A stretch of 64,000 bases of DNA from Escherichia phage Es2. The stretch is taken from sequence record OR515477.1. One strand, 5' to 3'. Shown piece by piece: positions 1 through 64,000 of the stretch. How positions within the stretch are numbered: the first letter of the stretch is position 1; each line of letters begins with the position of its first letter. The notes under the pieces were generated by a model. That model worked only from the letters and a program-made list of their open reading frames with translations, did no database searches and was not told the origin of the DNA. The position numbers were made by a program, and so were the translations under genes.

Positions 1-719
1 CCATCATAGTCCTTAGCAACCAGACCACGACGAGACAGCATAGATTTAACACCGCGCTCAGATTTACCAGTTTTCTCAGCGATCTCAGCAACAGTCATGT
101 TAACCAGATCCAGACCTTCTAACAGATCTTCACGAGTTTTAGCACTTGAAGTTTCCTGTACCGGCATAGCAGCGATACGACCTTCACGAAGCAGGCTCAG
201 AGCTTTACCACGGATCTGTTTGATATTACGACCGAAGTGAGCAGCGATAGCTTCAATAGTAGCACCAGCAACAACCTGATTAACAAAATCAGTTTCTTCA
301 TCCGGAGTGAAGGAACGAACAGCGGCAGCTTTTTCAGTTGGTTTAACAGAAGCGGTCATTTCCAGACTCAGGATCTTACCCTGTACCTGTTTAGCACCGA
401 ACTGACCACCAGCTACAGCAGCAGCGATCTCAGCATAGGTATACTGACCAGCATGAGCGTTCAGGAAATCAACCAGTTCAGCTTCCTGCTCAGGAGTCCA
501 CGGGGATTTCTGTACTTCGTTAGCTTTCTGTACTTCAAAACCTTCTTTACGCAGTTTAGAGCCAACGGAGCGAGCAGTAACATCTTTGCCAGTTTCAGCA
601 GCCAGTTCAGCAGCGATAGCAGCTACTTGTTCTTGAGAGATTACAGCAACACCCAGAGCAGTGGCTTTTGCTTTCAGAGACTCGGTTACACCTTCTACGT
701 TCCAGTTCAGTTTAGACAT
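1..719 (-). CDS. hypothetical protein, partial (C-terminus beyond window edge); three internal repeats, strong codon bias
   Basis: Minus frame open from ATG (plus-strand cat at 717-719) to position 1; translation MSKLNWNVEGVTESLKAKATALGVAV... with three similar segments (AEIAAAV / IEAIAAHFGRNIKQIRGKALSL / VAEIAEKTGKSERGVKSMLSRRGL); the + ORF 237-746 is its Ser-rich antisense. Confidence 0.55.
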   Translation of the reverse strand, partial: MSKLNWNVEGVTESLKAKATALGVAVISQEQVAAIAAELAAETGKDVTARSVGSKLRKEGFEVQKANEVQKSPWTPEQEAELVDFLNAHAGQYTYAEIAAAVAGGQFGAKQVQGKILSLEMTASVKPTEKAAAVRSFTPDEETDFVNQVVAGATIEAIAAHFGRNIKQIRGKALSLLREGRIAAMPVQETSSAKTREDLLEGLDLVNMTVAEIAEKTGKSERGVKSMLSRRGLVAKDYD

Positions 720-1494
720 TATTATTTTTCTCCAATAGTTCTTTAATCGACAGGATTTCTATCCCATTCGTTTCGGCTTTCTTATAAGATGAGGAAGAAC
801 GCTTTGATTCATCCTCACAGATTAGGTATTTGACGTCTTTAGTAACGGATTTCTTAACCGTATACCCTAGACTTTCTAAATAGTTTGTTGCATCCGTTCT
901 ATTTGCAAAATCTTGCAAAGATCCGGTAATACATACCGCGATTCCATTTGGTTGGGCTACTAGACCATCAGTGATGATAACCTCAGCTTTAGCACCCTTA
1001 ATACCATTTGAGAATTTCCACGGTAATTCAATAACATCCTTGCCTTGTGGGGAATTTAGCCAGGCTTTATAGTTTTCTCCAGCTTTGCCGTCAGCCTTCA
1101 CATCACGGAAGCTAGTGCAATTTTGGGATAATTTCTTTGCTGCAACCTCTCCAATTAGGGGGATTCCTAAAGAACCGAGAACTGAACCAAAGTCAATGTC
1201 TCCGCGAACTTTAGTATTTAATTCGCTAATTAACTTAGCGGCAACCTTGCTACCCACGGCTCTAACCAAATCTTCTTCGGTTAGGTAAAATAGTTCTGAA
1301 ATCTTCGTCAGCCCCAGCTTCTCAATAGTTTTTGGGCCAAAACCCTTTAACTTCATTTTTGAACAGAAGTTCTCAATTAACTTACTTGATTGCGCTGGAC
1401 AGTTGGACTTATTCCGACAGAATAATTGTCCGTTGACAAGATCTAGCTTAGAACCACAAGAGGGACATTGTGTTGGAATTTCGATTTTCATCAA
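712..1494 (-). CDS. lig: NAD-dependent DNA ligase, C-terminal module (Zn-finger, HhH, BRCT-like)
   Basis: CPSCGSKL..C..C zinc-finger-like N-terminus, GFGPKTIEKL helix-hairpin-helix, C-terminal BRCT-like region; adjacent to the adenylation module. Confidence 0.75.
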   Translation of the reverse strand: MMKIEIPTQCPSCGSKLDLVNGQLFCRNKSNCPAQSSKLIENFCSKMKLKGFGPKTIEKLGLTKISELFYLTEEDLVRAVGSKVAAKLISELNTKVRGDIDFGSVLGSLGIPLIGEVAAKKLSQNCTSFRDVKADGKAGENYKAWLNSPQGKDVIELPWKFSNGIKGAKAEVIITDGLVAQPNGIAVCITGSLQDFANRTDATNYLESLGYTVKKSVTKDVKYLICEDESKRSSSSYKKAETNGIEILSIKELLEKNNNV

Positions 1495-1521
1495 ATTTCT
1501 TCCTTATCAATTTATATAAAT

Positions 1522-1550
1522 ATTATAGCAAGTATTTAAGCATTTAGCAA
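1522..1550 (-). promoter_or_regulatory. early-type sigma70 promoter (minus strand)
   Basis: Reverse complement reads TTGCTA, 17 bp, TATAAT, then TTTATATAAATTGATAAGG. Confidence 0.6.
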
Positions 1551-1693
1551 CTACAATTTTAATTAACTTTGCTTACCCTCGCCATAACTTTCTATCCCTC
1601 AACTGAATGATAATAGTATATACCTAAGCGGCGAAAATGTCAATAACCACTTTATAATTCCGATATGGTAGATGGGTAGCAAAGGGTTATGTA

Positions 1694-2665
1694 TTAATCG
1701 TATACTCGCTCTACTATGCACGGTATTACACCACCAGCACGAATCACTCGAATCTGGCAACCGATCTCTAGATCAAGAGAGTTAATATAATCAACGTTAT
1801 TAAGAGTCGCTTTAACAATTGTAGCGTCATCAATAATTACCGGTTCGAAATATCCAACAGGAGTTACTTTACCAGAAGCCCCTACCTGCCACTCAACTTT
1901 GAGAAGAGTTGTAATTTCGCCTTCTTCATCTTGTTTAATTGCATAAGCACCGCGAGGATGTTTATTCGTCCAACCTTCTCGGAAGAATTTGTTGTTGTCA
2001 TTAATACGAACAACTTTACCGTCCGTAGGAATCCATTTAAAGAAGGAACGCACATTAACAACTGTTAAGAAGTTCTCATTCTCCAGCCAGAGCATATCTT
2101 TTAAATATGCTTCTGTAACACCTACAGATTCAGCAGAACACTGGATACCATATGCAACGAAGATTAAACCACCCTCCCCGATACGTTGTACGAAATCATC
2201 GCTATCTTTGAGGTTAATAGCACCAGAGGCAAAGTTACGTTTATTTTCTACTTCTTTTGTAATTAGAACTTCGCCAGTGATTTGAGTAGGTACTTTTTGA
2301 GAAATCTTTTTAGGAATGTTCAGCAATCTTACGTTGCTTGTGACATCATTTCCCAGAATACCATTACCACGAGTTAATGCTTGAACAAACTCACCGTTAA
2401 TATATAGCAGAGAAATTGCACAACCATCTAACTTATCAGTTTCTACCTGACCTAACGGGTTAAATGGGGGTTTATCTCCACGATTATAATAAACTTTCTG
2501 TAAAGAATACATACGATACAGATGTGGAATATCACCCTTAGGCCCGATCTCTTCTTCTAGTGGGAAGCGTTTTACTAAGCAATCATATTCTTCATCAGAG
2601 ATTAAAGACATGCCTTGATAGTATGCTTCTTGACAGCGTTTAATAAATTCTTTTACATTAGTCAT
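1694..2665 (-). CDS. lig: NAD-dependent DNA ligase, N-terminal adenylation/OB module
   Basis: KLDG adenylation motif (ETDKLDGCAISLLY), LigA-like domain order; promoter-like sequence in the 199 bp gap to the C-terminal module. Confidence 0.75.
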   Translation of the reverse strand: MTNVKEFIKRCQEAYYQGMSLISDEEYDCLVKRFPLEEEIGPKGDIPHLYRMYSLQKVYYNRGDKPPFNPLGQVETDKLDGCAISLLYINGEFVQALTRGNGILGNDVTSNVRLLNIPKKISQKVPTQITGEVLITKEVENKRNFASGAINLKDSDDFVQRIGEGGLIFVAYGIQCSAESVGVTEAYLKDMLWLENENFLTVVNVRSFFKWIPTDGKVVRINDNNKFFREGWTNKHPRGAYAIKQDEEGEITTLLKVEWQVGASGKVTPVGYFEPVIIDDATIVKATLNNVDYINSLDLEIGCQIRVIRAGGVIPCIVERVYD

Positions 2666-2697
2666 TTATTTGTATCTCTCATTAATTTATATAAATA

Positions 2698-2725
2698 TTA
2701 TATAACAGAACTGAGTTGAAAGCAA
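2698..2725 (-). promoter_or_regulatory. early-type sigma70 promoter (minus strand)
   Basis: Reverse complement TTGCTT, 16 bp, TATAAT; drives the ligase N-terminal module. Confidence 0.6.
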
Positions 2726-2752
2726 ATACATTTATAAAGAAAAAGCCAAGAA

Positions 2753-3061
2753 CTAGGCATTCTTGGCTTTGAGTTCTTCAGCTCGTTTCTGTACTTCATG
2801 TAAAACCTCAGATTCGCTAAGAATCTGTGTAAACGCATAGAAAAGCTGTGATGTTGTTTCTAGAGTGTAAGGAAAAGAGAAGCCAGATTTCGTTGGAAAC
2901 CATTCATCATTAATATCAAGAAGCCAGTAACGAATACCCATGTATAGATTCCCACGAAATTCAGATACTGTTAATCTTACTTGTTCCCCCTCCTTCTCCC
3001 AAAGTATGATGGACTGGTCATCAACGTGTCCTTCATAGTTTTGATTTACCTGTTCGCTCAT
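2753..3061 (-). CDS. hypothetical protein
   Basis: Six-frame ORF, 102 aa, preceded by early-type promoter on minus strand. Confidence 0.5.
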   Translation of the reverse strand: MSEQVNQNYEGHVDDQSIILWEKEGEQVRLTVSEFRGNLYMGIRYWLLDINDEWFPTKSGFSFPYTLETTSQLFYAFTQILSESEVLHEVQKRAEELKAKNA

Positions 3062-3080
3062 TTACATATCCCAAATACAC

Positions 3081-3101
3081 AAAAAGCCCCATATAGGGGC
3101 T
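3081..3101 (-). terminator. rho-independent terminator (minus strand)
   Basis: Reverse complement AGCCCCTATATGGGGCT followed by TTTTT. Confidence 0.55.
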
Positions 3102-3111
3102 AATTGGTTTC

Positions 3112-3408
3112 TTATCGGCCTACTGGAGAAGCACGATCTAACTCTGATTGGAGGCTAGTCACACGACGGACTTTCTCGACAGGAATAAAACGGAAGCTAT
3201 CATTAGTACGAGAGAAGACAAGGATCTCATCATCTTTCGCTTTACGAATACGTTCACGTTTAATACGCTCAGCTAGATATTTATCCTGGGCTGGATCAAA
3301 TTCCATAGTACCCTGAAGGTACGTGGTTCCTTTCTGACGAAGTTTCTCGTAATGAAGATAAAACTCACCAAATTTTTCACATTGTGCAATAATTTCAGCT
3401 TTGGTCAT
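3112..3408 (-). CDS. hypothetical protein
   Basis: Six-frame ORF, 98 aa; followed by minus-strand hairpin terminator. Confidence 0.5.
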   Translation of the reverse strand: MTKAEIIAQCEKFGEFYLHYEKLRQKGTTYLQGTMEFDPAQDKYLAERIKRERIRKAKDDEILVFSRTNDSFRFIPVEKVRRVTSLQSELDRASPVGR

Positions 3409-3444
3409 AACTGTGTTCCTTTTGTTGGTGGATTTATCTAAAAA

Positions 3445-3855
3445 TTACTTAGTGATAGCTCGGATTGCTTCTGCCAGATGAGCAGCCGCTTTACCGGTCA
3501 GTTTGTCGATAATTGCATCATCCAGAAAATCTGGTGCTAGGCCAGCATCAGAGAATGCTGAACGAAGGTCGGCATGAGCTTGGGCTTTAGAAGTACGAGA
3601 GCCACCAGAAGCTTTTTCTCCAGTAGATGCGCTAGATTTAGAAGTAGAACCAGCAGCTTTCTTGATGTACAAACCTGCTTTAGTCAGCTTCATACGAAAA
3701 CCGTTCGGGGTTACACCATTTTCCTGGGCAATTTCGCTAACAATTTCCATGCTAACACCCGGACGTTCATCCTCTGGGAATTGCTCCATACGAGCAACAT
3801 ATTCGGAAGACATTTTTTCGAACAGTTCATCAGTCCACTGAGTTGGAGTAGTCAT
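3445..3855 (-). CDS. hypothetical protein
   Basis: Six-frame ORF, 136 aa, promoter upstream at 3913-3941. Confidence 0.5.
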   Translation of the reverse strand: MTTPTQWTDELFEKMSSEYVARMEQFPEDERPGVSMEIVSEIAQENGVTPNGFRMKLTKAGLYIKKAAGSTSKSSASTGEKASGGSRTSKAQAHADLRSAFSDAGLAPDFLDDAIIDKLTGKAAAHLAEAIRAITK

Positions 3856-3912
3856 ATTTTATATTTCCTTAATTAAGAATTAAACAGAATAGTTCTTTCA
3901 AACTATGAGAAT

Positions 3913-3941
3913 ATTATATCAAGAATTGTAGGATTAAGCAA
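3913..3941 (-). promoter_or_regulatory. early-type sigma70 promoter (minus strand)
   Basis: Reverse complement TTGCTT, 17 bp, TATAAT. Confidence 0.55.
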
Positions 3942-3961
3942 TTGAAATTTTTCGGTAATTG

Positions 3962-4222
3962 CTACACATCTAGCTCAACAATCCCCCAATCATCCGCTAG
4001 AGCTTCGTCTAGGGTTAATTCAACCTCTTCATCACTAGGCAGCAGCGTAGTATCTGGAGGCATCCACACGTATTGACGTACAGTATTGCTGTCTACGTCA
4101 AATTTCAATAGTACAGTATATTCTTTATTATTTTCCCAGCTATCCCGCTGGAGATATTTTACGTCTCCAGCTTTAAGTAAATCAGTTAGTTTACTCACGG
4201 CGTTTTCCTTTTTCTTTATCAA
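3962..4222 (-). CDS. hypothetical acidic protein
   Basis: Six-frame ORF, 86 aa. Confidence 0.45.
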   Translation of the reverse strand: MIKKKENAVSKLTDLLKAGDVKYLQRDSWENNKEYTVLLKFDVDSNTVRQYVWMPPDTTLLPSDEEVELTLDEALADDWGIVELDV

Positions 4223-4895
4223 GTTTCAGGGCAGCCTTAACAGCTTCGTTAATCAACGTAATAACTTCTTCACGAGTCCACTTGTACCCCAGTGATTTTA
4301 CGTCAACTCCTAACTTTTCCAGGTGTTTAACAGAAGCCAGCTCATAATTCATATAATGAACGTTCTGTTGTTTGCCTTCCGATAGAAGCCATACGCGGTA
4401 ACAACCAACAGGGTTATCCATTGCTTTTTTGATTTCACCGATACACTGGTATCCAGGAACCCAGACAAGTTCTCCAACCTCAAATTCTTCTGCTACAGCA
4501 TCATCAGGAATAATTGGTGGATTCAATGGATCTACAATATCATTCAAACGAAGCAGAGCGCCATAGCGCTCCAGAACAGATTTAACCATTGCTACAGAGC
4601 GATAATTACGATCAGCAATCTCCTCAAAGGAATCACCAGATAGATACTGTTCAATAACGTTGGCTAACTCGATGCCTTCAATGAGTGTGCCACGTTTCTT
4701 TTTCTTCATTTCGGCAACTTGAATCTGGCGGTCTTGCCATTCCTCAATCATCCTTTCCATAGTTGGATTGGATGATACGCCGAGCATTTCACATGCTGCT
4801 TTCTTAGTACCACCGTTCTCCAGGTGCTCTATAACCTTTTTAAAGACTTCATCTGGGATTTCATGAATGTGTTTCTTTCTGCGAGAACCAGCCAT
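4191..4895 (-). CDS. putative HTH DNA-binding protein
   Basis: 234 aa; N-terminal HTH-like segment (GGTKKAACEMLGVSSNPTMERMIEEW); sits directly downstream of a PN25-like promoter. Confidence 0.5.
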   Translation of the reverse strand: MAGSRRKKHIHEIPDEVFKKVIEHLENGGTKKAACEMLGVSSNPTMERMIEEWQDRQIQVAEMKKKKRGTLIEGIELANVIEQYLSGDSFEEIADRNYRSVAMVKSVLERYGALLRLNDIVDPLNPPIIPDDAVAEEFEVGELVWVPGYQCIGEIKKAMDNPVGCYRVWLLSEGKQQNVHYMNYELASVKHLEKLGVDVKSLGYKWTREEVITLINEAVKAALKLDKEKGKRRE

Positions 4896-4926
4896 ATTTA
4901 AACTCCTCTCTCAAATTTATGAATCT

Positions 4927-4955
4927 ATTATACAGAAATTTTTTGCACTATGCAA
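4927..4955 (-). promoter_or_regulatory. PN25-like strong early promoter (minus strand)
   Basis: Reverse complement AAAAATTTATTTGCAT...TTTCTGTATAATAGATTCATAAATTTGAGAGAGGAGTTT; the -10 and downstream segment match the classic T5 N25 promoter as recalled. Confidence 0.7.
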
Positions 4956-4963
4956 ATAAATTT

Positions 4964-5206
4964 TTACGATTCCTTGAGCAAAGAAGCAAGTTCAGCATAG
5001 ACTTTATCTAACTCAAAGCCTACGCGAAGAGACACGTTAGTTTTCCGTTGTTTAAGTAACCACTCGGATATGTTAGGGATGCCAGCTAGTCTATGCGGTA
5101 CCACCCTACATAGCTTTTCCGAAGTGTCGTAAACAGGAACTTTACGTTCTTTTACTGGAAACTTCCTTGTTTCCCATTTTTTATTCTTCACTGTCATTTC
5201 TAGCAC
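4964..5206 (-). CDS. hypothetical protein
   Basis: Six-frame ORF, 80 aa. Confidence 0.4.
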   Translation of the reverse strand: MLEMTVKNKKWETRKFPVKERKVPVYDTSEKLCRVVPHRLAGIPNISEWLLKQRKTNVSLRVGFELDKVYAELASLLKES

Positions 5207-7970
5207 CTAGCTCTGCCATTGCTTCATCATGCATATGTTTTTCCTCGTCAGTCATGAATTTATAAGGAATTGGCATACACTCGATTTTACAATAAGTTCT
5301 GTACCAGTCTACGATATTTTCAGTGTTCATATCTTTGCCAATACCCATCATACCAAGATACATTCTGGCATATTTTGGGTTAGCACTCTGACCTGTTTTA
5401 AGGAAGAAATCTTTCTTCTTACCTTTCAGAGCTTCTATGAATGGTTTGATAGTGACATTTGAACACTTCTTAATATCTTCCCAGAACATCTCATGCATCT
5501 TATGGAAGAACGCAGCTCGATCATTAGGTTTATCCTTGATATATTGTTCAACATGCTCAACTGTTACATCTTTAATAGACTCAAGATGATAATAGCGAAC
5601 AAGAAGTAGTTTAGCTTCATACGCATCTGCATGGCGTGGAGCACAATAGTCCGGAGTTGAGTGCAGAATAGCTTTGATTCGCTCTTCTGTATACTCTTTT
5701 CCTGCACCTTCGATAGTTCCCCAGCTTTCACTGAAAATATCAATAGTTGCTCCCTGATCAAGCAAGTAATAGCGTAAAGTACTAGTGTAGTTCCTAGATT
5801 CCAGCTCCCTACGACGTGCGTATAATTGCTGTGCTAACTCCAGCCAACCTTCATCAATGTTATATTGTTCAGAACCTGCTGAGAATCCACTCGTAGATTT
5901 ATCAATAAAATAATAAATGTTCTGAGCGCCACGGTCGCGCCTGATTGCTTGGAAACGCATGTTTGGCGCTTGATTACTGGTTCTAGTAATAACGAATACG
6001 TTATCAAAATAGTTAAAGTCAACGCCACTCGTTACGGATGGACTACATAATAAGCAATCAATTTGTTGATCAATTAGCTCATTAGTTGTGTAATCCAGAA
6101 TACGTCTAATATCTACATCAGACGTAGAATTTGAGTGAATTTCCTTAACTAACGCACCCGTATTACGACGCAGTGCCATACCCTTCTCATTCAGCTCATC
6201 AGGGCCACAGTCAGATACTAGAATAGACTTCTCCCCCATCTCTAGTGATGTTTGGAGTGCAACCCAAATACTAGATTCATCAGGAAACTCATAAGCATGG
6301 GCTTTTGACAGCATCTTACGGTGATGATTATAAAATGCGACCGGTTTATCAAACTCAATTAAAGAACCATATGCTTCAATTGTTTCTGCACTAATGTCCC
6401 CATCAGATAATATAATGATTTTTGCAGTTGCAAGAATATCCCGAAGAACCTGAATACATTCACGACGTTGCTTAACAACCGGGGCGAATAACAGGTCATT
6501 CATTACAGCATCACATTCATCGATAAAGATTGCATCTATTTGACCAATAAAACTCTTGAATTTATGCAAAGAGTGAATAGTTGTGGACATACGGTCAATA
6601 GCACCACGCTTAAAATTAAGCATATCTACAGACTTATCGTATTGTCCTGCACTAAATTTCTTAGCATTTGAGGATACCAGTGCTCGAGTATTGGTAATTG
6701 CTAAGAAATTACCTTTAATAACTCCCGAATCTAACCAACGCACAACCGCCGTAGTTTTACCTGTACCTAGACTTGCTTTTACAAAAGTCATATAGCCTTC
6801 TGGTGGTACAGTATTTAATTTCAAGAAGTTATCAGTCTCTAAAGAGTTAGTTTCTAGCTTTTTAAGTGGAATACCTTTTAAAACATCAGGTATATCACGT
6901 TTAGAATTATTAACAAACGCTTTCAGAGCCTGTTTTCTACCATTATTAAAGTAATCTTGAATATTACGACTATTATCTTTAGTTGCAATATATTCTGATA
7001 AGGCTGGGCGGATTTCTTTTTCTAGCCATGCAAAGTCAACACCATCCTCTAAAGCTCTGTGATAGAGTTTAGGTATGATACGTAGATACACTCCATCCTC
7101 AGCTTCTTCTAGTTCGCTGATAGTTTCCTCTACTTTATCAGAGGCAGCTTTTTTACCCTTAATTTGGTCGAGTAAAGAGTAGAACTCTTCTTTAAACTCA
7201 CCTCTAGTTGTTTCATAGTCAACCAGATTATTGGGTAAATTTACTTTAGAACCCTTAACAAATACCAGACGTGAAGCACCCTCCGCTTTAAACGGATCTA
7301 CTATACCATCAGTAAATAAAGGATCTGCAAAATAATGGAGCTGTACGGAAGAGTAATAAGCTAAGTCGGCAATATCAAAGCCATACTTTTGTCTACTACT
7401 TTCGTTGATAGATGTAAATAAGAATTTGATTTGACCCTGAGTTACTTTAACATTAGATTCTAGTATTAAGTGCATTCGGATACCTGGTTTTAGCCCAGCC
7501 GAAGACGATGCGTGAGCGATAAACCCTGCATCAAGAGGAAACATATCCTCACTAATACTATTTAACATTCTAATAATATGTCGAGCCATGCCAACAAGAT
7601 CAAACTTGTTACAACCACCTGTATCTACAATACCATCCACGTCCATTGCAATTATATGACTTGGATTAGATACATTAAAGTTGCCCTTCTTACGTCGCAC
7701 ATTATTTTTAGGTGCAAGACATCGACCTCGTACCGCAACGATATGAGGGTCAGACGTTAAACGTCTCATAAGAGGAAGCATTTCTACTAGGGTTTGAGGA
7801 TCAACTTCATCAATTACATCAAACTTGAAGGGCATTGAAGCTGGTTTACCTTCAGGATGCTTTGAGGAAAATCTTTTAGCAAAAAGATAGTCTTCTGCTT
7901 TAACTTCTCGCCAAATGCCTGTGGCTAAATCGCGATGAAATCCTGCATGACCTTGTAGGATTGAGAACAC
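5181..7970 (-). CDS. SF2-like helicase/ATPase (Walker A GTGKTT, DECD box)
   Basis: Walker A LGTGKTT and Walker B-like IFIDECDAV; track ORF begins at a TTG (8048) but a GTG about 7 nt after an AGGAG at ~7970 is the better start (position +/-1). Confidence 0.6.
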   Translation of the reverse strand: MFSILQGHAGFHRDLATGIWREVKAEDYLFAKRFSSKHPEGKPASMPFKFDVIDEVDPQTLVEMLPLMRRLTSDPHIVAVRGRCLAPKNNVRRKKGNFNVSNPSHIIAMDVDGIVDTGGCNKFDLVGMARHIIRMLNSISEDMFPLDAGFIAHASSSAGLKPGIRMHLILESNVKVTQGQIKFLFTSINESSRQKYGFDIADLAYYSSVQLHYFADPLFTDGIVDPFKAEGASRLVFVKGSKVNLPNNLVDYETTRGEFKEEFYSLLDQIKGKKAASDKVEETISELEEAEDGVYLRIIPKLYHRALEDGVDFAWLEKEIRPALSEYIATKDNSRNIQDYFNNGRKQALKAFVNNSKRDIPDVLKGIPLKKLETNSLETDNFLKLNTVPPEGYMTFVKASLGTGKTTAVVRWLDSGVIKGNFLAITNTRALVSSNAKKFSAGQYDKSVDMLNFKRGAIDRMSTTIHSLHKFKSFIGQIDAIFIDECDAVMNDLLFAPVVKQRRECIQVLRDILATAKIIILSDGDISAETIEAYGSLIEFDKPVAFYNHHRKMLSKAHAYEFPDESSIWVALQTSLEMGEKSILVSDCGPDELNEKGMALRRNTGALVKEIHSNSTSDVDIRRILDYTTNELIDQQIDCLLCSPSVTSGVDFNYFDNVFVITRTSNQAPNMRFQAIRRDRGAQNIYYFIDKSTSGFSAGSEQYNIDEGWLELAQQLYARRRELESRNYTSTLRYYLLDQGATIDIFSESWGTIEGAGKEYTEERIKAILHSTPDYCAPRHADAYEAKLLLVRYYHLESIKDVTVEHVEQYIKDKPNDRAAFFHKMHEMFWEDIKKCSNVTIKPFIEALKGKKKDFFLKTGQSANPKYARMYLGMMGIGKDMNTENIVDWYRTYCKIECMPIPYKFMTDEEKHMHDEAMAELGARNDSEE

Positions 7971-8469
7971 AACAATACTCCTGTGTTGGAAATAAAATAA
8001 GTTTTCTTTAGGACTATTCAGAAAGAATAGAACAACTGTTACTGTCAATTTCTCAACAAATTAATCGCAAATACTGAAGGGGGGTGGCAACTTCCCCTTT
8101 CACGCTACACTGCCGCTTCACTATACCGCACAAATCCTTGAGGATGGCCGCTAAGCCAGATTTGCTCACCTAATGCTTCATGTACTAGCTCATACTAGGT
8201 GCAGTATACCTTACGTCATCACTTCTCAGAGTTTTTCACTCTTCCCGTCTCACTTCACAACCACCTCACACTAGGTTGCTTCGAGGCCTTACCAGGGTTC
8301 CTACGGGATGTAGATCGCTAAGTATTCTATTAACTATTTGTTTAAAAACTAACACGTAACAGTTAAAACAACCCTTAATGGGGCAGCCTAACTGTTCCGT
8401 ATCGCGGATTGTAAACAAGAAAAATTAGTAAAATCAATTTTTACTAATGTCTCTCAATTCAATATAAAT

Positions 8470-8498
8470 ATTATATCAAGATTTTGGGCATCCTGCAA
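8470..8498 (-). promoter_or_regulatory. early-type sigma70 promoter (minus strand) upstream of helicase leader
   Basis: Reverse complement TTGCAG, 17 bp, TATAAT, then TTTATATTGAATTGAGAG. Confidence 0.55.
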
Positions 8499-8589
8499 GT
8501 AAAATTTTCCAGATGGTGCTATCATTGGTCTTGGGTACGGATAAAACCGAGCCAAAATGACTCGGTAATCGGGGTTCAGCTAATAAAAA

Positions 8590-8982
8590 TCATTCATCAT
8601 TTAATCCCGGAACATAGATCCCAACACGGCTTAATTGTTCTTTAGCTTCTGCGAGAATATCTGGAGTGTACTCCCAAATATCATCTTCCACCCGTAAAAG
8701 ATGGGGTGAACAACCATCATCCGGCACACGACATATGGCCAGACCACGTGGATGGAACAAAGAGAAATTTAGGGCAACAATCAAGCCCATAGCAGACAAT
8801 TCATTCCAATCCAATTCCCGTTCCCCGGCATATCCAGACAGGAAAACACCAATGCAGGGGTCATCTATTTGCTGCTCCGGAAAAGTGAAGGAGGCTTGTC
8901 TTACCCCCAACCAACGTTGTAGTAGCTTCTCCGCACGTCTCACCAAACTAGGGTCAATCTGACGCCAATATACTTGTTCCAT
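8590..8982 (-). CDS. hypothetical protein, paralog of 8992-9420
   Basis: Shares PCIG, W.EL..MGL..ALN..LF.P and G..VPGL blocks with the adjacent ORF. Confidence 0.55.
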   Translation of the reverse strand: MEQVYWRQIDPSLVRRAEKLLQRWLGVRQASFTFPEQQIDDPCIGVFLSGYAGERELDWNELSAMGLIVALNFSLFHPRGLAICRVPDDGCSPHLLRVEDDIWEYTPDILAEAKEQLSRVGIYVPGLNDE

Positions 8983-8991
8983 TCTGCCTCC

Positions 8992-9420
8992 TTAAGCAGT
9001 TAAACCTGGGATCATATACCCGAAACGTCGAAGTTTCTGAATCCCCTCATTTACTTCTTCCGGTGAGTAAGACCAACCATAACGTTCATTAACCTGAAAA
9101 CCAGGAGATTCACTAGTCTTATAGTTAACAACGAGGCGATGCTTAGCAGGCATAAACAGCTTATAGTTTAACGCAAAAACTAAGCCCATTTCATCTAGCT
9201 CTTTCCAGCCCACAATCTCTTCAAGACCATCCTCTACCTGCACAATTAAACCAATACATGGGGCCTCATCAATATCATCTTTAAAAGCAAAGGAGATTTC
9301 GTTATTCTCACACCATATTTTCAAAAAGTTAATAGCCTCATTATACAGGCTAGCCGGGAGAGTACGCCAAAAGTTAACCAAAATTGGGTTAGCTTCTTTA
9401 GAGAATACATTATTGAACAT
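8992..9420 (-). CDS. hypothetical protein, paralog of 8590-8982
   Basis: Tandem paralog; same conserved blocks. Confidence 0.55.
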   Translation of the reverse strand: MFNNVFSKEANPILVNFWRTLPASLYNEAINFLKIWCENNEISFAFKDDIDEAPCIGLIVQVEDGLEEIVGWKELDEMGLVFALNYKLFMPAKHRLVVNYKTSESPGFQVNERYGWSYSPEEVNEGIQKLRRFGYMIPGLTA

Positions 9421-9422
9421 AC

Positions 9423-9929
9423 TTACACCTTAAATTGTTGTAAGGATTTACACATTTCAAGATCTGGGCTAAATTCTAGCATATAGCTAACAGCTTTTAA
9501 ATCTTGAAGATTTACCCCAGTCCTACCATTGACTATAACCGTTGGATACTGGTACATCATAGCACCAGCATCATCCAGCACACACCAATGTTTGAGCTTA
9601 TGCTTTTCAACGAAGCGAAGAACAGAATTACCCCTAGATAATCCACCCCCGGTAAAATCCGTTGTACCAAGAAAACGATCGATAAGACCTAATCCGGTCA
9701 TAATCTGAACGTTCTCCATCTCATTTCTGACAGAGAACCAAGATGATACCCCAACAATCATTATTGAAGAGGGACGAATAAAATCCTGAAAAGCCTTGAG
9801 AAGTGGCTTAAAAACCCAATCACTTCCGAAGAAGATCTTTTCATCATCCGGCGCATGGTGGTGCGAGATGCTCGAATTGAGCACCCCATCAATATCTAGA
9901 AAAATAACTGGAGTATTACTTATTTCCAT
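9423..9929 (-). CDS. HAD-superfamily phosphatase-like protein
   Basis: N-terminal FLDIDGVLN (DxDG[TV] HAD motif I). Confidence 0.55.
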   Translation of the reverse strand: MEISNTPVIFLDIDGVLNSSISHHHAPDDEKIFFGSDWVFKPLLKAFQDFIRPSSIMIVGVSSWFSVRNEMENVQIMTGLGLIDRFLGTTDFTGGGLSRGNSVLRFVEKHKLKHWCVLDDAGAMMYQYPTVIVNGRTGVNLQDLKAVSYMLEFSPDLEMCKSLQQFKV

Positions 9930-10098
9930 TTTTGTTCCTTTCTAAGAACGTATCATACTCAACCGTATCAACATATATGACACCATAGTCATCGGATTTA
10001 TAGTCCATTTCCCACAGCTCACAGCGATAACACCAACTACCATCCGCCCATACAAATATATCATCGGGATGTGTATATACAGATTTAACTATAGACAT
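9916..10098 (-). CDS. hypothetical protein
   Basis: 60 aa ORF overlapping neighbours by a few nt (coupled). Confidence 0.4.
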   Translation of the reverse strand: MSIVKSVYTHPDDIFVWADGSWCYRCELWEMDYKSDDYGVIYVDTVEYDTFLERNKNGNK

Positions 10099-10913
10099 AT
10101 TTGTTTCCCTGGCATATAAGGTCTACCCTCTAAATGAGCTTCCACACGAGCAATAAAATCAGGATCACTGAAAGCATCTACCGCACCTTTACTCCAGTAA
10201 GGGATACCACGTTCTTCCAACTGGTACATCTCACTACGAGTCATACCTTGATAGCCGGGCTCCGCTGCTAGAGCACTATCATAGTAGTTAACAACCATAA
10301 GTTTCGCAGCAGTCAAATTAAGAACAGGAAATAATTCCCAGTAGAAGTTAATTACTTGGTTAGAACAACCAACTACAATAATCATATCTTGACTGGTAAT
10401 ACTGTCAAAAACATTATACATTTCTGTGTATGCAGGAGCATGCTCTCCAAAGAAGATTACATTAGGTTTAACCCATTTATAATCATCTGGATCAATAGAA
10501 TTGTATCCTACGTCAATAATCCGTTTATTGCTACTATTATAGCTATCAGCTACAATAATCTCTTTTAAATATCCGTGAATGTGCAGAATGTCACTATGTG
10601 GAACGCCAGCACGTTCAATAAGGTCATCAACGTTAGTAGTCAAGTTTACTACTTGACCTGGATATTGTTTATACCATTCACCAATACGCAAATGCGCAAG
10701 ATTGGGTTCAACAGTTTTTAGCTCTTCACGACGTTTATTGTAAAATGCGTGAGTTTTATGATAAAAGTTACCACGAAAGGCATGAATATTACATACCTCT
10801 TCTAGATCATAATCATCCCACAATGCCTTACCGCTAGCAGTATCCGTACGGAAGGCTCGTACACCACTTTCAACGCTCAAACCTGCACCACTAATAATAA
10901 TTAATCTACGCAT
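10089..10913 (-). CDS. Sir2-family (sirtuin-like) NAD-dependent protein
   Basis: ISGAGLSVESGVRAFR (GAGIS..SGIP.FR-like), TNVDDLIERAG (TQNID.LH..AG-like) and HIHG motifs. Confidence 0.7.
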   Translation of the reverse strand: MRRLIIISGAGLSVESGVRAFRTDTASGKALWDDYDLEEVCNIHAFRGNFYHKTHAFYNKRREELKTVEPNLAHLRIGEWYKQYPGQVVNLTTNVDDLIERAGVPHSDILHIHGYLKEIIVADSYNSSNKRIIDVGYNSIDPDDYKWVKPNVIFFGEHAPAYTEMYNVFDSITSQDMIIVVGCSNQVINFYWELFPVLNLTAAKLMVVNYYDSALAAEPGYQGMTRSEMYQLEERGIPYWSKGAVDAFSDPDFIARVEAHLEGRPYMPGKQICL

Positions 10914-11127
10914 TTTTCACCTGTTCTCTGAAGTTTTGCCCAATACTGTCTAACAGCTCAGCTAACTCTTTATTGCCTTTCTCCATTAAGGTATTAGCAA
11001 TAACTTCTAGCATAGTAGCGCAGGATTCAACACCATCCTTATAGCCAGTTTCCCAGTGCTGCATTAATGCGTTTTCCAAAGCGGTGTTTAAATCATTATC
11101 GGGTAGCATCGGCTTCGAGAATGCCAT
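10906..11127 (-). CDS. hypothetical protein
   Basis: Six-frame ORF, 73 aa. Confidence 0.4.
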   Translation of the reverse strand: MAFSKPMLPDNDLNTALENALMQHWETGYKDGVESCATMLEVIANTLMEKGNKELAELLDSIGQNFREQVKNA

Positions 11128-11320
11128 AAAGTTTCTCCTCTAGTTCCATGATACGATTTTCATAAGAGGCACGCAACTTTTCAATTGCCAGCGCACGCAC
11201 TGTAACTTCATTAGAATTAATAGCTAATTGGGCCAGGTCTTCTGTTTCCATACGTCCGTTGTAAATTAAGCGATATTTAAGATGTTTCACATTCTTAGTC
11301 ATTATTAAACTCCACTGCAA
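11096..11320 (-). CDS. hypothetical protein
   Basis: Six-frame ORF, 74 aa. Confidence 0.4.
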   Translation of the reverse strand: MQWSLIMTKNVKHLKYRLIYNGRMETEDLAQLAINSNEVTVRALAIEKLRASYENRIMELEEKLYGILEADATR

Positions 11321-11675
11321 CTGTTTCTAGGTCTTCATCAGAAAAATTAGAGTATACATCTTTAAGGTATTGTTTAATGTCTTCAGTAATATCTTCGTAT
11401 CCCTCAGGACTACGTTGGTATACTTTTAGTACTCTATTATAAACAAATTCAATATCATACTTTATTTCACCCTCATCCTCGTCAAACAAGCAATCTGAGT
11501 TATACGGTGATACATCTAGATTTGTTTCTACCCAATCACCAATAATTGATGAATATCCAATACCCTCTAGATGGGAGTAATCTCCAGTAGATGCAAAAAT
11601 AGCTTCTCTAAGATCGTCTACGCCAAGATGGAAACCACCACATGTAGACTCAACTATATATGGTTTTAGATTCAT
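11295..11675 (-). CDS. hypothetical acidic protein
   Basis: 126 aa ORF downstream of promoter 11706-11734. Confidence 0.5.
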   Translation of the reverse strand: MNLKPYIVESTCGGFHLGVDDLREAIFASTGDYSHLEGIGYSSIIGDWVETNLDVSPYNSDCLFDEDEGEIKYDIEFVYNRVLKVYQRSPEGYEDITEDIKQYLKDVYSNFSDEDLETVAVEFNND

Positions 11676-11705
11676 AATTCATACCTCTCTCAAATTTATA
11701 AATCT

Positions 11706-11734
11706 ATTATATATAAATTTTTGGCTGAAAGCAA
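11706..11734 (-). promoter_or_regulatory. early-type sigma70 promoter (minus strand)
   Basis: Reverse complement TTGCTT, 17 bp, TATAAT, then ATTTATAAATTTGAGAGAGG. Confidence 0.6.
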
Positions 11735-11770
11735 ATAAAATAAAAGCCAGGTCGACTAGCAACCCGGCTG
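11733..11770 (-). terminator. rho-independent terminator after nrdD (minus strand)
   Basis: Reverse complement AGCCGGGTTGCTAGTCGACCTGGCT followed by TTTATTTTATTT. Confidence 0.6.
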
Positions 11771-11776
11771 ATTAGC

Positions 11777-13651
11777 TTATTTAGCTCGAATATCCTGATG
11801 TTTCACTCTGCCCATAACCTCGTGCTGTTTGCCAGGGTTAAATGGACGAGCACCTGGATTTCCAAGATACCCACAAACTCGACGAGTTACTTCAAGAGTT
11901 TCGGGGTCATGATTACCACAGATAGGGCACTTAAATCCATCTTCGGATGCTACTGTTTCACCTAAGAATCCACATTTACCACAAGAATCCACTGGAGTAT
12001 TAATACCGAAGTAATGAACTTTACTAGCAGCATAATTAATAACCCATTCCAGTGCATCTGGGAATCGTTTCATATCTGGTAGTTCTACATAGGAAATGCA
12101 CCCACCAGAAGCAATCGGAGTAAAATTAGATTCATAATCAAATTTCACATTGGGAGCAACTTTGCGTTCTACATCAAGGTGGTGCGAGTTAGTGTAGTAA
12201 CCTTTACTAAGAATATCTTCATGCTCCGGGAAATATTCACGATCTAAACGGCAGAAACGATCACATAAGGATTCAGATGGTGTAGCATACAGGCTATAAC
12301 CTAACTTAGTTTCTTCCTTCTTCTGATCGACTCTATCCCGCATGTACTGCAATACACGCTGAACAAACTTGATGCAGGTATCGGACATTGTGTCTACATC
12401 TTTGCCAAACATGAACTGTAGCATTTCATGGCAACCAATATACCCTAGAGATACAGAAGCACGGTTATAGAAATGATCGAATACATATTCATCAGGCTCC
12501 AAGCGTAACCCAAAGGCTCCTGACATATAGAGGATGGGTGCAGCTTTAGCTTGGATGTATTTTAAGCGATCAACTCTCCACTCCAATGCTTTTAGCGCTG
12601 TATCCACACGTAGCTCAAGCAAATCAAAGAATAGATCAATATTTCCTTCAGCTTCGATAGCAATTCTAGGCAAGTTTACAGAAACAACACCTAAGTTATT
12701 ACGACCGGCAGTTTCACCATCTTCTGCAGCAGCTAGGAATGAACGACAGCCCATAGAAACTTTGTAGTCTCCAGTAACTTCTACAACCTTGTCATAGCTG
12801 ATATAATCTGGATACATACGTTCAGACGTACATTTCATAGCTAACTTCTTGATGTCATAATTAACATCCCCTGGTTTCATGTTAACGCCATCACGGAGTA
12901 CAAATACCAGTTTAGGGAAGATAGCTGTACGCTTATTGATACCTAAACCATCCATGCGTACTTTCAGTATTGCTTTCTGTACTAGACGTGCTTCCCAAGA
13001 AGTTCCTAGACCAAAACCAAAGGTAATAAATGGACTCTGACCATTAGAGTTGAACATGGTATTGATTTCATATTCTAAACCCTGACAAGCGTCATAGACT
13101 TCTTTTTCAGTCATCTCCGTAGCCATTACGGATGCTTTAGCTTCATCCTTAGTCCAACGTTTTGCAAACGCATGATTTTTGTCATAGGATTTACGAACAT
13201 AAGGGGCTAATACTTCATCAAGGCGATCTACAGAAGTACCACCATACTGATGGGAGCTAACCTGAGTGATAATCTGAGCAGTAATAGCCGCCGCAGTAGT
13301 GATAGAGTTTGGAGTGCTAATTTCAGCATTACCAACCTTCATACCATTCTTCAACATATCTTCCAGAGCTACCAGGCAACAGTTAGTCATGCCTAATGCA
13401 GCATAATCAGCATCATGGAAATGAATATCCCCAATCATATGAGCATTTCGAATCTGAATTGGCATTTCTTCTAGAATCAGATACTTACTCAATTCACCTG
13501 CAAGCATATCCCTTTGTGTAGGGAAACGTTCTGAGGGTTTATTGGCATTATTAAACAGCAGCTCTTCATCTGCTGACCCTTCGATAATCTCTTTGCAGTT
13601 TCTAATTAACGCCTGCATTTCTTTATACTTTAGTTCTTCATTGCGATTCAT
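11777..13651 (-). CDS. nrdD: anaerobic ribonucleoside-triphosphate reductase (class III RNR)
   Basis: C-terminal glycyl-radical motif TRRVCGYLG, Cys-rich CGKCGF..CPICG zinc site, 624 aa. Confidence 0.8.
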   Translation of the reverse strand: MNRNEELKYKEMQALIRNCKEIIEGSADEELLFNNANKPSERFPTQRDMLAGELSKYLILEEMPIQIRNAHMIGDIHFHDADYAALGMTNCCLVALEDMLKNGMKVGNAEISTPNSITTAAAITAQIITQVSSHQYGGTSVDRLDEVLAPYVRKSYDKNHAFAKRWTKDEAKASVMATEMTEKEVYDACQGLEYEINTMFNSNGQSPFITFGFGLGTSWEARLVQKAILKVRMDGLGINKRTAIFPKLVFVLRDGVNMKPGDVNYDIKKLAMKCTSERMYPDYISYDKVVEVTGDYKVSMGCRSFLAAAEDGETAGRNNLGVVSVNLPRIAIEAEGNIDLFFDLLELRVDTALKALEWRVDRLKYIQAKAAPILYMSGAFGLRLEPDEYVFDHFYNRASVSLGYIGCHEMLQFMFGKDVDTMSDTCIKFVQRVLQYMRDRVDQKKEETKLGYSLYATPSESLCDRFCRLDREYFPEHEDILSKGYYTNSHHLDVERKVAPNVKFDYESNFTPIASGGCISYVELPDMKRFPDALEWVINYAASKVHYFGINTPVDSCGKCGFLGETVASEDGFKCPICGNHDPETLEVTRRVCGYLGNPGARPFNPGKQHEVMGRVKHQDIRAK

Positions 13652-13680
13652 TATACTCTCCTTCTCTAACTAAGACTACT

Positions 13681-13709
13681 ATTATAACTCATTCGAGGGC
13701 GGATGTCAA
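13681..13709 (-). promoter_or_regulatory. sigma70 promoter for nrdD (minus strand)
   Basis: Reverse complement TTGACA, 17 bp, TATAAT. Confidence 0.55.
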
Positions 13710-13760
13710 CAATATTTTACTATAAAGTTCTGTAACATGATCTGAGTCAAAAAATTTTAT

Positions 13761-13789
13761 TTGCCAATCTCTATTAAAAATTGTATAAT
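13761..13789 (+). promoter_or_regulatory. sigma70-like promoter (TTGCCA, 17 bp, TATAAT)
   Basis: Part of the divergent control region; followed by CACGCACTCGTGCACGC partial dyad. Confidence 0.5.
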
Positions 13790-13901
13790 CACGCACTCGT
13801 GCACGCAATATAAAATGATTATCTAGTATCACACATCTCACGTTAAAAGCAAGCAAATTTTTTATTTAAATGCAATATCATAGGCTTATTTAAAATTGTA
13901 G

Positions 13902-13930
13902 TTGCTTTTTACTGTATATATTGGTATAAT
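13902..13930 (+). promoter_or_regulatory. early-type sigma70 promoter for phoH operon
   Basis: TTGCTT, 17 bp (TG-extended), TATAAT. Confidence 0.6.
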
Positions 13931-14003
13931 ATATTTGTAAGTTGATAAACAAGATCTTTTTGTTGATCCTCTGTTAGCGAAATACACTATAGGAGTGTTA
14001 TTT

Positions 14004-14756
14004 ATGGGAAAAGCACGTCAAAAAAGAGAGAACCGCAATGGTTCAAGAAAGCGTGGCAACAAGTATGAGAATAACGTAATTCAGGCTGATTTTTCTAATG
14101 ATTACGCTAACCCAGTTGCTAAATCCCTAGTAGGTAAAAACCGCGAGCAAAAATCATATATCAATATGATCAAGAACAACACAGTGACTGTGGGTATCGG
14201 TGAGCCAGGTACTGGTAAAACCTTTATTCCGTCCGTTCTTGCAGCTCAGGAACTCGTAGACATTCACTCAGATATTGAGCAAGTGATTCTCGTCCGTCCT
14301 AATGAACCTCTAGGTAAGTCTCTTGGTATGCTTCCTGGTGATCTAGCGGAAAAGCTAGAGCCTTGGTTGGAGCCAATAGCTGATGGTATGAAATGGGCCA
14401 TCGGCGATCATGCATATAAAGGATATGTCGAACGTCAGAAAATTAAATTTTTGGCTATCGAACATGCTCGTGGCAGAACTTTCAACAACTCCTATGTAAT
14501 TGTCGATGAAGCTCAGAATATTTCCGTTGAGGCAATGATTTGTCTCCTAACTCGTGTAGGACAAGACTGCCGTTTAATTATCTGCGGAGATATAGCTCAG
14601 AAAGACATTAAAGGTGATTCAGGTCTAGCACTCCTTATGGAAGTCTATGAGAAATACGAAAATGCCCCCTTCTCAATGATCGAATTGATTGATAACGTTC
14701 GTTCTGTTGAGTCTAAAGCATTCTATGACATTTTTAAAGACATGGGGAAGGTGTAA
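14004..14756 (+). CDS. phoH: PhoH-like ATPase
   Basis: Walker A GEPGTGKTF, Walker B-like VIVDEAQN; ATG 14004 with AGGAG upstream. Confidence 0.75.
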   Translation: MGKARQKRENRNGSRKRGNKYENNVIQADFSNDYANPVAKSLVGKNREQKSYINMIKNNTVTVGIGEPGTGKTFIPSVLAAQELVDIHSDIEQVILVRPNEPLGKSLGMLPGDLAEKLEPWLEPIADGMKWAIGDHAYKGYVERQKIKFLAIEHARGRTFNNSYVIVDEAQNISVEAMICLLTRVGQDCRLIICGDIAQKDIKGDSGLALLMEVYEKYENAPFSMIELIDNVRSVESKAFYDIFKDMGKV

Positions 14757-14757
14757 T

Positions 14758-14979
14758 ATGGGAAACGTCGTTCATCTGAGCCGTAAAACTAAAATACATC
14801 GTACTTCACTGAGTGCTGCTAATATGATTACACGTAAGGAAGGGGAAGAAAGTCCTAAGACAACCCTAGCATGGAAAATTGTAACCTCAAATCCAAATAA
14901 ACCATTCAATTATAACGAGCTGAGCACCTCCATAGATATTCTATTAAAAGAAGTAGCTAGAGCTAAAGTAATTGAATAA
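14758..14979 (+). CDS. hypothetical protein
   Basis: ATG immediately after phoH stop; 73 aa. Confidence 0.45.
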   Translation: MGNVVHLSRKTKIHRTSLSAANMITRKEGEESPKTTLAWKIVTSNPNKPFNYNELSTSIDILLKEVARAKVIE

Positions 14980-15121
14980 GCTAAAAAGCTAGACTGACAA
15001 CACAGAAGGCCTGGGTATGAAAATACTCGGGCCTTTTCTATCAGAAAATTTTATTTGCCTAATGACCGATAATAAAGTAGAATATTTCCTAAATCCTGAT
15101 AACTATAAAAAGGAAAACCAA

Positions 15122-17452
15122 ATGAGCCATCGTATTGAAAAAGTAATTAAACGTGACGGTACTGTAGAAGACTTTGCTCCTGGAAAAATCAATGGTTGGG
15201 CAGAGTATGGTTGCAAAACAGTTGATGTAAGTTGGTCAGCCATTACTATGGCTGCTCAAAAAACTCTACCTAAAGGGGTTGTAGATTCCGATACTCTGAT
15301 GGACGCATTAATTAAGGCTGCTGAAAGTCTTATCAAAGATAACCCAGCATATGATGTGCCGGCAAAGGAATTACGTCTTGCGCAAATGCGTAAACGTCTT
15401 TATGACTCTTTCGAACCGCCTTCTCTGCGCTTCTTCCACGACCATATGGTTAGCGTAGGTGCATGGGAAGATATGAGTGCATGGATTACCGATGAGCAAT
15501 TTGAAGCTCTGAATCAGGTTATCGACCATGATCGTGACCGTCTTTTTACTAGTGGTGGGCTGAAGCAGTTCTTTGATAAATATTCCCGTCGTAACATAGC
15601 CACTGGTGAAATTTACGAAACCCCGCAGTTTGCCTACATGGGTATGGCAATGGCGATGCTATCTCAACCTAACTGGACAATTCTAGATGCAATCGATCTC
15701 TACAATGCAATGTCGCTCCACAAAATCAACGTTCCTACGCCGCCACTGGTTGGTCTGCGCTCTAGTGACCGTGGATTTGCTAGTTGCTGCCTCGTGGATT
15801 CCACTGACACGTTGGATTCAATCGACACCGCCGAGCACATCGTCTTCAAGATGGTCGCAGCCAGAGCGGGAATCGGGTATCATCTTGAAAGCCGATCAAT
15901 TGCTGATCCGGTGCGAAATGGGGCATTCCCGCATTCCGGAAAACTGCCATATTATCGACACATTGACCGCTCAGTAAAGGCCAATACTCAGCAAACTCGT
16001 GGTGGTTCTGCTACAGTGTCTTATCCATACTTCGACCCTGAAATCATTCAGTTGATGCAGGTTAAGCAACAACGTGCTACAGACGAGAATAAAATCGACA
16101 AGATGGATTATTCTCTGAATTTCAATAATCTTTTGTTAAAACGTTATCTTAAAAACGAAGATATTACGCTAATGTCATACTTCTATGCTCCAGAAGTTCA
16201 TGAAGCGTTTTATAGTGATGACGAGGCTAAATTTGAAGAAATCTACGTGGCAGCGGAGAAACGTGTGGCATCTCTTACAAAGATCGACCACGAAGGAAAA
16301 ACAGTTCCAGCAGCTCCTAAAGTCTCTGCAAAAGAAATCCTAGATACTTGGCTACGTATCCGAATGGAAACAGGACGTATGTATGCTCATCACATCGGGG
16401 AATCTAATCGTCACGGTAACTTCCTTGATCCGATCCGTATGACAAACCTTTGTGTTGAAATTACTCAGCCTACACGCCCGTTCCATCATATTACAGAGCT
16501 GTACAAGACAAAAGAGCAGCTTGATCAAATGAAGCCGGAGGATATTGGTGAAGTATCCCTGTGTAACTTAGGTGGTGTTGTACTTGGACGCATGGAATCT
16601 CTGGCTGAGTGGGAAAAAACTTGCTATATTCTTCTGAAATTCGTTGATACCATCATTGAAATTCAGGATTATCCGTTCCCAACTATGGAATATACGGCTA
16701 AGAAACGTCGTAACGTTGGTATTGGTCTGATGAACGCAGCGGGTGCAATGGCAGCGGAAGGTTTGGCTTACGAAGGTATTGAAGCTCGTAACTGGATCCA
16801 CCGTGAGGCTGAAAAACTATCTTACTTCCTGCATAAAGCCTCTGTACGCCTGGCTAAGGAACAGGGTGCATGTGAGTGGTTTGATCGTACTAAACCATCT
16901 AAAGGAATTCTAGTAATCGATACGTACAAGAAAACTGTTGATGAACTGGTATCCGTAGGTCTAGAAATGGATTGGGAGTCTCTGCGTGCAGATATTCTGA
17001 AATACGGTATGCGTAACTCTGTTCTGACTGCTCAGATGCCAGGAGAAAGTTCTTCTGTTCTGTTAGGTGTTACTAACTCTATTGAACCGCCTCGTAAGAT
17101 TGTATCTATCAAAGGTAGTGCAGTGAATAAAGTAATTGCAATTGCCCCGGGTGCAACCGATTGGGAAACGTTAATGAGCTATAAACTGGCTTATGATGTA
17201 GATCGTATCGAGTGGATCAAATGGGTAGCAACTATGCAGAAATTCTTCAGTCAGTCTATCAGTACGAATATGTACTATGACTACACCAAGTTTGAGAATG
17301 AAATCATTCCTGGCCCAGTAGTAGTTCGTGATTTCATGACTGCTGTTAAGTATGGGTGGAAAACTTGGTATTATGCTAACTTCAACACTGCAAATGGTGG
17401 AGGTGCAGGAGAAGAAGCAGCAGGTTGTGCATCCGGTGGTTGTACTATTTAA
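15122..17452 (+). CDS. nrdA: ribonucleoside-diphosphate reductase alpha subunit (class Ia)
   Basis: N-terminal ATP-cone-like region, active-site TNLCVEI, C-terminal CASGGC tail; start at MSHRIEK with RBS. Confidence 0.8.
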   Translation: MSHRIEKVIKRDGTVEDFAPGKINGWAEYGCKTVDVSWSAITMAAQKTLPKGVVDSDTLMDALIKAAESLIKDNPAYDVPAKELRLAQMRKRLYDSFEPPSLRFFHDHMVSVGAWEDMSAWITDEQFEALNQVIDHDRDRLFTSGGLKQFFDKYSRRNIATGEIYETPQFAYMGMAMAMLSQPNWTILDAIDLYNAMSLHKINVPTPPLVGLRSSDRGFASCCLVDSTDTLDSIDTAEHIVFKMVAARAGIGYHLESRSIADPVRNGAFPHSGKLPYYRHIDRSVKANTQQTRGGSATVSYPYFDPEIIQLMQVKQQRATDENKIDKMDYSLNFNNLLLKRYLKNEDITLMSYFYAPEVHEAFYSDDEAKFEEIYVAAEKRVASLTKIDHEGKTVPAAPKVSAKEILDTWLRIRMETGRMYAHHIGESNRHGNFLDPIRMTNLCVEITQPTRPFHHITELYKTKEQLDQMKPEDIGEVSLCNLGGVVLGRMESLAEWEKTCYILLKFVDTIIEIQDYPFPTMEYTAKKRRNVGIGLMNAAGAMAAEGLAYEGIEARNWIHREAEKLSYFLHKASVRLAKEQGACEWFDRTKPSKGILVIDTYKKTVDELVSVGLEMDWESLRADILKYGMRNSVLTAQMPGESSSVLLGVTNSIEPPRKIVSIKGSAVNKVIAIAPGATDWETLMSYKLAYDVDRIEWIKWVATMQKFFSQSISTNMYYDYTKFENEIIPGPVVVRDFMTAVKYGWKTWYYANFNTANGGGAGEEAAGCASGGCTI

Positions 17453-17459
17453 TAAAAAT

Positions 17460-17487
17460 AAGGAGATCTTCGGGTCTCCTTTTTCTT
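17460..17487 (+). terminator. rho-independent terminator after nrdA
   Basis: AGGAGATC-TTCG-GGTCTCCT followed by TTTTCTTT. Confidence 0.65.
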
Positions 17488-17553
17488 TGAAATTTTACTT
17501 GCTAATCGCTACCAGATTTGCTATAATATCTCCATTAGTTAAGGAGATTAGTT

Positions 17554-18078
17554 TTGATAACACAAGATGAATTAAAAAGGGTTCTGGAATATAATCCAGA
17601 TGAAGGAACATTTACTTGGTTAGATAATCAAGAAGTACATAATAAAGTAAGAGGGCTACCTGCCGGTTGCTTAAAACCGCACTCAGTAGATCCTAACCGA
17701 AAAGATTTAGTAATACAAATCAACGGTAAGAAGTATCCTGCACAAAATATTGCTTTCCTGTATATGACAGGAAATTTACCCAAAATTATGGTTGATCATG
17801 TAGATGGAGATCCACTAAATTATAGGTGGAATAATCTAAGGGAAGCAGACTGGCAGTTAAATAGTCAAAATAGAAAAACCAGCAAAAACAATATATTGGG
17901 TACTAAGAATATTAGGAAGAAAGGGTCTGGGTTCCAAGTTAGAAAATCCATTAACGGAAAAGAATATGTGAAAACTCTTCCTACGCTAGAAGAAGCGATA
18001 GAATATCGAGATTCTTTAATCCTCTCTATAACCAAAGACCCAACACTACTTAGAAACACAGATAAACAGGAGAACTAA
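17554..18078 (+). CDS. HNH homing endonuclease-like protein
   Basis: DHVDGDPLNYRWNNLREA HNH motif; TTG start 7 nt after AAGGAGA; inserted between nrdA and nrdB. Confidence 0.6.
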   Translation: MITQDELKRVLEYNPDEGTFTWLDNQEVHNKVRGLPAGCLKPHSVDPNRKDLVIQINGKKYPAQNIAFLYMTGNLPKIMVDHVDGDPLNYRWNNLREADWQLNSQNRKTSKNNILGTKNIRKKGSGFQVRKSINGKEYVKTLPTLEEAIEYRDSLILSITKDPTLLRNTDKQEN

Positions 18079-19223
18079 TGACAACTTTACTTAACTTAAA
18101 CTGGGACCATACCAATAAAGATCTATTTCTTGGTGATTCTCTTGGTATTGCAGATTATGTACGAGTAGCCCATCCAGAGCTAGAAAGGCTGGCGTTATTA
18201 GCTCGCTCTCAATTTTGGACTGAAACTGAAATCAGTCTGGAAGCAGATAAGAAACAATGGCCTAATCTCCCACGTGAAATTCAGGAAATTACACTCCTGA
18301 ACTTAGCATGGCAAACCCAAACCGACTCCTTTATCAGTCGTGCCCCTGAAGCAGCTATTATGCCGCTTGTAAGTCGTCCAGAATTGGAAGGTATGCTCAA
18401 GCAGTGGAGCTACTTCGAAGATCTGCATAGTCGTGCTTATAGTAATATTATTCGTAATGTGCTGACTGATCCAGCAGAATTTATTGATTCTGTAACCAAA
18501 AACCAGGAAGCATTCGCACGTATCGCTGATTCTGTTGAACTATTCGATGAACTGTACCAGTTAGGTCAGTATTTCATCGCAGTACGCGATCATCGTGGCG
18601 ACAATACATACCCAGAAACTGAGTTCCCTGAAGTTAAACGTGAAACTCAGTCTAAACTATTAGACGCTTACTTTGCGATCTATGGTCTGGAAGCAATGCA
18701 GTTTTACGCATCCTTTGCATGTACCTTTGCATTAGCAGAGAACGATATTCTGCAAGGTATTGCTAAAAATCTGCAATTAATCGCTAAAGATGAAGCTCTG
18801 CACACTCAGATGTCCAAAGCAATCATCCAGATTATGTTTCAGCAATTTGACAAAGATCTGGTAGATGAAGCAGTGGCTAAAGCACCAGCACAGCTCCTGA
18901 AAACTCTGAAAACTGAAATTGAATGGGGTCATTTCATTTTCAAAGGTCGTAGTCTGATTGGCTTGAATGCAGAACTTCTAGAAGAATATCTGTACTTTGT
19001 GGGGCGTAATGCATTTATGCACATTGGTGTAGAATGGCCTAGTCATTTACCAGTAATCACCAAAAACCCTATTCCGTGGATCATGAACTGGTTGGATACC
19101 ACTTCTTTACAGCCTGCTCCACAAGAAATCCAGATTGGTGCAGCTTACCGTGTAGGTCAGGTAACTGAGACCTCTACTGATACTCTGAAAGATTTGGGCA
19201 ATGAATTTGGAGATTTCCTATGA
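18078..19223 (+). CDS. nrdB: ribonucleoside-diphosphate reductase beta subunit
   Basis: Di-iron ligand pattern (EDLHSRAY, DEALHTQM), size 381 aa, follows nrdA. Confidence 0.75.
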   Translation: MTTLLNLNWDHTNKDLFLGDSLGIADYVRVAHPELERLALLARSQFWTETEISLEADKKQWPNLPREIQEITLLNLAWQTQTDSFISRAPEAAIMPLVSRPELEGMLKQWSYFEDLHSRAYSNIIRNVLTDPAEFIDSVTKNQEAFARIADSVELFDELYQLGQYFIAVRDHRGDNTYPETEFPEVKRETQSKLLDAYFAIYGLEAMQFYASFACTFALAENDILQGIAKNLQLIAKDEALHTQMSKAIIQIMFQQFDKDLVDEAVAKAPAQLLKTLKTEIEWGHFIFKGRSLIGLNAELLEEYLYFVGRNAFMHIGVEWPSHLPVITKNPIPWIMNWLDTTSLQPAPQEIQIGAAYRVGQVTETSTDTLKDLGNEFGDFL

Positions 19224-19753
19224 TTACAGCAATGTATGCAGTTGGGCCGAATGGGGAGTTCGGCCTCCGAGGTAAGCTACCATGGGGTTCTTTCAAAGAA
19301 GAATTGAATGCTTTTTATTCCCAACTGGATGTATTGAATCCCGATAACATCATTATTGGTGCGGGTACTTATTTAGCTCTTCCACACGCCGTTAGGGAAC
19401 GTATGATTGGAGCTTCTGACCTATTTATTCGTGCTGATCGTCCACTACCAGACGATATTACACATGATATTTACACTCCAATTTCTAAGATTGGGGATAC
19501 ATTACCTACATTCTTAAAAGATCAACAGACAGTGGTGTTAGGTGGTGCAACATTACTGTACGAAATGTATATTCATGGACATATTGAAAGTGCTTTTGTA
19601 TCCACGATCTTTAGTACTCAAAAACTAGAGGCAGATGTACATCTGGATAATACGATTCTAGATTACAACTATGAATCTACTCGTTTAGTTTACGCAACTG
19701 GCGCAAACAGTGATAACAGCCTGCGATTTGTACAGGAATTGGTTACTTATTAA
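19220..19753 (+). CDS. frd: dihydrofolate reductase
   Basis: [24 protein letters not shown]-terminal DHFR signature; ATGA overlap with nrdB. Confidence 0.7.
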
Positions 19754-20607
19754 TGGATCAGTATATCGAAGTTGGAAAACGTATTCTATCAGAAGGTCAG
19801 TGGGTAACGAATCCTAGAACAGGGGTTCGTTGCCTCACCATTATTGACGCAGATTTTACTTTTAACGTAGGTGCAGGTGAATTTCCACTTATTACTACCC
19901 GTAAGGCGTTTGCAAAACAAGCAATAATGGAAATGATTGGGTATCTACGTGGGTATGATTCAGCAGCACAATTCCGCGCTATTGGTGTTAACACATGGAA
20001 TGCTAATGCAAATGAAAATTTAGCTTGGCTAGACAATCCATACCGTAAAGGTGAGGATGATATGGGACGAGTCTATGGTGTTCAAGGACGTCAGTGGACT
20101 AATTCCGATGGTCTTATGTTTGACCAGCTAGCCAAGATTTACCATAACCTGAAGAAGGGCATTGATGATCGTGGGGAAATTCTAACGTTCTGGAATCCGG
20201 GGGAGTTCTCAAAGGGTTGCTTACGTCCATGTATGCACACTCATCAGTTCTCTATTTTGGGAGATACATTATACCTGAACTCTTTCCAGAGATCTAATGA
20301 CTTCCTGCTAGGCCAAGTATTTAACATGGTTCAGTGCTATACGCTTCTAGCATTAATGGCACAGATTACAGGCCTTAAACCAGGAATTGCACGCCAGAAG
20401 ATTATCAATCTTCATATCTATGAGGATCAGTATAATGTTTTGATGGAGCATAAGCAATTCGATCGTGAACCTTTTGCACCTCCTACTCTAGAAATCAATC
20501 CAAATATCCGAACTCTGGAGGATGTATTGACCTGGGTAAATAAGGATGATTTTACTGTTCGTGGTTATGAACACCATCCTGCTATTGCATACCCCTTTAC
20601 GGTATAA
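19753..20607 (+). CDS. thyA: thymidylate synthase
   Basis: Active-site region [11 protein letters not shown] and conserved DFLLGQVFN-like block; 284 aa. Confidence 0.8.
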
Positions 20608-20610
20608 TAT

Positions 20611-20964
20611 ATGCTTACAATATTATTATTTGTTATATTCTTCCTGAAACATTTTATGGCTGATTATCCCCTCCAAACTCCATACATGTTAAGAAAGACT
20701 CACAAAATAGGATGGAAACTTCCATTACTAACCCATTCTCTAGCACATGCTGGGCTAACCTTTATAATTCTTACTATGTTCACATCACTAGGGATGGCTA
20801 TAACTTTAGCTATAATGGAATTAATCCTACACTTTATCATAGATTACTGGAAAGCACAACGCTGTAAATACGATATAAGTGATTCCAAGTTTTGGATAGC
20901 TTTAGGATTTGATCAGTTACTTCATTACTTAACCTACGCTCTCATAATCTTGATTATAATTTAG
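20611..20964 (+). CDS. small integral membrane protein
   Basis: 117 aa, multiple hydrophobic segments; hairpin terminator follows. Confidence 0.5.
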   Translation: MLTILLFVIFFLKHFMADYPLQTPYMLRKTHKIGWKLPLLTHSLAHAGLTFIILTMFTSLGMAITLAIMELILHFIIDYWKAQRCKYDISDSKFWIALGFDQLLHYLTYALIILIII

Positions 20965-20968
20965 CTCA

Positions 20969-20995
20969 AATAGCCCTTCGGGGCTATTATATTTA
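20969..20995 (+). terminator. rho-independent terminator
   Basis: TAGCCC-TTCG-GGGCTA followed by TTATATTT. Confidence 0.6.
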
Positions 20996-21003
20996 AATTT
21001 CAT

Positions 21004-21032
21004 TTGCTTATTTAGTGAAATTTAAATATAAT
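21004..21032 (+). promoter_or_regulatory. early-type sigma70 promoter
   Basis: TTGCTT, 17 bp, TATAAT, then TTTTATAAATTGG. Confidence 0.6.
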
Positions 21033-21058
21033 ATATTTTATAAATTGGAGGTACACAT

Positions 21059-21322
21059 ATGGGACTCTTTAGAAAGAAAATTTATCTAACAGAAAGGCAA
21101 GAACACAAACTTCTTACTCTATCAGAATACTATCATTTACCTTATGACTACTTTGTAGATAGAGCAATAGAGGAATTCTTGGATAGGGAATTAGAGGCTA
21201 TAAAACCTAAGCCTCCTGAGCCGTCTTTAGCATCAAATGGTCCACAAAGAGAGTACCCAAGAGTTCCACCAATGCCTCCTACTCCGCCAAAAACTAGAGT
21301 TGTAACAGAAGGTGAAAAATAA
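21059..21322 (+). CDS. hypothetical protein
   Basis: 87 aa ORF after promoter 21004-21032, GGAGG RBS. Confidence 0.5.
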   Translation: MGLFRKKIYLTERQEHKLLTLSEYYHLPYDYFVDRAIEEFLDRELEAIKPKPPEPSLASNGPQREYPRVPPMPPTPPKTRVVTEGEK

Positions 21323-21798
21323 TGTCGGTTTTCCACATTTACACAGATGGTGCTTGTAAGTCTAATCCAGGTCCAGGTGCTTGGGGTTTTATTGTCTATG
21401 ATGATAACGACGATCGTTTAGGTTCTAAATCTGGTTATAATCCTAAAACTACAAATAATGAGATGGAACTCACAGCTATCGTAGAAGCCCTACGTTGGTC
21501 TGTTAAAAAAGATAATAGACCAATTGCTATATATACTGACTCTGCTTATTGCAAAAATGGTATGGAAAGTTGGATGTTTTCTTGGCAAAGGAAAGGTTGG
21601 AAGAAAGCAGATGGTGAAGTCCCTCTTAATCTAGAACTTTGGCAGGAAGCATTTAAATTAACACAGCAGTATATCAACTTTCATAATACTAACCCTACCT
21701 TTATTAAGGTTAAAGGACATTCTGGTATCAGTGGTAATGAAGCTGCAGATGCATTGTGTAACACAGTTATTACTGAAGCTGAAATGGCTGAGATGTGA
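21322..21798 (+). CDS. rnhA: ribonuclease H
   Basis: YTDGACKSNPGPGAWG and TNNEMEL RNase HI motifs. Confidence 0.8.
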   Translation: MSVFHIYTDGACKSNPGPGAWGFIVYDDNDDRLGSKSGYNPKTTNNEMELTAIVEALRWSVKKDNRPIAIYTDSAYCKNGMESWMFSWQRKGWKKADGEVPLNLELWQEAFKLTQQYINFHNTNPTFIKVKGHSGISGNEAADALCNTVITEAEMAEM

Positions 21799-21818
21799 TA
21801 AATAAATTAAAAATTTTC

Positions 21819-21847
21819 TTGCTTAAAGCCCTCTAATTTAGTATAAT
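21819..21847 (+). promoter_or_regulatory. early-type sigma70 promoter
   Basis: TTGCTT, 17 bp, TATAAT. Confidence 0.6.
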
Positions 21848-21874
21848 ATTCGTATTGAAAGTGAGGAGGGCTTT

Positions 21875-22153
21875 ATGCGAATTTATAACTCAAATTCACT
21901 AGGATTTAAACCATTGAGAAAACGTGCACAATCACCTCGTCAAATAAGAAAGGCTAATATTGGTGAGCCAGAAACACGTCTTCCACCCCCTCCAGAACAA
22001 CGTTTAGTTTATCTGGACGAAGAATTAGCTGAACGCGAAAGAAAAGCTCAAGAAGAGATTGAGCGTAAGAAAATGTGTACTGCTCCGGCGTATAATAAAG
22101 GAGCGTATCAATATGTCTCAGATGCTGAACAAGCTAAGATGGTTGGTAGATAA
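21875..22153 (+). CDS. hypothetical protein
   Basis: 92 aa ORF with GAGGAGGG RBS after promoter 21819-21847. Confidence 0.5.
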   Translation: MRIYNSNSLGFKPLRKRAQSPRQIRKANIGEPETRLPPPPEQRLVYLDEELAERERKAQEEIERKKMCTAPAYNKGAYQYVSDAEQAKMVGR

Positions 22154-22169
22154 TTTTTAAAAAATTCAT

Positions 22170-22198
22170 TTGCTAAACGTTTCAAATTCTCGTATAAT
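22170..22198 (+). promoter_or_regulatory. early-type sigma70 promoter
   Basis: AAAAATTCATTTGCTA, 17 bp, TATAAT, then TTCATAAATTGAT. Confidence 0.65.
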
Positions 22199-22236
22199 AT
22201 ATTTCATAAATTGATAAACAAAAAGGAAAATAAATA

Positions 22237-22752
22237 ATGGCTAAGCAGAAAAACGCAAAAACTCAAGCAGCTCCGGCAGTTAAAACTTTCCCGCAGACCG
22301 AGGCTAATCGCAAAGCTCGTCTGGAACGTCACCTGCGTAAGCATCCTACCGATGCTCAGGCTGCGCAAGCACTGAATAATCCGGCTCCGATTCGTAAGAA
22401 GCCTAAAGCTAAAAATGCCGCCCGTAAATCCTACAAAATGGTTATGTATGTAGAAAATTACGGCCACAAATCTGTCCCAGTTTCCCTGAGCTTCAACGCT
22501 GGGGCTGAATTGTTCCCTCGTAATGGTATGTCTATGAAAGACTATGAGAAGGCAGTTAACCAGAAGCGTAAACCAACAGCAGATGTATTGCGTGATACTC
22601 GTGGACAGTTTGGTTCTGTTAAGCCAAATATCTTTGGCGTAGAGTATAGTAAAGATAATGTTCGTGCTCTGTGTTACGGTGTAGGCATTAAGTTCACGGG
22701 TGATTCTGCTCGTAAATCTGCTAAACCAGCGCGCAAGCGTAAAGCGAAGTAA
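22237..22752 (+). CDS. hypothetical basic protein (possible nucleic-acid binding)
   Basis: 171 aa, Lys/Arg-rich, host-like codon bias; terminator 22762-22784 follows. Confidence 0.5.
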   Translation: MAKQKNAKTQAAPAVKTFPQTEANRKARLERHLRKHPTDAQAAQALNNPAPIRKKPKAKNAARKSYKMVMYVENYGHKSVPVSLSFNAGAELFPRNGMSMKDYEKAVNQKRKPTADVLRDTRGQFGSVKPNIFGVEYSKDNVRALCYGVGIKFTGDSARKSAKPARKRKAK

Positions 22753-22761
22753 TAGATAAAT

Positions 22762-22784
22762 AGGGGCGAAAGCCCCTCTTATTT
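22762..22784 (+). terminator. rho-independent terminator
   Basis: AGGGGC-GAAA-GCCCCT followed by CTTATTT. Confidence 0.65.
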
Positions 22785-22793
22785 GGAGAAACT

Positions 22794-23030
22794 ATGCGTA
22801 ATTTTGTAGCAAAGAATGACTTTAATCGTGCTAGCACTCATAAGTCCGCTAGAGATTATACACGACTTTCTAGTCATGAGGTAATGGATACCTGTTATGA
22901 AGAGCTGGAAGGTAGCTGGAATGAGTGGCCCGACTTCTCTATGGAAGAGAACTGGGATGTCAGTGAGGATATGCTTCCTGGTTTTAAAGACCCCAAGAAG
23001 TGGGAGTCTATTAAAGAGACAGCTCTTTAA
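22794..23030 (+). CDS. hypothetical acidic protein
   Basis: 78 aa ORF. Confidence 0.45.
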   Translation: MRNFVAKNDFNRASTHKSARDYTRLSSHEVMDTCYEELEGSWNEWPDFSMEENWDVSEDMLPGFKDPKKWESIKETAL

Positions 23031-23058
23031 TAGTTTTCTACACAATAAAGGATAAGTT

Positions 23059-23760
23059 ATGAAAGTAAAACCATTTGGTATGCTAGATATTGAATCTCTG
23101 GGAACTCCAGGAGATTGTGGTACTACTCATATCGCAATGCCTTCTTTCGCTTTTGTGGCTATGCATGGAATTGATAAAGACCCTGATCTAATATTTGTTA
23201 CTTTGGATGTGCAGGATCAGCTTAATTCTGGTGCCAAAGTTACAGCATCTACTCTAGCATTCTGGATGGATCAAGCTAAACATAGCCCGTCTGCTATCCA
23301 CATTATGGAAGCCATGAAGGAACGTAATCCAAAACTGATTGTCTTCCAAAATGGTAAACATCATTGCACTAATAAATTAGGCTCAAACTATGCTGCCTTC
23401 TCTATGGCTCAAAATATTATGGAGTTGGCTCTAGGTGAAAATGCTTTGTATTATGGCAACGGTCCAGAGTTTGATATGACTATCTACTCTGCAAACACGT
23501 TCCATGCTGGAACCAATGAAGAGGTAGTTCCGTGGAAATTCTGGAATTTGGGTAATGTTCGATCTCTTCGTAACCTCTGGATGCAAGCTGGATACAGTTA
23601 TAAAGCTCTAGAGACCGAAGGTATTAGCTGGGCAATAGCTAAAATGGAGAAGATGGACACCATTCGTTATGGGATCTATCCGGTTAAGCACGACCCTGCA
23701 TTTGATGCCTTAGTTGAAAGCTATTGTGTTGCAGCTATGATCGAAAAAATGAAAATTTGA
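23059..23760 (+). CDS. putative DEDDh-type 3'-5' exonuclease-like protein
   Basis: N-terminal MLDIESLG (D-x-E) and C-terminal KHDPAFDA (H-x-A-x-x-DA) resemble DnaQ/RNase T exonuclease motifs. Confidence 0.4.
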   Translation: MKVKPFGMLDIESLGTPGDCGTTHIAMPSFAFVAMHGIDKDPDLIFVTLDVQDQLNSGAKVTASTLAFWMDQAKHSPSAIHIMEAMKERNPKLIVFQNGKHHCTNKLGSNYAAFSMAQNIMELALGENALYYGNGPEFDMTIYSANTFHAGTNEEVVPWKFWNLGNVRSLRNLWMQAGYSYKALETEGISWAIAKMEKMDTIRYGIYPVKHDPAFDALVESYCVAAMIEKMKI

Positions 23761-23761
23761 T

Positions 23762-23790
23762 TTGCTTCCGGCTCCAAAATTCTGTATAAT
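23762..23790 (+). promoter_or_regulatory. early-type sigma70 promoter
   Basis: TTGCTT, 17 bp, TGTATAAT. Confidence 0.6.
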
Positions 23791-23830
23791 ATATTCATAA
23801 ATTTGAGAAAACAATAAAAGGAAAACAAAT

Positions 23831-24013
23831 ATGCCAGTATCTAAAAATGTTCGTAAAAATGGTAAGAAAGCTACTCGTAATCTGGGTATCCGTCGTATGG
23901 CTGAACGTCAATCAGGTATCCAGAAAATCTTTGATCTGCTAAATCGTGCTAATCCTAAAATTGATAACAGTAATGATACTGTTCTGCGCACTCTGCTGGC
24001 AATTGGTCTGTAA
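23831..24013 (+). CDS. hypothetical basic protein
   Basis: 60 aa ORF after promoter 23762-23790. Confidence 0.45.
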   Translation: MPVSKNVRKNGKKATRNLGIRRMAERQSGIQKIFDLLNRANPKIDNSNDTVLRTLLAIGL

Positions 24014-24066
24014 TAGGCCAACTTTAAACAAATTCAAATCTCAAACTTCATATAAGGAAGCAAATA

Positions 24067-24705
24067 ATGACTACTCGTATTTCTAAAACTCGCGCTCTGG
24101 CAACTATCAAATCTCTGGAAGCTAAAATCCGTAAAGCTACTGAACAACATCTTCTGATTGCTGTTGGTGAAGGTAAGGATAAAAACCAGGTTGTAGTTGG
24201 CGCTGCAATCGAAGTAGCTGATCTGTCTACTCGTATTAAGACTGATTTCCAATCTCTGCTGGATATGATGTCTCGGCGTGATCGTATTAAATCTGCTCTG
24301 ATTAAGAGCAATGCAGAAACAATCGTTGAGATCGGTTCTCGTAAGATGACTGTTGCGGAAGCAATTGAAGCTAAGCGTTCTATGGAACTTAAAGCTCAAC
24401 TGCTGGCTAACATGCGTAAGCAGTTCCATGCCGCTACGGTTAAGTTTAATACGCAGAAAGCACAGTTTGATGCTAAATACGAGCGTTTGCAGGACAGCAT
24501 GGCTACCCGCGATAAGAAAACTTCCGAAGATGAAGTTAAAATGCAGCTCAACCTGCTGGAACTCAAGAATACTCCATTCTTGATTGATCCGCTGGAACTG
24601 GAGAAGCTGATTAAGCAGCATGACGAGGAATACCAGGACTTTGCAACAAATGTTGACTTTGTTCTGTCCGAGTCTAACGCCTCTACCTTTATTGAAGTAG
24701 AGTAA
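24067..24705 (+). CDS. hypothetical protein
   Basis: 212 aa ORF, strong codon bias, coiled-coil-like. Confidence 0.55.
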   Translation: MTTRISKTRALATIKSLEAKIRKATEQHLLIAVGEGKDKNQVVVGAAIEVADLSTRIKTDFQSLLDMMSRRDRIKSALIKSNAETIVEIGSRKMTVAEAIEAKRSMELKAQLLANMRKQFHAATVKFNTQKAQFDAKYERLQDSMATRDKKTSEDEVKMQLNLLELKNTPFLIDPLELEKLIKQHDEEYQDFATNVDFVLSESNASTFIEVE

Positions 24706-25088
24706 TAATTTAAAAGCTAGTAAATCGGTAGACGAAAGCCCAAGCATCTTACCTCGCAGCAGCGGTTGAAATACGAGGTTAAATAAGACCGCTGACCATA
24801 CTATAAAGTATAATCTATTGGAGATTATGTTTATTACACCAGCCTTTTAAGCTGACACGTAAGAACAAAGCGTCGTTGATATTACCGACACAACTTCAAA
24901 GATCAACATTTAAGTATGAAAGCTGAAAAGTTCAAAGAACTCAAACTTCTAAACTTCTAAAGCTAAAAGATGCAAAGTATTCGTTGATGATTCAAACCCT
25001 AGATCAAAGGTACATGGCTCATAAGATATGGCCTGTGGCGCCTCTAGGCTGTTTATCGGTTTACTAGTTTCACAATTTAAAAATGTAT

Positions 25089-25117
25089 TTGCTAATCTAC
25101 TAAATTATATGTATAAT
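25089..25117 (+). promoter_or_regulatory. early-type sigma70 promoter
   Basis: TTGCTA, 17 bp, TGTATAAT. Confidence 0.6.
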
Positions 25118-25147
25118 ATATTTTTAAATTGATGAAACGAGGCTATT

Positions 25148-25465
25148 ATGACTTTTCATATTTTGATTGATGATGTGCGTAATCTTCACGGAATGGACAT
25201 TATCATTCGAACCCCAGAAGCCGCTGTAGAGTTTCTGAATAAAACTGATACCACAGGCCATTTCGTTTATATGGATAATGACTTGGCTGTAGATGGTATG
25301 GAAGGTTATCAAATTCTTCGTTTACTCTTAGAATTTGGGCAGAGACCAAAGAAAGTGGTACTAGTAACCTCGAACCCAGTAGCTAAGCAAAATATGCGTA
25401 ATGATTTGCTTGACTTAGGGTATAAAGAAAATCCCAATCGTGTTGAATATGATTGGCAGGAGTAA
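25148..25465 (+). CDS. hypothetical protein
   Basis: 105 aa ORF after promoter 25089-25117. Confidence 0.5.
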   Translation: MTFHILIDDVRNLHGMDIIIRTPEAAVEFLNKTDTTGHFVYMDNDLAVDGMEGYQILRLLLEFGQRPKKVVLVTSNPVAKQNMRNDLLDLGYKENPNRVEYDWQE

Positions 25466-25470
25466 AAAGA

Positions 25471-25920
25471 ATGAAGGCAGCTTTGCTTTTAGTAGCTGCC
25501 CTTACCTTCAGCTTTAGTAGTCAGGCATCGCACGATGCAAAAGAAATAGATTGCATTGCTAAAAATATCTATTTCGAAAGTCGTGGTGAGGGCATAAAGG
25601 GAATGACGGCGATTGCACATGTTACTAAAAACCGTGTAAACTCCGGTAAATTCCCAGATTCCTACTGTAAAGTAGTATATCAGTCTAACCAGTTCTCTTG
25701 GGTATCTAAGAGACCAAAAGTTGATAAAACTGATGAGGCTTGGCAAACCGCTAAGAATTTAGCTAGAGTGATATACTACGTTGATTTACCACAAGATCCT
25801 ACACATGGAGCATTATACTTCCATAGTGGTAAAGATAAACCTTACTGGACAAAGAAATTTAAGAAAACAACTAAGATTAAGGGGCATACATTCTATAAAC
25901 CTGTTGTCACTAAAACTTAA
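25471..25920 (+). CDS. secreted SleB-like cell-wall hydrolase
   Basis: Signal peptide MKAALLLVAALTFSFSSQA then CIAKNIYFESRGE...AHVTKNRV...YCKVVYQSNQFSW (cell-wall hydrolase family signature). Confidence 0.6.
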   Translation: MKAALLLVAALTFSFSSQASHDAKEIDCIAKNIYFESRGEGIKGMTAIAHVTKNRVNSGKFPDSYCKVVYQSNQFSWVSKRPKVDKTDEAWQTAKNLARVIYYVDLPQDPTHGALYFHSGKDKPYWTKKFKKTTKIKGHTFYKPVVTKT

Positions 25921-25928
25921 AAATTTAC

Positions 25929-25957
25929 TTGCTTAAATACTTAAATTTCTGTATAAT
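25929..25957 (+). promoter_or_regulatory. early-type sigma70 promoter
   Basis: TTGCTT, 17 bp, TGTATAAT. Confidence 0.6.
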
Positions 25958-25988
25958 ACTTCCATAAATTAATGAGAGGAAGCGAAAT

Positions 25989-26159
25989 ATGAAATCAGTT
26001 GTAATTATTGGTGTTAACACTCGCGGTATTCGTACTACGAAAACTGTTAAAACTTCTAACGTTGCTGAAATCACTACGAACCCTAAAAAGTTTGATTTCG
26101 CCAAAGTCTCAGCAGTTATGACAGAGCAATCTTTTAACCAAGCATTGGGGATGAAATAA
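25989..26159 (+). CDS. hypothetical small protein
   Basis: 56 aa ORF (MKSVVIIGVNTRGIR...) with AGGAAG RBS after promoter 25929-25957; below track cutoff. Confidence 0.4.
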   Translation: MKSVVIIGVNTRGIRTTKTVKTSNVAEITTNPKKFDFAKVSAVMTEQSFNQALGMK

Positions 26160-26593
26160 TGGGTACGAATATGATTCGTGTGCTGCGAGAATTAATTGAA
26201 AAAGCTCGCAAACACGGTGATACTGTGTCAGTCAAGCACCTTAGTACGATTTTAGGTGACTTACAACGAATTGATAAAGATTGCGTATCTAGACTAGAGT
26301 TTACTAACTGGATTAAATCACAGTTCAAAGCAATTGAGAATACAATGACTTCTGCTGCAAAAGCAAATATCGAGTATACTCCAGATGCTGAATATCTCGA
26401 CTTGTTAGCAGGTCTAGAGTATGAATATGCTCTAGAGCAGTTAACTGAAGTTCAGATTCGTGAGTATTTTGCAGAACTGGTTAAATTAAACCCAGGTATT
26501 ACCAAAGCTCTATTAATGAAAACTATTAAGGCAGAATTTCCTGGACGTTATGACGGTAAAACAACTGCTTTGATTGCTAGTGAATTTTTCTAA
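26159..26593 (+). CDS. hypothetical protein
   Basis: 144 aa ORF, ATGA coupling. Confidence 0.5.
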   Translation: MGTNMIRVLRELIEKARKHGDTVSVKHLSTILGDLQRIDKDCVSRLEFTNWIKSQFKAIENTMTSAAKANIEYTPDAEYLDLLAGLEYEYALEQLTEVQIREYFAELVKLNPGITKALLMKTIKAEFPGRYDGKTTALIASEFF

Positions 26594-26601
26594 AAATTCA
26601 T

Positions 26602-26630
26602 TTGCTAAATGCTTATAAATTCTGTATAAT
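26602..26630 (+). promoter_or_regulatory. early-type sigma70 promoter heading the tRNA/ncRNA cluster
   Basis: AAAAATTCATTTGCTA, 17 bp, TGTATAAT. Confidence 0.6.
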
Positions 26631-26853
26631 ATATTCATAAATTAGGGAACAGCGAGCCGATTACGCTGAGTGCAGAATCCCAACCGGAGCGCATTGAATA
26701 GAGTCGGTGGGTTAGTTGTAAAACTAGTACACAGGGGGCGGCAATCCCGGTTAGTGGCTAGAACGTGTAAAATGAGGCGTCTGAAACCTCTCCCTTAAAC
26801 TCTTCTCTAATTTATAAATAGTGGGGTGTGGAAATCACTTATGTAGTAACACT

Positions 26854-26925
26854 GCCGTCCTAGTATAATTGGTATTATCAAGCCGTAACTGGTGGAAGAT
26901 GTAGGTTCGAATCCTACGGTCGGTA
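26854..26925 (+). tRNA. tRNA-like (isotype undetermined)
   Basis: T-arm GTAGG-TTCGAAT-CCTAC and acceptor GCCGTCC/GGTCGGT, but no clean anticodon arm. Confidence 0.35.
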
Positions 26926-27427
26926 AGAACTGGATAACTGATGCTTTTAACGTAAAAGCTTCCGAGGTTAGTTGCGCACTGCCTAAACCACGCGGTAGTT
27001 GGTTCCAGACTAACCAACCAGTCTGCTGAATAGTTTTATTACGATTTAACTATGTCCAGGCTAAAGAAGAACTTTAGAAAGTATTCTAGGATAGTGAAGT
27101 TCTTTCTCCATATCGGAGTAGTTTTTCAAGCTATCCATAAAGTGGGAAATGCTGGCATGAGAGATGCCACTAATGGTGCACAATAGCACAGGTAATTCGC
27201 GATAACTCCTGTTGAGTAGCAGCAAAAGGCGGGAAGTCATGACCCCAAGCCTAACCGAGTCCTCAATATACCGCAGGACATAACCACTAAGTCACCCTGA
27301 CTTAAACTGGAAAATAATAGACGTTACTGTATTTTGTCTTGAAATACTTAATGAGTGAGACTTATGACTCTCCCGGTATCGTCTGTATTTTTAAGAGTTT
27401 TTACGAGAGTTCTTAAAAATACTTAAA

Positions 27428-27499
27428 CGGGGTGTAGTCTAAGGGAGAGGCAGGAGTCTTCTAAATTCCTTTATGCAGGTTCGAATCCTGTCACCTCGG
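27428..27499 (+). tRNA. tRNA-Arg (anticodon TCT)
   Basis: Acceptor CGGGGTG/CACCTCG, anticodon loop CTTCTAA, T-arm GCAGG-TTCGAAT-CCTGT, CCA encoded. Confidence 0.7.
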
Positions 27500-27536
27500 C
27501 CAATTTTATTAACTGTAGCTAAAACAAAGGAAATAT

Positions 27537-28484
27537 ATGTTTAATACTAAAAATATGAAAGAACTGACTTCTGAGCAAAAAGTAATTCGCACTATTAAAC
27601 GTTGGGGTATTGGTGCTGTAGTTGGTTTAGCAGGTTTAGTTCTAGCTCTTAACTCCTATACCGTTGTTCAAGACGGTACTGTTAAGACCCAGACTTTCTT
27701 GGGTAAAGTTGATCCTAACCCTGTATTGCCGGGCTTTCATATTGTAAATCCTTTTGCTTCTTTTGATACTTTTAGTACTAAAGATATTGCTCTGAAATTA
27801 GATAAACTTCAGGTTCCTAGTCAGGATAAGTTTAAATCCACTGTTGACCTGACTGTTATGTTGCAGTTTGATGGTTCTAAAGCACCGATTAACCGTATTA
27901 ATGCAGGTACTCAGGATCAAGCATTAGACAAATATGTAACTGAAAAATTACTGTCTACTATTCGTGAGTTTGGTAAGTCTGTACCTAAAGCACAAGATTT
28001 ATTTGATGCTAAAATTCAGGCTCAATTGCAAACTGCAATTCAACAGGAAGTTGAAGAGTATGCACGCCCATATGGTTACACAGTTAAGCAGGTGTTTCTT
28101 CAGGATATTACTTTGCCACCGGTAATCATGGAACAGGTACAGAATACCAAAGTTCGTGAAGAACAGGTTAATGCTGCTAAAGCTGAATTAGCTCGTGTTG
28201 AACAGGAAGCACAGCAAAAAGTTAAACAAGCAGAAGCAGATCGTGAAGCTCGCAACAACCAAGCTATTGCTAACGAACGTGACGCAGATGCTAAGCTGTA
28301 TGCAGCTAAGAAAGAAGCTGAAGCTAACGCCGCATTGCAACGTACCATTACTCCTGAGATGATTCACTGGAAGCAACTGGAAGTTGAAATGATTCGTGCT
28401 CAGAAGTATCAGGGTGGTGTACCGCAGACTGTGGTTGGCACTGGCTATGATGGCCAAATGATTATGGATATGCGTAATAAATAA
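27537..28484 (+). CDS. SPFH/band-7 (prohibitin/HflKC-like) membrane protein
   Basis: N-terminal TM (WGIGAVVGLAGLVLAL), SPFH-like core, Ala/Gln/Glu-rich coiled-coil C-terminus. Confidence 0.6.
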   Translation: MFNTKNMKELTSEQKVIRTIKRWGIGAVVGLAGLVLALNSYTVVQDGTVKTQTFLGKVDPNPVLPGFHIVNPFASFDTFSTKDIALKLDKLQVPSQDKFKSTVDLTVMLQFDGSKAPINRINAGTQDQALDKYVTEKLLSTIREFGKSVPKAQDLFDAKIQAQLQTAIQQEVEEYARPYGYTVKQVFLQDITLPPVIMEQVQNTKVREEQVNAAKAELARVEQEAQQKVKQAEADREARNNQAIANERDADAKLYAAKKEAEANAALQRTITPEMIHWKQLEVEMIRAQKYQGGVPQTVVGTGYDGQMIMDMRNK

Positions 28485-28509
28485 TACCCGCATGTAACAT
28501 CTGAAGTAA

Positions 28510-28545
28510 GCCCTGCGTTTCCTGGAGAGCGCAGGGCTTTTCTAT
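28510..28545 (+). terminator. rho-independent terminator
   Basis: GCCCTGCG...CGCAGGGC hairpin followed by TTTTC. Confidence 0.6.
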
Positions 28546-28580
28546 ATAATGTATTTGTAAATCTAACTAGGAGATCAAAT

Positions 28581-29099
28581 ATGAATGTTGATGAGCTAAC
28601 ACAGCACCTCTTATCTAGAGGATTTGATACAGATAAATATCATTGCTGGTTAAGTCCAGCAGGGTGGCTAACAGTCCCGTTGTATGATTTCTCTGGGATG
28701 TTGAGGGGCTATCAAACTTATAATCCTTCTGCTCCAAAAGGTCATGGTAAGTGTCCCTTTGAAGCTAAATATTTTACCTATTCTACTACCCAGTGTGTAT
28801 GGGGATTAGAAACTCTCAATGGAGATGAAAAAGTAGTATTGGTCGCTGAATCTGTATTTAAGGCAGTTGCGTTACATAATGCTGGTTATCCAGCCCTAGC
28901 AATGTTGGGTTCTTCTCCAGGAAAAGCGTTATTAAAGCAACTGAAATTATTACCTTTTAAATTGGTAGCTGTCGGGGATAACGATCCTGCGGGTGAAAAA
29001 TTTGCTAGAAAATTAAACGGCTTTGTTTCTCCTGTAGATGTGGATGAGATGTCTACCGAAAACTTGAAAAATTTTCTTGCTATGAAGCTAAATTTCTAA
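28581..29099 (+). CDS. hypothetical protein
   Basis: 172 aa ORF with AGGAG RBS. Confidence 0.5.
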   Translation: MNVDELTQHLLSRGFDTDKYHCWLSPAGWLTVPLYDFSGMLRGYQTYNPSAPKGHGKCPFEAKYFTYSTTQCVWGLETLNGDEKVVLVAESVFKAVALHNAGYPALAMLGSSPGKALLKQLKLLPFKLVAVGDNDPAGEKFARKLNGFVSPVDVDEMSTENLKNFLAMKLNF

Positions 29100-29120
29100 T
29101 ATAATATATCTTATAAATTC

Positions 29121-29206
29121 GGAAGAATAGCATAATGGTATTGCAGCAGATTGCTAATCTGTCGGTTTGAAATATAGCCTTGTGGGTTCGATTCCCACTT
29201 CTTCCG
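29121..29206 (+). tRNA. tRNA-Ser (anticodon GCT)
   Basis: Acceptor GGAAGAA/TTCTTCC, anticodon loop TTGCTAA, long variable arm, T-arm GTGGG-TTCGATT-CCCAC, CCA encoded. Confidence 0.75.
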
Positions 29207-29215
29207 CCAGATTTT

Positions 29216-29290
29216 GGTTCTCAAGCTCATATGGTATGAGCACCCGGCTCATAACCGGAAGGTACGTAGGTTCGAATCCTCGGGGAGCCA
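29216..29290 (+). tRNA. tRNA-Met/Ile2 (anticodon CAT)
   Basis: Acceptor GGTTCTC/GGGAGCC, anticodon loop CTCATAA, TTCGAAT T-loop (T-stem imperfect), CCA encoded. Confidence 0.6.
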
Positions 29291-29312
29291 CCAACTTATT
29301 TAGGAGCTACAA

Positions 29313-29501
29313 GTGGAACTATACATAGTTTATGTTGTGTTTATTCAAGATAGAGAATATCCGGATGAGTATAAACAAGGGTATAGGTTAGCCAGGGCTA
29401 CCTCTGAAGCACAAGCTATGGATAAAGTAGCTGAGTATATGATTATGGTAGAAAATGTACACTATATCGACTCACTTGAAGCCTCAAAAGTAATTGAATA
29501 A
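29313..29501 (+). CDS. hypothetical protein
   Basis: 62 aa ORF. Confidence 0.4.
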   Translation: MELYIVYVVFIQDREYPDEYKQGYRLARATSEAQAMDKVAEYMIMVENVHYIDSLEASKVIE

Positions 29502-29510
29502 GGAGACTGT

Positions 29511-29696
29511 ATGTCCAAGTTTCAAGAACTCAAGCAAGAGCTAGAAGAATGTGCCTGCCCTGAGTGTAGGGGAATTGGTGAAAGTTCTGATGCAGAAGCA
29601 GGAGATACTTTTTGCAATATCTGGGTTTGCCCAAATTGCAATGGTACAGGTATTAATCCTAACTGTGGTATTTCTCTAGATATTGAAAGGGGATAA
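29511..29696 (+). CDS. small zinc-ribbon protein
   Basis: CACPECRG...CPNCNG paired CxxC motifs, AAGGAG RBS. Confidence 0.5.
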   Translation: MSKFQELKQELEECACPECRGIGESSDAEAGDTFCNIWVCPNCNGTGINPNCGISLDIERG

Positions 29697-29797
29697 TATC
29701 TGTGAAACTAAAAGATTATTATATTGGTTGGTTTGTGGGACTAGTAGTAGGATTTTCACTAGGCTATAATATGTATCAACTAATAAACTGATTACAC

Positions 29798-29871
29798 GGG
29801 GGTGTAATCGAATTGGCATAGGTACTGGACTTAAAATTCAGGTTTTGTGGGTTCGAATCCCACCACCCCTA
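29798..29871 (+). tRNA. tRNA with anticodon TAA (Leu-decoding; class I architecture)
   Basis: Acceptor GGGGGTG/CACCCCT, anticodon loop CTTAAAA, short variable arm, T-arm GTGGG-TTCGAAT-CCCAC, CCA encoded. Confidence 0.55.
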
Positions 29872-30049
29872 CCAAATTAAGGAAATAAGATGTATAGACA
29901 TCCACCTCCGCCAACACGTCGTTCTAGAGAAGTTATCCTCATGGAATTGACTAAAAACTTCAAGGCAACTCTTGAAGATAGAGATTTAGGCACGGATGAA
30001 GACATTGATTTTATTTGTAGACTATTAAAGATGAAATTGGAGAAACAAC

Positions 30050-30256
30050 ATGGCTAATCCTGAAATTACCGCACAACGTTTCATGCTTAAAGGCATGATT
30101 GCTGAAGCAGGTATGACTCAAGAGGTTGCAGACTTTCATAAGCAATTTCTTGATATTATAACTCTAGCTAAGGAGACTGGAGAAAAAGAGCACGCAGCAG
30201 CAATTATGGCTATATCTCTTATTAGTCTAGACTTGGCTGAAGAATCTGGAGTTTAG
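30050..30256 (+). CDS. hypothetical protein
   Basis: 68 aa ORF. Confidence 0.45.
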   Translation: MANPEITAQRFMLKGMIAEAGMTQEVADFHKQFLDIITLAKETGEKEHAAAIMAISLISLDLAEESGV

Positions 30257-30285
30257 CTCCTCCAAACAGAATTTTTAAAAATGTA

Positions 30286-30315
30286 CTTGCCTTTTGCTTT
30301 AAATTTCTGATATAA
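30286..30315 (+). promoter_or_regulatory. early-type sigma70 promoter
   Basis: TTGCCT, 18 bp, TATAAT. Confidence 0.5.
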
Positions 30316-30346
30316 TAGTTATATAAATTAATGAAGGAGTTAACAA

Positions 30347-30622
30347 ATGCAAAATCGTGTTATAGCAACTGGTATTGAAAGTGCAATCTGTAAATCCTGG
30401 GAAGGCTGGGAAGGTGAGATTGAATGGCTTTATTTCTACGATGTAGAACTTCTGCCGGAAGTTAAAGCTAAATGTGTTGAAGCTGGCATGGCTCCAGATG
30501 CAAAAGCTGATATTGATATTTCAATGTCTGAACTTAAAGGCCGTGTAATTACTGTTAGTGATGAGGGCGAAGAAGTTTTCGAACTTCCGTTCTCCTTAAC
30601 TGTCACTCCTAAGTTCGACTAA
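30347..30622 (+). CDS. hypothetical acidic protein
   Basis: 91 aa ORF, AAGGAG RBS after promoter 30286-30315. Confidence 0.5.
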   Translation: MQNRVIATGIESAICKSWEGWEGEIEWLYFYDVELLPEVKAKCVEAGMAPDAKADIDISMSELKGRVITVSDEGEEVFELPFSLTVTPKFD

Positions 30623-30658
30623 CTAATACAGCACTGAGCAAGTTCTTTAAAATTTGAC

Positions 30659-30687
30659 TTGCTCAGTGCCTTAAAACTTGGTATAAT
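30659..30687 (+). promoter_or_regulatory. early-type sigma70 promoter overlapping a 12 bp-stem hairpin
   Basis: TTGCTC, 17 bp, TGGTATAAT; -35 lies inside the inverted repeat GCACTGAGCAAG...CTTGCTCAGTGC (30631-30669). Confidence 0.55.
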
Positions 30688-30705
30688 AGTTATCTAATTT
30701 GGAAA

Positions 30706-30812
30706 CATATTTGAATGAGAAGTAACTAAGCGAGTTGCTTTGAGGGGTAAAGTCAGGATAGCCTGAAATATTCCACCTTGAGTTTAACCGACTTACTTTT
30801 CATTCAAATATG
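30706..30812 (+). ncRNA. long hairpin element (20 bp stem enclosing 67 nt) at start of tRNA-Tyr transcript
   Basis: CATATTTGAATGAGAAGTAA (30706-30725) pairs with TTACTTTTCATTCAAATATG (30793-30812); lies between promoter -10 (30682-30687) and tRNA-Tyr. Confidence 0.4.
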
Positions 30813-30890
30813 GGGGGGTTGGCTCAGAGGCGACGGCGCCTGGCTGTAGACCGGGTATACCACGCGGAGGTTCGAGTCCTCCATCCCCCA
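30813..30890 (+). tRNA. tRNA-Tyr (anticodon GTA)
   Basis: Acceptor GGGGGGT/ATCCCCC, anticodon loop CTGTAGA, extended variable region, T-arm GGAGG-TTCGAGT-CCTCC, CCA encoded. Confidence 0.6.
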
Positions 30891-30911
30891 CCAAATTACT
30901 AAGGAAATAAT

Positions 30912-31457
30912 ATGCACAATAAGTTAATAAATGAACTTCAAAAAAGACAAATAATAACAAAAACTAAGGAGTTTGATATAACTCCGGATTTAATAGTTGA
31001 ATGTTCGAAAGTTTACTTAGAGTTAAGTAACACAAAGGCTAAGAAAGTCTCTTTAGGAGATCTTAGATATAATGTTAAACTATTGTGCCTATCCTTAATT
31101 AAATTTAAGCAAGAAAATAAACTTCTCATAAAAGAAGGTTTCATATATTTTATAGCAAATAAGGCGTGGCCCAATTATTTTAAGATTGGTATGTCAGCTA
31201 ACCCAAAGAAACGTCTGGCTAACTATCAAACATATAGTCCTTTTAGGGATTATACAATGCTACACTGGTCTTTCTGGTTTGACAGAAAGGAAGGTGAAAA
31301 ATTTGTACATAGTCTCTACCAAGACAGAGATCATGAATGGGTTAGGCTGCCACAAAGAAAACTAAATAAAATATTTGAGCAAATAAATAAACTTTCTGGC
31401 CTAGAACACTTGGTACAGAAAGTTAATAGAGAAATAGTTAATGCACCTATCGTCTAA
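30912..31457 (+). CDS. GIY-YIG-like (T5orf172-type) domain protein
   Basis: FIYFIANKAWPNYFKIGMSANPKKRLANYQTYSP resembles the GIY-YIG/T5orf172 fold; 3' end overlaps tRNA-Glu. Confidence 0.5.
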   Translation: MHNKLINELQKRQIITKTKEFDITPDLIVECSKVYLELSNTKAKKVSLGDLRYNVKLLCLSLIKFKQENKLLIKEGFIYFIANKAWPNYFKIGMSANPKKRLANYQTYSPFRDYTMLHWSFWFDRKEGEKFVHSLYQDRDHEWVRLPQRKLNKIFEQINKLSGLEHLVQKVNREIVNAPIV

Positions 31458-31514
31458 TGGTTAGGACATCAGGATTTCAATCTGAGAATCGGAGTTCAAT
31501 TCTCCGTGGGTGTA
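31443..31514 (+). tRNA. tRNA-Glu (anticodon TTC)
   Basis: Acceptor GCACCTA/TGGGTGT, anticodon loop ATTTCAA, T-arm CGGAG-TTCAATT-CTCCG, CCA encoded. Confidence 0.7.
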
Positions 31515-31523
31515 CCAAATTCT

Positions 31524-31599
31524 GCATTCCTAGAGTGTTACTGGACAGCATGTCGGTCTCCAAAACCGTACGGTCTAGGTTCGAGTCCTAGTAGGTTTG
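31524..31599 (+). tRNA. tRNA-like, possible tRNA-Trp (anticodon CCA)
   Basis: Good T-arm CTAGG-TTCGAGT-CCTAG and anticodon loop CTCCAAA, but acceptor stem pairing is poor; ends approximate. Confidence 0.35.
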
Positions 31600-31608
31600 C
31601 CAAAATTT

Positions 31609-31680
31609 GCACCTTTAGCTGAGATGGATTAGCGCTTGCCTGAAGAGCTTGAGAGGTTCGTTCGATTCGAACAGGGTGCA
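31609..31680 (+). tRNA. tRNA, possible tRNA-Phe (anticodon GAA)
   Basis: Acceptor GCACCTT/AGGGTGC, T-arm GTTCG-TTCGATT-CGAAC, CCA encoded; anticodon stem weak (loop CTGAAGA). Confidence 0.5.
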
Positions 31681-31685
31681 CCAAT

Positions 31686-31973
31686 TTGAGGGAGCTGCTG
31701 ATGCATCCTGAAAACTTCTTTATTTACTGCGCTGATAAGTCGCTGAAACGTAGAATTAACAAAGTCTATCATTATAGTGCTAGTCAACAGCCTTATGTAT
31801 ACGCTTTTGACGGTGATCACATTCCACTAGAACAATTATCTTGTGATTACATGATATTGAAGAACTTTGATGAGACGAAGATCTCGAGCGTTCATAATCG
31901 ACAGAATCCATTGACGTGGAAATATAAGAAGAAAAAGAAAGGCATCAAATTCTTAAAAAATGTAGTTGCTTAG
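31686..31973 (+). CDS. hypothetical protein
   Basis: 95 aa ORF; a promoter overlaps its 3' end. Confidence 0.45.
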   Translation: MRELLMHPENFFIYCADKSLKRRINKVYHYSASQQPYVYAFDGDHIPLEQLSCDYMILKNFDETKISSVHNRQNPLTWKYKKKKKGIKFLKNVVA

Positions 31974-31994
31974 TTTCCAAAAGTTCTGTATAAT
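31966..31994 (+). promoter_or_regulatory. early-type sigma70 promoter
   Basis: TTGCTT, 17 bp, TGTATAAT. Confidence 0.6.
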
Positions 31995-32005
31995 AATTAC
32001 ATAAA

Positions 32006-32248
32006 TTGAACTGGAGAAGCAACATGACAGAACAAGAATTGAATGAACGTAAGCTGGTAATGCTTCGCTTACTAAATATTTTCTCTGGTATGGACGGTGG
32101 AATTGACTTTGTTCATCTACGTTCTTTCGTAGAAGAAGCTGAAGGCGAATCTATCACTAAAATCCTTAAACACATGGGATTACTTTTAGATGCTGCTAAT
32201 GTGGCTACTGAATATAAAATAGAAGATCTACCGGAGCGTGTTAAATGA
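32006..32248 (+). CDS. hypothetical protein
   Basis: 80 aa ORF after promoter 31966-31994. Confidence 0.5.
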   Translation: MNWRSNMTEQELNERKLVMLRLLNIFSGMDGGIDFVHLRSFVEEAEGESITKILKHMGLLLDAANVATEYKIEDLPERVK

Positions 32249-32436
32249 AACGATTAGTTAGATTTAAGTGTTGTGGTTCCGAGCACATTTTCACACATCT
32301 TCGTGAATTTAAAATGTGTGATTGTGGTAAATCAGGCTATGACTCAGGAGATGGGTTCTACACCCGTACTCTAGGGAACTTCAATGATCTAGAATTTGAA
32401 GATCTCGAAAAACAAGATAAACCGACCGTTGGCTGA
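32245..32436 (+). CDS. small Cys-rich protein
   Basis: 63 aa, CCGSEH...CDCG motif; 3' end overlaps tRNA-Cys. Confidence 0.45.
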   Translation: MKRLVRFKCCGSEHIFTHLREFKMCDCGKSGYDSGDGFYTRTLGNFNDLEFEDLEKQDKPTVG

Positions 32437-32495
32437 ATGGCTTAGGCGAAGGATTGCAAATCCTTTTTATGTGAGTTCAAATCTCATGCGGTCGT
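32423..32495 (+). tRNA. tRNA-Cys (anticodon GCA)
   Basis: Acceptor CGACCGT/GCGGTCG, anticodon stem-loop AAGGA-TTGCAAA-TCCTT, T-arm GTGAG-TTCAAAT-CTCAT, CCA encoded. Confidence 0.7.
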
Positions 32496-32501
32496 CCAAT
32501 T

Positions 32502-32640
32502 TGCTGAAAGAATTGTTAAATCAATTCAGGCACGCGTAGGAACACTGTCTCCGTAATTGAAAGATGAGGCACGGTTTGGAGAGGTATGCCGCTACACGCT
32601 ACGGTGCTAACTCCGTCTAGGTGAAAATCCTAGTCAGCAA
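32502..32640 (+). ncRNA. long tRNA-like element (~139 nt)
   Basis: 7 bp acceptor-like pairing TTGCTGA/TCAGCAA, D-arm-like hairpin GAATTG-TTAAAT-CAATTC, T-arm-like CTAGG-TGAAAAT-CCTAG; no ORF. Confidence 0.35.
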
Positions 32641-32650
32641 TATAAATTTA

Positions 32651-32730
32651 GGGTCGTTAGCCAAGCGGTTTGGCGGTGGACTGTTAATCCATGTCGAAAG
32701 ACAACGTAGGTTCGAATCCTACACGGCCCG
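32651..32730 (+). tRNA. tRNA-Asn (anticodon GTT)
   Basis: Acceptor GGGTCGT/ACGGCCC, anticodon loop CTGTTAA, extended variable region, T-arm GTAGG-TTCGAAT-CCTAC, CCA encoded. Confidence 0.65.
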
Positions 32731-32835
32731 CCAAATTCTGTGTAGAGTTAAGTAAACCGGTAGCCAACCAGCTATCATTGCTGATATCGAATTCAGCCAC
32801 AGATACCATTTTCATTAATAACTGAGGAAACAAGC

Positions 32836-33021
32836 ATGTCCAAGAATGTAATTGCACAGCTAGAAGTTCATCGTGATAACACAGCTAATAACATTAAGTG
32901 CCGACAAAAAGATATTGAAGCTCGAAAGGCTGATCTTTTAATGAGTATTCGAGAGCTTAATGTACGGAAAGAGTTTCTTAAAGAACTTAATGCAGCTATT
33001 GAAAAACTCAAAGTTGAGTAA
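32836..33021 (+). CDS. hypothetical protein
   Basis: 61 aa ORF, coiled-coil-like. Confidence 0.4.
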   Translation: MSKNVIAQLEVHRDNTANNIKCRQKDIEARKADLLMSIRELNVRKEFLKELNAAIEKLKVE

Positions 33022-33030
33022 ATAAATTAT

Positions 33031-33104
33031 GCGACCGGGGCTGGCTTGGTAATGGTACTCCCCTGTCACGGGAGGGAATGTGGGTTCAAATCCCATCGGT
33101 CGCG
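33031..33104 (+). tRNA. tRNA-Asp (anticodon GTC)
   Basis: Acceptor GCGACCG/CGGTCGC, anticodon stem-loop CTCCC-CTGTCAC-GGGAG, T-arm GTGGG-TTCAAAT-CCCAT, CCA encoded. Confidence 0.75.
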
Positions 33105-33132
33105 CCAAATTAATTTAGTATGAGAATATACT

Positions 33133-33480
33133 ATGCGTAATGCTAAAGAAGAGTTGTTACTTGCCTTAAAAAATACTAATTCTGAAGTTAAATGTATTAA
33201 AATAGAATTCGGGTATTATGGGGATAAAAAAGTTTGGGTATTACCTTTAGGTTATACAGAAAAAGATATTGAGGATTTTCTTAATAATCTAGACTTTAAG
33301 TACGATTCTGGGTATGGTGGGCAATTACTTTATGGTAATGTATGGTTTGCCGACGGAACTTGGCTAGAACGTGGGGAATACGATGGTGCTGAGTGGTGGG
33401 AGTACAAAGCTACCCCGGAAATTCCAGAGGAATGCCGAACAATTAATGGTGAAGTAGATAATACTTTACTATTAAACTAA
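33133..33480 (+). CDS. hypothetical protein
   Basis: 115 aa ORF. Confidence 0.5.
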   Translation: MRNAKEELLLALKNTNSEVKCIKIEFGYYGDKKVWVLPLGYTEKDIEDFLNNLDFKYDSGYGGQLLYGNVWFADGTWLERGEYDGAEWWEYKATPEIPEECRTINGEVDNTLLLN

Positions 33481-33602
33481 AAGAATTTCAGTGCAGAACA
33501 CGGAGCTAGCAATTCGGAAGTGCTGACTCATGATAAGCTGCCTATGTACTTGCTAAGCGGTCGTGTCCAAGACTCGGACTCTTGCACTGAAAACAATCAA
33601 AC

Positions 33603-33723
33603 ATTCTAGCGTGGTTGATGGGGAAACCAGCTTGGCTAGGGCAGAAGCTCGTTCGATTCGAGTGAAAGAATGGTTCTCGTAAGTCCGCACAAGTGATAGC
33701 AGGTTCGAGTCCTGTCTAGAATG
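33603..33723 (+). ncRNA. long tRNA-like element (~121 nt)
   Basis: Perfect 7 bp acceptor pairing ATTCTAG/CTAGAAT, T-arm GCAGG-TTCGAGT-CCTGT, internal second T-arm-like GCTCG-TTCGATT-CGAGT; too long for a canonical tRNA. Confidence 0.4.
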
Positions 33724-33731
33724 ACACTATA

Positions 33732-33859
33732 AAGTTTACTTATTATGTAGGTTCCGATAGATCGGCGGGTCTATTCTGGCATTTAAGAGAAGTCTCGCAA
33801 ACTTCTTTGTCAGCCGTGGGGTTGGTAGCCTCCAGGTGGCCTACACAATAAGTAAATTT
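33732..33859 (+). ncRNA. long hairpin element (20 bp stem enclosing ~88 nt)
   Basis: AAGTTTACTTATTATGTAGG (33732-33751) pairs with CCTACACAATAAGTAAATTT (33840-33859); sub-hairpins inside; no ORF. Confidence 0.4.
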
Positions 33860-33872
33860 ATTAAAAATTCAT

Positions 33873-33901
33873 TTGCTATTTTTCTTAATTATCTGTATAA
33901 T
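33873..33901 (+). promoter_or_regulatory. early-type sigma70 promoter
   Basis: AAAAATTCATTTGCTA, 17 bp, TGTATAAT. Confidence 0.6.
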
Positions 33902-33933
33902 ATATTTTATAAAGTGAAGAGAAGGAAAGCAAA

Positions 33934-34092
33934 ATGAAACACAAGATAGCCCAAGTTTTTATGGCATTATGGTGTATGCCAATAGCTATAACAGCATTTA
34001 ATCTAGATACTTTTACTATAGAAGAAAAATGTATCGGATTAGTTAGCGGCTTTAGTATGCTTGGCTTATCTTTGTTGTGGTTGAAGAAATAA
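33934..34092 (+). CDS. small hydrophobic protein
   Basis: 52 aa ORF MKHKIAQVFMALWCMPIAITAF... after promoter 33873-33901; below track cutoff. Confidence 0.4.
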   Translation: MKHKIAQVFMALWCMPIAITAFNLDTFTIEEKCIGLVSGFSMLGLSLLWLKK

Positions 34093-34096
34093 TATT

Positions 34097-34171
34097 CTCC
34101 GTGTAGCTCAGTTTGGCCAGAGCGTTTCGTTTGGGGCGATAGGGTCGGGGGTTCAAATCCTCCCACGGAGA
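34097..34171 (+). tRNA. tRNA-Pro (anticodon TGG)
   Basis: Acceptor CTCCGTG/CACGGAG, D-arm GCTC..GAGC, anticodon loop TTTGGGG, T-arm GGGGG-TTCAAAT-CCTCC, CCA encoded. Confidence 0.7.
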
Positions 34172-34180
34172 CCAAACAAT

Positions 34181-34255
34181 TGCGGGTTAGATCTCTGGTA
34201 GAGATCGCTAGTCTCATAAGCTAGAAAGAGGTAGGTTCGATTCCTGCACCCGCTT
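34181..34255 (+). tRNA. tRNA-Met/Ile2 (anticodon CAT)
   Basis: Acceptor TGCGGGT/ACCCGCT (1-72 mismatch), anticodon stem-loop CTAGT-CTCATAA-GCTAG, T-arm GTAGG-TTCGATT-CCTGC, CCA encoded. Confidence 0.65.
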
Positions 34256-34278
34256 CCATTTTAATAGAGGATTTCGAA

Positions 34279-34446
34279 ATGAAAGTATTTCGATTAGTAG
34301 TAAGTGACAAACGGTTAGGTAAGAATACATCAAAATCCCTACTCGCTCATTACGGTAAAAATTGGGATGAAGTAATGGCAGAGTTTAGTACTAATCACCC
34401 TTACTTGAAAGTTCACTCTATTAAAGAAGTATATAATGGTTACTAA
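34279..34446 (+). CDS. hypothetical small protein
   Basis: 55 aa ORF with GAGGA RBS between tRNAs; below track cutoff. Confidence 0.4.
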   Translation: MKVFRLVVSDKRLGKNTSKSLLAHYGKNWDEVMAEFSTNHPYLKVHSIKEVYNGY

Positions 34447-34447
34447 T

Positions 34448-34523
34448 AGATCGCTAGCTCAATAGGTTTAGTAGCATCCGACTTTTAATCGGAAGGTTCT
34501 GGGTTCGAGTCCCAGGCGATCTA
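34448..34523 (+). tRNA. tRNA-Lys (anticodon TTT)
   Basis: Acceptor AGATCGC/GCGATCT, anticodon stem-loop TCCGA-CTTTTAA-TCGGA, T-arm CTGGG-TTCGAGT-CCCAG, CCA encoded. Confidence 0.75.
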
Positions 34524-34530
34524 CCAAATT

Positions 34531-34601
34531 GCTCGGTTAGTTTAATGGGAGAACCCCGTCTTTACACGGCGGTTGAGATAGTTCAATTCTATCACCGAGT
34601 A
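34531..34601 (+). tRNA. tRNA-Val (anticodon TAC)
   Basis: Acceptor GCTCGGT/ACCGAGT, anticodon loop TTTACAC, T-arm GATAG-TTCAATT-CTATC, CCA encoded. Confidence 0.7.
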
Positions 34602-34623
34602 CCAATTAACTCAAAATAAGGAA

Positions 34624-34983
34624 TTGCAAATGCAATTATCAAGCAAGATTCAAGGTTATTTCGGTCATGTAACAATGGAGTTCGCTATCTCTAAAGGTTG
34701 GGACTTCGAACAAGATTTAGCTGAGTTCTACAAAGATATTGATCTGAACGTACCGTACATGGGACTTTCTACTGGTCAGGAGATCACAGAAGCCGATGTA
34801 TTCAAGGCAAGTCAAGGTGAGGTAACACCTAGTTTTGCCGAGTTCTGGTTAGGCATTACGTTAAAAGAAGATGCACCAGATAGTGGTGTACTAATGTCTA
34901 GTATGCACTCTGGAAGTTCCGATTACCTTTTCATTAGCGATGTTAAGGAAATACAAGAAGTCTGCAAAAATGTACTTGCTTGA
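34624..34983 (+). CDS. hypothetical protein
   Basis: 119 aa ORF with AAGGA RBS. Confidence 0.5.
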   Translation: MQMQLSSKIQGYFGHVTMEFAISKGWDFEQDLAEFYKDIDLNVPYMGLSTGQEITEADVFKASQGEVTPSFAEFWLGITLKEDAPDSGVLMSSMHSGSSDYLFISDVKEIQEVCKNVLA

Positions 34984-35004
34984 TGCTTAATTTCTTGTTA
35001 TAAT
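34976..35004 (+). promoter_or_regulatory. early-type sigma70 promoter
   Basis: TTGCTT, 17 bp, TATAAT; followed by hairpin GATGAGGA-GAAA-TCCTCATC. Confidence 0.55.
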
Positions 35005-35242
35005 ATTTATATAAATTGATGAGGAGAAATCCTCATCATAGTTCACTAAGGTATTAGCTCGACCTAGGACTGGCTGCCAAAAAGCACGATCCCTACGATT
35101 CGGGAAAAGTTCTAGATTGGTCCACTAGATTCAGCGGCAACTGAATAGTGTATTGGGTTTGCGAGATGACGTAGTTCCTTCCGCTCTAAGCGAAGGTGCT
35201 GTAGTTACGCCGAGCTAATAGCCTTAGTAAACTAAAGAATTT

Positions 35243-35318
35243 GGGGAATGGGTCTGCATGGAGTGGACACCTCGCTTGCACCGAGGACATCAGAACGGTT
35301 CGATTCCGTTATTCTCCA
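35243..35318 (+). tRNA. tRNA-Ala (anticodon TGC)
   Basis: Acceptor GGGGAAT/ATTCTCC, anticodon stem-loop CCTCG-CTTGCAC-CGAGG, T-arm AACGG-TTCGATT-CCGTT, CCA encoded. Confidence 0.7.
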
Positions 35319-35326
35319 CCAAATAC

Positions 35327-35400
35327 GCGTGATTGATGGAATGGGCATACATACCGTCCTTAGAAGTCGGGTTTTGAGGGTTCGAATCCCTTGTCACGCA
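35327..35400 (+). tRNA. tRNA with anticodon TAG (Leu-decoding; class I architecture)
   Basis: Acceptor GCGTGAT/GTCACGC, anticodon loop CTTAGAA, short variable arm, T-arm GAGGG-TTCGAAT-CCCTT, CCA encoded. Confidence 0.55.
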
Positions 35401-35515
35401 CCAAATTTGATGGTCAGAGTAAATTAAACCTACTATCTCGGTTGAGCTGTTTTAATGGGTTCGAATCCCAGCGGGGCGTAACTGCCTGGTGTGATAGAGG
35501 CATCATCTTATTATT

Positions 35516-35603
35516 GGAAGAGCAAATCGAATTGGCGACGAAAACCGCTTGGAAAGTGGCTGACTGGTAAAACGGCTTGAGAGTTCAAATCTCTCCTCTT
35601 CCG
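35516..35603 (+). tRNA. tRNA-Ser (anticodon GGA)
   Basis: Acceptor GGAAGAG/CTCTTCC, anticodon loop TTGGAAA, 18 nt variable arm, T-arm GAGAG-TTCAAAT-CTCTC, CCA encoded. Confidence 0.7.
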
Positions 35604-35618
35604 CCAAACAATTTATAT

Positions 35619-35710
35619 GGTAGGTCAATCCAATGGCTGGCGCTGGACTCCGACTTGAAATCGGTTGATCGTAGTGATACGGTGTAAGGGTTCGATCCCC
35701 TTACCTACCT
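35619..35710 (+). tRNA. tRNA-Ser (anticodon TGA)
   Basis: Acceptor GGTAGGT/ACCTACC, anticodon loop CTTGAAA, 20 nt variable arm, T-arm AAGGG-TTCGATC-CCCTT, CCA encoded. Confidence 0.7.
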
Positions 35711-35716
35711 CCAAAT

Positions 35717-35850
35717 CTTGAAGTATGCCGGAATCGGTAGACGGGGCTGCCTAAAAGGTTTATAGGGAACATCCACTCCCTGCAACATACCTCATAAAGC
35801 GGCTGAGATAAATGGTCTATCTCGTGAAGGTTCAAGTCCTTCTGCTTCTT
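35717..35850 (+). ncRNA. long tRNA-like element (~134 nt)
   Basis: Acceptor-like pairing TGAAGTA/TGCTTCT (6 of 7), T-arm GAAGG-TTCAAGT-CCTTC, internal D-arm-like hairpins; no CCA, no ORF. Confidence 0.35.
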
Positions 35851-35964
35851 GATACATCTATGGCTCAAAGTGTAACGGTGCTATTTGATGCTCTTGGTAA
35901 GACTTCCCCGACATGCGTTCGGGAGTAAGCTGCTAAGACTAGAGTAGAAGAGTTTCTGAGAGCC

Positions 35965-36084
35965 GCCACAATTGAAAATTCGTACTCGTCTTGAGCTGCG
36001 CGCAATAGGAGATAACTTGATTAGTATTCTAGAACATGCTAATTGAGGAAGGTTTCGCTAACCCTGCGAGTTTTCAATTGTGGC
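35965..36084 (+). ncRNA. long hairpin element (18 bp stem enclosing ~85 nt) abutting tRNA-His
   Basis: GCCACAATTGAAAATTCG (35965-35982) pairs with CGAGTTTTCAATTGTGGC (36067-36084); the 3' arm overlaps the tRNA-His acceptor. Confidence 0.4.
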
Positions 36085-36153
36085 TATATCATAATTGGTT
36101 AATGATCCTGATTGTGAATCAGGCCTATGTGGATTCGAATTCCACTAGCCACC
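36080..36153 (+). tRNA. tRNA-His (anticodon GTG)
   Basis: Acceptor GTGGCTA/TAGCCAC, D-arm TCAT..ATGA, anticodon stem-loop CCTGA-TTGTGAA-TCAGG, T-arm GTGGA-TTCGAAT-TCCAC, CCA encoded. Confidence 0.7.
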
Positions 36154-36180
36154 CCAAATTAACTTAAATAGGAAATAAAT

Positions 36181-36387
36181 ATGGCTGATTTCTGCAAACA
36201 ATGCTCCATTGATATGTGGGGTAAAGATACTGGTGATCTTTCTGGTTTGATTACAGAAGCTGAAGTTAAAGAAGGCTACGGTGCTGCTGTGATCTGCGAA
36301 GGATGCGGAGTTATTCGAGTAGATCATGAAGGCAAACGTTTAGAAGATCCAAAAAGTATTAAGAAGAAGGTTAGCCAAGTAGGTTAA
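36181..36387 (+). CDS. small zinc-ribbon protein
   Basis: CKQCS...CEGCG motifs, 68 aa; 3' end overlaps tRNA-Gln. Confidence 0.5.
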   Translation: MADFCKQCSIDMWGKDTGDLSGLITEAEVKEGYGAAVICEGCGVIRVDHEGKRLEDPKSIKKKVSQVG

Positions 36388-36437
36388 GGCTGGGGTCTCT
36401 GAAATCCTGATCAGTGGTTCGAATCCACTACCTTCTG
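36365..36437 (+). tRNA. tRNA-Gln (anticodon CTG)
   Basis: Acceptor AGAAGGT/ACCTTCT, anticodon loop CTCTGAA, T-arm AGTGG-TTCGAAT-CCACT, CCA encoded. Confidence 0.6.
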
Positions 36438-36446
36438 CCAAACAAT

Positions 36447-36521
36447 TGGGGATTAGCTTAGCTTGGCCTAAAGCTTCGGCCTTTGAAGTCGAGATCATTG
36501 GTTCAAATCCAATATCCCCTG
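36447..36521 (+). tRNA. tRNA-Gln (anticodon TTG)
   Basis: Acceptor TGGGGAT/ATCCCCT, D-arm GCTT..AAGC, anticodon stem-loop TCGGC-CTTTGAA-GTCGA, T-arm ATTGG-TTCAAAT-CCAAT, CCA encoded. Confidence 0.65.
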
Positions 36522-36534
36522 CCAGCTAAATTAA

Positions 36535-36607
36535 TGCGTGATTAGTTCAGTGGCTAGAATAACTGGCTTCCAACCAGTAGACACGAGTTCGACTCTCGTA
36601 TCCCGCA
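36535..36607 (+). tRNA. tRNA-Gly (anticodon TCC)
   Basis: Acceptor GCGTGAT/ATCCCGC, anticodon stem-loop ACTGG-CTTCCAA-CCAGT, T-arm ACGAG-TTCGACT-CTCGT, CCA encoded. Confidence 0.7.
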
Positions 36608-36624
36608 CCAAATAAGGAAACGTT

Positions 36625-36846
36625 ATGCACGTTTTTGAGTTTCGTAATAAAAATACTGATAAGCGAGTTATCATTATTGGAGAAACATACCGAGCATATG
36701 AACAAACTGACGGCTCTGTTATCTTGAATGATGAGAAAGGAGGTTTTAGCTTTTATCCAGAAGAACCTTATGAAGAGTTTCGTACTAAGTTTCTTTTACC
36801 AGACTGGCTAGCAGTAGCCGAGCAACGAGAATCCGAAGATGGCTGA
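36625..36846 (+). CDS. hypothetical protein
   Basis: 73 aa ORF, AAGGAAAC RBS. Confidence 0.5.
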   Translation: MHVFEFRNKNTDKRVIIIGETYRAYEQTDGSVILNDEKGGFSFYPEEPYEEFRTKFLLPDWLAVAEQRESEDG

Positions 36847-37001
36847 TAACCTAAAATTAAGGGTCGACAAACAAAAGAAATACATTGAGGTTGAATTAGG
36901 CGAAGAACGATTAAAGCTAACTTTCGAGTTTCTTCAGCAGTTGGCTATGACAGTTATGACTGATAAGTCTCCTGTTATTGAAAAAGAAATCCCGTTGAAA
37001 T
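36840..37001 (+). CDS. hypothetical small protein
   Basis: About 53 aa ORF (MADNLKLRVDKQKKYIEV...) overlapping the previous stop; coordinates +/-2. Confidence 0.35.
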
Positions 37002-37012
37002 AACGGGATCAT

Positions 37013-37085
37013 CGCTCCTAAAGCATTGCTGGCGATGCAGTTGCCTTGTAAGCATCTGAACCGGGTTCGATTCCTGGTGGGAGCA
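37013..37085 (+). tRNA. tRNA-Thr (anticodon TGT)
   Basis: Acceptor GCTCCTA/TGGGAGC, D-arm GCAT..ATGC, anticodon loop CTTGTAA, T-arm CCGGG-TTCGATT-CCTGG, CCA encoded. Confidence 0.65.
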
Positions 37086-37103
37086 CCAAATTTAAAAATT
37101 CAT

Positions 37104-37132
37104 TTGCTTTCTCTCTTATTTATTGTTATAAT
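37104..37132 (+). promoter_or_regulatory. early-type sigma70 promoter
   Basis: AAAAATTCATTTGCTT, 17 bp, TATAAT. Confidence 0.6.
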
Positions 37133-37162
37133 ATTCATATAAATTAATGAGAGGGAAGCCAA

Positions 37163-37456
37163 ATGAAACGTTATCTTTCTGTTGTGTTCCAAACTGGTGG
37201 TCAACGCTATACTTACGAATTTCCTGGCTCTTGGAAGATCAAAGAAGGTGATCAAGTAGTAGTGTTAACACCGCGTGAGGGTTTTAAGGTAGTAACGGTT
37301 AAGCAAGTATTTCCAAAAGAGCGTGAACCAGCTAAAGGCATTCGCTATAAGATGATTCATGGTGTAGTTCGTCAAGTACCACGAGCGGAAGTCGAAATCA
37401 AAGTAGATAAAGATGGTAAACTTAAATATACCTCTTGCTTAGACGAGTTGCTATAA
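37163..37456 (+). CDS. hypothetical protein
   Basis: 97 aa ORF after promoter 37104-37132. Confidence 0.5.
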   Translation: MKRYLSVVFQTGGQRYTYEFPGSWKIKEGDQVVVLTPREGFKVVTVKQVFPKEREPAKGIRYKMIHGVVRQVPRAEVEIKVDKDGKLKYTSCLDELL

Positions 37457-37662
37457 TGAGGATTACTTTTACAGAAAAGATCATGAGTAATGGTGTTATG
37501 ATCATTACCGCATGGGATGGTAATCAGTGGTGTAGTGTTTCAGGTATTAAGCCTGAAGAACAAACACTAGATAATATCTCAAAGATTAAGCGAAGAATGA
37601 CAGAACGTGCACGACTTCCAGGTGCACCTAGAAATGGCAAACGTTCTGCTGCAAAATGTTAA
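37456..37662 (+). CDS. hypothetical protein
   Basis: 68 aa ORF starting at overlapping TAATG. Confidence 0.45.
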   Translation: MRITFTEKIMSNGVMIITAWDGNQWCSVSGIKPEEQTLDNISKIKRRMTERARLPGAPRNGKRSAAKC

Positions 37663-37663
37663 T

Positions 37664-37737
37664 GCTTCGGTAGCTTAGCGATCTAAAGCACTCGGCTGAT
37701 AACCGAGAGATCGGGGGTTTAAATCCCTCCCGGAGTA
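37664..37737 (+). tRNA. tRNA-Ile (anticodon GAT)
   Basis: Acceptor GCTTCGG/CCGGAGT, D-arm GCTT..AAGC, anticodon stem-loop CTCGG-CTGATAA-CCGAG, unusual T-loop TTTAAAT, CCA encoded. Confidence 0.7.
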
Positions 37738-37836
37738 CCAAATTTAGGAATTAAGACTATGCGTCCAGGAAAGTTTAAAAAAGCTAATTGGTCTAAAGAG
37801 TATAAAGAATACTTACTTAGTCTAGTAAAACATAAT

Positions 37837-37909
37837 AGTTAGTTGGCAGAGTGGTTATGCACCTCCTTCATACGGAGCGACTACAGTGGTTCAAATCCAC
37901 TACTAACTA
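37837..37909 (+). tRNA. tRNA-Met/Ile2 (anticodon CAT)
   Basis: Acceptor AGTTAGT/ACTAACT, anticodon loop TTCATAC, T-arm AGTGG-TTCAAAT-CCACT, CCA encoded. Confidence 0.65.
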
Positions 37910-37949
37910 CCATTAAAAGAGCTAGAGATAGCTAACTTTAGGAGCAGCT

Positions 37950-38144
37950 ATGTTAACAATTAAAATAATGTCAGCCAAGAATGGGGAACAGATTCATACA
38001 GGCAAAAGTGTAAGCTTTAATCCTAGAAATAAAAGACTGGCTATAGTTGGAGTAGACCAAGCCATCTTTTTAAAAGAAGATGAAGTAGCATATGTCATGA
38101 ACCAAACTGGTAAGACAGTTTCCGTATACTATGGAAAAGTATAA
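37950..38144 (+). CDS. hypothetical protein
   Basis: 64 aa ORF, AGGAG RBS. Confidence 0.45.
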   Translation: MLTIKIMSAKNGEQIHTGKSVSFNPRNKRLAIVGVDQAIFLKEDEVAYVMNQTGKTVSVYYGKV

Positions 38145-38186
38145 AGAATAAATAGCTGAGCCAAATTCTAACATCGGGGAGATCTA

Positions 38187-38555
38187 ATGAAAGCATATCA
38201 AAACCTTAAATCTGGCGTAATTAATATTGTTCATAATAATCAGATCATTCAGCTATATTCCGATAATGGTGAACTTAAACAGAAAGTTCTAGTTGAAGAT
38301 CTAGAAGGTATCACACCTCACTTTGACCCTGAGGCCTTTCGCATTGTAGATGTGGAAGTGGTTCCTCAAATCGAAGGTGGTCAGCACCTAAATGTCAATG
38401 TATTAAGCCGTGATCAGCTTTTGGATGCGCAGAAACATCCTGAAAAATACCCTCAATTAACTATCCGTGTTTCAGGGTACGCTGTTCGATTTAATGCACT
38501 GACTCGTGAACAACAGAACGACGTTATTAGTCGTACATTTACTCAGGCGATGTAA
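38187..38555 (+). CDS. grcA: autonomous glycyl-radical cofactor-like protein (GrcA/YfiD-like)
   Basis: C-terminal [11 protein letters not shown]...[37 protein letters not shown] closely matches the GrcA/PFL glycyl-radical domain as recalled from memory (RVSGY motif). Confidence 0.7.
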
Positions 38556-38636
38556 TGGGGTTTGGGTACGATTTCTCCCAGCTACGCAAGGTAGTCGAGC
38601 AAACTCCGTTTATCTCCCAAGTTTTAGGAGAAATGT

Positions 38637-38951
38637 GTGGATCGAGCATTAAGACGTCATCACAGGCAACGTGTAAAGAACAACCGCAAGAAGTACTGGA
38701 CAGTCTTTCCACATGAAGAAAGCCCTAAGCGGTTAGGTATTATCACTACTACTCCTTGCATCTGTTCTTGTTGGATGTGTGGGAACCCTCGCAAGTACTA
38801 TAAGAATAGTAAAGCAGGCATGAAAACCTCGGAGATCAGGAAAATGGAAGCGATGATTATGGGCATCTCAAATGATGAATTTGATGGCTTTGTAGGATTC
38901 GGAGAAGGAATCAGCTCAGGCTGTTTAGAAGATGAACGCCCCGACCTGTAA
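38637..38951 (+). CDS. hypothetical Cys-rich basic protein
   Basis: 104 aa ORF, CICSCWMC motif; start codon uncertain. Confidence 0.4.
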   Translation: MDRALRRHHRQRVKNNRKKYWTVFPHEESPKRLGIITTTPCICSCWMCGNPRKYYKNSKAGMKTSEIRKMEAMIMGISNDEFDGFVGFGEGISSGCLEDERPDL

Positions 38952-38962
38952 TTAATAACAAA

Positions 38963-38997
38963 CCCCAGCTATTGAATAAGTAGTCTGGGGTTTTTCT
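38963..38997 (+). terminator. rho-independent terminator
   Basis: CCCCAG...CTGGGG hairpin followed by TTTTTCT. Confidence 0.6.
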
Positions 38998-39072
38998 GTA
39001 TAAAGGTACATAATATATGTATAATAAAATTCATCCACATTAGGTTAATTTAAAAGACTTAATGGAGGTAAT

Positions 39073-39420
39073 ATGAGCCGTACTTATCGTAGACAATCTG
39101 GTGATCAGTGGTGGAAGTCTAAAGAACAATTCTCTCAAGAATATTCTTTCCTCAAAGAAAATGGCTACTGGATTCGTGTTATTTATGCCAAATCCTGGGA
39201 CGACATCAAAAAAGAAATGAAGGAAGCAACCATTCGTAATGAGAAAAAGGATGGTTATAACTGGAATTCCATTAGTAAGAATGTTAAGTGGCATTCTAAT
39301 AAAATGGTTCGTCAAGGGAATCGTCAAGAACTCCACCGCGTGATGAAAGATCCAGAAAATTACGACTATAATCGCGACCATGACATGCGTAAGCGTGGAT
39401 TATGGTGGTGCTATGACTAA
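39073..39420 (+). CDS. hypothetical protein
   Basis: 115 aa, Trp/Lys-rich, GGAGG RBS. Confidence 0.5.
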   Translation: MSRTYRRQSGDQWWKSKEQFSQEYSFLKENGYWIRVIYAKSWDDIKKEMKEATIRNEKKDGYNWNSISKNVKWHSNKMVRQGNRQELHRVMKDPENYDYNRDHDMRKRGLWWCYD

Positions 39421-39437
39421 ATTCTGAAATAATTCAT

Positions 39438-39466
39438 TTGCTAAACCTCTCTTTTCTTGCTATAAT
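39438..39466 (+). promoter_or_regulatory. early-type sigma70 promoter
   Basis: TTGCTA, 17 bp, TATAAT. Confidence 0.6.
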
Positions 39467-39496
39467 ATATTTATAAATTGATAAGAGAGGTTTGAA

Positions 39497-39778
39497 ATGA
39501 AAAATCGCCTAGACTGTGCCATTCATGTTCTTGAACATGATGTTACGGGAACCTGTATGTCTTACCACGAAGCAGGTCGTTTAATTAAAGAACGCGTGGC
39601 AGATGTGTGCGGATTGAAGATTACTGCTGAGGAAGCTGATGATCTTTTAGGTCAAGCACTGGAGAAAACCGAAATGTTCCTCTGCGATTCTTGTTCTTGG
39701 TGGTGTGAAGCTCACGAACGTTCTTTCAACGATTATGATGTATGTCGTGATTGTAGTGGGGAGGATAAAGATGAATAA
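39497..39778 (+). CDS. hypothetical Cys-rich protein
   Basis: 93 aa ORF after promoter 39438-39466; CDSCSWWC...CRDC motifs. Confidence 0.5.
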   Translation: MKNRLDCAIHVLEHDVTGTCMSYHEAGRLIKERVADVCGLKITAEEADDLLGQALEKTEMFLCDSCSWWCEAHERSFNDYDVCRDCSGEDKDE

Positions 39779-40067
39779 GTTTATTATTGCACTGATGATC
39801 TCCGCAGTTAGTTTCGGTTCTCTGGCGTCTACCAAAGTTTCTATGAAAAATGGTAATGTTAAAGTCCAACAGAACGGTATTATTACTGAGTATGGTAAAG
39901 TTCGTGATGTTAAAGAACGTAATGGTAAGGTAGAAATCTATACTAATAAAAACTTCTCTACTCCAGCCGTTACTATTAGCAAACGCGGTGAAATAACCAC
40001 TCAACGTACTAATAGCTCCAGTTCTTTTACTTGTCGTTATGATTGCGACTTTGAAGGGGAAGAGTAA
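39771..40067 (+). CDS. secreted small protein (signal peptide)
   Basis: MNKFIIALMISAVSFGSLAS signal-like N-terminus; ATGAATAA overlap with upstream stop. Confidence 0.5.
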   Translation: MNKFIIALMISAVSFGSLASTKVSMKNGNVKVQQNGIITEYGKVRDVKERNGKVEIYTNKNFSTPAVTISKRGEITTQRTNSSSSFTCRYDCDFEGEE

Positions 40068-40068
40068 C

Positions 40069-40377
40069 ATGGAAAAGAACGTGAAAAAACTAAACATCAA
40101 CAGCACAGTGCAGATTCCAGCAACTAAGGATGTTTTAACATTCCTACGGAGTGAAAACGCTCAGTTTTGGCATGATCATGTTGTAAAGAACGGTAGTACT
40201 CCAGATGTAGTTTACTTTGCTAAAAAACGTATCGAAGAATATAAAGATCCAGAGATTAAAGATGGGATGATAACTATGCAATTGTGGGTAGCCATGAATA
40301 CGTTTGGACCTACTATGAGTCTAGGAGTTACTCCACTGTTTACTAATATTCTAATTAATGAAAAGGATCTGAAATGA
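40069..40377 (+). CDS. hypothetical protein
   Basis: 102 aa ORF starting MEKNVKKLN with GAAGGGGAAGAG RBS. Confidence 0.5.
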   Translation: MEKNVKKLNINSTVQIPATKDVLTFLRSENAQFWHDHVVKNGSTPDVVYFAKKRIEEYKDPEIKDGMITMQLWVAMNTFGPTMSLGVTPLFTNILINEKDLK

Positions 40378-40658
40378 TTATCTCTCCATTTGCTCTTTGG
40401 TTCGTCATCGGATCTATAGTAGCTATTTACAGCTTGGTTGATGATCTGTATATTTCTAAGAATAAAGATGTAATATTATACATTATACATAAAACTCGAC
40501 CGTTAGATCTGCCTCCTCTTGATGATAAAACATTACTGAGATGTGCTAGATCTATGATATTTATTGTGGATATTCTTCTAGGCCCAACATCTGTGTTTTT
40601 CTTTTATAGAAAGACTCGTAATATGAAAAAATTTAAAGCTGAAATGCAGAATACCTAA
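40374..40658 (+). CDS. small membrane protein
   Basis: 94 aa with two hydrophobic segments; ATGA coupling. Confidence 0.5.
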   Translation: MIISPFALWFVIGSIVAIYSLVDDLYISKNKDVILYIIHKTRPLDLPPLDDKTLLRCARSMIFIVDILLGPTSVFFFYRKTRNMKKFKAEMQNT

Positions 40659-40768
40659 AGAACTCGCGTAGGACCGAGTTGCGTCACCTGCAACTGTTAC
40701 GGATAAGGGAGTCGTGCCCCTTAGTGCGGTAAGTGGTGAGGTGGCTGCTAGCCCTAACTGGAGATAAT

Positions 40769-41113
40769 ATGACTATATTACTAATTCTTGTTACAACTTG
40801 GTTTTTAATCGGTGCTGGATATGCGATAGCTATTATTAGACATTTGGATGAACATTCTGCTGAATGGTTTGTTAAGTATCTACGTATTGATGGTCAAGAA
40901 CAGAAGTTTAAAGACGAAAAGCAGAAAAAAGCAGTAAATAATATGACAGCCAAAGAATGCTTGTTCTACATGCGTATTGTAGGGTTCTTTGGACTATTAG
41001 TTGCTGGCCCAATTGGTTCTACCATTGCCCCATATAAAGAAACAGTTGCTGACATCAAATTGTGGAGAAATGCAGGGGTACTGCACAAAGCTAGAAAAAC
41101 TAATATTACATAA
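40769..41113 (+). CDS. membrane protein
   Basis: Start MTILLILVTTWFLIGAGYAIAII with GGAGA RBS; hydrophobic segments; terminator follows. Confidence 0.5.
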   Translation: MTILLILVTTWFLIGAGYAIAIIRHLDEHSAEWFVKYLRIDGQEQKFKDEKQKKAVNNMTAKECLFYMRIVGFFGLLVAGPIGSTIAPYKETVADIKLWRNAGVLHKARKTNIT

Positions 41114-41158
41114 GATTGACACTAAGTCAGCTTACTAGCAAAAGCAAATAATGACAAA

Positions 41159-41193
41159 GCCCAGCCTGCACTTTTGCGACTGGGCTATTTTTA
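41159..41193 (+). terminator. rho-independent terminator
   Basis: GCCCAG...CTGGGC hairpin followed by TATTTTTAT. Confidence 0.6.
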
Positions 41194-41207
41194 TAATAAA
41201 ATTTTAG

Positions 41208-41236
41208 TTGCTTAGATGCCCAAACTTTTGTATAAT
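41208..41236 (+). promoter_or_regulatory. early-type sigma70 promoter
   Basis: TTGCTT, 17 bp, TGTATAAT. Confidence 0.6.
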
Positions 41237-41267
41237 ATGTTTATAGATTGAGGCAAGAGGATTAAAT

Positions 41268-41966
41268 ATGAGGATTATTTCTAAGTTCGCCGATGTGTAT
41301 GATTTGCAGAACAGTTTGTTTGACCCAGATCGTGTGTGGGAACGTAAAACTGAGGAGTTACTGGTTAAAGTAACCGATGATGCAGAAAAGAACATTGTGC
41401 ATACTCGCCAGGTATTTCGTGATGGTTCGCTATCTTTCCGTGGTGATTTCGAATACTTTGTAAACCCACTATTTGTTGCAGGTGAAGTTTACTGGTTACA
41501 CGAGCTGTACTGCTGGCATCCAGCATTTAGCTTCAAAACGTTCAACCTCGACACTATGTTCGATAAAATGGAAGAGATGGGATTGCATGCTCGCTCTTAC
41601 TTAATGGATAAGAGTCGCGGAGATGTTCGTGAAACAATGCGTGATTTGCTCGCTGAAGCAAAACCTAAAGCAGAACGTATCTTATCCGAACTGCGTGTAC
41701 CGATTGCATATGTGAAAGGTATTAAGAAGAACGATAACGATGATGTTCGTAACTTCGTGATTCAGACTAACATTCGTTTCCATCAGTCAGGTATTCCGTG
41801 GCAGGAAATTGAAAGTAACTTATACCGTTTACACCAAGTTCTCGAACAGTATATCTTCGGTGTACTAGGAACTGGTGAGCCTGATATGATTAAAGTATCA
41901 GATAAAGACAGGTTAGCAGCGCATGGATTTGATACAAAAACTTCTTTCAGGAATATGGCAAGGTAA
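41268..41966 (+). CDS. hypothetical protein
   Basis: 232 aa ORF after promoter 41208-41236. Confidence 0.55.
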   Translation: MRIISKFADVYDLQNSLFDPDRVWERKTEELLVKVTDDAEKNIVHTRQVFRDGSLSFRGDFEYFVNPLFVAGEVYWLHELYCWHPAFSFKTFNLDTMFDKMEEMGLHARSYLMDKSRGDVRETMRDLLAEAKPKAERILSELRVPIAYVKGIKKNDNDDVRNFVIQTNIRFHQSGIPWQEIESNLYRLHQVLEQYIFGVLGTGEPDMIKVSDKDRLAAHGFDTKTSFRNMAR

Positions 41967-42372
41967 GTGGTATATCCTGGGAGCAGGTCTAGCGATAGGC
42001 ATCGGGTTCGGTGCTTATCACTTAGTAGATAAAGTGGAGACTTTAGCGGGAGATCTTGCGGTAGCTACTAAAAAGATCTCTTCTCTAGAAACTTCCCTTA
42101 ATAAGGTGAAAGCTGAGAGCGAACTTCGGGAGACTCGAATGAACCAGTATTTCACAATGAATAATATTTCGCAAGCAGATCTAGACAAAAAGATTAAGCA
42201 GCTAGATAAAGCTCTTAGTCGTCAAGATATTATAGCTGCAAAGCCTGGATTGGTAACATTAATAGCTAAAAAGCAGAGTAGAGAGTTCGAGGAAAGATTA
42301 GCATGTTTAACTGGAAACTTGGAATACTGCTCGCAGCCGCAATCACAATCACAGGCTGTGCAGAAGAAATAA
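41923..42372 (+). CDS. putative i-spanin-like protein (TM plus coiled coil)
   Basis: N-terminal TM (WYILGAGLAIGIGFGAYHLV) followed by coiled-coil; downstream lipoprotein gene starts inside its 3' end. Confidence 0.45.
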   Translation: MDLIQKLLSGIWQGKWYILGAGLAIGIGFGAYHLVDKVETLAGDLAVATKKISSLETSLNKVKAESELRETRMNQYFTMNNISQADLDKKIKQLDKALSRQDIIAAKPGLVTLIAKKQSREFEERLACLTGNLEYCSQPQSQSQAVQKK

Positions 42373-42656
42373 AACCAGAGCCTTCTCATGAGTTAAAGCA
42401 AGCTCATGTAGACTGGCCTAAAGGACTTCAACCTTGTAGCTTTGACTTTAAGTTTGAAAAGAAATTAGCTACAAATGGGGAAGATGGCGTAGTAGTTGTT
42501 GTACCATATAAAGATTGGAATGCAAAAGCAAAATGTGAGGAAGCAGTTTACTCTTACATTTCACGACTGACTGGTATGGTTTGCTTCTATCGCCAAGATT
42601 TACAAGAAAAACGTTGCTTAGTTTACTATCCACCAATTAACAATAGGAAAGATTAA
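42303..42656 (+). CDS. putative o-spanin-like lipoprotein
   Basis: Lipoprotein signal MFNWKLGILLAAAITITGC (lipobox ITGC); overlaps the upstream gene in another frame (Rz/Rz1-like arrangement). Confidence 0.45.
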   Translation: MFNWKLGILLAAAITITGCAEEIKPEPSHELKQAHVDWPKGLQPCSFDFKFEKKLATNGEDGVVVVVPYKDWNAKAKCEEAVYSYISRLTGMVCFYRQDLQEKRCLVYYPPINNRKD

Positions 42657-43408
42657 TGTCAGTATTAGTCGGTTTACATGGTGAAGCTGGTTCGGGAAAA
42701 GATACCGTTGCAAAATTAATTATCGATTGGTGTAATGACACGTATCCAACGTGTTTATCCCGTCGTTATAGTTTTGCTAAGCCCGTTTATGAACTTGCAT
42801 CCGTAATCCTCGGTGTAACTCCAGAGTTTCTAGGAGAGCGCAGAGGAAAAGAGATTGCTCAATGGTTTACGGTCACACAATCTCAATTGGAGCGAGCTAG
42901 AGATGTGTGGTTTAAATACGGTATCGATAAGTTTGAAGACTTCTCGTACGTTTGGCCTATTTTTGAGGAAAAATATCTTAATCCTCAACAACTTATCTCA
43001 GAGAATAAAGAAGACGGACTTTATAGTTTATTTATTTCTCCGAGAAAAATGTTACAGCTCGTAGGGACAGAGCTAGGAAGGCAGCTGGTGCATGAACGCA
43101 TTTGGCTCATAATTCTGGAGCAATCCATCGCTAAAGACGACCCAGACGTCGCCGTAATAACAGATGTTAGATTCCCCAATGAAGGAGAGCTACTCAGAGA
43201 AACAAACCATTTAGATATGGATTCTTTGATAGTAAATGTAGTACCCGCTGAGCAGAAGTTTACTATTAAATCAGATCATCCATCTGAAAGTGGTATTCCT
43301 GCAAAATATATTACTCACGAATTAGTTAATAAATTCGATGGTATCAATAACCTTAAACTAGAAGTTTATAACTTCTGTGACTTAGAGCTAGAACCACTAG
43401 TTGGATAA
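42656..43408 (+). CDS. deoxynucleoside monophosphate kinase-like P-loop kinase
   Basis: Walker A LHGEAGSGKDT resembles phage dNMP kinases. Confidence 0.55.
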   Translation: MSVLVGLHGEAGSGKDTVAKLIIDWCNDTYPTCLSRRYSFAKPVYELASVILGVTPEFLGERRGKEIAQWFTVTQSQLERARDVWFKYGIDKFEDFSYVWPIFEEKYLNPQQLISENKEDGLYSLFISPRKMLQLVGTELGRQLVHERIWLIILEQSIAKDDPDVAVITDVRFPNEGELLRETNHLDMDSLIVNVVPAEQKFTIKSDHPSESGIPAKYITHELVNKFDGINNLKLEVYNFCDLELEPLVG

Positions 43409-43420
43409 TCAAGGATCGCT

Positions 43421-44020
43421 ATGACTAATAAAAAAGAAGAAAAGACTAACCTGTTTCACTCCATTCGCCAATCTAACGAGTATACCTTTTTCTTTGATGA
43501 AGAATTAGGCCCACCAGATGAATACCGTGATTTATCAATGGTACTTATGCAGGCAAATGAGGACGACGAAATTAATCTGATGATTAATGGTCCGGGTGGT
43601 TATGTTGATACTGCTGCACAGTTATCTAACTTAATTGCTAATTGCCGTGGAACAGTTATAGGGCATCTGATTGGTCCTAGTGCTTCTGCTTACTGCACAA
43701 TTTTCCTATCCTGTCATGGGTGGGTAGTACATCCACATGCTACGCTAATGGGGCACACGTTCTCTGGCGGATTCTGTGAGAAGGGTCAAGAAATTAAGAA
43801 AGCCTATGAATCTTACAACAAGTTCGTAGAAGATATGATGCTAGATGTCTACTATCCGTTCTTCTCAATAGACGAAATCGACGAGATGGTAAAAGACAAC
43901 AAAAATATCTATCTAGATAGCAAAGAAATCCATAAGCGTATTGAAATCTTGGCAAAATATCGATCTGAGCAATATAATAAAGCCCAGTTACCTCAATTAG
44001 AGGAGCACAGTGAAGAGTAA
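43421..44020 (+). CDS. ClpP-like serine peptidase
   Basis: INGPGGYVDTAAQL (ClpP INSPGG-like), GPSASAY serine region, downstream His residues. Confidence 0.55.
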   Translation: MTNKKEEKTNLFHSIRQSNEYTFFFDEELGPPDEYRDLSMVLMQANEDDEINLMINGPGGYVDTAAQLSNLIANCRGTVIGHLIGPSASAYCTIFLSCHGWVVHPHATLMGHTFSGGFCEKGQEIKKAYESYNKFVEDMMLDVYYPFFSIDEIDEMVKDNKNIYLDSKEIHKRIEILAKYRSEQYNKAQLPQLEEHSEE

Positions 44021-44029
44021 GTAGTTTTA

Positions 44030-44060
44030 AGCCAGGGTTTAACGACCCTGGCTTTTCTTT
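44030..44060 (+). terminator. rho-independent terminator
   Basis: GCCAGGG...CCCTGGC hairpin followed by TTTTCTTTT. Confidence 0.65.
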
Positions 44061-44176
44061 TATCTAAAATTCTTCTTGACAACGACAAAATTTTATGCTC
44101 CAGAAGTGATCTTTAAAAACACATTGTAATTTTCCTCCAAAATTAGTATAATGGTACTGGTTAGAGGAGGTTACAA

Positions 44177-44833
44177 TTGGAAAAGTTCTTACAATTATTA
44201 ACGGTACTGCTCCAAGAAGCGAAAGATCCAGCATCGCTTCTTAAACGTCTGCTAACTATCTTAGTTGCTGTCATTATTTTCTTATTTGTTAGTAATACTA
44301 GCGAGGTGATGTCATTCTTAAAGACTTTCTCCACGTCTGCGGTTCTACAGGATGTTCAAACTCAAAGGATAGATAACTTTCCTAATGTAGCTAGAGAAAA
44401 AAGCATGGTACTCTTTTCTCAAACGGGTGCGGATGCTGTTTTTGTCGTCAAGTATAAACCCGATGCCATTAATGATTATTCTAACATTATTGCATGGGAA
44501 AGCAATGCGCAATTAGATAGGGCTGACTTGGCCGATAAAGCGGTAAATAAAACGTCTGAGCTATATAGACGTCACTTGGAAGGCTTTAACTACGCATCGG
44601 ATTTAAGTGTAAAAGTAAATAAATACATGGGGTTAGATATACCTGCGTTTAAGAACGTTACTTTTAATTACATATACACTTGTCCATATTTCAATCTAAA
44701 CAATATCTATGCTGGATATATTGGTATTGCTTGGAAAGATAATCCTGTAGATGCAGCCGATTCTGAGAAATTTAACGAGTATTTAACAAAGCTCTGTTCC
44801 CCACAACAGAGATCTTTAGGTAGATCAATATGA
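44177..44833 (+). CDS. putative holin
   Basis: 218 aa with N-terminal TM (LTILVAVIIFLFV), directly upstream of and overlapping the endolysin gene. Confidence 0.6.
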   Translation: MEKFLQLLTVLLQEAKDPASLLKRLLTILVAVIIFLFVSNTSEVMSFLKTFSTSAVLQDVQTQRIDNFPNVAREKSMVLFSQTGADAVFVVKYKPDAINDYSNIIAWESNAQLDRADLADKAVNKTSELYRRHLEGFNYASDLSVKVNKYMGLDIPAFKNVTFNYIYTCPYFNLNNIYAGYIGIAWKDNPVDAADSEKFNEYLTKLCSPQQRSLGRSI

Positions 44834-45243
44834 GTTTTAAATTTGGTAAAAATAGTGAAAAACAATTAGCTACCGTTAAGCCAGAGCTACAAAAAGTAGC
44901 TCGTAGAGCTTTAGAATTATCTCCATATGATTTCACGATCGTACAGGGTATTCGTACAGTAGCACAAAGTGCCCAGAATATTGCTAATGGTACTTCATTT
45001 TTAAAAGATCCTAGTAAAAGCAAGCATATTACTGGGGATGCCCTTGATTTTGCTCCATATATTAATGGCAAAATTGATTGGAATGATTTAGAAGCATTTT
45101 GGGCAGTTAAAAAGGCTTTTGAACAAGCAGGTAAAGAACTAGGCATTAAACTTCGTTTTGGTGCTGATTGGAATGCTTCGGGAGACTATCACGATGAAAT
45201 AAAACGTGGTACCTATGATGGCGGTCATGTCGAACTAGTTTAA
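44830..45243 (+). CDS. lys: endolysin, L-alanyl-D-glutamate peptidase type
   Basis: 137 aa; H..D...H metal-site pattern (KHITGDALD ... DGGHVELV); matches the T5 endolysin as recalled from memory. Confidence 0.75.
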   Translation: MSFKFGKNSEKQLATVKPELQKVARRALELSPYDFTIVQGIRTVAQSAQNIANGTSFLKDPSKSKHITGDALDFAPYINGKIDWNDLEAFWAVKKAFEQAGKELGIKLRFGADWNASGDYHDEIKRGTYDGGHVELV

Positions 45244-45252
45244 TTGATAACT

Positions 45253-45278
45253 GAGGCGGGAATATTCCCGCCTTTTTA
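45253..45278 (+). terminator. rho-independent terminator
   Basis: GGCGGG-AATATT-CCCGCC hairpin followed by TTTTT. Confidence 0.7.
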
Positions 45279-45320
45279 GGCAAAGGGGGCTTTAATAATT
45301 TTTGAAGATAGGAGAAAGCC

Positions 45321-45737
45321 ATGTTTGCAGAACTATTCACTATGATGCTGCTAGGTATCTGGAAAATAAGTCTAGTAGTATTCGTTTTAATGATAGTTTT
45401 TACTATCCTTGCATTAACTACCCGAAATAGCTTACTAATAAAGGTTATTCACGGACTAGAGTATATAATTATGGGTTCATTCGGCGTTTGTAAATGCAAT
45501 TGCCATAGAGATACGAAATATTGTTGGTTATGGATGGAACTAGAGAATCCTATATCCATAGCTTTGGCTGTTTCATTCGGCATGATTCTTATGGCCCTTA
45601 CTCTAGCATTAATTCCTTTGATGTTAGCTGGGGGAGTTACAGCGTATTTCACCCTTTTCTCCCCGATACTTATGTACTCAATTTACCCAATAACTATGTA
45701 TCTAGTTAGGAAAAGATTTATACATGCAGTAGATTAA
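45321..45737 (+). CDS. integral membrane protein
   Basis: 138 aa with 3-4 hydrophobic segments. Confidence 0.5.
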   Translation: MFAELFTMMLLGIWKISLVVFVLMIVFTILALTTRNSLLIKVIHGLEYIIMGSFGVCKCNCHRDTKYCWLWMELENPISIALAVSFGMILMALTLALIPLMLAGGVTAYFTLFSPILMYSIYPITMYLVRKRFIHAVD

Positions 45738-45750
45738 GATAAAAAAGTAG

Positions 45751-45779
45751 TTGACTTTTAGCCCTAGTTATTATATAAT
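45751..45779 (+). promoter_or_regulatory. sigma70 promoter
   Basis: TTGACT, 17 bp, TATAAT. Confidence 0.6.
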
Positions 45780-45812
45780 ATATACATAAATTAGTTAAGA
45801 GAGGTATATATT

Positions 45813-46244
45813 ATGTCTGATCGTTTCTATACTCAAATGGCGGAACATTTTCGTATACCACATTACGAGCTAAACATTGCACTCCGTGATCATGACTCTC
45901 CTGAGTACAAAAAGCTCGAAAAGAAAGCGGAAAAATCTATTGATACAAAGGTAGGTGCATCTATGTCTAAGGGCAAAAAGTTAACTCGTCTTGATCTTAA
46001 TAAAATTTTAACTGAACTTTTGGGTACTGATATTGAAGGTGCTAAATTACCGCTTCTTGTACTAGAGACTATGATTAAAAAGGTCAAAAATAAAGAGTAT
46101 AAAAAGGTAGAAGTCCCAGAAGGCAGATTAAAGGCTCCTTATCAGGAAGCATTAACCGAGTGTTTGGGTGTAAATCTTGATCTGAGCACCGCAACCGTAA
46201 AAACTATGAAAAACTTCTTAGAGGCCATTAATAACTATGAGTAA
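45813..46244 (+). CDS. hypothetical protein
   Basis: 143 aa ORF after promoter 45751-45779, GAGAGG RBS. Confidence 0.5.
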   Translation: MSDRFYTQMAEHFRIPHYELNIALRDHDSPEYKKLEKKAEKSIDTKVGASMSKGKKLTRLDLNKILTELLGTDIEGAKLPLLVLETMIKKVKNKEYKKVEVPEGRLKAPYQEALTECLGVNLDLSTATVKTMKNFLEAINNYE

Positions 46245-46527
46245 ATTAGTATATCTATTGAAAGGTTCTACTTGCAACCCTTGCAAAATGTTTGAGCCAG
46301 TATTTGATAAAGTAGTCAATGAATATAATTTGGAAGTCCATAAAGAGACTGATAATACAGAATTAATGCAGAAATTTGGCGTACGCCAAGTTCCTGTAGT
46401 AGTTCTGGCAGATCGCTTACCTAATGGTCGAGTAGAAGCTAATCATATTTTGATTGGACGTCAGCTTCGTAAAGAAACTATGCACGAAGCTATTAAAAAT
46501 TTCCTGGATGATAATCCAGAGGATTAA
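46237..46527 (+). CDS. thioredoxin-fold protein (CxxC)
   Basis: N-terminal STCNPCKMFEP CxxC motif, 96 aa. Confidence 0.5.
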   Translation: MSKLVYLLKGSTCNPCKMFEPVFDKVVNEYNLEVHKETDNTELMQKFGVRQVPVVVLADRLPNGRVEANHILIGRQLRKETMHEAIKNFLDDNPED

Positions 46528-46533
46528 TAAACC

Positions 46534-46566
46534 AAGCCTGATCTTAGCGGATCAGGCTTTTATTTT
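46534..46566 (+). terminator. rho-independent terminator
   Basis: AAGCCTGAT...ATCAGGCTT hairpin followed by TTTATTTT. Confidence 0.7.
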
Positions 46567-46568
46567 AC

Positions 46569-46597
46569 TTGCTTTCAGCTAAAAATTTTGGTATAAT
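46569..46597 (+). promoter_or_regulatory. early-type sigma70 promoter
   Basis: TTGCTT, 17 bp, TGGTATAAT. Confidence 0.6.
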
Positions 46598-46624
46598 ACT
46601 TATATAAATTGATTGGAGGATTAA

Positions 46625-46870
46625 ATGTTAGCGGAACAAGCAAAACGTTTAGCTAGGATAAATAGAGCTGCTCTTCTCAAGAGCAGAAAGAAGCCGTATA
46701 GATACGTTAAAAGACGGATTCTAGCTTCTGTAGAGGCTGGGGGTTCTTTTATACAATTTAATCGTGATGAAATTAGTTATGAAGCTATAAAAGCCCTCTA
46801 TAAAGATGGTTATACTCTAAAACTATCAAATAATTATGGTACAACTATTTTAAATGTTATTTGGGAATAA
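46625..46870 (+). CDS. hypothetical protein
   Basis: 81 aa ORF after promoter 46569-46597. Confidence 0.5.
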   Translation: MLAEQAKRLARINRAALLKSRKKPYRYVKRRILASVEAGGSFIQFNRDEISYEAIKALYKDGYTLKLSNNYGTTILNVIWE

Positions 46871-46872
46871 TT

Positions 46873-47736
46873 ATGAAAAAAGAATTTAATGTACATAAAA
46901 CACTAGTAGTACCTGATGATGTTAACTTATTCTTTGTTGGTGATATTCATGGATGCAACGATTTACTAGAAGATGCACTACAATTAGCTGGATATAACGG
47001 CAAGAAAGATTGCGTTGTATGCGTGGGAGATTTAATTGATCGAGGCACGCAGAACCTACAAGTTTTAGCTAAATTCCTGTATAATCCACGCTTTATCAGT
47101 GTCCGTGGTAATCATGACCAATTTATGATTGTGGGAGATTGGGCTAACTGGATGTATAACGGTGGTATGTGGGCTATGAATGAACTAGATGCAGATACCA
47201 TTAAAAATATTGCCGAAGACATGGCTGAAAAAATGCCAGTATTCCTAACTGTTAAACATCGCGGCAAGAAGTATGGTGTTGTTCATGGTGGTGTACCTTT
47301 TACATACAAAGAATGTGGTAATGAAGTAGAAACCCCAGTATGGGATAATCTTATTGCACAAGTAGAAGCAGCTAAGGAAGACCCACACGACCATCCTGGA
47401 TACCATGTTGAGCCATACTTATGGGATCGAGATGTAATCCAAGAAATAGGTTTTCACTTAGCTAAAAATGGTGAAGAACACTCATATTTCCAGCGTTATG
47501 CAGGGTTTAAAGAGAAATACATGGTAGAAGTACCTCCAGTTAATGGGGTAGACTTTGTATTTCATGGACATACCGGAGTACCTTACCCGATTTTATACCA
47601 GAACCGTGTTTATCTTGATACTGGCGGTGTTTTCAACGGGCAGTTGACGGTTGCGCAAGTTAATGATGAAACTGGGAAAATCACAACATTTACCACGCTT
47701 CGAGAAGATAGCTGTGGTGTACAGAGGATTCTTTAA
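46873..47736 (+). CDS. Ser/Thr protein phosphatase (calcineurin-like metallophosphoesterase)
   Basis: GDIHGC, GDLIDRG and RGNHD motifs. Confidence 0.75.
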   Translation: MKKEFNVHKTLVVPDDVNLFFVGDIHGCNDLLEDALQLAGYNGKKDCVVCVGDLIDRGTQNLQVLAKFLYNPRFISVRGNHDQFMIVGDWANWMYNGGMWAMNELDADTIKNIAEDMAEKMPVFLTVKHRGKKYGVVHGGVPFTYKECGNEVETPVWDNLIAQVEAAKEDPHDHPGYHVEPYLWDRDVIQEIGFHLAKNGEEHSYFQRYAGFKEKYMVEVPPVNGVDFVFHGHTGVPYPILYQNRVYLDTGGVFNGQLTVAQVNDETGKITTFTTLREDSCGVQRIL

Positions 47737-48023
47737 TGAATGATAGAATGAAAGAAGTACAAGAAGAATTACGAGCAATGCGTATTGATGCCCTTCGTTG
47801 GAGAGCATTAGTTAATGCTTTCGTCAAAGGAGATACCGGAGTAATATATTCTGGAATAGCAGTCAATTTTTGTTTTAATTCTCCTGCTGAAATAGAGATA
47901 GAAACAAGGCTTACTACCTACCTTAATGAGGTAGACCTTAAGGAAGGAGAGACTCCCGGGGAGTTTAAAACTAGAGTATTAACTACCTGGGTTGATAATT
48001 TAATACAAAAAAGGAGTAAGTGA
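47736..48023 (+). CDS. hypothetical protein
   Basis: 95 aa ORF, ATGA coupling. Confidence 0.45.
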   Translation: MNDRMKEVQEELRAMRIDALRWRALVNAFVKGDTGVIYSGIAVNFCFNSPAEIEIETRLTTYLNEVDLKEGETPGEFKTRVLTTWVDNLIQKRSK

Positions 48024-48613
48024 TGAAGGTTAAATTCTGGTCAGACTTGCACTTAGACCACCCTGGAGCACTACGTTTCCGTCCGTGGTTTAAGAACATG
48101 AAAGAGCACGATGAGTATATTCTAGATACTTTATCCAAGCATATTGGTAAACGAACAAAACTTATTTTGCTAGGAGATATTGCAGTAGGTCGTGAAGGTC
48201 TGGCCAAATTAAAGTCGGTTATCCACAATGTCCCTAATCAACTCATTATGGGTAATCATGATGCGGAGCGTCAAGGACTGAGTATTAGGGACTTAGCGGA
48301 AGTTTATGACGATATTCAAGCTCTAGGCAAACAGACTGGAGGTGGCAAAAAGTTTTGGCTATCTCACTGCCCTTTGCACCCTAATGAACTTCGTGGCAAA
48401 CTAAATATTCACGGACATGTACATACTACTTCTTTACGTGATCCACGTTATATTAATGTCTCATTTGAAATGAGTAGAACTCCAATTCCACTAGAGGATA
48501 TTGTGTCTGGTAAGTTTACTAGTTACGATAGAGTGGTTAATTGTACTACCGGCGAGGTATTACAAATAGGAGAAGACGTAGCTGCTGTATTGCGTGGCGA
48601 TATAAATGTCTAA
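48020..48613 (+). CDS. calcineurin-like metallophosphoesterase (second copy)
   Basis: LGDIAVGREG, GNHD and HGHVH motifs. Confidence 0.6.
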   Translation: MMKVKFWSDLHLDHPGALRFRPWFKNMKEHDEYILDTLSKHIGKRTKLILLGDIAVGREGLAKLKSVIHNVPNQLIMGNHDAERQGLSIRDLAEVYDDIQALGKQTGGGKKFWLSHCPLHPNELRGKLNIHGHVHTTSLRDPRYINVSFEMSRTPIPLEDIVSGKFTSYDRVVNCTTGEVLQIGEDVAAVLRGDINV

Positions 48614-48721
48614 GTATATAGCTAGGGCTATTATTAAACGAATTATACAAGTGATAGCAATACTTATAGTTATTTGTATTGCCATTGGCACAGGACTAGG
48701 CATTTTAATTAAAAGTTTTAT

Positions 48722-48750
48722 TTGCTAAAATGCCTAAATTTCTGTATAAT
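48722..48750 (+). promoter_or_regulatory. early-type sigma70 promoter
   Basis: TTGCTA, 17 bp, TGTATAAT. Confidence 0.6.
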
Positions 48751-48780
48751 TACTTTATAAATTGATGAGAAGGAATAAAA

Positions 48781-49212
48781 ATGAACAAAGTCGATAAAGC
48801 CTTAGTTTTCGCAGCAGCAGATAAGTTTGAACAAGTCAAGGCAACTTTCCGAACCTTGTTCCAGTCTTACGTTCAAGATAAGTCTAATCCTATTTCTGAA
48901 CGCTTAATGGTTTGGGAATGTCATGCTTGCAATGCCCTGCTAATTGCGGATTATCGTAGTGATATAGATAAAGATCTCTGTGAAATCCTCATCCCTGAGG
49001 AAGCAGAACGTTATCAGCTAATCTCTTTTCAAGATTTGGCAGAGCACATAATCCCTGATGATCTTTGGGATAAATACTATGGTGATCCTGAAGATGAGGG
49101 GATGACTCCAGAAGCATGTATTGAGTTAATCTGTAAGGATCATCCTGAAATTGCAGAAAAATTTGAAAAAGTTTTTGCTTCTGAGTTCTCTGGTGTTGTT
49201 AACGATTGGTAA
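48781..49212 (+). CDS. hypothetical protein
   Basis: 143 aa ORF after promoter 48722-48750. Confidence 0.5.
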   Translation: MNKVDKALVFAAADKFEQVKATFRTLFQSYVQDKSNPISERLMVWECHACNALLIADYRSDIDKDLCEILIPEEAERYQLISFQDLAEHIIPDDLWDKYYGDPEDEGMTPEACIELICKDHPEIAEKFEKVFASEFSGVVNDW

Positions 49213-49229
49213 GTAATTAAAAAATTCAG

Positions 49230-49258
49230 TTGCTTTAAGCCTTAAAATTCTGTATAAT
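49230..49258 (+). promoter_or_regulatory. early-type sigma70 promoter
   Basis: TTGCTT, 17 bp, TGTATAAT. Confidence 0.6.
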
Positions 49259-49290
49259 AAGTTCATAAATTAATGAGAGAGGAAATTCTA

Positions 49291-49542
49291 ATGGAAAACA
49301 TGACTAAAAATGAAATGGCTAACGTTCTGGCAATTCTCCTCGACATGCAGGGTTTTGAGGGTCAGCTCATGAAGATGTCTATTCCGGCAATGAAAAAGAT
49401 GTATGATTCTCTGAATAAGAATGCTATGGCATTCAACCTTGCAAAACAGGAAGCACGTTTTGCTAAAGAGCATCAAGCGACTGCCGAACGTCGTGCAGCA
49501 TCTTTTGAGCGTGAAGTTAAGCAACTGAAAGGTAAGAAATAA
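49291..49542 (+). CDS. hypothetical protein
   Basis: ATG 49291 with GAGAGG RBS after promoter 49230-49258. Confidence 0.5.
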   Translation: MENMTKNEMANVLAILLDMQGFEGQLMKMSIPAMKKMYDSLNKNAMAFNLAKQEARFAKEHQATAERRAASFEREVKQLKGKK

Positions 49543-49564
49543 GGACTAAGGGAGTATATAATTA

Positions 49565-49846
49565 ATGTTGATTGAAATTCTTATTGGGTTACTAGTTCTT
49601 ACTACCCTAGTAGCGATTGGCGGAGTTATTGGGATTGTGAATGCACGAAAAAGCATGGAAAATATGCTTATTACTAATGATGGACTACACCACCGTTTGC
49701 TAGAGCAAGAGCAGGATATTGAATTAGCACAAAGACGCTCGGATATTCTTAAGGAAAAATTAAATAATATAGAAGCAATAGTTGGGAATAATAAATTACC
49801 TGCTAAAGTAATGCGTACACAGATAATCACGGAGATTAAAAAATGA
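49565..49846 (+). CDS. membrane-anchored protein
   Basis: N-terminal TM (ILIGLLVLTTLVAIGGVIGIV), 93 aa. Confidence 0.5.
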   Translation: MLIEILIGLLVLTTLVAIGGVIGIVNARKSMENMLITNDGLHHRLLEQEQDIELAQRRSDILKEKLNNIEAIVGNNKLPAKVMRTQIITEIKK

Positions 49847-50088
49847 TGATGTTTATTCTAGCGTTTTATCTAATTGTGGTTGGTGTACTGGTTACTAAGT
49901 ATCACACATGGACACCAAAGAATGTAGGTAAGGTAGCACTGTTTGTTATCCCAGTTCCACTTATTATCTTTTCTATGTTACTGGTGATGTTAATTGGTAA
50001 AGTAACAAAAACTGATATTAAACGTATTGCTGATGAATTGCAACAGTCTTGTGATATGGTAGAGGATATTATTAAAGATGAAGCTTAA
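49843..50088 (+). CDS. small membrane protein
   Basis: 81 aa, two hydrophobic segments. Confidence 0.5.
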   Translation: MMMFILAFYLIVVGVLVTKYHTWTPKNVGKVALFVIPVPLIIFSMLLVMLIGKVTKTDIKRIADELQQSCDMVEDIIKDEA

Positions 50089-50404
50089 TTTTAATGAATT
50101 AAATACCTTACATGAGATATTACAGTTTGTGAATAATAATATTAGTATTCCAGATGATACTCTAGAAGTTCTCATGTTAATCGAGAAAAAGGTAGGAATT
50201 GAAATTGAGGATTCTTGGAAACCACTTTCTGTATTAACACCACTTAATATAAAAGTGATAGTTAAAAATATTGATACTGGTGAAGAGTGTGAAATGATTC
50301 GTAAAGAACTAGCTGATAGTTATTCACCAAAGTCTGTAGTAATGTACCATGATGATACTCCTAAGGTTCTACAGACAGCTAATTACGTATGGCGTCTACC
50401 ATGA
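50078..50404 (+). CDS. hypothetical protein
   Basis: 108 aa ORF. Confidence 0.5.
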   Translation: MKLNFNELNTLHEILQFVNNNISIPDDTLEVLMLIEKKVGIEIEDSWKPLSVLTPLNIKVIVKNIDTGEECEMIRKELADSYSPKSVVMYHDDTPKVLQTANYVWRLP

Positions 50405-50503
50405 TTGATCTAGTACCAGTTACTGCGGGGCTAATAGCATTGCTAGTATTAGCAGTATTCATTATTGTGGAGCAGGCCAAAGTAATAAGGAGACTTAAAA
50501 ACA

Positions 50504-50704
50504 ATGATAAAACGTCTTGTTTATCAGGCACCAAAGATTGTAACTGAGTATTTTGTATTACTGCCTCAGATTGTATTTCTAACAGCATTATTTAATATAC
50601 TTTTTCGACATCTAGGAATAACGGAAAATATCTTCTACACTTCTGAACTACTTCCCTTTATGTACGAAGGCATCATCGTGGCAATTAACGGAGTTCGTAA
50701 ATGA
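50504..50704 (+). CDS. hypothetical protein
   Basis: 66 aa ORF. Confidence 0.4.
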   Translation: MIKRLVYQAPKIVTEYFVLLPQIVFLTALFNILFRHLGITENIFYTSELLPFMYEGIIVAINGVRK

Positions 50705-51162
50705 CAGCACTACAACAACTACAGAATTACTGGTTTGATAACCAATTTAACGATCTCTTTATCCAGTTGTTTGTCGAAACGAACGGACGCTTCAACTACC
50801 GATTCTTTAATAAGTTTCACGAAACAAAATTCTCCCATACAGAAATTAACGCAGCAATTCAGGACTTAACAGGTTCTAAGGTAATTCAGTATCGTGAAGT
50901 AGACTTTACACCAGATTGTTTTGGATTTGAATTGTTTAAGAAAGCGTATAAATTTGGCAAGTTTGAGGATGCTCGTCAATGGGTTCATGATTTCTGGTAT
51001 AATACCGATATTGTTCCTAGTCGTGTGCTGATTCTTAACTGGATTGCTAAACAACACCCACCTAAAGCTCAATCGTCCTTCTTACCAACTGACACAGGAA
51101 ACCTTTACCATGACAGAAAAGAAAAATCCATTGCTGGAGCAGATGAAGGAATGGGAGAGTAA
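50701..51162 (+). CDS. hypothetical protein
   Basis: 153 aa ORF, ATGA coupling. Confidence 0.5.
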   Translation: MTALQQLQNYWFDNQFNDLFIQLFVETNGRFNYRFFNKFHETKFSHTEINAAIQDLTGSKVIQYREVDFTPDCFGFELFKKAYKFGKFEDARQWVHDFWYNTDIVPSRVLILNWIAKQHPPKAQSSFLPTDTGNLYHDRKEKSIAGADEGMGE

Positions 51163-51481
51163 TATTGAAACTGGTCTAGTAGACGGAGAAGATATTGTTA
51201 ACTCTATGCTAGAAGTAACAGTGGATAATATTAACCCTATTTTGGCCGGGGAAACCTCAGATCTTATAGGACTTTCTAGTACATTCGATTCTTTGGCTAA
51301 ATTAGCCTTAGATAACGAAGAGATAACCAAAGAAGATCTCGCTACAGCTATGAATATGGCTATTAACGCCTATATTGGTAAACGTACTGATGAACTCGAT
51401 AAACAAATCAAAAAGCGTGATACAACGTTAGATCTTATGGAAATGGCCACTATGTTAAGAAGTGGTAAACAACTTCATTAA
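51110..51481 (+). CDS. hypothetical protein
   Basis: Start MTEKKNPLLEQ (ACAGGAAACC upstream); terminator follows. Confidence 0.45.
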   Translation: MTEKKNPLLEQMKEWESNIETGLVDGEDIVNSMLEVTVDNINPILAGETSDLIGLSSTFDSLAKLALDNEEITKEDLATAMNMAINAYIGKRTDELDKQIKKRDTTLDLMEMATMLRSGKQLH

Positions 51482-51487
51482 TTTTAG

Positions 51488-51518
51488 GGGCCAGGACTTA
51501 ATTGTTCTGGCCTTTTGT
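51488..51518 (+). terminator. rho-independent terminator
   Basis: GGCCAGG...CTGGCC hairpin followed by TTTTGTG. Confidence 0.6.
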
Positions 51519-51535
51519 GTTTCAAGGAACTCCAA

Positions 51536-51739
51536 ATGCAAGTATACGTCCTTACTAGAGACATAAATGAGTATAATCAGGATGGTGAGTATTTTGTAAA
51601 AGTGTTCGCTGAAAAGCCAAGTAAACAACAACTATTAGACGCTGGAGTACCAGAAGACCAGGCTAAGTATATACTACAAGATAAAGAATTTACTGGAGAT
51701 GCTTACGAATGCTTCCATCTTAGTTGTGAGAATATCTAA
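51536..51739 (+). CDS. hypothetical protein
   Basis: 67 aa ORF. Confidence 0.45.
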   Translation: MQVYVLTRDINEYNQDGEYFVKVFAEKPSKQQLLDAGVPEDQAKYILQDKEFTGDAYECFHLSCENI

Positions 51740-51740
51740 T

Positions 51741-52187
51741 ATGAGAGAAAAAGTAAATGAATTATTAATCGAGGAAGCGAACAACTTCCCAATAAATAGG
51801 TTTATCAAATCGGATGGATCTATTAATAGAACTAAGATTAAGCAGTTACACCCCGACTTTCAACAAGAAGCGCTAAATCTTATATTTGTCAAGAAAGCTG
51901 TTGCAGCTCATGGGGTTTTCTTCGGGTATGAGCGTGTAAATTATAAGACAATGCAACAGCAGGTTGAGATATATTGTCCAGACCACAAGGGTTATTACTG
52001 GCAAACTGCTAGATCTCATTTAGAAGGGCATGGTTGTCGACTGTGCGCACACAAGGTTGTGCAGCGTATCACGGATTATGGAACTTATACCGTACCAGCA
52101 TGTTATCATAAATTTGTAATTGACGATAACCATATAGTTTGGTATAATAAGTTTTCAAAGTTAAGAATGGAGATAAATAGTGAGTAG
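51741..52187 (+). CDS. hypothetical Cys/His-containing protein
   Basis: 148 aa; CPDHKGYYW...HGCRLCAHK motif. Confidence 0.45.
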   Translation: MREKVNELLIEEANNFPINRFIKSDGSINRTKIKQLHPDFQQEALNLIFVKKAVAAHGVFFGYERVNYKTMQQQVEIYCPDHKGYYWQTARSHLEGHGCRLCAHKVVQRITDYGTYTVPACYHKFVIDDNHIVWYNKFSKLRMEINSE

Positions 52188-52470
52188 CTACATTGTATGG
52201 TCAAATCCATTAGCAGCACTTAGTAATAAATTATTTAAAACAGAATGGGGTAAAAACGAAATAGACTTAGGTAGTCGCCCAATACCAAATAAGCACCCAT
52301 TAGTACCCGAGCTATATAGGGTAGTTATAAATGGCACAGAGTATTTGGTCGATAAATTTGACAGAAAACGTTTACTAGAGGGTATCTACGATAATTCTAT
52401 ATCAATAAATGAATTAGTGGAACATGCCCAAATATATGATAAAAGCTGGATGTTAATATGGAAATCATAG
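52180..52470 (+). CDS. hypothetical protein
   Basis: 96 aa ORF. Confidence 0.45.
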   Translation: MSSYIVWSNPLAALSNKLFKTEWGKNEIDLGSRPIPNKHPLVPELYRVVINGTEYLVDKFDRKRLLEGIYDNSISINELVEHAQIYDKSWMLIWKS

Positions 52471-52691
52471 CAATTATTTTAGTAGTTATGTTATTCATCG
52501 TAGTACTTGTATCTTTTGCTATTATGAGCAGAGCTAGAGAACTAGCAGAAGATCTAACAAAATTACGTGGTGAAGTGGCCGCCCTTAAACTACAGCGTGA
52601 GGCTTTAAAGTTGTTTGTAGTTCAGGGTAGCGTAGCTCATACACCAGAAGACTTCATCATATACCTCAAACGCTATATGGGGATTAAATAA
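52458..52691 (+). CDS. small membrane protein
   Basis: 77 aa with N-terminal TM. Confidence 0.45.
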   Translation: MEIIAIILVVMLFIVVLVSFAIMSRARELAEDLTKLRGEVAALKLQREALKLFVVQGSVAHTPEDFIIYLKRYMGIK

Positions 52692-52876
52692 TGGAAACAC
52701 TTTTTCTTTTAATGCTCGTAGGTTCGTTAGTAGTTATATTAGCACTCCTATTAATCTGTAATATTCTTAATAATAAGAATTTAGGACTAAAGTGTGAGAA
52801 CCAAATCCTTAATCGTGAACTTGAGCAATATAACCTAGCAGCCCATAAACTATTAGACAAACTGGAGAATAAATAA
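52691..52876 (+). CDS. small membrane protein
   Basis: 61 aa with N-terminal TM. Confidence 0.45.
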   Translation: METLFLLMLVGSLVVILALLLICNILNNKNLGLKCENQILNRELEQYNLAAHKLLDKLENK

Positions 52877-53475
52877 TGTTCACACAACAACCTATTCAAG
52901 TAGTACCAGACCATGAACTGAACACATGGGATTATAGCTTTAAAGATTTAACTGCTACTGTACAATTCAAATCTATGAAGCTAACATTTGCACACACTGA
53001 CCTTAGAGCATGTAAAGATCTTGAAGGTAAGCTAGAAGATGCTCGTAAGATTTTTGGCAAGGCTCGCATCCCGGCTGATAACCTGATTAATGCACTGATC
53101 GATGCAGGATACAAACTCGTGAAGGCTGAGGTTAACCGTCCTAGTACTCCAGTGACTATTAGAGATCCGTGGCAATCAGGGCCAATCGCAATGCTAAATA
53201 AATCATCGGATTTGCACAATGTTCCATGTGGCGGTACGCTGTCGTCTAATCAATCCTATCGAGTTGGGGAAGATTATGGGCCTTCTATACAGTTGAAACA
53301 TACTCAAGAAGCTCTTGAGTCTGACATGAAAAGCGTAGCACCGGGGAACTCTGGAGTTTCTAGGAATTCTGTCTATACTGTTCATTTAAACAATCCTGGT
53401 AATCATGGAAGTTTAGAGGATGCTATTATGGAGGCGTTGGGAGCTGTCATTAATGAAGATAAGAGAGGTAATTAA
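52876..53475 (+). CDS. hypothetical protein
   Basis: 199 aa ORF. Confidence 0.5.
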   Translation: MFTQQPIQVVPDHELNTWDYSFKDLTATVQFKSMKLTFAHTDLRACKDLEGKLEDARKIFGKARIPADNLINALIDAGYKLVKAEVNRPSTPVTIRDPWQSGPIAMLNKSSDLHNVPCGGTLSSNQSYRVGEDYGPSIQLKHTQEALESDMKSVAPGNSGVSRNSVYTVHLNNPGNHGSLEDAIMEALGAVINEDKRGN

Positions 53476-53822
53476 TGATATTTGGTAAAACAAAAATAGC
53501 CCCTGCTGGGGAAAATTTAATTACTCTTAGCCTCTACTATAAGGATGAAAATGTAGAAATAGAAACATTAGAGTATGTTCTTATAAATACTAATAAGCCT
53601 AAAATAGGAGAGTTACTTGGTATAATCTCTAATATCTCTGATAGGGAAGATATTCCAAGTATAACACCAAAGAATATAGCTCACTTAGCACAACAATTAG
53701 GAATCTTGTGGTATAAAGTAGATCTTCCAGCTAAAGAAAGAACCAAAGGAACCTTTGCAGAGATCGCAAGAAAACCTAAGTCAGAAAAGAAAGAAACAGG
53801 GGAGCAAGCGTCTGATATATGA
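53475..53822 (+). CDS. hypothetical protein
   Basis: 115 aa ORF. Confidence 0.5.
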   Translation: MIFGKTKIAPAGENLITLSLYYKDENVEIETLEYVLINTNKPKIGELLGIISNISDREDIPSITPKNIAHLAQQLGILWYKVDLPAKERTKGTFAEIARKPKSEKKETGEQASDI

Positions 53823-54532
53823 TTAAAGAAGCCGAAAAATTAAAACGTCTCATCCAGCTAGCGCGGGGTGCTACACAAAAGAGTCTTTCCCAGCTAACTA
53901 ATGAAGAAAAATATGCAGTAATGTTTTTAGGAGATCATTATCCTGCTAGGTGGGATAAAGGTAAGATCAAGTATGATCGTGATGCAAAACAAGTTGTTTG
54001 GTCAGGCTCATATGTAGAAGTGAATAAAGCATTAAAGGCTTTAGATCCTGAAGCAAAAGGTTTCTCTTCTAATGCTATTCATATTCTAATTGATGAAGAT
54101 CTCCCAAGATTTAAGGAAGCATCATTTAAAGAAGCATTAGCTAGTGAAGATCTTATTCCTTTTAAACACGGTAAGTATGCACATCTTCCACCACTAGAAA
54201 AAGAGAAACCTACTCTAGTTAAAGATGAAGTTTATCGTGGGATTGGCACAATGCTAGCGAGTTTGACTGTAGCTCTCCATAAAGATCTAGAGTTAACGCC
54301 CCTAGAAAACGCTGTGCATTTCATGTGCCATAAGTACGAGGATACATTTAAAGAGCTATGTAAGTCGCTAGGAATGCCAAGTTACACGATATTAAACTAT
54401 GCTCCTGAATATACTAGAGCAGCTCGTGGAACTATGGATTACGATGATACAGGATCCACTGCTTCCTATTTAGCAACTTATATCTACTTCGCATCCTTAG
54501 GTATCAAACTCAAATCCAAGAAGGAGGAATAA
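53819..54532 (+). CDS. hypothetical protein
   Basis: 237 aa ORF; last gene before the repeat region. Confidence 0.5.
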   Translation: MIKEAEKLKRLIQLARGATQKSLSQLTNEEKYAVMFLGDHYPARWDKGKIKYDRDAKQVVWSGSYVEVNKALKALDPEAKGFSSNAIHILIDEDLPRFKEASFKEALASEDLIPFKHGKYAHLPPLEKEKPTLVKDEVYRGIGTMLASLTVALHKDLELTPLENAVHFMCHKYEDTFKELCKSLGMPSYTILNYAPEYTRAARGTMDYDDTGSTASYLATYIYFASLGIKLKSKKEE

Positions 54533-54547
54533 AAGTTAACAAAAAGT

Positions 54548-54576
54548 TCTTGCATTCTCATACCCAAACATGTTAT
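54548..54576 (+). promoter_or_regulatory. sigma70-like promoter (TTGCAT, 17 bp, TATAAT)
   Basis: ttcTTGCATtctcatacccaaacatgtTATAATaatc. Confidence 0.5.
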
Positions 54577-54582
54577 AATAAT

Positions 54583-54750
54583 CTCATAGATTAACAACTA
54601 CTCTAGTTGATTAACTCTAGGGGCGATGATTATTACACGAATGTCTCGTATAGCTTGCGGCCTAGCAACAGCGGTATGACGGCATGAGTACTCACGTAAT
54701 TAATCACGCGCCCACAGGAGAGACTCTCATGAAATTGGGGGTCTCTTTTT
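54583..54750 (+). ncRNA. candidate small RNA unit (promoter to terminator, no ORF)
   Basis: Bounded by promoter 54548-54576 and hairpin AGAGAC...GTCTCT plus TTTTTCTTT (~54713-54750); internal inverted repeat TTAACAACT...AGTTGATTAA. Confidence 0.35.
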
Positions 54751-55042
54751 CTTTATATTATTTAAATATTTTTAATGGCAATATCTGTGTTCAAGATGAT
54801 ACACCTGTTGCCGCTCATCTGCTAGGATGGCACAACACTTTCTTCTAGACTCCTAAGTTTCTAGGAATAGTTGAGCACTAACTCTAGAGTTTACATTAAA
54901 CTTTAAATCTGTTTCTCTAGTCAACTCAGGCGGTTTTCATATTCCTAGAAACTCTAGCAATAGGCGGTTAATACAGGGCGGTTTTAGGGAGGGCGGTTAT
55001 TTCTAGAAGACATTTTTTGAAAACACATTTCTAGAAATTACT

Positions 55043-55643
55043 GTCGTATTTGCACACTGCATTTCTAGAAATTTATGGTCGGATTTGCACAAACGCCTAA
55101 GTTTTTAGGAACATATAATCTCTTGAAAATGGCAGCATTATTTCGGGCCGAAGGCCCGTGATTGCCTGAGTTTTTAGAGCCACAAGAATTTTCACTTGTC
55201 AAGCTATTTTGCCCCATTTAGCAAATAAAATTTTACTTTATCTCCTCTAATCTCAAATTAACCCAAATCTTCTCAACTCTTCCCCAAAATACCCGCAAAT
55301 CAGGTGCTCCGCACCAAACATGCGCCTCTCCCACAGTTCCCCCAAAATTTCTCTCGCTCTCTCAACTTCTCCCCAAACATACACAATCACACACCCTCCA
55401 ATCGAAGCCACAAAAATCTTGTCGGATTCGCACATCTTAATCCTAGAAAAACCGTGTCGGATTTGCACATACCCCACAGGATTCGAACGCAGTTCGAGAT
55501 TGCTGGAGTTTTTAGGAAAATTCATTGTCGGATTCGCACACTATAAAAATTTTTCGGGTCGGATTTGCACACTACCAAAAATTGTCGGATTCGCACATAC
55601 ACGCCCGCACGTAACACCCGTGGAGCAATGTCGGATTTGCACA
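55043..55643 (+). repeat. eight dispersed copies of a 14 bp motif GTCGGATT(T/C)GCACA
   Basis: Copies at about 55043, 55078, 55421, 55456, 55527, 55558, 55584 and 55630; interspersed TTCTAGAA palindromes and GGCGGTT repeats. Confidence 0.7.
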
Positions 55644-55646
55644 AAA

Positions 55647-55668
55647 GCGCAGGGCAATTGCCCTGCGC
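55647..55668 (+). repeat. perfect palindrome GCGCAGGGC-AATT-GCCCTGCGC
   Basis: 9 bp arms with 4 nt centre; read directly. Confidence 0.8.
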
Positions 55669-55669
55669 T

Positions 55670-55900
55670 AAATGAGAATAAAAATAAGAATCATTCTCAT
55701 TTAGAAAGCGGAATGAGAATGATAATAATTCGCATTTAGAAAGCGAAATGAGAATCAATCTCATTTAAGAACGGAAACGAAAATTATTCAGGAAGTGAAA
55801 CGATTCTCATTTAGAAAGTGGAATGATTCTCATTTAGAAAGTGGAATGCAAATGATAATGATTCGCATTTAAGAATGGAAGTGAGAAACACTGTTATTTA
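55670..55900 (+). repeat. tandem ~28-30 bp direct repeats (CTCATTTAGAAAG[CT]GGAATGA-like), about 6 units
   Basis: Repeated ATTCTCATTTAGAAAGCGGAATGAGAATGA-like units with variants; no ORF. Confidence 0.7.
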
Positions 55901-56010
55901 AGTTATCCACAGACTTATCAACAGCACGATTTGACTTGACAAAATTCTAGCCATTTTGAGGCGTTATCAACAGACTTATCAACAGCTTATCCTACTGTAT
56001 AAATATACAG
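55881..56010 (+). repeat. left composite inverted repeat (IR-A and IR-B) with DnaA-box-like TTATCCACA
   Basis: IR-A 55881-55918 is 37/38 identical to the reverse complement of 59205-59242; IR-B 55971-56010 is 38/40 identical to the reverse complement of 59113-59152. Confidence 0.75.
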
Positions 56011-56207
56011 TATTCCTATGCAGTGAATAATTCTAATATACAGCTAAAACGCTCTCAAACGCATTCTAACGCGTTTAATTTTGGTGGGGATACTAAAACA
56101 CGGGCAAAATTGGAGGAGGCTTAGAAATTAGTTAGCTCGCTAACGATCACACAAGGCGACACGTAACATCCTAACCATTAGCAGGCTAACCATCGCGGGC
56201 GCGGTCA

Positions 56208-56228
56208 AATGAGAATGATTCTCATTTG
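56208..56228 (+). repeat. palindrome AAATGAGAAT-G-ATTCTCATTT
   Basis: 10 bp perfect arms; same half-site as the 55670-55900 repeats. Confidence 0.75.
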
Positions 56229-56378
56229 AGAATTGGGGGCACTTCCTGATAGTTGCGCCCCGTGATTATTACAGTAGTGGGCAACCTTTACGCTTTGCCC
56301 ATTCCCGCCACTCATCTTGATGTCTAGACTTGCGACGGCGTACTAAAAACCATTTATACCAGTGATTAAACCATCGTT

Positions 56379-56582
56379 TCATAAATCCTCCTCCGGTAGT
56401 CGGTGCGTGATTTTTTCCTCCTCTCCGTAGGAATCCACTAAATGCTGATAATAACCATCGTGATCATAAATCACTTTATCATATTCGCCACGCTCGACCG
56501 CTTGTCGGTTTTCCGGCGTATCTGGCACGTAAAAAACATCAACCATTGTACTGATTTTGGTTACAACAATTTTATTGCTCAT
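56379..56582 (-). CDS. hypothetical protein
   Basis: 67 aa; last gene of the inverted-repeat-bounded block; GGAG RBS. Confidence 0.45.
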   Translation of the reverse strand: MSNKIVVTKISTMVDVFYVPDTPENRQAVERGEYDKVIYDHDGYYQHLVDSYGEEEKITHRLPEEDL

Positions 56583-56607
56583 AATAACGCTCCGTTATTA
56601 TATAATC

Positions 56608-56952
56608 TCATTGTGCCACCTTTCGAAACGCTGTTTCAATACTTTCCGCAGTTGACTGAATATACGCGCCTTTCATGATCAGGCGCTCAGTGCATACCTT
56701 ACGGAAGATATTAATAAAATCATCTTCATTTTCTGCAATTAACGCTTCACCCATAACCTGAACGTCACAAGATGCAAAGGTCAAAAATTGAAACGCTAGT
56801 TCACGGGCAACGACCTCATTGATTTTATAATGCGCCTTGCCCTCATAAATATTAATAACGCCCTTATATGTTGGGGAAAGCTGATTTAAATAATTTGCTA
56901 ATAATGCTGGGCGGCAATTAGCAATAAAACGATTGCCTTCATAAATAACCAT
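56608..56952 (-). CDS. hypothetical protein
   Basis: Start MVIYEGNRF after GGGAGG; 114 aa. Confidence 0.5.
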   Translation of the reverse strand: MVIYEGNRFIANCRPALLANYLNQLSPTYKGVINIYEGKAHYKINEVVARELAFQFLTFASCDVQVMGEALIAENEDDFINIFRKVCTERLIMKGAYIQSTAESIETAFRKVAQ

Positions 56953-57079
56953 TTGACAGCCTCCCAATTAGATAGCCAGATAATAACATAAAGATCCCCA
57001 ATGAAAGGGGGTCATTTTTAAATAGGGTGGCGGTAAAACCGCCAGCCATTGCAAGGATGATAACAATAACGCTTTTCAT
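56942..57079 (-). CDS. small hydrophobic peptide
   Basis: 45 aa (MKSVIVIILAMAGGFTATLF...), ATGA coupling to the upstream gene; below track cutoff. Confidence 0.35.
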
Positions 57080-57288
57080 AGTACCCCACGAAACGCAGCG
57101 TAAAAGGTGGCAAAATGTTTAACTGTTTCAGCTATCACGTTGCCGCGCTTGTCAAATTTCTTTTCTGTAACACGAAAGGCATTCTTATTACGTGCTACAT
57201 ATTCAATTTTACAATCTTCCCGCTCGAACGTGTTAACATCCACCAGCTTAAAGCCTTTCGAACGTGCAAGAGAAACATTGCGGATCAT
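57076..57288 (-). CDS. hypothetical protein
   Basis: 70 aa; AGGAGAATAA RBS. Confidence 0.5.
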   Translation of the reverse strand: MIRNVSLARSKGFKLVDVNTFEREDCKIEYVARNKNAFRVTEKKFDKRGNVIAETVKHFATFYAAFRGVL

Positions 57289-57290
57289 TT

Positions 57291-57446
57291 TTATTCTCCT
57301 TTACTAGTCATGCAGCCCAGCAGATAAGAAAATGCAGCGATACCCGCGCCAATAATAACCGCGTGAACACCGAAAGCTATTGCAAAAAGGGATAAAATAG
57401 CGCCCAAGATACCTGCTAGAATAGCTCGAAAAATAACCATTTTCAT
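57291..57446 (-). CDS. small hydrophobic peptide
   Basis: 51 aa (MKMVIFRAILAGILGAILSLFAIAFGVHAVIIGAGIAAF...), GGAGA RBS; below track cutoff. Confidence 0.35.
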   Translation of the reverse strand: MKMVIFRAILAGILGAILSLFAIAFGVHAVIIGAGIAAFSYLLGCMTSKGE

Positions 57447-57486
57447 TCTCCTAGTTTGCGGGGCGAAAGTAACGCCCCGTTATTAC

Positions 57487-57717
57487 TTACATTAAAACAA
57501 TTTTTGCCGCTTGTTTTTTAGTACAGTGTTCCGCTTTCAGGGTATCCAGCAAAAAGCCGGCCGTTTGCTGATCGATTTTATCGGCGTTGTATAGTTCTTG
57601 GATGGTGTTATAAGTTTTAGCAATGCCGAACTCCTGCACCATTTCATGAATGATGGCGCGATTAGATACCCAGCCTTGCGCGGTGAACAGATGACTAGCA
57701 GAAGAATAAGCAACCAT
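57487..57717 (-). CDS. hypothetical protein
   Basis: Start MVAYSSASH after GGAGGT; 76 aa. Confidence 0.5.
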   Translation of the reverse strand: MVAYSSASHLFTAQGWVSNRAIIHEMVQEFGIAKTYNTIQELYNADKIDQQTAGFLLDTLKAEHCTKKQAAKIVLM

Positions 57718-57781
57718 TTTAAACCTCCAAATTTTTGGGAAAATTTTCAACCGTCCTCAAACGGTGTAAAGGCATTATAAC

Positions 57782-57810
57782 AAAAAAGGTCGCCATAAAA
57801 GGCGACCTTT
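57782..57810 (-). terminator. rho-independent terminator (hairpin usable on both strands)
   Basis: AAAGGTCGCC-ATAAAA-GGCGACCTTT with A/T runs on both sides. Confidence 0.65.
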
Positions 57811-57835
57811 ACAAAACTTTACATTAGATTATTTA

Positions 57836-58846
57836 TTACTCGTTTTCGGTGTTAGTGGTAAAAGTAGAAATATCGATACCTTTTACCATTTCATCAATCA
57901 TTTCAGCGATGTTAAAACTTTGCACCATTTCCAACATTGCCGCTTCCATAGCTGCCCCTGCTACCGCTTTCGCTTTCTGGTTGCTTGGGGCATACTGGTC
58001 AACCGCTACGCTCAGCAGGTTGGCAATTACTACTCGACCGATAGGCGTATCAATATAACCTTTAATCATGAACGGTGCTTTTTTAGCCGCTACTTTCGTA
58101 ATTTGAGTCAGTGCAATTTTACCCGCTTCCAGTTTTGCAGCGTTTACAACGGCGGATTTATTAGCGGCAACGATGTTAGCAATCTTGGTCATGGTATTTT
58201 TTCCTTTATTTTCAGTGATTTGAGTATTAACGCTTTGAGTGTTAGAATTTACAGCATGGTTTTCTACGCTGTCAATAATCTGATCTTCATCTTTCCAGAA
58301 AGAAAAACCAGCGCTTTCTATATCCCCATCATAAATATACGGGTATAGCTCCCGTGGTAACAAAAAATTACCGTCGCCATCAAAAGCCATTATACCGGTA
58401 TATTGAGATCCGTCGTTATCCGGCTTATACCATCCAGCGGGTAAATACTTCCAGATAACATCTAAAAATCCCTCAATGCTAGAAAGTCCATTTATCAGAT
58501 CAAGCCCAATAAGCTCAAAACCATTTATATTAAATGATTGACGGCCTGAATTGCTATGATACGCAACAATAGTATTGCCCTGCGCAACAATAAAATCGGT
58601 ATCCGGCCCCGCTCCCCTGCCCGTAAAGATATGGCAATCCCGATTATGTAAAACTAGCGTTGCCCCTTGCTTATATAAGGGTAGAAAACTATCCATATCA
58701 TAGGCGTCATATTCATCAAAAAAGTTTTGATGAATAGTTTCAACCTTGTTAATAAAATGTTTAATGCTGGTTGACTTGCTACCGTCCAGCAGGTTACGCA
58801 ATGCACCTTTTAAGACGGTTGCGTTATCTGGTTTATAAAGCCTCAT
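57836..58846 (-). CDS. hypothetical protein (336 aa)
   Basis: AGGAGG RBS; GC-richer codon usage than the surrounding phage genes; no recognisable motif. Confidence 0.55.
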   Translation of the reverse strand: MRLYKPDNATVLKGALRNLLDGSKSTSIKHFINKVETIHQNFFDEYDAYDMDSFLPLYKQGATLVLHNRDCHIFTGRGAGPDTDFIVAQGNTIVAYHSNSGRQSFNINGFELIGLDLINGLSSIEGFLDVIWKYLPAGWYKPDNDGSQYTGIMAFDGDGNFLLPRELYPYIYDGDIESAGFSFWKDEDQIIDSVENHAVNSNTQSVNTQITENKGKNTMTKIANIVAANKSAVVNAAKLEAGKIALTQITKVAAKKAPFMIKGYIDTPIGRVVIANLLSVAVDQYAPSNQKAKAVAGAAMEAAMLEMVQSFNIAEMIDEMVKGIDISTFTTNTENE

Positions 58847-59112
58847 TTGTTCGGCCTCCTCGTTAATCGGTGAGTGAATGATAAAGGTATTTTCTTTCTA
58901 GGGGCAAATATTATTTTACCTTTTTATTTTCTTTGCCTAACTCCTAGTTTTATGCTAATCGCGCAGCGGTACAGTAAAGAGCAAAACACGGCGAAGCCAC
59001 CAGGGCGACGGGTGAAGGCTTTACTTTAATATTACCCCACTGCATTTAGCTCGTTAGAAAGCGATTTAGGCCGCTTAAAATTGATTGCAGTTGTTAACAC
59101 TACCTTTTTACC

Positions 59113-59242
59113 CTGTATATTTATACAGTAGGATAACCTGTGGATAAGTCTGTGTAAAAGTCCTTATATCGCCGCCTATCATGTCAAGTTATTTTACAAA
59201 ATGTATAAGTCTGTGGATAACTTAAATAATAGTGTTTCTCAC
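59113..59242 (+). repeat. right composite inverted repeat (IR-B' and IR-A') with two TGTGGATAA DnaA-box-like sites
   Basis: Reverse-complement match to 55881-56010. Confidence 0.75.
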
Positions 59243-59410
59243 TAACTAATTTATGCAGTTATTATATCGTAAAATATAGTTAGTTGGCTAATAGGATTTT
59301 AAAGTGATTATGAGTCCGCTAATTAAACCTGAAAAACTCATTAGCTAGTCTGCTAATCATTTTGATATAATATAATAGAGATTAAATTAATAACATAAGG
59401 AAACAATTAG

Positions 59411-59929
59411 ATGCCTAAATATAAACATATAGATTATGACCTTTTTAATAGTTACTTTTATTATGATGAAACATCGTTATCATTTTTACGCTGGCGAGAA
59501 GATCATGCCATCGCTGGTGGTTTAAATGGTAATTATTGGCAAGTTGAATTATTAGATAAAGGACAATTCAAAGTACATAGAATTATTTTTTGTATAATGA
59601 ATGGTGGTATAGATAGCGAGCTAATGATTGATCATATTGATCGTAACCCCCGTAATAATAACATTTGGAATCTTCGCGCGGTTGATAGTTCCCAGAATAA
59701 CTATAATAAGACTCCTAGTGAGTATGAAAACTATAAGCGTGCTAATGGTATCCCTAGAAACATTTACGTTAATAAAATTCGCCCCCGTGATAGTTTCGGG
59801 CGTGATTATTTAACTGCTCAAATTAAGAATCCTATTACTAACAAGCGTGTTAGTAAGTCTGGTTATGATTTACAAGAGTTATTATTATGGCTTGAAGCTA
59901 AAAAAGCTGAATTCGGAATTGTCAATTAA
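59411..59929 (+). CDS. HNH endonuclease
   Basis: DHIDRNPRNNNIWNLRAV HNH motif; AAGGAAAC RBS. Confidence 0.65.
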   Translation: MPKYKHIDYDLFNSYFYYDETSLSFLRWREDHAIAGGLNGNYWQVELLDKGQFKVHRIIFCIMNGGIDSELMIDHIDRNPRNNNIWNLRAVDSSQNNYNKTPSEYENYKRANGIPRNIYVNKIRPRDSFGRDYLTAQIKNPITNKRVSKSGYDLQELLLWLEAKKAEFGIVN

Positions 59930-60875
59930 TTTATTTTATAAATTAACTCGTTTAGTCTTGATTTTTAAAAGTCAAGACCTTTTTCAACTATTTTTCAATT
60001 TTGCGGTTGTTAAATATTTGTTAAACCGAAAATAAGCCGCCTAAAACGCCCCAGAACGCGATGAAAGTTTTAGTCATGCCATTGCATTGCCTACCCTCGT
60101 TTATCGCTACCACGAGCTTTTTAGATTTTGTCAAGTAGGGGAAAGCAAATATAAATGAAAAAATTACTTGCCTATCTGCTATGTTTTGTGGTATTCACGC
60201 GCCCGTTTCTTTTAATTTTAGTGTGCCGCGCCCTAGTCGCCGCACGCCGTCCGGTGAATCGTGTCTTTACGTTTCTTTACAAAAATAAGGTTGCGCCATT
60301 TTCGGGAATCCCCTATTATTTATCACGTAGGGCGGCAATGACGAACTACACGGCGGGAAGTTTACCGCCACGCTCTTTAAAAATTGGGTATATCTTAAAG
60401 CCTATCGGCGGTAAACTTATTCATTATAAGGAATCGACGATATGAAACAAACGCTTTTGATAACTGGTAAACCAGCTAAAAAATTAGATGGTACTACTAA
60501 AAAATTGTTGACAGTAGCGCAAAGATCCATAAGATATAGATTCACGCAGTACAAGAAAGGCCGCCAGCAAGGTTTAGAAATGATCTGGCGAAATATTATG
60601 ATTGACCTGAAAGAAAATCATAAAAAACTGCAAAAAATTGTTTGACACCCTAGCCGATAGGCTTTAAGATGTACCCAGTTCGATGAGAGCGATAACTTGA
60701 TACAATTTGACGGTCGGTGCTTACCATAATGCATCCCGCCCCCTAACTGGGATATAGCGGCCTGAGTGGAGTTCTTTAAATTGATTATAATGGCGAGCGG
60801 ATTGTTACTTATTACCTGCTACTATTTTCTAGTAGGTAATGCGAAACAATCCCCTAAATAACTGGAGTTTATACT

Positions 60876-61127
60876 ATGCAAAACGTTACTAATGCGCCGA
60901 AAATTGGTCAATCCGTTTTTATCCCTTTCGTTACCAAAACGGATGAATTAACCGGAAAAGCCGAACGTATTAAAGGTGCGGCGCTTATGCCGTTCGATAC
61001 AATCGACGCGGTATACGCTGAAAATGAACGCAGTAACAACGGCAAGCCGATTTATAACGTTCGCGTTAAATCCGGCGACGTTGTAAAGGTTGTTCAACGC
61101 AACGAAAAATGGGAAGCTGTACTGTAA
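60876..61127 (+). CDS. hypothetical protein
   Basis: 83 aa ORF with TGGAG RBS. Confidence 0.5.
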   Translation: MQNVTNAPKIGQSVFIPFVTKTDELTGKAERIKGAALMPFDTIDAVYAENERSNNGKPIYNVRVKSGDVVKVVQRNEKWEAVL

Positions 61128-61225
61128 TCTAGTGTTAACTTTATATTCCCCTGAAATATGGGGAATATAACGATTAACATTAGTTAATCATAATCCCTTA
61201 AATTAAACTAATAGGAGTTTATATC

Positions 61226-61633
61226 ATGACTAACGCAAAAACCGCAAAATTCGCATGGAATGAAGAAAACACCCAAAAAGCTGTTACCATGTACCAGCAG
61301 TTAATCAACGAAAACGGTTTAGATTTCGCAAATAGTGACGGGCTGAAAGAGATTGCAAAAGCAGTAGGCGCGGCTTCTCCCGTATCCGTTCGCTCAAAAT
61401 TGACCAGTGCAAAAGCCTACCAGAAAAGCGATAAGCCGCGTAAAGTTGGCGGCGGCAGTTCTGTACGCAAAGCGCATTATGTGCGTGTTATTGCTAAACA
61501 TGCCATTGATTCCGGCATTATCAAAGACGCTGACGATCTGGCATCACTGGAAAGTGCAAAACTTGAAACGCTGGACGCGGTAGCGCAATTGCTAGGCGTT
61601 GCCGATGAAGTGAAACAAGCCGCAGGCGAATAA
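61226..61633 (+). CDS. hypothetical protein
   Basis: 135 aa ORF with AGGAG RBS. Confidence 0.5.
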   Translation: MTNAKTAKFAWNEENTQKAVTMYQQLINENGLDFANSDGLKEIAKAVGAASPVSVRSKLTSAKAYQKSDKPRKVGGGSSVRKAHYVRVIAKHAIDSGIIKDADDLASLESAKLETLDAVAQLLGVADEVKQAAGE

Positions 61634-61722
61634 TAGTTATACATTGCCCTTCCTAGTGGGAGGGCAATAATATAACTGTTTAGCGATAGTTATTTTCTTC
61701 CCTTAAATCAGGAGTTTTAAAA

Positions 61723-61920
61723 ATGATTTTCTTTCCTACTGAATCATTAATTTTAGGCTTGTTTATTATGGCGGCCTCATTATTGTTCGCTTATTTTCAA
61801 AATGATTTAGATTCATATTATTTTAAACGTAAATCTAAGTTAGCAAAGCGTTTAGGTCTGATTTGTTTTATTGCCGCCGTTGCTTGTGGTGTTAGTTCTA
61901 GCCTTATGCCTTTAAATTAA
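61723..61920 (+). CDS. small membrane protein
   Basis: 65 aa, two hydrophobic segments. Confidence 0.45.
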   Translation: MIFFPTESLILGLFIMAASLLFAYFQNDLDSYYFKRKSKLAKRLGLICFIAAVACGVSSSLMPLN

Positions 61921-62016
61921 TGTTGCAAATTATAACGCCTATTATTCAAGGCGTTATATTTGGCAATATTTGCCAATAACAAACGTTTTTTAATCCCTTT
62001 AATGGAGTTTATTACT

Positions 62017-63681
62017 ATGATTATTTCCGCAGAAAAACAAACCGTTATCCTGAAAATGGCCGCTGACTTTAATTTCTATGGTAAACGTCTGCGCGCCACT
62101 AAACTGGAGGTCTGCGACGATATATCAAAAGCGGTCTACGATACAACAAAACACTCGACCGCCATTTGTGATTGGCTGGAAGCAAATAAACCAGTTAAAC
62201 CAAAAGCTGCAAAAGTAGCAAAAGCTATTAAAAACGATGAGCGCCCCGAAGCGGCTGGGATCGTTTCTAGCACGGTTGAACAGTGGGAAGTAAAACAAGG
62301 CAAACGCTTTATTATTACGTCGATTCAGAATAATACTTTCCCGCATAAAAACTTTTTGGCCTCGCTTGAACAGTATGCTAAATACATCGGCGCTGATTTG
62401 CTTGTTTCTAAGTATATTTATAATAAAAACGGCTTCCAAAATGGTGAAGGTGCGGATGGAATCAAATATGATTCCGCGTTCGATAAGTATATTTGCAGCA
62501 AAAACGTGTTTTTAAACAACCGCCGTTTTGCTTTCATGGCTGAAATTAACGTTTTGCCTACCGCAGATTATCCGCTTTCTGGATTCGCTGAAACTGCAAC
62601 GGCGCTTAATCTTGAAGGTCTGGCAATTGGTCACGCTAAAATCACCGCCGAAAGCGTGCCAGCTTTAAAAGGTGAAGTAGTACGCCGCATGTACTCAACC
62701 GGAACGGCAACGCTAAAAAACTACATTCAGCAGAAAGCAGGGCAAAAAGCGGAAGCGCTGCATAACTTCGGTGCGCTGATTGTTGAGTTCGACGAAGACG
62801 GTGAGTTTTTTGTACGCCAGCTTGAAACAATGGACGAAAGCGGGGTGTTTTATGATCTGAATGTTTGCGCTACTCCCGCAGGATGCTATGAAACATCGGG
62901 GCATGTTTTAGGTTTACAATATGGCGACATCCACGCAGAAAAATTAGATGATGATTGTGCCGTTGCGTCATGGGCTGGCGAAAATAGCTTGCTTGATATT
63001 CTTAAACCAAAATATCAGTTTATCCATGACGTTCACGATTTTACATCTCGCAATCATCATAATCGTGCGTCCGGTGTATTCCTAGCGAAACAGTACGCCG
63101 CCGGACGTGATAAAGTTCTGGATGATCTTATCGATACGGGGCGCGTGCTGGAATCAATGGAACGTGATTTTAGTCAAACGATCATTGTTGAATCGAATCA
63201 CGATTTGGCGCTATCCCGTTGGCTGGATGATCGTAATGCTAACATTAAAGACGATCCAGCAAACGCCGAACTATATCACCGCCTGAATGCTGCAATTTAC
63301 GCGGCAATCGGTGAACACGACGAAACGTTTAACGTGTTAGATTATGCGCTGCGCAAGGTTGCAGGTTGCGAGTTTAACGCCATTTTCCTAACAACTGACC
63401 AATCATTTAAAATTGCAGGCATCGAGTGTGGCGTACACGGTCACAACGGCATTAACGGAAGCCGTGGCAATCCTAAACAGTTTAAGAAATTGGGCAAACT
63501 GAACACGGGGCATACGCATACGGCAAGCATTTACGGCGGGGTATACACCGCTGGCGTGGCTGGTAGTCTGGACATGGGTTACAACGTTGGCGCGTCAAGC
63601 TGGACGCAAACGCATTTAATTACCTATGCAAACGGTCAGCGCACTTTGATTGACTTTAAAAACGGTAAATTCTTTGCGTAA
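62017..63681 (+). CDS. A1: A1-like pre-early protein with calcineurin-like phosphoesterase motifs
   Basis: GDIHAE, ESNHD, GHNG and GHTHT metallophosphoesterase motifs; size ~554 aa; gene symbol assigned by analogy to T5 A1 from memory. Confidence 0.5.
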   Translation: MIISAEKQTVILKMAADFNFYGKRLRATKLEVCDDISKAVYDTTKHSTAICDWLEANKPVKPKAAKVAKAIKNDERPEAAGIVSSTVEQWEVKQGKRFIITSIQNNTFPHKNFLASLEQYAKYIGADLLVSKYIYNKNGFQNGEGADGIKYDSAFDKYICSKNVFLNNRRFAFMAEINVLPTADYPLSGFAETATALNLEGLAIGHAKITAESVPALKGEVVRRMYSTGTATLKNYIQQKAGQKAEALHNFGALIVEFDEDGEFFVRQLETMDESGVFYDLNVCATPAGCYETSGHVLGLQYGDIHAEKLDDDCAVASWAGENSLLDILKPKYQFIHDVHDFTSRNHHNRASGVFLAKQYAAGRDKVLDDLIDTGRVLESMERDFSQTIIVESNHDLALSRWLDDRNANIKDDPANAELYHRLNAAIYAAIGEHDETFNVLDYALRKVAGCEFNAIFLTTDQSFKIAGIECGVHGHNGINGSRGNPKQFKKLGKLNTGHTHTASIYGGVYTAGVAGSLDMGYNVGASSWTQTHLITYANGQRTLIDFKNGKFFA

Positions 63682-63735
63682 TTAAATTATTACCCTAGCG
63701 GCTTGAAATACAGCCGCTATTATAGGAGTCAAAAA

Positions 63736-63993
63736 ATGAAAGTTACATTACCCAAAACATTAGACGAAAAAGCGTTTATTTCCCCCGATGAAATGGAATC
63801 CGATAAAGTTTACAGCTTCGGGCCTATCCTAGCCGCCAAAACTAATACTGATGGAATTATTACAGTCGATTATCGTGATAATGATATTGTTCCCTTTGAC
63901 GATGATGACGCTTTTTACGAGTGGTTAAGCGATAATAATTTACCCGTAAGTGGTGAATTAACGCCGTATCAGATGCAAATCATTATCAAATAA
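63736..63993 (+). CDS. hypothetical acidic protein
   Basis: Start MKVTLPKT with AGGAG RBS; 85 aa. Confidence 0.45.
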   Translation: MKVTLPKTLDEKAFISPDEMESDKVYSFGPILAAKTNTDGIITVDYRDNDIVPFDDDDAFYEWLSDNNLPVSGELTPYQMQIIIK

Positions 63994-64000
63994 TTTAAAT

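What the first reader, a model, noticed from the sequence alone, without database searches (positions are those of the whole stretch)
27537..28484. SPFH/band-7 membrane protein encoded inside the tRNA cluster
A 315-aa protein with an N-terminal TM helix, SPFH-like core and long Ala/Gln/Glu-rich coiled coil sits between tRNA-Arg and tRNA-Ser and is followed by a strong terminator. Host HflK/HflC (SPFH proteins) regulate FtsH, and a phage SPFH protein could modulate host membrane proteolysis or superinfection exclusion.
Basis: partly seen in the sequence, partly recalled or inferred. Interest (0 to 1): 0.55.

Follow-up and report, generated by a model that had tools for sequence, protein, structure and literature searches.

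The report
Phage T5-type SPFH membrane scaffold gene
The gene is real and does encode a membrane-anchored SPFH (band-7/prohibitin-like) protein, but it is the already-annotated T5.080 gene found in almost all T5-like phages and many T4-like phages, and nobody yet knows what it does.

Summary
The ORF at 27537-28484 (+) encodes 315 aa with one N-terminal TM helix. It matches Pfam Band_7 at 64.2 bits (cut-off 23.6). It has a roughly 95-residue helical coiled-coil region and a conserved C-terminal tail, and a 13-bp hairpin with a T-tract follows the stop codon.

The window is a T5-like phage (Tequintavirus), and the gene is the ortholog of T5.080. GenBank records label that gene 'SPFH/band 7 domain-containing protein' or, wrongly, 'lipoprotein'; the protein has no cysteine. 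About 430 of about 440 Markadamsvirinae records carry it. dN/dS is about 0.03. RB43-, Slopek- and Aeromonas-type T4-like phages carry it at 60-83% amino-acid identity, and Morganella and Providencia chromosomes at 56-60%.

The AlphaFold model matches cage-forming SPFH subunits (erlin, prohibitin, HflK/C, stomatin, QmcA) over its full length. The positive-inside rule puts the SPFH domain in the periplasm, as in HflK/C. It is not an HflK or HflC ortholog: it is a single gene, no NCBIfam model matches, and no NfeD or FtsH gene is linked to it.

My best reading is an early-expressed, self-assembling, periplasm-facing inner-membrane scaffold whose client is unknown. The FtsH and superinfection-exclusion ideas remain untested. 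I rate it as already known and of modest interest.

The parts
26602..26630 (+). Sigma-70 promoter-like site (TTGCTA-17-TATAAT). This is the nearest upstream + strand promoter and the positional equivalent of T5 promoter 'P 16-17'.
   Evidence: 10 of 12 consensus matches. The T5 annotation places P16-17 just past the end of T5.081. No + strand promoter or terminator match lies between this site and the ORF.
26640..27427 (+). Non-coding leader, largely homologous to the T5 'RNAX' stable RNA. It contains a degenerate tRNA-like element at 26854-26925.
   Evidence: T5 annotation; about 91-92% nucleotide identity to T5 over most of the stretch; Rfam tRNA hit at 35.5 bits.
27428..27502 (+). tRNA-Arg(TCT), ending 34 nt upstream of the ORF and probably co-transcribed with it.
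   Evidence: ARAGORN; Rfam 49.3 bits.
27527..27532 (+). Ribosome-binding site AAGGAA.
   Evidence: Read directly from the sequence.
27537..28484 (+). SPFH/band-7 protein gene, 315 aa, ortholog of T5.080.
27603..27668 (+). Codons for the single N-terminal TM helix (about aa 23-44). It is preceded by a K/R-rich cytoplasmic tail (aa 1-22; 6 K/R against 2 D/E).
   Evidence: Hydropathy and flank charges; AF2 helix at aa 12-38.
27657..28112 (+). SPFH alpha/beta domain (about aa 41-192).
   Evidence: Pfam Band_7 over aa 52-225; AF2 secondary structure; Foldseek hits to SPFH structures.
28119..28406 (+). Ala/Glu/Gln/Lys-rich coiled-coil helices CC1 (aa 195-270) and CC2 (aa 273-290).
   Evidence: these helices align to the wall helices of erlin, PHB and HflK/C cage subunits.
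28407..28481 (+). Conserved C-terminal tail (Y291, G293, V295, P296, T298, G301, G306, D311 and R313 are nearly invariant). It is disordered in the monomer model and is a candidate cap or oligomerisation segment.
   Evidence: Alignment A1; pLDDT below 50 for aa 293-315.
28508..28545 (+). Intrinsic-terminator-like hairpin (13-bp stem) plus T-tract. Its 3' arm carries the T5 nick-site consensus GA|GCGC at 28528|28529.
   Evidence: The same hairpin is present in T5 with a C-to-T change that gives a G-U pair. The nick site is mapped from the T5 annotation.

Best explanation
[quoted passage not shown] It is probably transcribed from the P16-17-type promoter as one unit (RNAX-like leader, tRNA-Arg, SPFH mRNA, hairpin terminator). 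The protein inserts into the host inner membrane through a single N-terminal signal-anchor helix, with the short basic N-terminus in the cytoplasm and the SPFH domain, coiled coil and tail in the periplasm. Like every structurally characterised full-length SPFH protein, it most likely self-assembles into a homo-oligomeric ring or dome. The SPFH domains would sit on the membrane, the coiled coils would form the wall, and the conserved C-terminal tail would close or stabilise the top. Such a ring would fence off a patch of inner membrane during infection. What the fence encloses is unknown. The best candidates are a membrane quality-control protease such as FtsH, or membrane-integrity and lysis-timing components. 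SHOWN: the ORF, family membership, domain architecture, fold, purifying selection, phyletic distribution, absence of a lipobox, and absence of a paralog or NfeD partner nearby. INFERRED: transcription unit, topology, oligomeric cage, and client.
For: Family and architecture: Band_7 scores 64.2 bits against a cut-off of 23.6. The AF2 model (pLDDT 77.6) shows a TM helix, an alpha/beta domain, a 76-aa helix, an 18-aa helix and a disordered tail. Foldseek finds full-length matches (aligned over about 270-310 columns, prob 1.00) to erlin1/2 (3.7e-15), PHB1/2 (8e-14), HflK/C (1.6e-12), stomatin and QmcA cage subunits. PDB sequence searches hit QmcA (7e-8), PHB2 (4e-5) and HflC (5.5e-4).
Topology: N-terminal flanks carry 103 K/R against 56 in the C-terminal flanks across 34 family members, and 6 against 2 in the window protein.
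Functional constraint: dN/dS is 0.027-0.030 against Elw and T5. Alignment A1 has 52 invariant columns across 30 sequences down to 56% identity, and the C-terminal tail is conserved too.
Prevalence: 429 phage records carry the gene at 90% identity or more, against about 440 Markadamsvirinae records counted with a core gene.
Homo-oligomer rather than K/C pair: there is only one SPFH gene in the 64-kb window.
Expression: there is no promoter or terminator match between the 26602 promoter and the ORF, and a hairpin follows the stop codon. The T5 annotation has the same layout. The tRNA region belongs to the early gene cluster (PMC8624392).
Against: No oligomer was modelled or observed. The topology rests only on the positive-inside rule, and E. 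coli QmcA, the best sequence match in the PDB, faces the cytoplasm (my own recollection of Chiba et al. 2006). The gene is dispensable at least in the laboratory: Epseptimavirus NG_S8 keeps only the last 42 codons. No partner gene is conserved next to it in phages or bacteria, so nothing points to a specific client. SPFH peptides were reported in virion preparations of Vi01-like and Eneladus phages, which could hint at a different location, although counts were very low.
Confidence: 0.6

Rival explanations
1. HflK/C mimic. The phage SPFH ring captures host FtsH hexamers, or displaces HflK/C from them, on the periplasmic side. This would retune FtsH proteolysis of membrane or regulatory substrates in the phage's favour, for example by protecting phage inner-membrane proteins or altering LpxC or sigma-32 turnover.
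For: The predicted type-II, periplasm-facing topology is the same as HflK/C. The top fold matches are the extracytoplasmic SPFH families that partner with membrane-protein degradation machines: erlin, prohibitin and HflK/C. HflK/C-FtsH is a periplasm-extending megacomplex (PMC12048511 abstract).
Against: It is not an HflK or HflC ortholog. NCBIfam gives no hit. The family profile matches only an approximately 80-residue stretch of HflC at 22 bits and does not match HflK at all. It is a single gene. FtsH is never a neighbour in 38 bacterial loci; the recurrent roughly 630-700-aa neighbour turned out to be ABC transporters. The phage is strictly lytic, so the classical Hfl/CII logic does not apply.
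Confidence: 0.2
2. Membrane-integrity or lysis-timing factor. The scaffold stabilises the energised inner membrane, or restrains holin raft formation, so that the long, high-burst infection is not ended prematurely by the phage's own holin, by envelope stress, or by membrane-depolarising abortive-infection effectors.
For: In Pseudotevenvirus phages (GAP161, RB43, and RB16 according to the GAP161 notes) the gene lies directly downstream of rI (the lysis-inhibition antiholin) and rI.-1. In Aeromonas phage 44RR it lies about 3 kb from rI. It is found mainly in large virulent phages: T5-like, T4-like, N4-like, Vi01-like and jumbo. Bacterial SPFH proteins are tied to membrane stress responses (PMC8581546 and the bioRxiv SamI abstract).
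Against: The tk-rI-nrdC interval is a plastic region in T4-like genomes (own knowledge), so the adjacency may be accidental. In T5-likes the gene is not next to the lysis genes. There is no direct evidence.
Confidence: 0.2
3. Superinfection exclusion. The periplasmic cage blocks inner-membrane passage of DNA from secondary phages.
For: It is early-expressed and membrane-located, and it is dispensable. Phages often place exclusion genes among accessory genes.
Against: T5 already has Llp for receptor blocking (PMC8624392). No known Sie protein is an SPFH protein, to my knowledge. dN/dS of 0.03 and 60-80% identity across unrelated phage families fit a housekeeping-like interaction better than an arms-race gene. 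PADLOC gives no hit.
Confidence: 0.07
4. It is a lipoprotein, as labelled by PHROG_200 and many RefSeq records, including T5.080 itself.
For: The database label only.
Against: The protein has no cysteine and therefore no lipobox. 30 of the 34 family members checked also have no Cys.
Confidence: 0.01

Closest known systems
Phage T5 gene T5.080 (YP_006908.1) and its orthologs in Tequintavirus and Epseptimavirus
   Same: It has the same length (315 aa) and the same position: tRNA-Arg, then the gene, then the hairpin carrying the nick site. Nucleotide identity is 91% and amino-acid identity about 98%. Some GenBank records already call it 'SPFH/band 7 domain-containing protein'.
   Different: The window lacks the 1.9-kb T5.077-079 block and the annotated bidirectional terminator that follow the gene in T5 and in most relatives.
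T4-like phage SPFH proteins (RB43 ORF139c, 44RR ORF098c, Aeh1 ORF064c; Nolan et al. 2006, PMC1524935)
   Same: They belong to the same subfamily, at 60-83% amino-acid identity over the SPFH domain, coiled coil and tail, with the same architecture.
   Different: They have different N-terminal anchors and a different genomic setting (the tk-rI-nrdC region rather than the tRNA region). Synonymous sites are saturated, so the exchange between phage families is old.
E. coli HflK/HflC (FtsH modulators)
   Same: They share the SPFH fold, an N-terminal TM helix, the predicted periplasmic orientation, a coiled-coil wall and a C-terminal cap segment. Foldseek E-values are 1e-12 to 1e-9.
   Different: Identity is below 20%. 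There is no NCBIfam equivalog hit. It is a single gene instead of a K/C pair. There is no evidence of FtsH binding.
E. coli QmcA (with NfeD partner YbbJ)
   Same: It is the best sequence match among solved structures (E 7e-8 with the profile; 20% identity over 286 aligned columns).
   Different: There is no NfeD gene beside the phage gene or its bacterial homologs. QmcA faces the cytoplasm (own knowledge), whereas the phage protein is predicted to face the periplasm.
Eukaryotic prohibitins and erlins
   Same: They are the top full-length structural matches. They have a type-II anchor with the SPFH domain on the non-cytosolic side, and some annotators call the phage protein 'prohibitin family' or 'PHB domain'.
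   Different: Identity is only 16-20%. Prohibitin and erlin complexes are usually hetero-oligomeric and work with m-AAA proteases or ERAD ligases that have no counterpart encoded here.
Chromosomal SPFH genes of Morganella and Providencia and of methylotrophic and marine Gammaproteobacteria
   Same: They have the same subfamily architecture. Morganellaceae copies are 56-60% identical and environmental Gammaproteobacteria copies 31-42%.
   Different: They sit in stable chromosomal synteny, not in prophages. In a rough NJ tree the Morganellaceae copies nest inside the phage radiation. None of 5,426 complete E. coli genomes has a detectable copy.

Membership tests
SPFH / Band 7 superfamily (Pfam PF01145) | Profile match above the curated gathering score | tested here: met
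   64.2 bits against a cut-off of 23.6, E 2e-17, aa 52-225 covering profile positions 13-176 of 176.
SPFH / Band 7 superfamily (Pfam PF01145) | Alpha/beta SPFH fold followed by a long coiled-coil helix | tested here: met
   AF2 model with pLDDT 77.6. Foldseek prob 1.00 with full-length alignments to erlin, PHB, HflK/C, stomatin, QmcA and flotillin.
SPFH / Band 7 superfamily (Pfam PF01145) | Membrane attachment at the N-terminus | tested here: met
   A single hydrophobic segment at about aa 23-44 (KD mean 1.81 for the best 19-residue window, aa 25-43), conserved in position across 34 homologs.
SPFH / Band 7 superfamily (Pfam PF01145) | Assembly into a large ring or cage oligomer | not testable with these tools
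   Only monomer prediction is available. The conserved tail, disordered in the monomer model, is compatible with oligomerisation but proves nothing.
HflK/HflC (FtsH modulator pair) | Sequence orthology to HflK or HflC | tested here: not met
   NCBIfam gives 0 families. The profile search against the PDB gives HflC at only 22 bits over an approximately 80-residue stretch and does not list HflK at E <= 1.
HflK/HflC (FtsH modulator pair) | Two paralogous adjacent genes forming a hetero-oligomer | tested here: not met
   The family HMM finds only one ORF in the 64-kb window. The gene is also single in T4-like and bacterial loci.
HflK/HflC (FtsH modulator pair) | N-in, C-out topology with a periplasmic SPFH domain | tested here: inconclusive
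   The positive-inside bias favours it (103 K/R in N flanks against 56 in C flanks; 6 against 2 in the window protein). This is a prediction only.
HflK/HflC (FtsH modulator pair) | Physical association with FtsH | not testable with these tools
   This needs pull-down, crosslinking or complex prediction. FtsH is not a genomic neighbour anywhere I looked.
SPFH-NfeD operon pairs (QmcA-YbbJ, stomatin-STOPP) | Adjacent NfeD-family partner gene | tested here: not met
   The neighbours are a Toprim ORF, a GatB/YqeY-like ORF by PHROG label, a cell-wall hydrolase and tRNAs. Bacterial neighbours are unrelated enzymes and transporters. Only immediate neighbours were scanned.
Bacterial lipoproteins (the label carried by PHROG_200, RefSeq and T5.080) | Lipobox with an invariant Cys after the signal peptide | tested here: not met
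   The protein has zero cysteines and no lipobox pattern. 30 of 34 homologs also have zero Cys.
Known anti-phage defence proteins (PADLOC) | Match to a defence-system model | tested here: not met
   0 families at E <= 0.1.

The most novel reading that the evidence does not exclude
The phage builds its own periplasm-facing SPFH cage on the host inner membrane. The cage would capture a specific host or phage membrane machine, with FtsH or the holin as the most attractive candidates, and so reprogramme membrane proteolysis or lysis timing. Because the module works in many hosts, it would have been exchanged between unrelated virulent phage families (T5-like, T4-like) and even captured by Morganellaceae chromosomes.
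Probability: 0.15. Interest if true: 0.6.

Novelty: already known. Interest (0 to 1): 0.3.

Why it matters
SPFH proteins are annotated in many large virulent phages (T5-, T4-, N4- and Vi01-like phages and jumbo phages) and in giant viruses. The papers I could find state that their role in phages is unknown. The T5 family copy is a good entry point for several reasons. It is a single gene, nearly universal in its subfamily, and under very strong purifying selection. It is naturally deleted in at least one isolate, and it sits in a genetically tractable phage and host. If it proved to corral FtsH or the lysis machinery, that would show how a virus uses a membrane-microdomain scaffold. It would also give a minimal homo-oligomeric model for SPFH cage function. 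As a genome-scan finding, however, it adds nothing that the databases do not already hold, apart from showing that the common 'lipoprotein' label is wrong.

Tried and rejected
- NCBIfam and PADLOC scans gave no hit, so there is no equivalog name and no defence-system link.
- Literature searches used these terms: SPFH with T5; prohibitin with T5-like; 'T5.080'; SPFH with HflK and anti-phage; SPFH with holin; and T5 RNA-seq. None found a functional study. The papers only list the domain or call its role unclear.
- I looked for a conserved partner gene. In 38 bacterial loci, a recurrent 630-700-aa neighbour looked like it might be FtsH, but it turned out to be ABC-F and C39-ABC exporters. Other neighbours are a racemase, a 2-thiouracil desulfurase, ADH-like enzymes, FolC, an acyl-CoA ligase and, in Methylococcaceae, an overlapping NDH-2-like gene. 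Nothing was consistent.
- I looked for a second SPFH paralog in the window that could form a K/C-like pair. There is none.
- I looked for a copy in E. coli genomes or prophages. There is none among 5,426 complete genomes at blastn sensitivity.
- The 'lipoprotein' label is rejected because the protein has no Cys.
- I treat adjacency to rI in T4-like phages as weak evidence only, because that interval is a plasticity region.
- The papers on T5 mutagenesis and on phage phiR2-01 do not mention this gene.

Full report
**1. What is there**

The window is a T5-like phage. A 3-kb stretch around the finding is 95-96% identical to Escherichia phages vB_EcoD-Elw, JLBYU40 and slur09 (Demerecviridae, Tequintavirus), and 469 phage records match it.

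The ORF at 27537-28484 (+) exists exactly as described: ATG start, 315 aa, with an AAGGAA ribosome-binding site 5 nt upstream. tRNA-Arg(TCT) ends 34 nt upstream of it, at 27428-27502. tRNA-Ser(GCT) lies at 29121-29209. One correction is needed: a 172-aa Toprim-only ORF (28581-29099, = T5.076, labelled 'DNA primase') lies between the SPFH gene and tRNA-Ser.

The 'strong terminator' is a 13-bp stem (7 G-C pairs) with a 6-nt loop, followed by TTTTCT, at 28508-28545. Its predicted free energy is -25.3 kcal/mol, z = -3.35 against shuffled sequence. T5 has the same hairpin, with a C-to-T change that keeps the pair as G-U.

**2. Identity of the protein**

- Pfam Band_7 (PF01145) matches aa 52-225 at 64.2 bits against a gathering score of 23.6.
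- PHROG_200 matches at 1.8e-85. Its label, 'lipoprotein', is also used for T5.080 and many RefSeq copies. The label is wrong: the protein has no cysteine and no lipobox, and 30 of 34 homologs have none either.
- Hydropathy shows a single TM segment at about aa 23-44.
- An AlphaFold2 model built from a 30-sequence alignment has mean pLDDT 77.6. It shows a TM helix (aa 12-38), an alpha/beta domain (aa 41-192), a 76-residue helix (aa 195-270), a second helix (aa 273-290) and a low-confidence tail (aa 293-315).
- Foldseek against the PDB aligns essentially the whole chain to subunits of every solved SPFH cage: erlin1/2 (3.7e-15), prohibitin 1/2 (8e-14), HflK/C (1.6e-12), stomatin, QmcA and flotillin. 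The major vault protein also appears.
- At the sequence level, the closest solved relatives are QmcA (E 7e-8 with the family profile), prohibitin-2 (4e-5) and an approximately 80-residue stretch of HflC (5.5e-4). HflK is not found.
- NCBIfam, which carries the HflK and HflC equivalog models, gives nothing.

The protein is therefore a genuine SPFH scaffold subunit of a distinct subfamily, not an HflK or HflC ortholog.

**3. The gene is already known as a gene**

In the T5 reference genome the gene is T5.080 (YP_006908.1). It sits in the same place, and its annotation notes similarity to Aeh1 ORF064c and 44RR ORF098c and a single transmembrane domain. The SPFH/band 7 domain in the T4-like phages RB43, 44RR and Aeh1 was tabulated in 2006 (PMC1524935). 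Several GenBank records of T5-like phages name the gene 'SPFH domain-containing protein' or 'band 7 domain-containing protein'.

I found no paper on the function of any phage SPFH protein. Those that mention one say the role is unclear (PMC13239085; PMC7760394) or only list a few peptides in virion preparations (PMC10892097).

**4. Distribution and selection**

- tblastn finds the protein in 739 phage records, 429 of them at 90% identity or more. A core replication protein from the window finds about 440 records at 80% identity or more. Nearly all Markadamsvirinae therefore carry the gene.
- One Epseptimavirus, NG_S8, retains only the last 42 codons, so the gene can be lost.
- dN/dS is 0.030 against T5 and 0.027 against Elw.
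- Copies at 79-83% amino-acid identity occur in RB43-, GAP161- and Slopek-type T4-like phages, and copies at about 60-64% in Aeromonas T4-like phages. Synonymous sites between these and the T5-like copy are saturated. The sharing between unrelated phage families is therefore old, and the protein has been kept under tight constraint.
- A profile search of 1.84 billion cluster representatives gives only 2,172 hits at E <= 1e-3 and 89 at E <= 1e-30. This is a narrow subfamily compared with the ubiquity of SPFH proteins.
- Structural relatives are spread over many viruses, including giant viruses.

**5. Cellular relatives**

A scan of one genome per species finds chromosomal copies in Providencia and Morganella (56-60% identity) in conserved, non-prophage synteny. 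More distant copies (31-42%) occur in Methylococcaceae, Methylophagaceae and other environmental Proteobacteria.

In a rough neighbour-joining tree without support values, the Morganellaceae copies nest inside the phage radiation and the environmental bacterial copies are basal. This fits a bacterial origin followed by spread among phages and re-capture by Morganellaceae, but the tree is only indicative.

No complete E. coli genome (5,426 genomes) has a detectable copy.

Neighbours are heterogeneous: a racemase, a 2-thiouracil desulfurase, an ADH-like enzyme, a bacteriocin-export HlyD/ABC pair, and the trp-accD-folC operon. In five Methylococcaceae loci an overlapping NDH-2-like flavoprotein gene follows the SPFH gene. 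NfeD and FtsH are never adjacent. A recurrent neighbour of roughly 630-700 aa that I first suspected was FtsH is a set of ABC transporters.

**6. Context in phages**

In the T5-likes, the nearest + strand promoter match upstream is TTGCTA-17-TATAAT at 26602-26630, the position of T5's annotated promoter P16-17. Between it and the ORF lie about 790 nt homologous to T5's 'RNAX' stable RNA, then tRNA-Arg, with no intervening promoter or terminator match. I infer a single transcription unit (RNAX-like leader, tRNA-Arg, SPFH mRNA, hairpin) in which the mRNA 5' end is produced by tRNA processing. The tRNA region belongs to the early gene class (PMC8624392).

In Pseudotevenvirus phages the gene lies immediately downstream of rI (the lysis-inhibition regulator) and rI.-1, within the tk-nrdC interval. 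In 44RR it is about 3 kb from rI. That interval is a plasticity hotspot in T4-like genomes (own knowledge), so I treat the adjacency as a weak hint only.

**7. How it most likely works**

Shown:
- SPFH membership;
- the canonical layout of TM helix, SPFH domain, CC1, CC2 and tail;
- strong constraint over the whole length, including the tail (Y291, G293, V295, P296, T298, G301, G306, D311 and R313 are nearly invariant);
- a single gene with no paralog and no NfeD partner nearby.

Inferred:
- (a) Topology N-in, C-out. The N-terminal flank of the window protein has 6 K/R against 2 in the C-terminal flank, and across 34 homologs the totals are 103 against 56. This places the SPFH domain in the periplasm, as in HflK/C.
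- (b) Homo-oligomeric ring or dome assembly, because all solved full-length SPFH proteins form such assemblies (PMC12624060 abstract; the structures listed). The conserved tail, disordered in the monomer model, would then be the cap or oligomerisation element.
- (c) Function as a fence around a patch of inner membrane during the early and middle phases of infection.

The client is not identified. I give 0.6 to this scaffold model as a whole. For the nature of the client I give about 0.2 to FtsH-type proteolysis control, about 0.2 to membrane integrity or lysis timing, and under 0.1 to superinfection exclusion. These sub-hypotheses overlap with the main model rather than excluding it.

**8. Verdict**

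The structural interpretation is right and the functional speculation is untested. The feature is an already-annotated gene of a known protein superfamily in a well-known phage family. It is not new, but it is a clean and tractable case for the open question of what phage SPFH proteins do. Interest 0.3. The most novel reading not excluded is a phage-built periplasmic SPFH cage that hijacks FtsH or the holin (probability about 0.15, interest 0.6 if true).

Noticed in passing
window 26854-26925 (+): A tRNA-like element scores 35.5 bits on the Rfam tRNA model (cut-off 29). It has good acceptor, D and T arms (GGTTCGAATCC) but a poor anticodon arm, and ARAGORN does not call it. It lies inside the stretch homologous to T5's annotated 719-nt 'RNAX, stable RNA with unknown functions'.
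   Followed up: partly
window 29216-29290 (+): A second tRNA missed by ARAGORN scores 40.3 bits on Rfam, 7 nt after tRNA-Ser. Its position corresponds to tRNA-Met(CAT) of phage Elw and tRNA-Ile2(CAU) of T5. The window therefore has at least 24 tRNA genes rather than 23.
   Followed up: partly
window 28538-28547 (junction): Compared with T5, Elw and all 20 closest relatives listed, the window lacks about 1.9 kb (T5 37841-39727). The missing block holds promoter P12, the opposite-strand genes T5.077-T5.079 and the annotated 'efficient bidirectional terminator'. The two BLAST pieces overlap by 10 nt at the junction, which suggests deletion between short repeats. A hybrid promoter-like site (TGGAGA-16-TATAAT, 28523-28550) now overlaps the hairpin.
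   Followed up: partly
window 28528|28529 (+): T5's annotated 'major DNA single-chain interruption' (consensus Pu|GCGC) maps exactly onto GA|GCGC in the 3' arm of the terminator hairpin downstream of the SPFH gene. A genome nick site and a transcription terminator therefore share one hairpin.
   Followed up: partly
window 28581-29099 (+): A 172-aa Toprim-only protein (T5.076) is labelled 'DNA primase', although it has only a Toprim domain (Pfam Toprim_2, 25 bits). It gives a weak PADLOC hit to the DnaG-like part of a DRT defence reverse transcriptase (E 1.6e-6).
   Followed up: no
window 25453-25920 (+): A SleB-type cell-wall hydrolase (Pfam Hydrolase_2, 89.5 bits) has an apparent N-terminal signal peptide. 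It equals T5.083, which is labelled 'endolysin' although T5's lysis endolysin is a different gene (own knowledge). This is another envelope-directed early protein about 1.6 kb upstream of the SPFH gene.
   Followed up: no
L005 3166-4831, L003 3158-4831, L004 3914-8363: In T4-like phages the SPFH gene sits directly after rI (lysis-inhibition regulator) and rI.-1 in GAP161 and RB43, or about 3 kb from rI in 44RR, inside the tk-nrdC interval.
   Followed up: partly
L022, L023, L026, L027, L030 (about 8001-10150): In Methylococcaceae chromosomes the homologous SPFH gene overlaps the start of an NDH-2-like pyridine-nucleotide-disulphide oxidoreductase gene by about 14 nt, which suggests translational coupling in an operon.
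   Followed up: partly
L007 (NZ_JBHSCL010000010.1, 178,077 bp): A contig filed under Flagellimonas marina carries a 73%-identical SPFH gene, and its protein is nearly identical to that of Escherichia phage UPEC03. It looks like a T4-like phage genome in a bacterial assembly. A 174-kb Klebsiella 'plasmid' record carrying the gene likewise looks like a T4-like phage.
   Followed up: no
L006 3250-3629 (phage NG_S8): A natural deletion in an Epseptimavirus leaves only the last 42 codons of the SPFH gene. Two small ORFs take its place between tRNA-Arg and the Toprim-gene region.
   Followed up: partly

What the first reader, a model, noticed from the sequence alone, without database searches (positions are those of the whole stretch)
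29216..37909. Three CAU-anticodon tRNAs and two class I tRNAs with Leu anticodons
Hand folding gives three tRNAs with anticodon CAT (29216, 34181, 37837), plausibly initiator, elongator Met and lysidine-dependent Ile2. Two tRNAs read UAA and UAG anticodons (29798, 35327) yet have short variable arms, whereas bacterial tRNA-Leu is class II with a long arm. They may be charged by a non-Leu synthetase or may be mis-folded by me.
Basis: seen in the sequence. Interest (0 to 1): 0.45.

Follow-up and report, generated by a model that had tools for sequence, protein, structure and literature searches.

The report
Phage leucine tRNAs lacking the long arm
This T5-like phage carries two genuine leucine tRNAs that lack the long extra arm of bacterial leucine tRNAs yet keep the other features E. 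coli's leucine-charging enzyme reads, and the same short form is common in phage tRNA clusters but almost undescribed.

Summary
The window is a T5-like coliphage (Tequintavirus). It has a 25-gene tRNA cluster on the + strand.

Three tRNAs carry a CAU anticodon. They match the Ile2, initiator fMet and elongator Met tRNAs named in the curated T5 record, so this part is already known.

The two Leu-anticodon tRNAs, UAA at 29798-29874 and UAG at 35327-35403, are 77 nt with a 5-nt variable loop GUUUU. They are class I, and this is not a folding error.

The suggestion that a non-Leu synthetase charges them is not supported. Both keep the E. coli LeuRS identity set apart from the long arm: A73, A14, A15:U48, G18G19, A20a, and a 3-bp D stem with G13·A22. 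UUA and CUA make up 47% of phage Leu codons, and they exchange mainly with other Leu codons between relatives.

Related class I Leu tRNAs occur in hundreds of phage records, in at least 120 viral contigs and in bacterial tRNA arrays. They show strong covariation. Ser and Tyr tRNAs in the same contigs keep their long arms.

T5 itself has a class II Leu(UAG) at the same locus.

Charging is inferred, not shown. The literature reports that E. coli LeuRS failed on a Streptomyces class I tRNA-Leu, which makes the question testable.

The parts
29798..29874 (+). Class I (short variable loop) tRNA-Leu, anticodon UAA, which reads UUA and UUG. It has 7/3(+G13·A22)/5/5-bp stems, D loop AAUUGGCAU, variable loop GUUUU, A73 and an encoded CCA.
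   Evidence: Called by ARAGORN and Rfam at 57.4 bits. It is 100% identical in about 290 T5-like phage records.
35327..35403 (+). Class I tRNA-Leu, anticodon UAG, which reads CUN. D loop AAUGGGCAU, G13·A22, variable loop GUUUU, A37, A73 and an encoded CCA. It lies 5 nt downstream of tRNA-Ala(UGC).
   Evidence: Called by ARAGORN and Rfam at 47.7 bits; sequence. It is at least 95% identical in 161 phage records. T5 carries a class II 85-nt Leu(UAG) at the same position.
29216..29293 (+). tRNA with anticodon CAU, equivalent to T5 tRNA-Ile2, which is presumed to depend on lysidine and read AUA. It has G1:C72, U12:A23, C29:G41, A37A38, A73, a C27xA43 mismatch and a one-base bulge in the T stem. It lies 6 nt after tRNA-Ser(GCU).
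   Evidence: Rfam gives 40.3 bits, with the alignment. The T5 record names it tRNAI2(CAU). A compensatory 30:40 change separates it from T5. It is conserved in several hundred phage records.
34181..34258 (+). tRNA with anticodon CAU, equivalent to the T5 initiator tRNA-fMet. It has a U1xU72 mismatch, G2:C71, C3:G70, G4:C69 and A11:U24. It departs from the standard initiator in having U73, only one of the three G:C pairs in the anticodon stem, and an extended D helix.
   Evidence: Called by ARAGORN and Rfam at 43.6 bits. It is identical to T5 tRNAfM. It is at least 95% identical in 364 records.
37837..37912 (+). tRNA with anticodon CAU, equivalent to T5 elongator tRNA-Met. It has A1:U72, U4:A69, A5:U68, anticodon loop UUCAUAC and A73.
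   Evidence: Called by ARAGORN and Rfam at 51.5 bits. It is identical to T5 tRNAM(CAU).
26854..37912 (+). The whole phage tRNA cluster: 25 detected tRNAs interspersed with small ORFs, early promoters and stable-RNA-like segments. It is the setting for all five tRNAs above.
   Evidence: It is syntenic with T5 coordinates 28038-40847 and with phage IrisVonRoten.

Best explanation
The two tRNAs are functional leucine isoacceptors of a T5-like phage that have lost the long variable arm.

Proposed sequence of events:
1. They are transcribed with the rest of the early tRNA cluster.
2. They are matured by host enzymes. The CCA end is encoded.
3. They are charged with leucine by the host LeuRS. In E. 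coli this enzyme reads A73 and the elbow or hinge architecture (A14, A15:U48, G18G19, A20a). It does not read the anticodon or the long arm.
4. They decode UUA/UUG and CUN codons. The AT-rich phage uses these codons far more than the host does.

They most likely descend from class II phage tRNA-Leu by loss of the arm, because they keep the class II Leu-type D arm: a 3-bp stem and N13·A22.

Shown here: cloverleaf, class I status, conservation, covariation, identity elements, and the match to codon demand.

Inferred: leucylation by host LeuRS, and use on the ribosome.

The three CAU tRNAs are the T5 Ile2, initiator-like and elongator Met species.
For: Structure:
- ARAGORN and Rfam both call the tRNAs.
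- RNAalifold gives a cloverleaf with no extra arm, with compensatory changes at 20 of 20 pairs.
- Across 138 class I Leu tRNAs less than 95% identical to one another, 98.4% of stem cells are standard pairs. A control with partners shifted by one position gives 44.6%. Each stem position shows 3-6 pair types.

Identity elements:
- Both window tRNAs have A73, A14, A15:U48, G18G19, A20a and G13·A22. Their D loops are AAUUGGCAU and AAUGGGCAU, against AAUUGGUAG and AAUCGGUAG in E. coli leuW and leuZ.
- Among 65 class I Leu tRNAs with non-UAG anticodons, which the search pattern did not select, A73 is present in 65/65, A15:U48 in 63/65 and A14 in 63/65.
- Other class I isotypes in the same contigs have A15:U48 in 34% overall.
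- The 13-22 pair is standard in 6% of class I Leu, 3% of class II Leu and 79% of other class I tRNAs.

Specificity to Leu:
- In the same contigs Ser (121/123) and Tyr (53/54) keep their long arms, while 157 of 200 Leu tRNAs are class I.
- This fits a LeuRS that can do without the long arm. From my own knowledge, SerRS and TyrRS use the arm.

Selection:
- Leu(UAA) is 100% identical in about 290 phage records, although the surrounding 9 kb is 92-98% identical.

Codon demand:
- UUA is 27% and CUA 20% of Leu codons in window ORFs.
- Against T5 and IrisVonRoten, 29 of 38 changed UUA codons and 15 of 27 changed CUA codons became other Leu codons. The rest mostly became Val, Phe or Ile.

Literature:
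- The E. coli LeuRS identity set, and the finding that the long arm is dispensable, are from the review PMC9976931.
Against: - No charging data exist for these tRNAs.
- Fan et al. 2019 (PMC6614811) report that E. coli LeuRS did not charge the class I tRNA-Leu(CAA) of Streptomyces coelicolor at all.
- The same paper describes E. coli LeuRS as charging only type II tRNA-Leu, and says its leucine-specific domain favours a large variable loop.
- Some GenBank records label the homologues tRNA-OTHER or pseudo.
- T5 itself works with a class II Leu(UAG) and no Leu(UAA), so the class I genes are not essential to this phage lineage.
- The E. coli codon-use figures I compared against come from memory, not from a tool.
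Confidence: 0.8

Rival explanations
1. The tRNAs are expressed but not aminoacylated. They would act as decoys or sponges for host tRNA-targeting nucleases or other tRNA-binding factors, or they are decaying pseudogenes.
For: - E. coli LeuRS failed on a natural class I tRNA-Leu from Streptomyces (PMC6614811).
- Some annotators flag homologues as tRNA-OTHER or pseudo.
- tRNA arrays have been proposed as anti-defence elements (PMC12803027).
- T5 lacks both class I genes.
Against: - A decoy or a pseudogene would have no reason to keep A73, the encoded CCA, the full Leu hinge set and perfect acceptor-stem covariation across hundreds of lineages.
- The two anticodons match the phage's most over-used Leu codons.
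- Near-complete sequence invariance within T5-like phages argues against decay.
Confidence: 0.12
2. A non-Leu synthetase charges them, so UUA/UUG or CUN codons are partly recoded during infection.
For: Only the class I shape. Precedents exist elsewhere, such as the yeast mitochondrial tRNA-Thr(UAG) mentioned in PMC7609411.
Against: - No identity element of another synthetase is visible. There is no G3:U70, and A35 excludes the Gln, Lys and Val anticodon sets. U34 and C20 do not fit Phe (identity rules from PMC9976931 and my own knowledge).
- The Leu-specific D arm and A15:U48 are conserved.
- UUA and CUA exchange mainly with other Leu codons between relatives, including relatives that lack these genes.
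- Host Leu tRNAs read the same codons, so recoding would be ambiguous and harmful at 47% of Leu codons.
Confidence: 0.03
3. The short variable loops are an artefact of hand folding or of wrong gene boundaries.
For: Single-sequence minimum-energy folds of the two Leu tRNAs do not give a cloverleaf. That is common for tRNA sequences folded alone.
Against: - ARAGORN, Rfam and RNAalifold agree.
- The genes are 74 nt plus CCA, and neighbouring tRNAs or ORFs lie within 5-20 nt, leaving no room for a long arm.
Confidence: 0.01

Closest known systems
Bacterial class II tRNA-Leu, for example E. coli leuZ (UAA) and leuW (UAG), and T5 tRNA-Leu1(UAG)
   Same: - The anticodons are the same.
- A73, A14, A15:U48, G18G19 and A20a are shared.
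- Both have a 3-bp D stem with G13·A22 and a 9-nt D loop of the form AAUNGGNAN.
- The UAA species shares the A36A37A38 loop.
- T5's class II Leu(UAG) sits at the same locus, after tRNA-Ala.
   Different: - The phage tRNAs have no long variable arm: 5 nt against 13-15 nt.
- The UAG species has A37 where host leuW has G37.
- Core identity to the E. coli genes is only 57-58%, and to T5 Leu1 58%. The class I gene is therefore a different allele, not an in-place deletion of the T5 gene.
Type I tRNA-Leu(CAA) of Streptomyces coelicolor (Fan et al. 2019, PMC6614811)
   Same: It is a bacterial-world tRNA-Leu with a short variable loop. It coexists in one compartment with class II tRNA-Leu and a single LeuRS.
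   Different: - It is chromosomal, has a different anticodon and comes from a different phylum.
- Its LeuRS has a specialised leucine-specific domain.
- E. coli LeuRS did not charge it.
- The phage tRNAs carry the E. coli-type identity set, and enterobacterial LeuRS would have to charge them.
Animal mitochondrial tRNA-Leu(UUR) and tRNA-Leu(CUN)
   Same: They are class I tRNA-Leu with UAA and UAG anticodons. Identity rests on A73 and A14 (PMC9976931).
   Different: They are organellar, AT-rich and structurally relaxed, and a dedicated mitochondrial LeuRS charges them. The phage tRNAs have a fully canonical elbow and T loop.
Short-variable-loop tRNA-Leu(UAG) in mycobacterial tRNA gene clusters (Behra et al. 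2019, PMC6582537)
   Same: It is a class I Leu(UAG) in a mobile tRNA array that contains an HNH endonuclease gene, while the chromosomal isoacceptor is class II. In my scan, 77 of 85 bacterial loci with this type of tRNA were dense tRNA arrays.
   Different: The paper mentions it in one sentence with no analysis. The host is an actinobacterium. No link was drawn to phages of enterobacteria or to LeuRS identity.

Membership tests
Canonical tRNA (Rfam RF00005) | Cloverleaf with a 7-bp acceptor stem, D arm, 5-bp anticodon stem with a 7-nt loop, 5-bp T stem with a GTTCRANYC-type loop, and U8, G18G19 and U33 | tested here: met
   Rfam scores are 40-57 bits against a cutoff of 29 for all five tRNAs. 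ARAGORN calls four of the five. Covariation is shown.
E. coli-type tRNA-Leu (LeuRS identity set) | Discriminator A73 | tested here: met
   Both window tRNAs have A73, as do 137 of 138 family members.
E. coli-type tRNA-Leu (LeuRS identity set) | A14, the A15:U48 Levitt pair, G18G19 and A20a in the D loop | tested here: met
   The window D loops are AAUUGGCAU and AAUGGGCAU, with U48. In the family, A14 is found in 131/138, A15 in 134/138 and U48 in 136/138. In the unselected subset, A15:U48 is found in 63/65.
E. coli-type tRNA-Leu (LeuRS identity set) | Class II architecture: a long variable arm of more than 10 nt | tested here: not met
   The variable loop is 5 nt (GUUUU) in both tRNAs. The review PMC9976931 states that this arm is not an identity element for E. 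coli LeuRS.
E. coli-type tRNA-Leu (LeuRS identity set) | Actually leucylated by host LeuRS | not testable with these tools
   This needs an aminoacylation assay. The literature is divided. Minimal E. coli tRNA-Leu without the arm is active, but E. coli LeuRS failed on the S. coelicolor class I tRNA-Leu.
Type I (short-loop) tRNA-Leu | A Leu anticodon together with a 4-5-nt variable loop | tested here: met
Bacterial initiator tRNA-fMet (window 34181) | No Watson-Crick pair at 1:72 | tested here: met
   The pair is U1xU72, where E. coli has C1xA72.
Bacterial initiator tRNA-fMet (window 34181) | A11:U24, G2:C71 and C3:G70 | tested here: met
   The D stem is GAUC/GAUC. Acceptor pairs 2-6 are identical to those of E. 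coli metY.
Bacterial initiator tRNA-fMet (window 34181) | Three consecutive G:C pairs at 29:41, 30:40 and 31:39 | tested here: not met
   The stem is CUAGU/GCUAG, so only G30:C40 is kept. The discriminator is also U73 rather than A73. The T5 record still labels this tRNA the initiator.
tRNA-Ile2 (lysidine, CAU) (window 29216) | IleRS body determinants U12:A23, C29:G41, A37, A38 and A73. The determinant list is from my own knowledge. | tested here: met
   All are present in 29216. The 12:23 and 29:41 pairs and A38 are not met in 37837, which shares only A37 and A73.
tRNA-Ile2 (lysidine, CAU) (window 29216) | TilS acceptor-stem determinants C4:G69 and C5:G68. The determinant list is from my own knowledge. 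| tested here: inconclusive
   The tRNA has U4:A69 and C5:G68, so only one of the two is present. Lysidine formation itself cannot be tested here.

The most novel reading that the evidence does not exclude
Loss of the long arm may be an adaptive hallmark of mobile tRNA arrays in phages and plasmids.

On this reading, arm-less Leu tRNAs remain good substrates for ordinary bacterial LeuRS, including the E. coli enzyme that the field currently regards as specific for type II. At the same time they would escape host factors that recognise class II tRNAs through the arm, such as defence nucleases. Known examples of this kind come from eukaryotic Schlafen enzymes, which I cite from my own knowledge.

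This would make class I tRNA-Leu an anti-defence or orthogonality device rather than a curiosity.
Probability: 0.2. Interest if true: 0.8.

Novelty: new member of a known kind. Interest (0 to 1): 0.55.

Why it matters
Textbooks and the LeuRS literature treat bacterial tRNA-Leu as class II. Fan et al. 2019 present Streptomyces coelicolor as the only prokaryotic case in which one LeuRS serves both types, and they describe E. coli LeuRS as handling type II only.

In this analysis, arm-less Leu tRNAs with an intact E. coli-type identity set are the commoner form in T5-like coliphages. For the UAG isoacceptor, 161 phage records carry the class I allele and about 55 carry the class II allele. The class I form is also widespread in other phage families and in bacterial tRNA arrays.

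Three things would follow if they are charged:
- Enterobacterial LeuRS accepts natural class I substrates, which can be tested directly with existing reagents.
- T5-like phages provide natural class I and class II alleles at one locus, ready for comparing fitness, charging and sensitivity to host defences.
- Annotation pipelines that label these genes pseudo or OTHER would be under-calling functional tRNAs.

Tried and rejected
- Single-sequence minimum-energy folding did not recover the cloverleaf for the Leu tRNAs or for Met 37837, so I did not use it as evidence either way. Comparative folding did recover it.
- ARAGORN alone would have missed the CAU tRNA at 29216. Rfam was needed.
- I used all ten literature searches (one search was rejected for a term that was too short). 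None found a study of phage class I tRNA-Leu. The only relevant items were the Streptomyces paper and a one-sentence remark on a mycobacterial tRNA cluster.
- Larkin et al. 2002 (PMC115294) is not held, so I cite its result only through the review.
- Older T5 and BF23 tRNA papers cannot be searched here, so an earlier description cannot be ruled out.
- I considered in-place deletion of the arm from the T5 Leu1 gene and rejected it. Core identity between the two alleles is only 58%.
- I considered recoding and rejected it on the codon-substitution test.
- The viral-contig scan forced U48 and a 5-nt loop for the UAG species. I therefore based the identity statistics on the 65 class I Leu tRNAs with other anticodons.
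- I did not use protein homology searches, structure prediction or covariance-model building. The question did not need them.


Full report
**What the window is.** The 9-kb stretch 29000-38000 matches 600 phage records. The best are T5-like phages of Escherichia and Salmonella, namely IME178 at 97.6% and AKFV33 at 96.3%. These belong to Demerecviridae, genus Tequintavirus. The window holds the T5-type tRNA cluster. ARAGORN finds 23 tRNAs and Rfam finds 24, all on the + strand between 26854 and 37912. The union is 25.

**Checking the observation.**
- Leu(UAA) at 29798-29874 and Leu(UAG) at 35327-35403 are each 77 nt with an encoded CCA.
- Laid out by hand, Leu(UAA) reads GGGGGUG UA AUCG AAUUGGCAU AGGU A CUGGA CUUAAAA UUCAG GUUUU GUGGG UUCGAAU CCCAC CACCCCU A CCA.
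- Leu(UAG) reads GCGUGAU UG AUGG AAUGGGCAU ACAU A CCGUC CUUAGAA GUCGG GUUUU GAGGG UUCGAAU CCCUU GUCACGC A CCA.
- The variable region is 5 nt in both. E. coli leuZ and leuW are 87 and 85 nt with arms of 13-15 nt.
- The CAU tRNAs at 34181 and 37837 are called by both programs.
- The CAU tRNA at 29216 is called only by Rfam, at 40.3 bits, because its T stem has a one-base bulge.

**The three CAU tRNAs.** The curated T5 record (NC_005859) names the gene next to Ser(GCU) tRNAI2(CAU), the gene after Pro tRNAfM(CAU), and the last gene of the cluster tRNAM(CAU). The T5 fM and M sequences are identical to window 34181 and 37837. T5 I2 differs from window 29216 by a compensatory G30:C40 to A30:U40 change.

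Comparison with E. coli ileX, metT and metY agrees with these names:
- 29216 has U12:A23, C29:G41, A37A38 and A73. These are the IleRS body determinants as I know them. It also has a non-Watson-Crick 27:43 pair, as Ile2 does.
- 34181 has a 1x72 mismatch (UxU), acceptor pairs 2:71 to 6:67 identical to those of E. coli initiator tRNA, and the initiator-specific A11:U24. It departs from the standard initiator in having U73, only one of the three G:C pairs in the anticodon stem, and an extended D helix.
- 37837 has U4:A69 and A5:U68, like E. coli elongator Met.

AUA is used at 10.7 per 1000 codons, which fits a need for Ile2. All three tRNAs are conserved in several hundred phage records. This part of the finding is correct and already known.

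**The class I Leu tRNAs: are they leucine tRNAs?** For E. coli LeuRS, the review PMC9976931 lists A73, A14, the A15:U48 pair, G18G19 and A20a as determinants. [quoted passage not shown]

Both window tRNAs carry every listed element. They also carry the Leu-type D arm: a 3-bp stem, G13·A22 and a 9-nt loop of the form AAUNGGCAU. E. coli has AAUUGGUAG and AAUCGGUAG. They show no determinant of another synthetase.

**Relatives.** BLAST of the two genes finds them throughout T5-like phages.
- The UAA gene is at least 99% identical in 292 records.
- The UAG gene is at least 95% identical in 161 records.
- More distant class I Leu(UAG) homologues (75-87% identity) occur in other phage groups: Vequintavirinae (PVP-SE1 and a Mydovirus), Ounavirinae (Mushroom, Arno162), Vibrio and Aeromonas Demerecviridae (JSF12, AhSzw-1), and Aeromonas phage LAh_8.

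A pattern scan of IMG/VR for a class I Leu(UAG) reached its 120-locus limit. ARAGORN on those loci gave 1924 tRNAs and 200 unique Leu tRNAs. Of these, 157 are class I, with anticodons UAG, UAA, CAA, GAG, CAG and AAG, and 40 are class II.

The pattern forced U48 in the UAG species, so I based the identity statistics on the 65 class I Leu tRNAs with other anticodons:
- A73 is present in 65/65, A15:U48 in 63/65 and A14 in 63/65.
- Other class I isotypes in the same contigs have A15:U48 in 34%.
- The 13:22 position is a standard pair in 6% of class I Leu and 3% of class II Leu, against 79% of other class I tRNAs.

The class I Leu tRNAs therefore have a class II Leu body without the arm.

Covariation is very strong. 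Across 138 sequences less than 95% identical to one another, 98.4% of stem cells are standard pairs, against 44.6% when partners are shifted by one position. Each position shows 3-6 pair types. RNAalifold on 30 sequences independently returns the four-arm cloverleaf with compensatory changes at all 20 pairs.

**An internal control.** In the same contigs Ser (121/123) and Tyr (53/54) keep their long arms. From my own knowledge, SerRS and bacterial TyrRS use the arm. Bacterial LeuRS does not, according to the review. Arm loss confined to Leu is what one expects if these tRNAs must remain chargeable.

**Codon evidence.**
- Window ORFs use UUA for 27% and CUA for 20% of Leu codons. E. coli is dominated by CUG, a figure I give from memory.
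- In codon alignments with T5 and IrisVonRoten, 29 of 38 changed UUA codons and 15 of 27 changed CUA codons became other Leu codons. The rest mostly became Val, Phe or Ile.
- T5 lacks both class I genes, so these codons mean leucine whether or not the class I tRNAs are present. Recoding is not supported.

**Locus polymorphism.** T5 proper has an 85-nt class II Leu(UAG) at the same place, 5 nt after Ala(UGC), followed by the homing endonuclease gene hegC. It has hegA where the window has Leu(UAA).
- The T5-type class II allele is found in about 55 T5-like records, against 161 for the class I allele.
- Some phages, such as SSP1 and fp01, combine the class II UAG gene with the class I UAA gene.
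- The two UAG alleles share only 58% core identity. This is allele replacement, not deletion in place.
- Across the viral set, class I and class II Leu tRNAs are interleaved. Ten of 39 class II tRNAs have a class I nearest neighbour, at up to 83% core identity.
- Pseudomonas phage 201phi2-1 carries a class II Leu(UAA) with the same D arm, anticodon loop and T stem as the window's class I Leu(UAA), at 75% core identity.

**Outside phages.** The same pattern found only 85 loci in one genome for each of 185,579 species, and none in Enterobacteriaceae. Of these, 77 lie in dense tRNA arrays with a median of 14 tRNAs per 8 kb or less. They occur in cyanobacterial plasmids and chromosomes, Planctomycetes, Erysipelotrichaceae and various metagenome-assembled genomes. 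Class I tRNA-Leu is thus a feature of mobile tRNA arrays.

**What is known.**
- Class I tRNA-Leu is established for mitochondria.
- It is also established for S. coelicolor tRNA-Leu(CAA) (Fan et al. 2019, PMC6614811). That paper states that almost all bacterial tRNA-Leu are type II and that ScoLeuRS is the only prokaryotic LeuRS known to charge both types. It also reports that E. coli LeuRS did not charge the Streptomyces class I tRNA.
- Behra et al. 2019 (PMC6582537) mention in one sentence a short-loop tRNA-Leu(UAG) in a mycobacterial tRNA cluster.
- I found nothing on phage class I tRNA-Leu. The older T5 and BF23 literature cannot be searched here.
- GenBank records mostly annotate these genes simply as tRNA-Leu, and sometimes as tRNA-OTHER or pseudo.

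**Verdict.** The CAU interpretation is right and already known. The idea of non-Leu charging is not supported. The two Leu tRNAs belong to a large, conserved and barely described class of arm-less leucine tRNAs carried by phages and tRNA arrays.

The main open point is biochemical: whether enterobacterial LeuRS charges them, and how well. The identity elements, selection pattern and codon demand say it does. The one published test of E. coli LeuRS on a different natural class I tRNA-Leu was negative. This tension gives the finding moderate interest.

Noticed in passing
window 32651-32733 (+): tRNA-Asn(GUU) is 83 nt. It has a 12-nt variable arm that forms a GUC-GAAA-GAC hairpin, and it has G73. 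The T5 Asn tRNA is an ordinary 78-nt class I tRNA. In this phage, then, Leu has lost a long arm and Asn has gained one. ARAGORN also reports long variable regions for some Asn, Ile, Lys and Thr tRNAs in the viral contigs.
   Followed up: partly
window 30813-30893 (+): tRNA-Tyr(GUA) is only 81 nt, with a variable region of about 10 nt. The T5 Tyr tRNA is 88 nt. The closest relative, IME178, annotates this gene as tRNA-Pseudo-GTA.
   Followed up: no
window 30912-31457 (+): This ORF encodes a T5orf172/MUG113 domain protein (Pfam E-values about 2e-9), which I take to be GIY-YIG-like. It sits between tRNA-Tyr and tRNA-Glu. In T5 those two tRNAs are 6 nt apart. T5 instead has the HNH genes hegA where the window has Leu(UAA), and hegC next to its class II Leu(UAG). 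Endonuclease gene content therefore tracks the differences in tRNA alleles.
   Followed up: partly
window about 35518-35608 and 35619-35712 (+): Two class II Ser-like tRNAs, with anticodons GGA and UGA, lie at the positions of T5 tRNA-Ser2 and tRNA-Ser1. Neither ARAGORN nor Rfam at its gathering score calls them. The second matches only the tRNA-Sec model, at 37.6 bits against a cutoff of 47. They may be divergent or decaying.
   Followed up: partly
window 26854-26925 (+): A weak tRNA-like element is found by Rfam at 35.5 bits but not by ARAGORN. It lies upstream of tRNA-Arg, in the region that the T5 record annotates as stable RNA X.
   Followed up: no
window 35359-35365 (anticodon loop of Leu(UAG)): Position 37 is A, as in 135 of 138 class I Leu relatives and in T5's class II Leu(UAG). 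Host leuW has G37. From my own knowledge, these phage CUN readers would therefore not receive the TrmD m1G37 modification.
   Followed up: no
window 34181-34258 (+): The initiator-like tRNA is atypical. It has U1xU72, U73, a D helix that can extend to 7 bp around a 3-nt loop with no A14, and only one of the three G:C pairs in the anticodon stem. Even so, it is at least 95% identical in 364 phage records.
   Followed up: partly
window about 33868-33912 and 37092-37136 (+), with similar blocks near 30280, 30650, 31960 and 34970: Repeated blocks of the form AAAAATTCATTTGCT...TATAAT(A) precede the small ORFs. They correspond to the early promoters annotated in the T5 record.
   Followed up: no
window 38187-38555 (+): A small ORF carries the C-terminal glycine-radical motif (Pfam Gly_radical, E-value 4e-18). 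IrisVonRoten annotates the equivalent gene as a putative formate acetyltransferase. From my own knowledge, it resembles a spare glycyl-radical domain of the YfiD/GrcA type.
   Followed up: no
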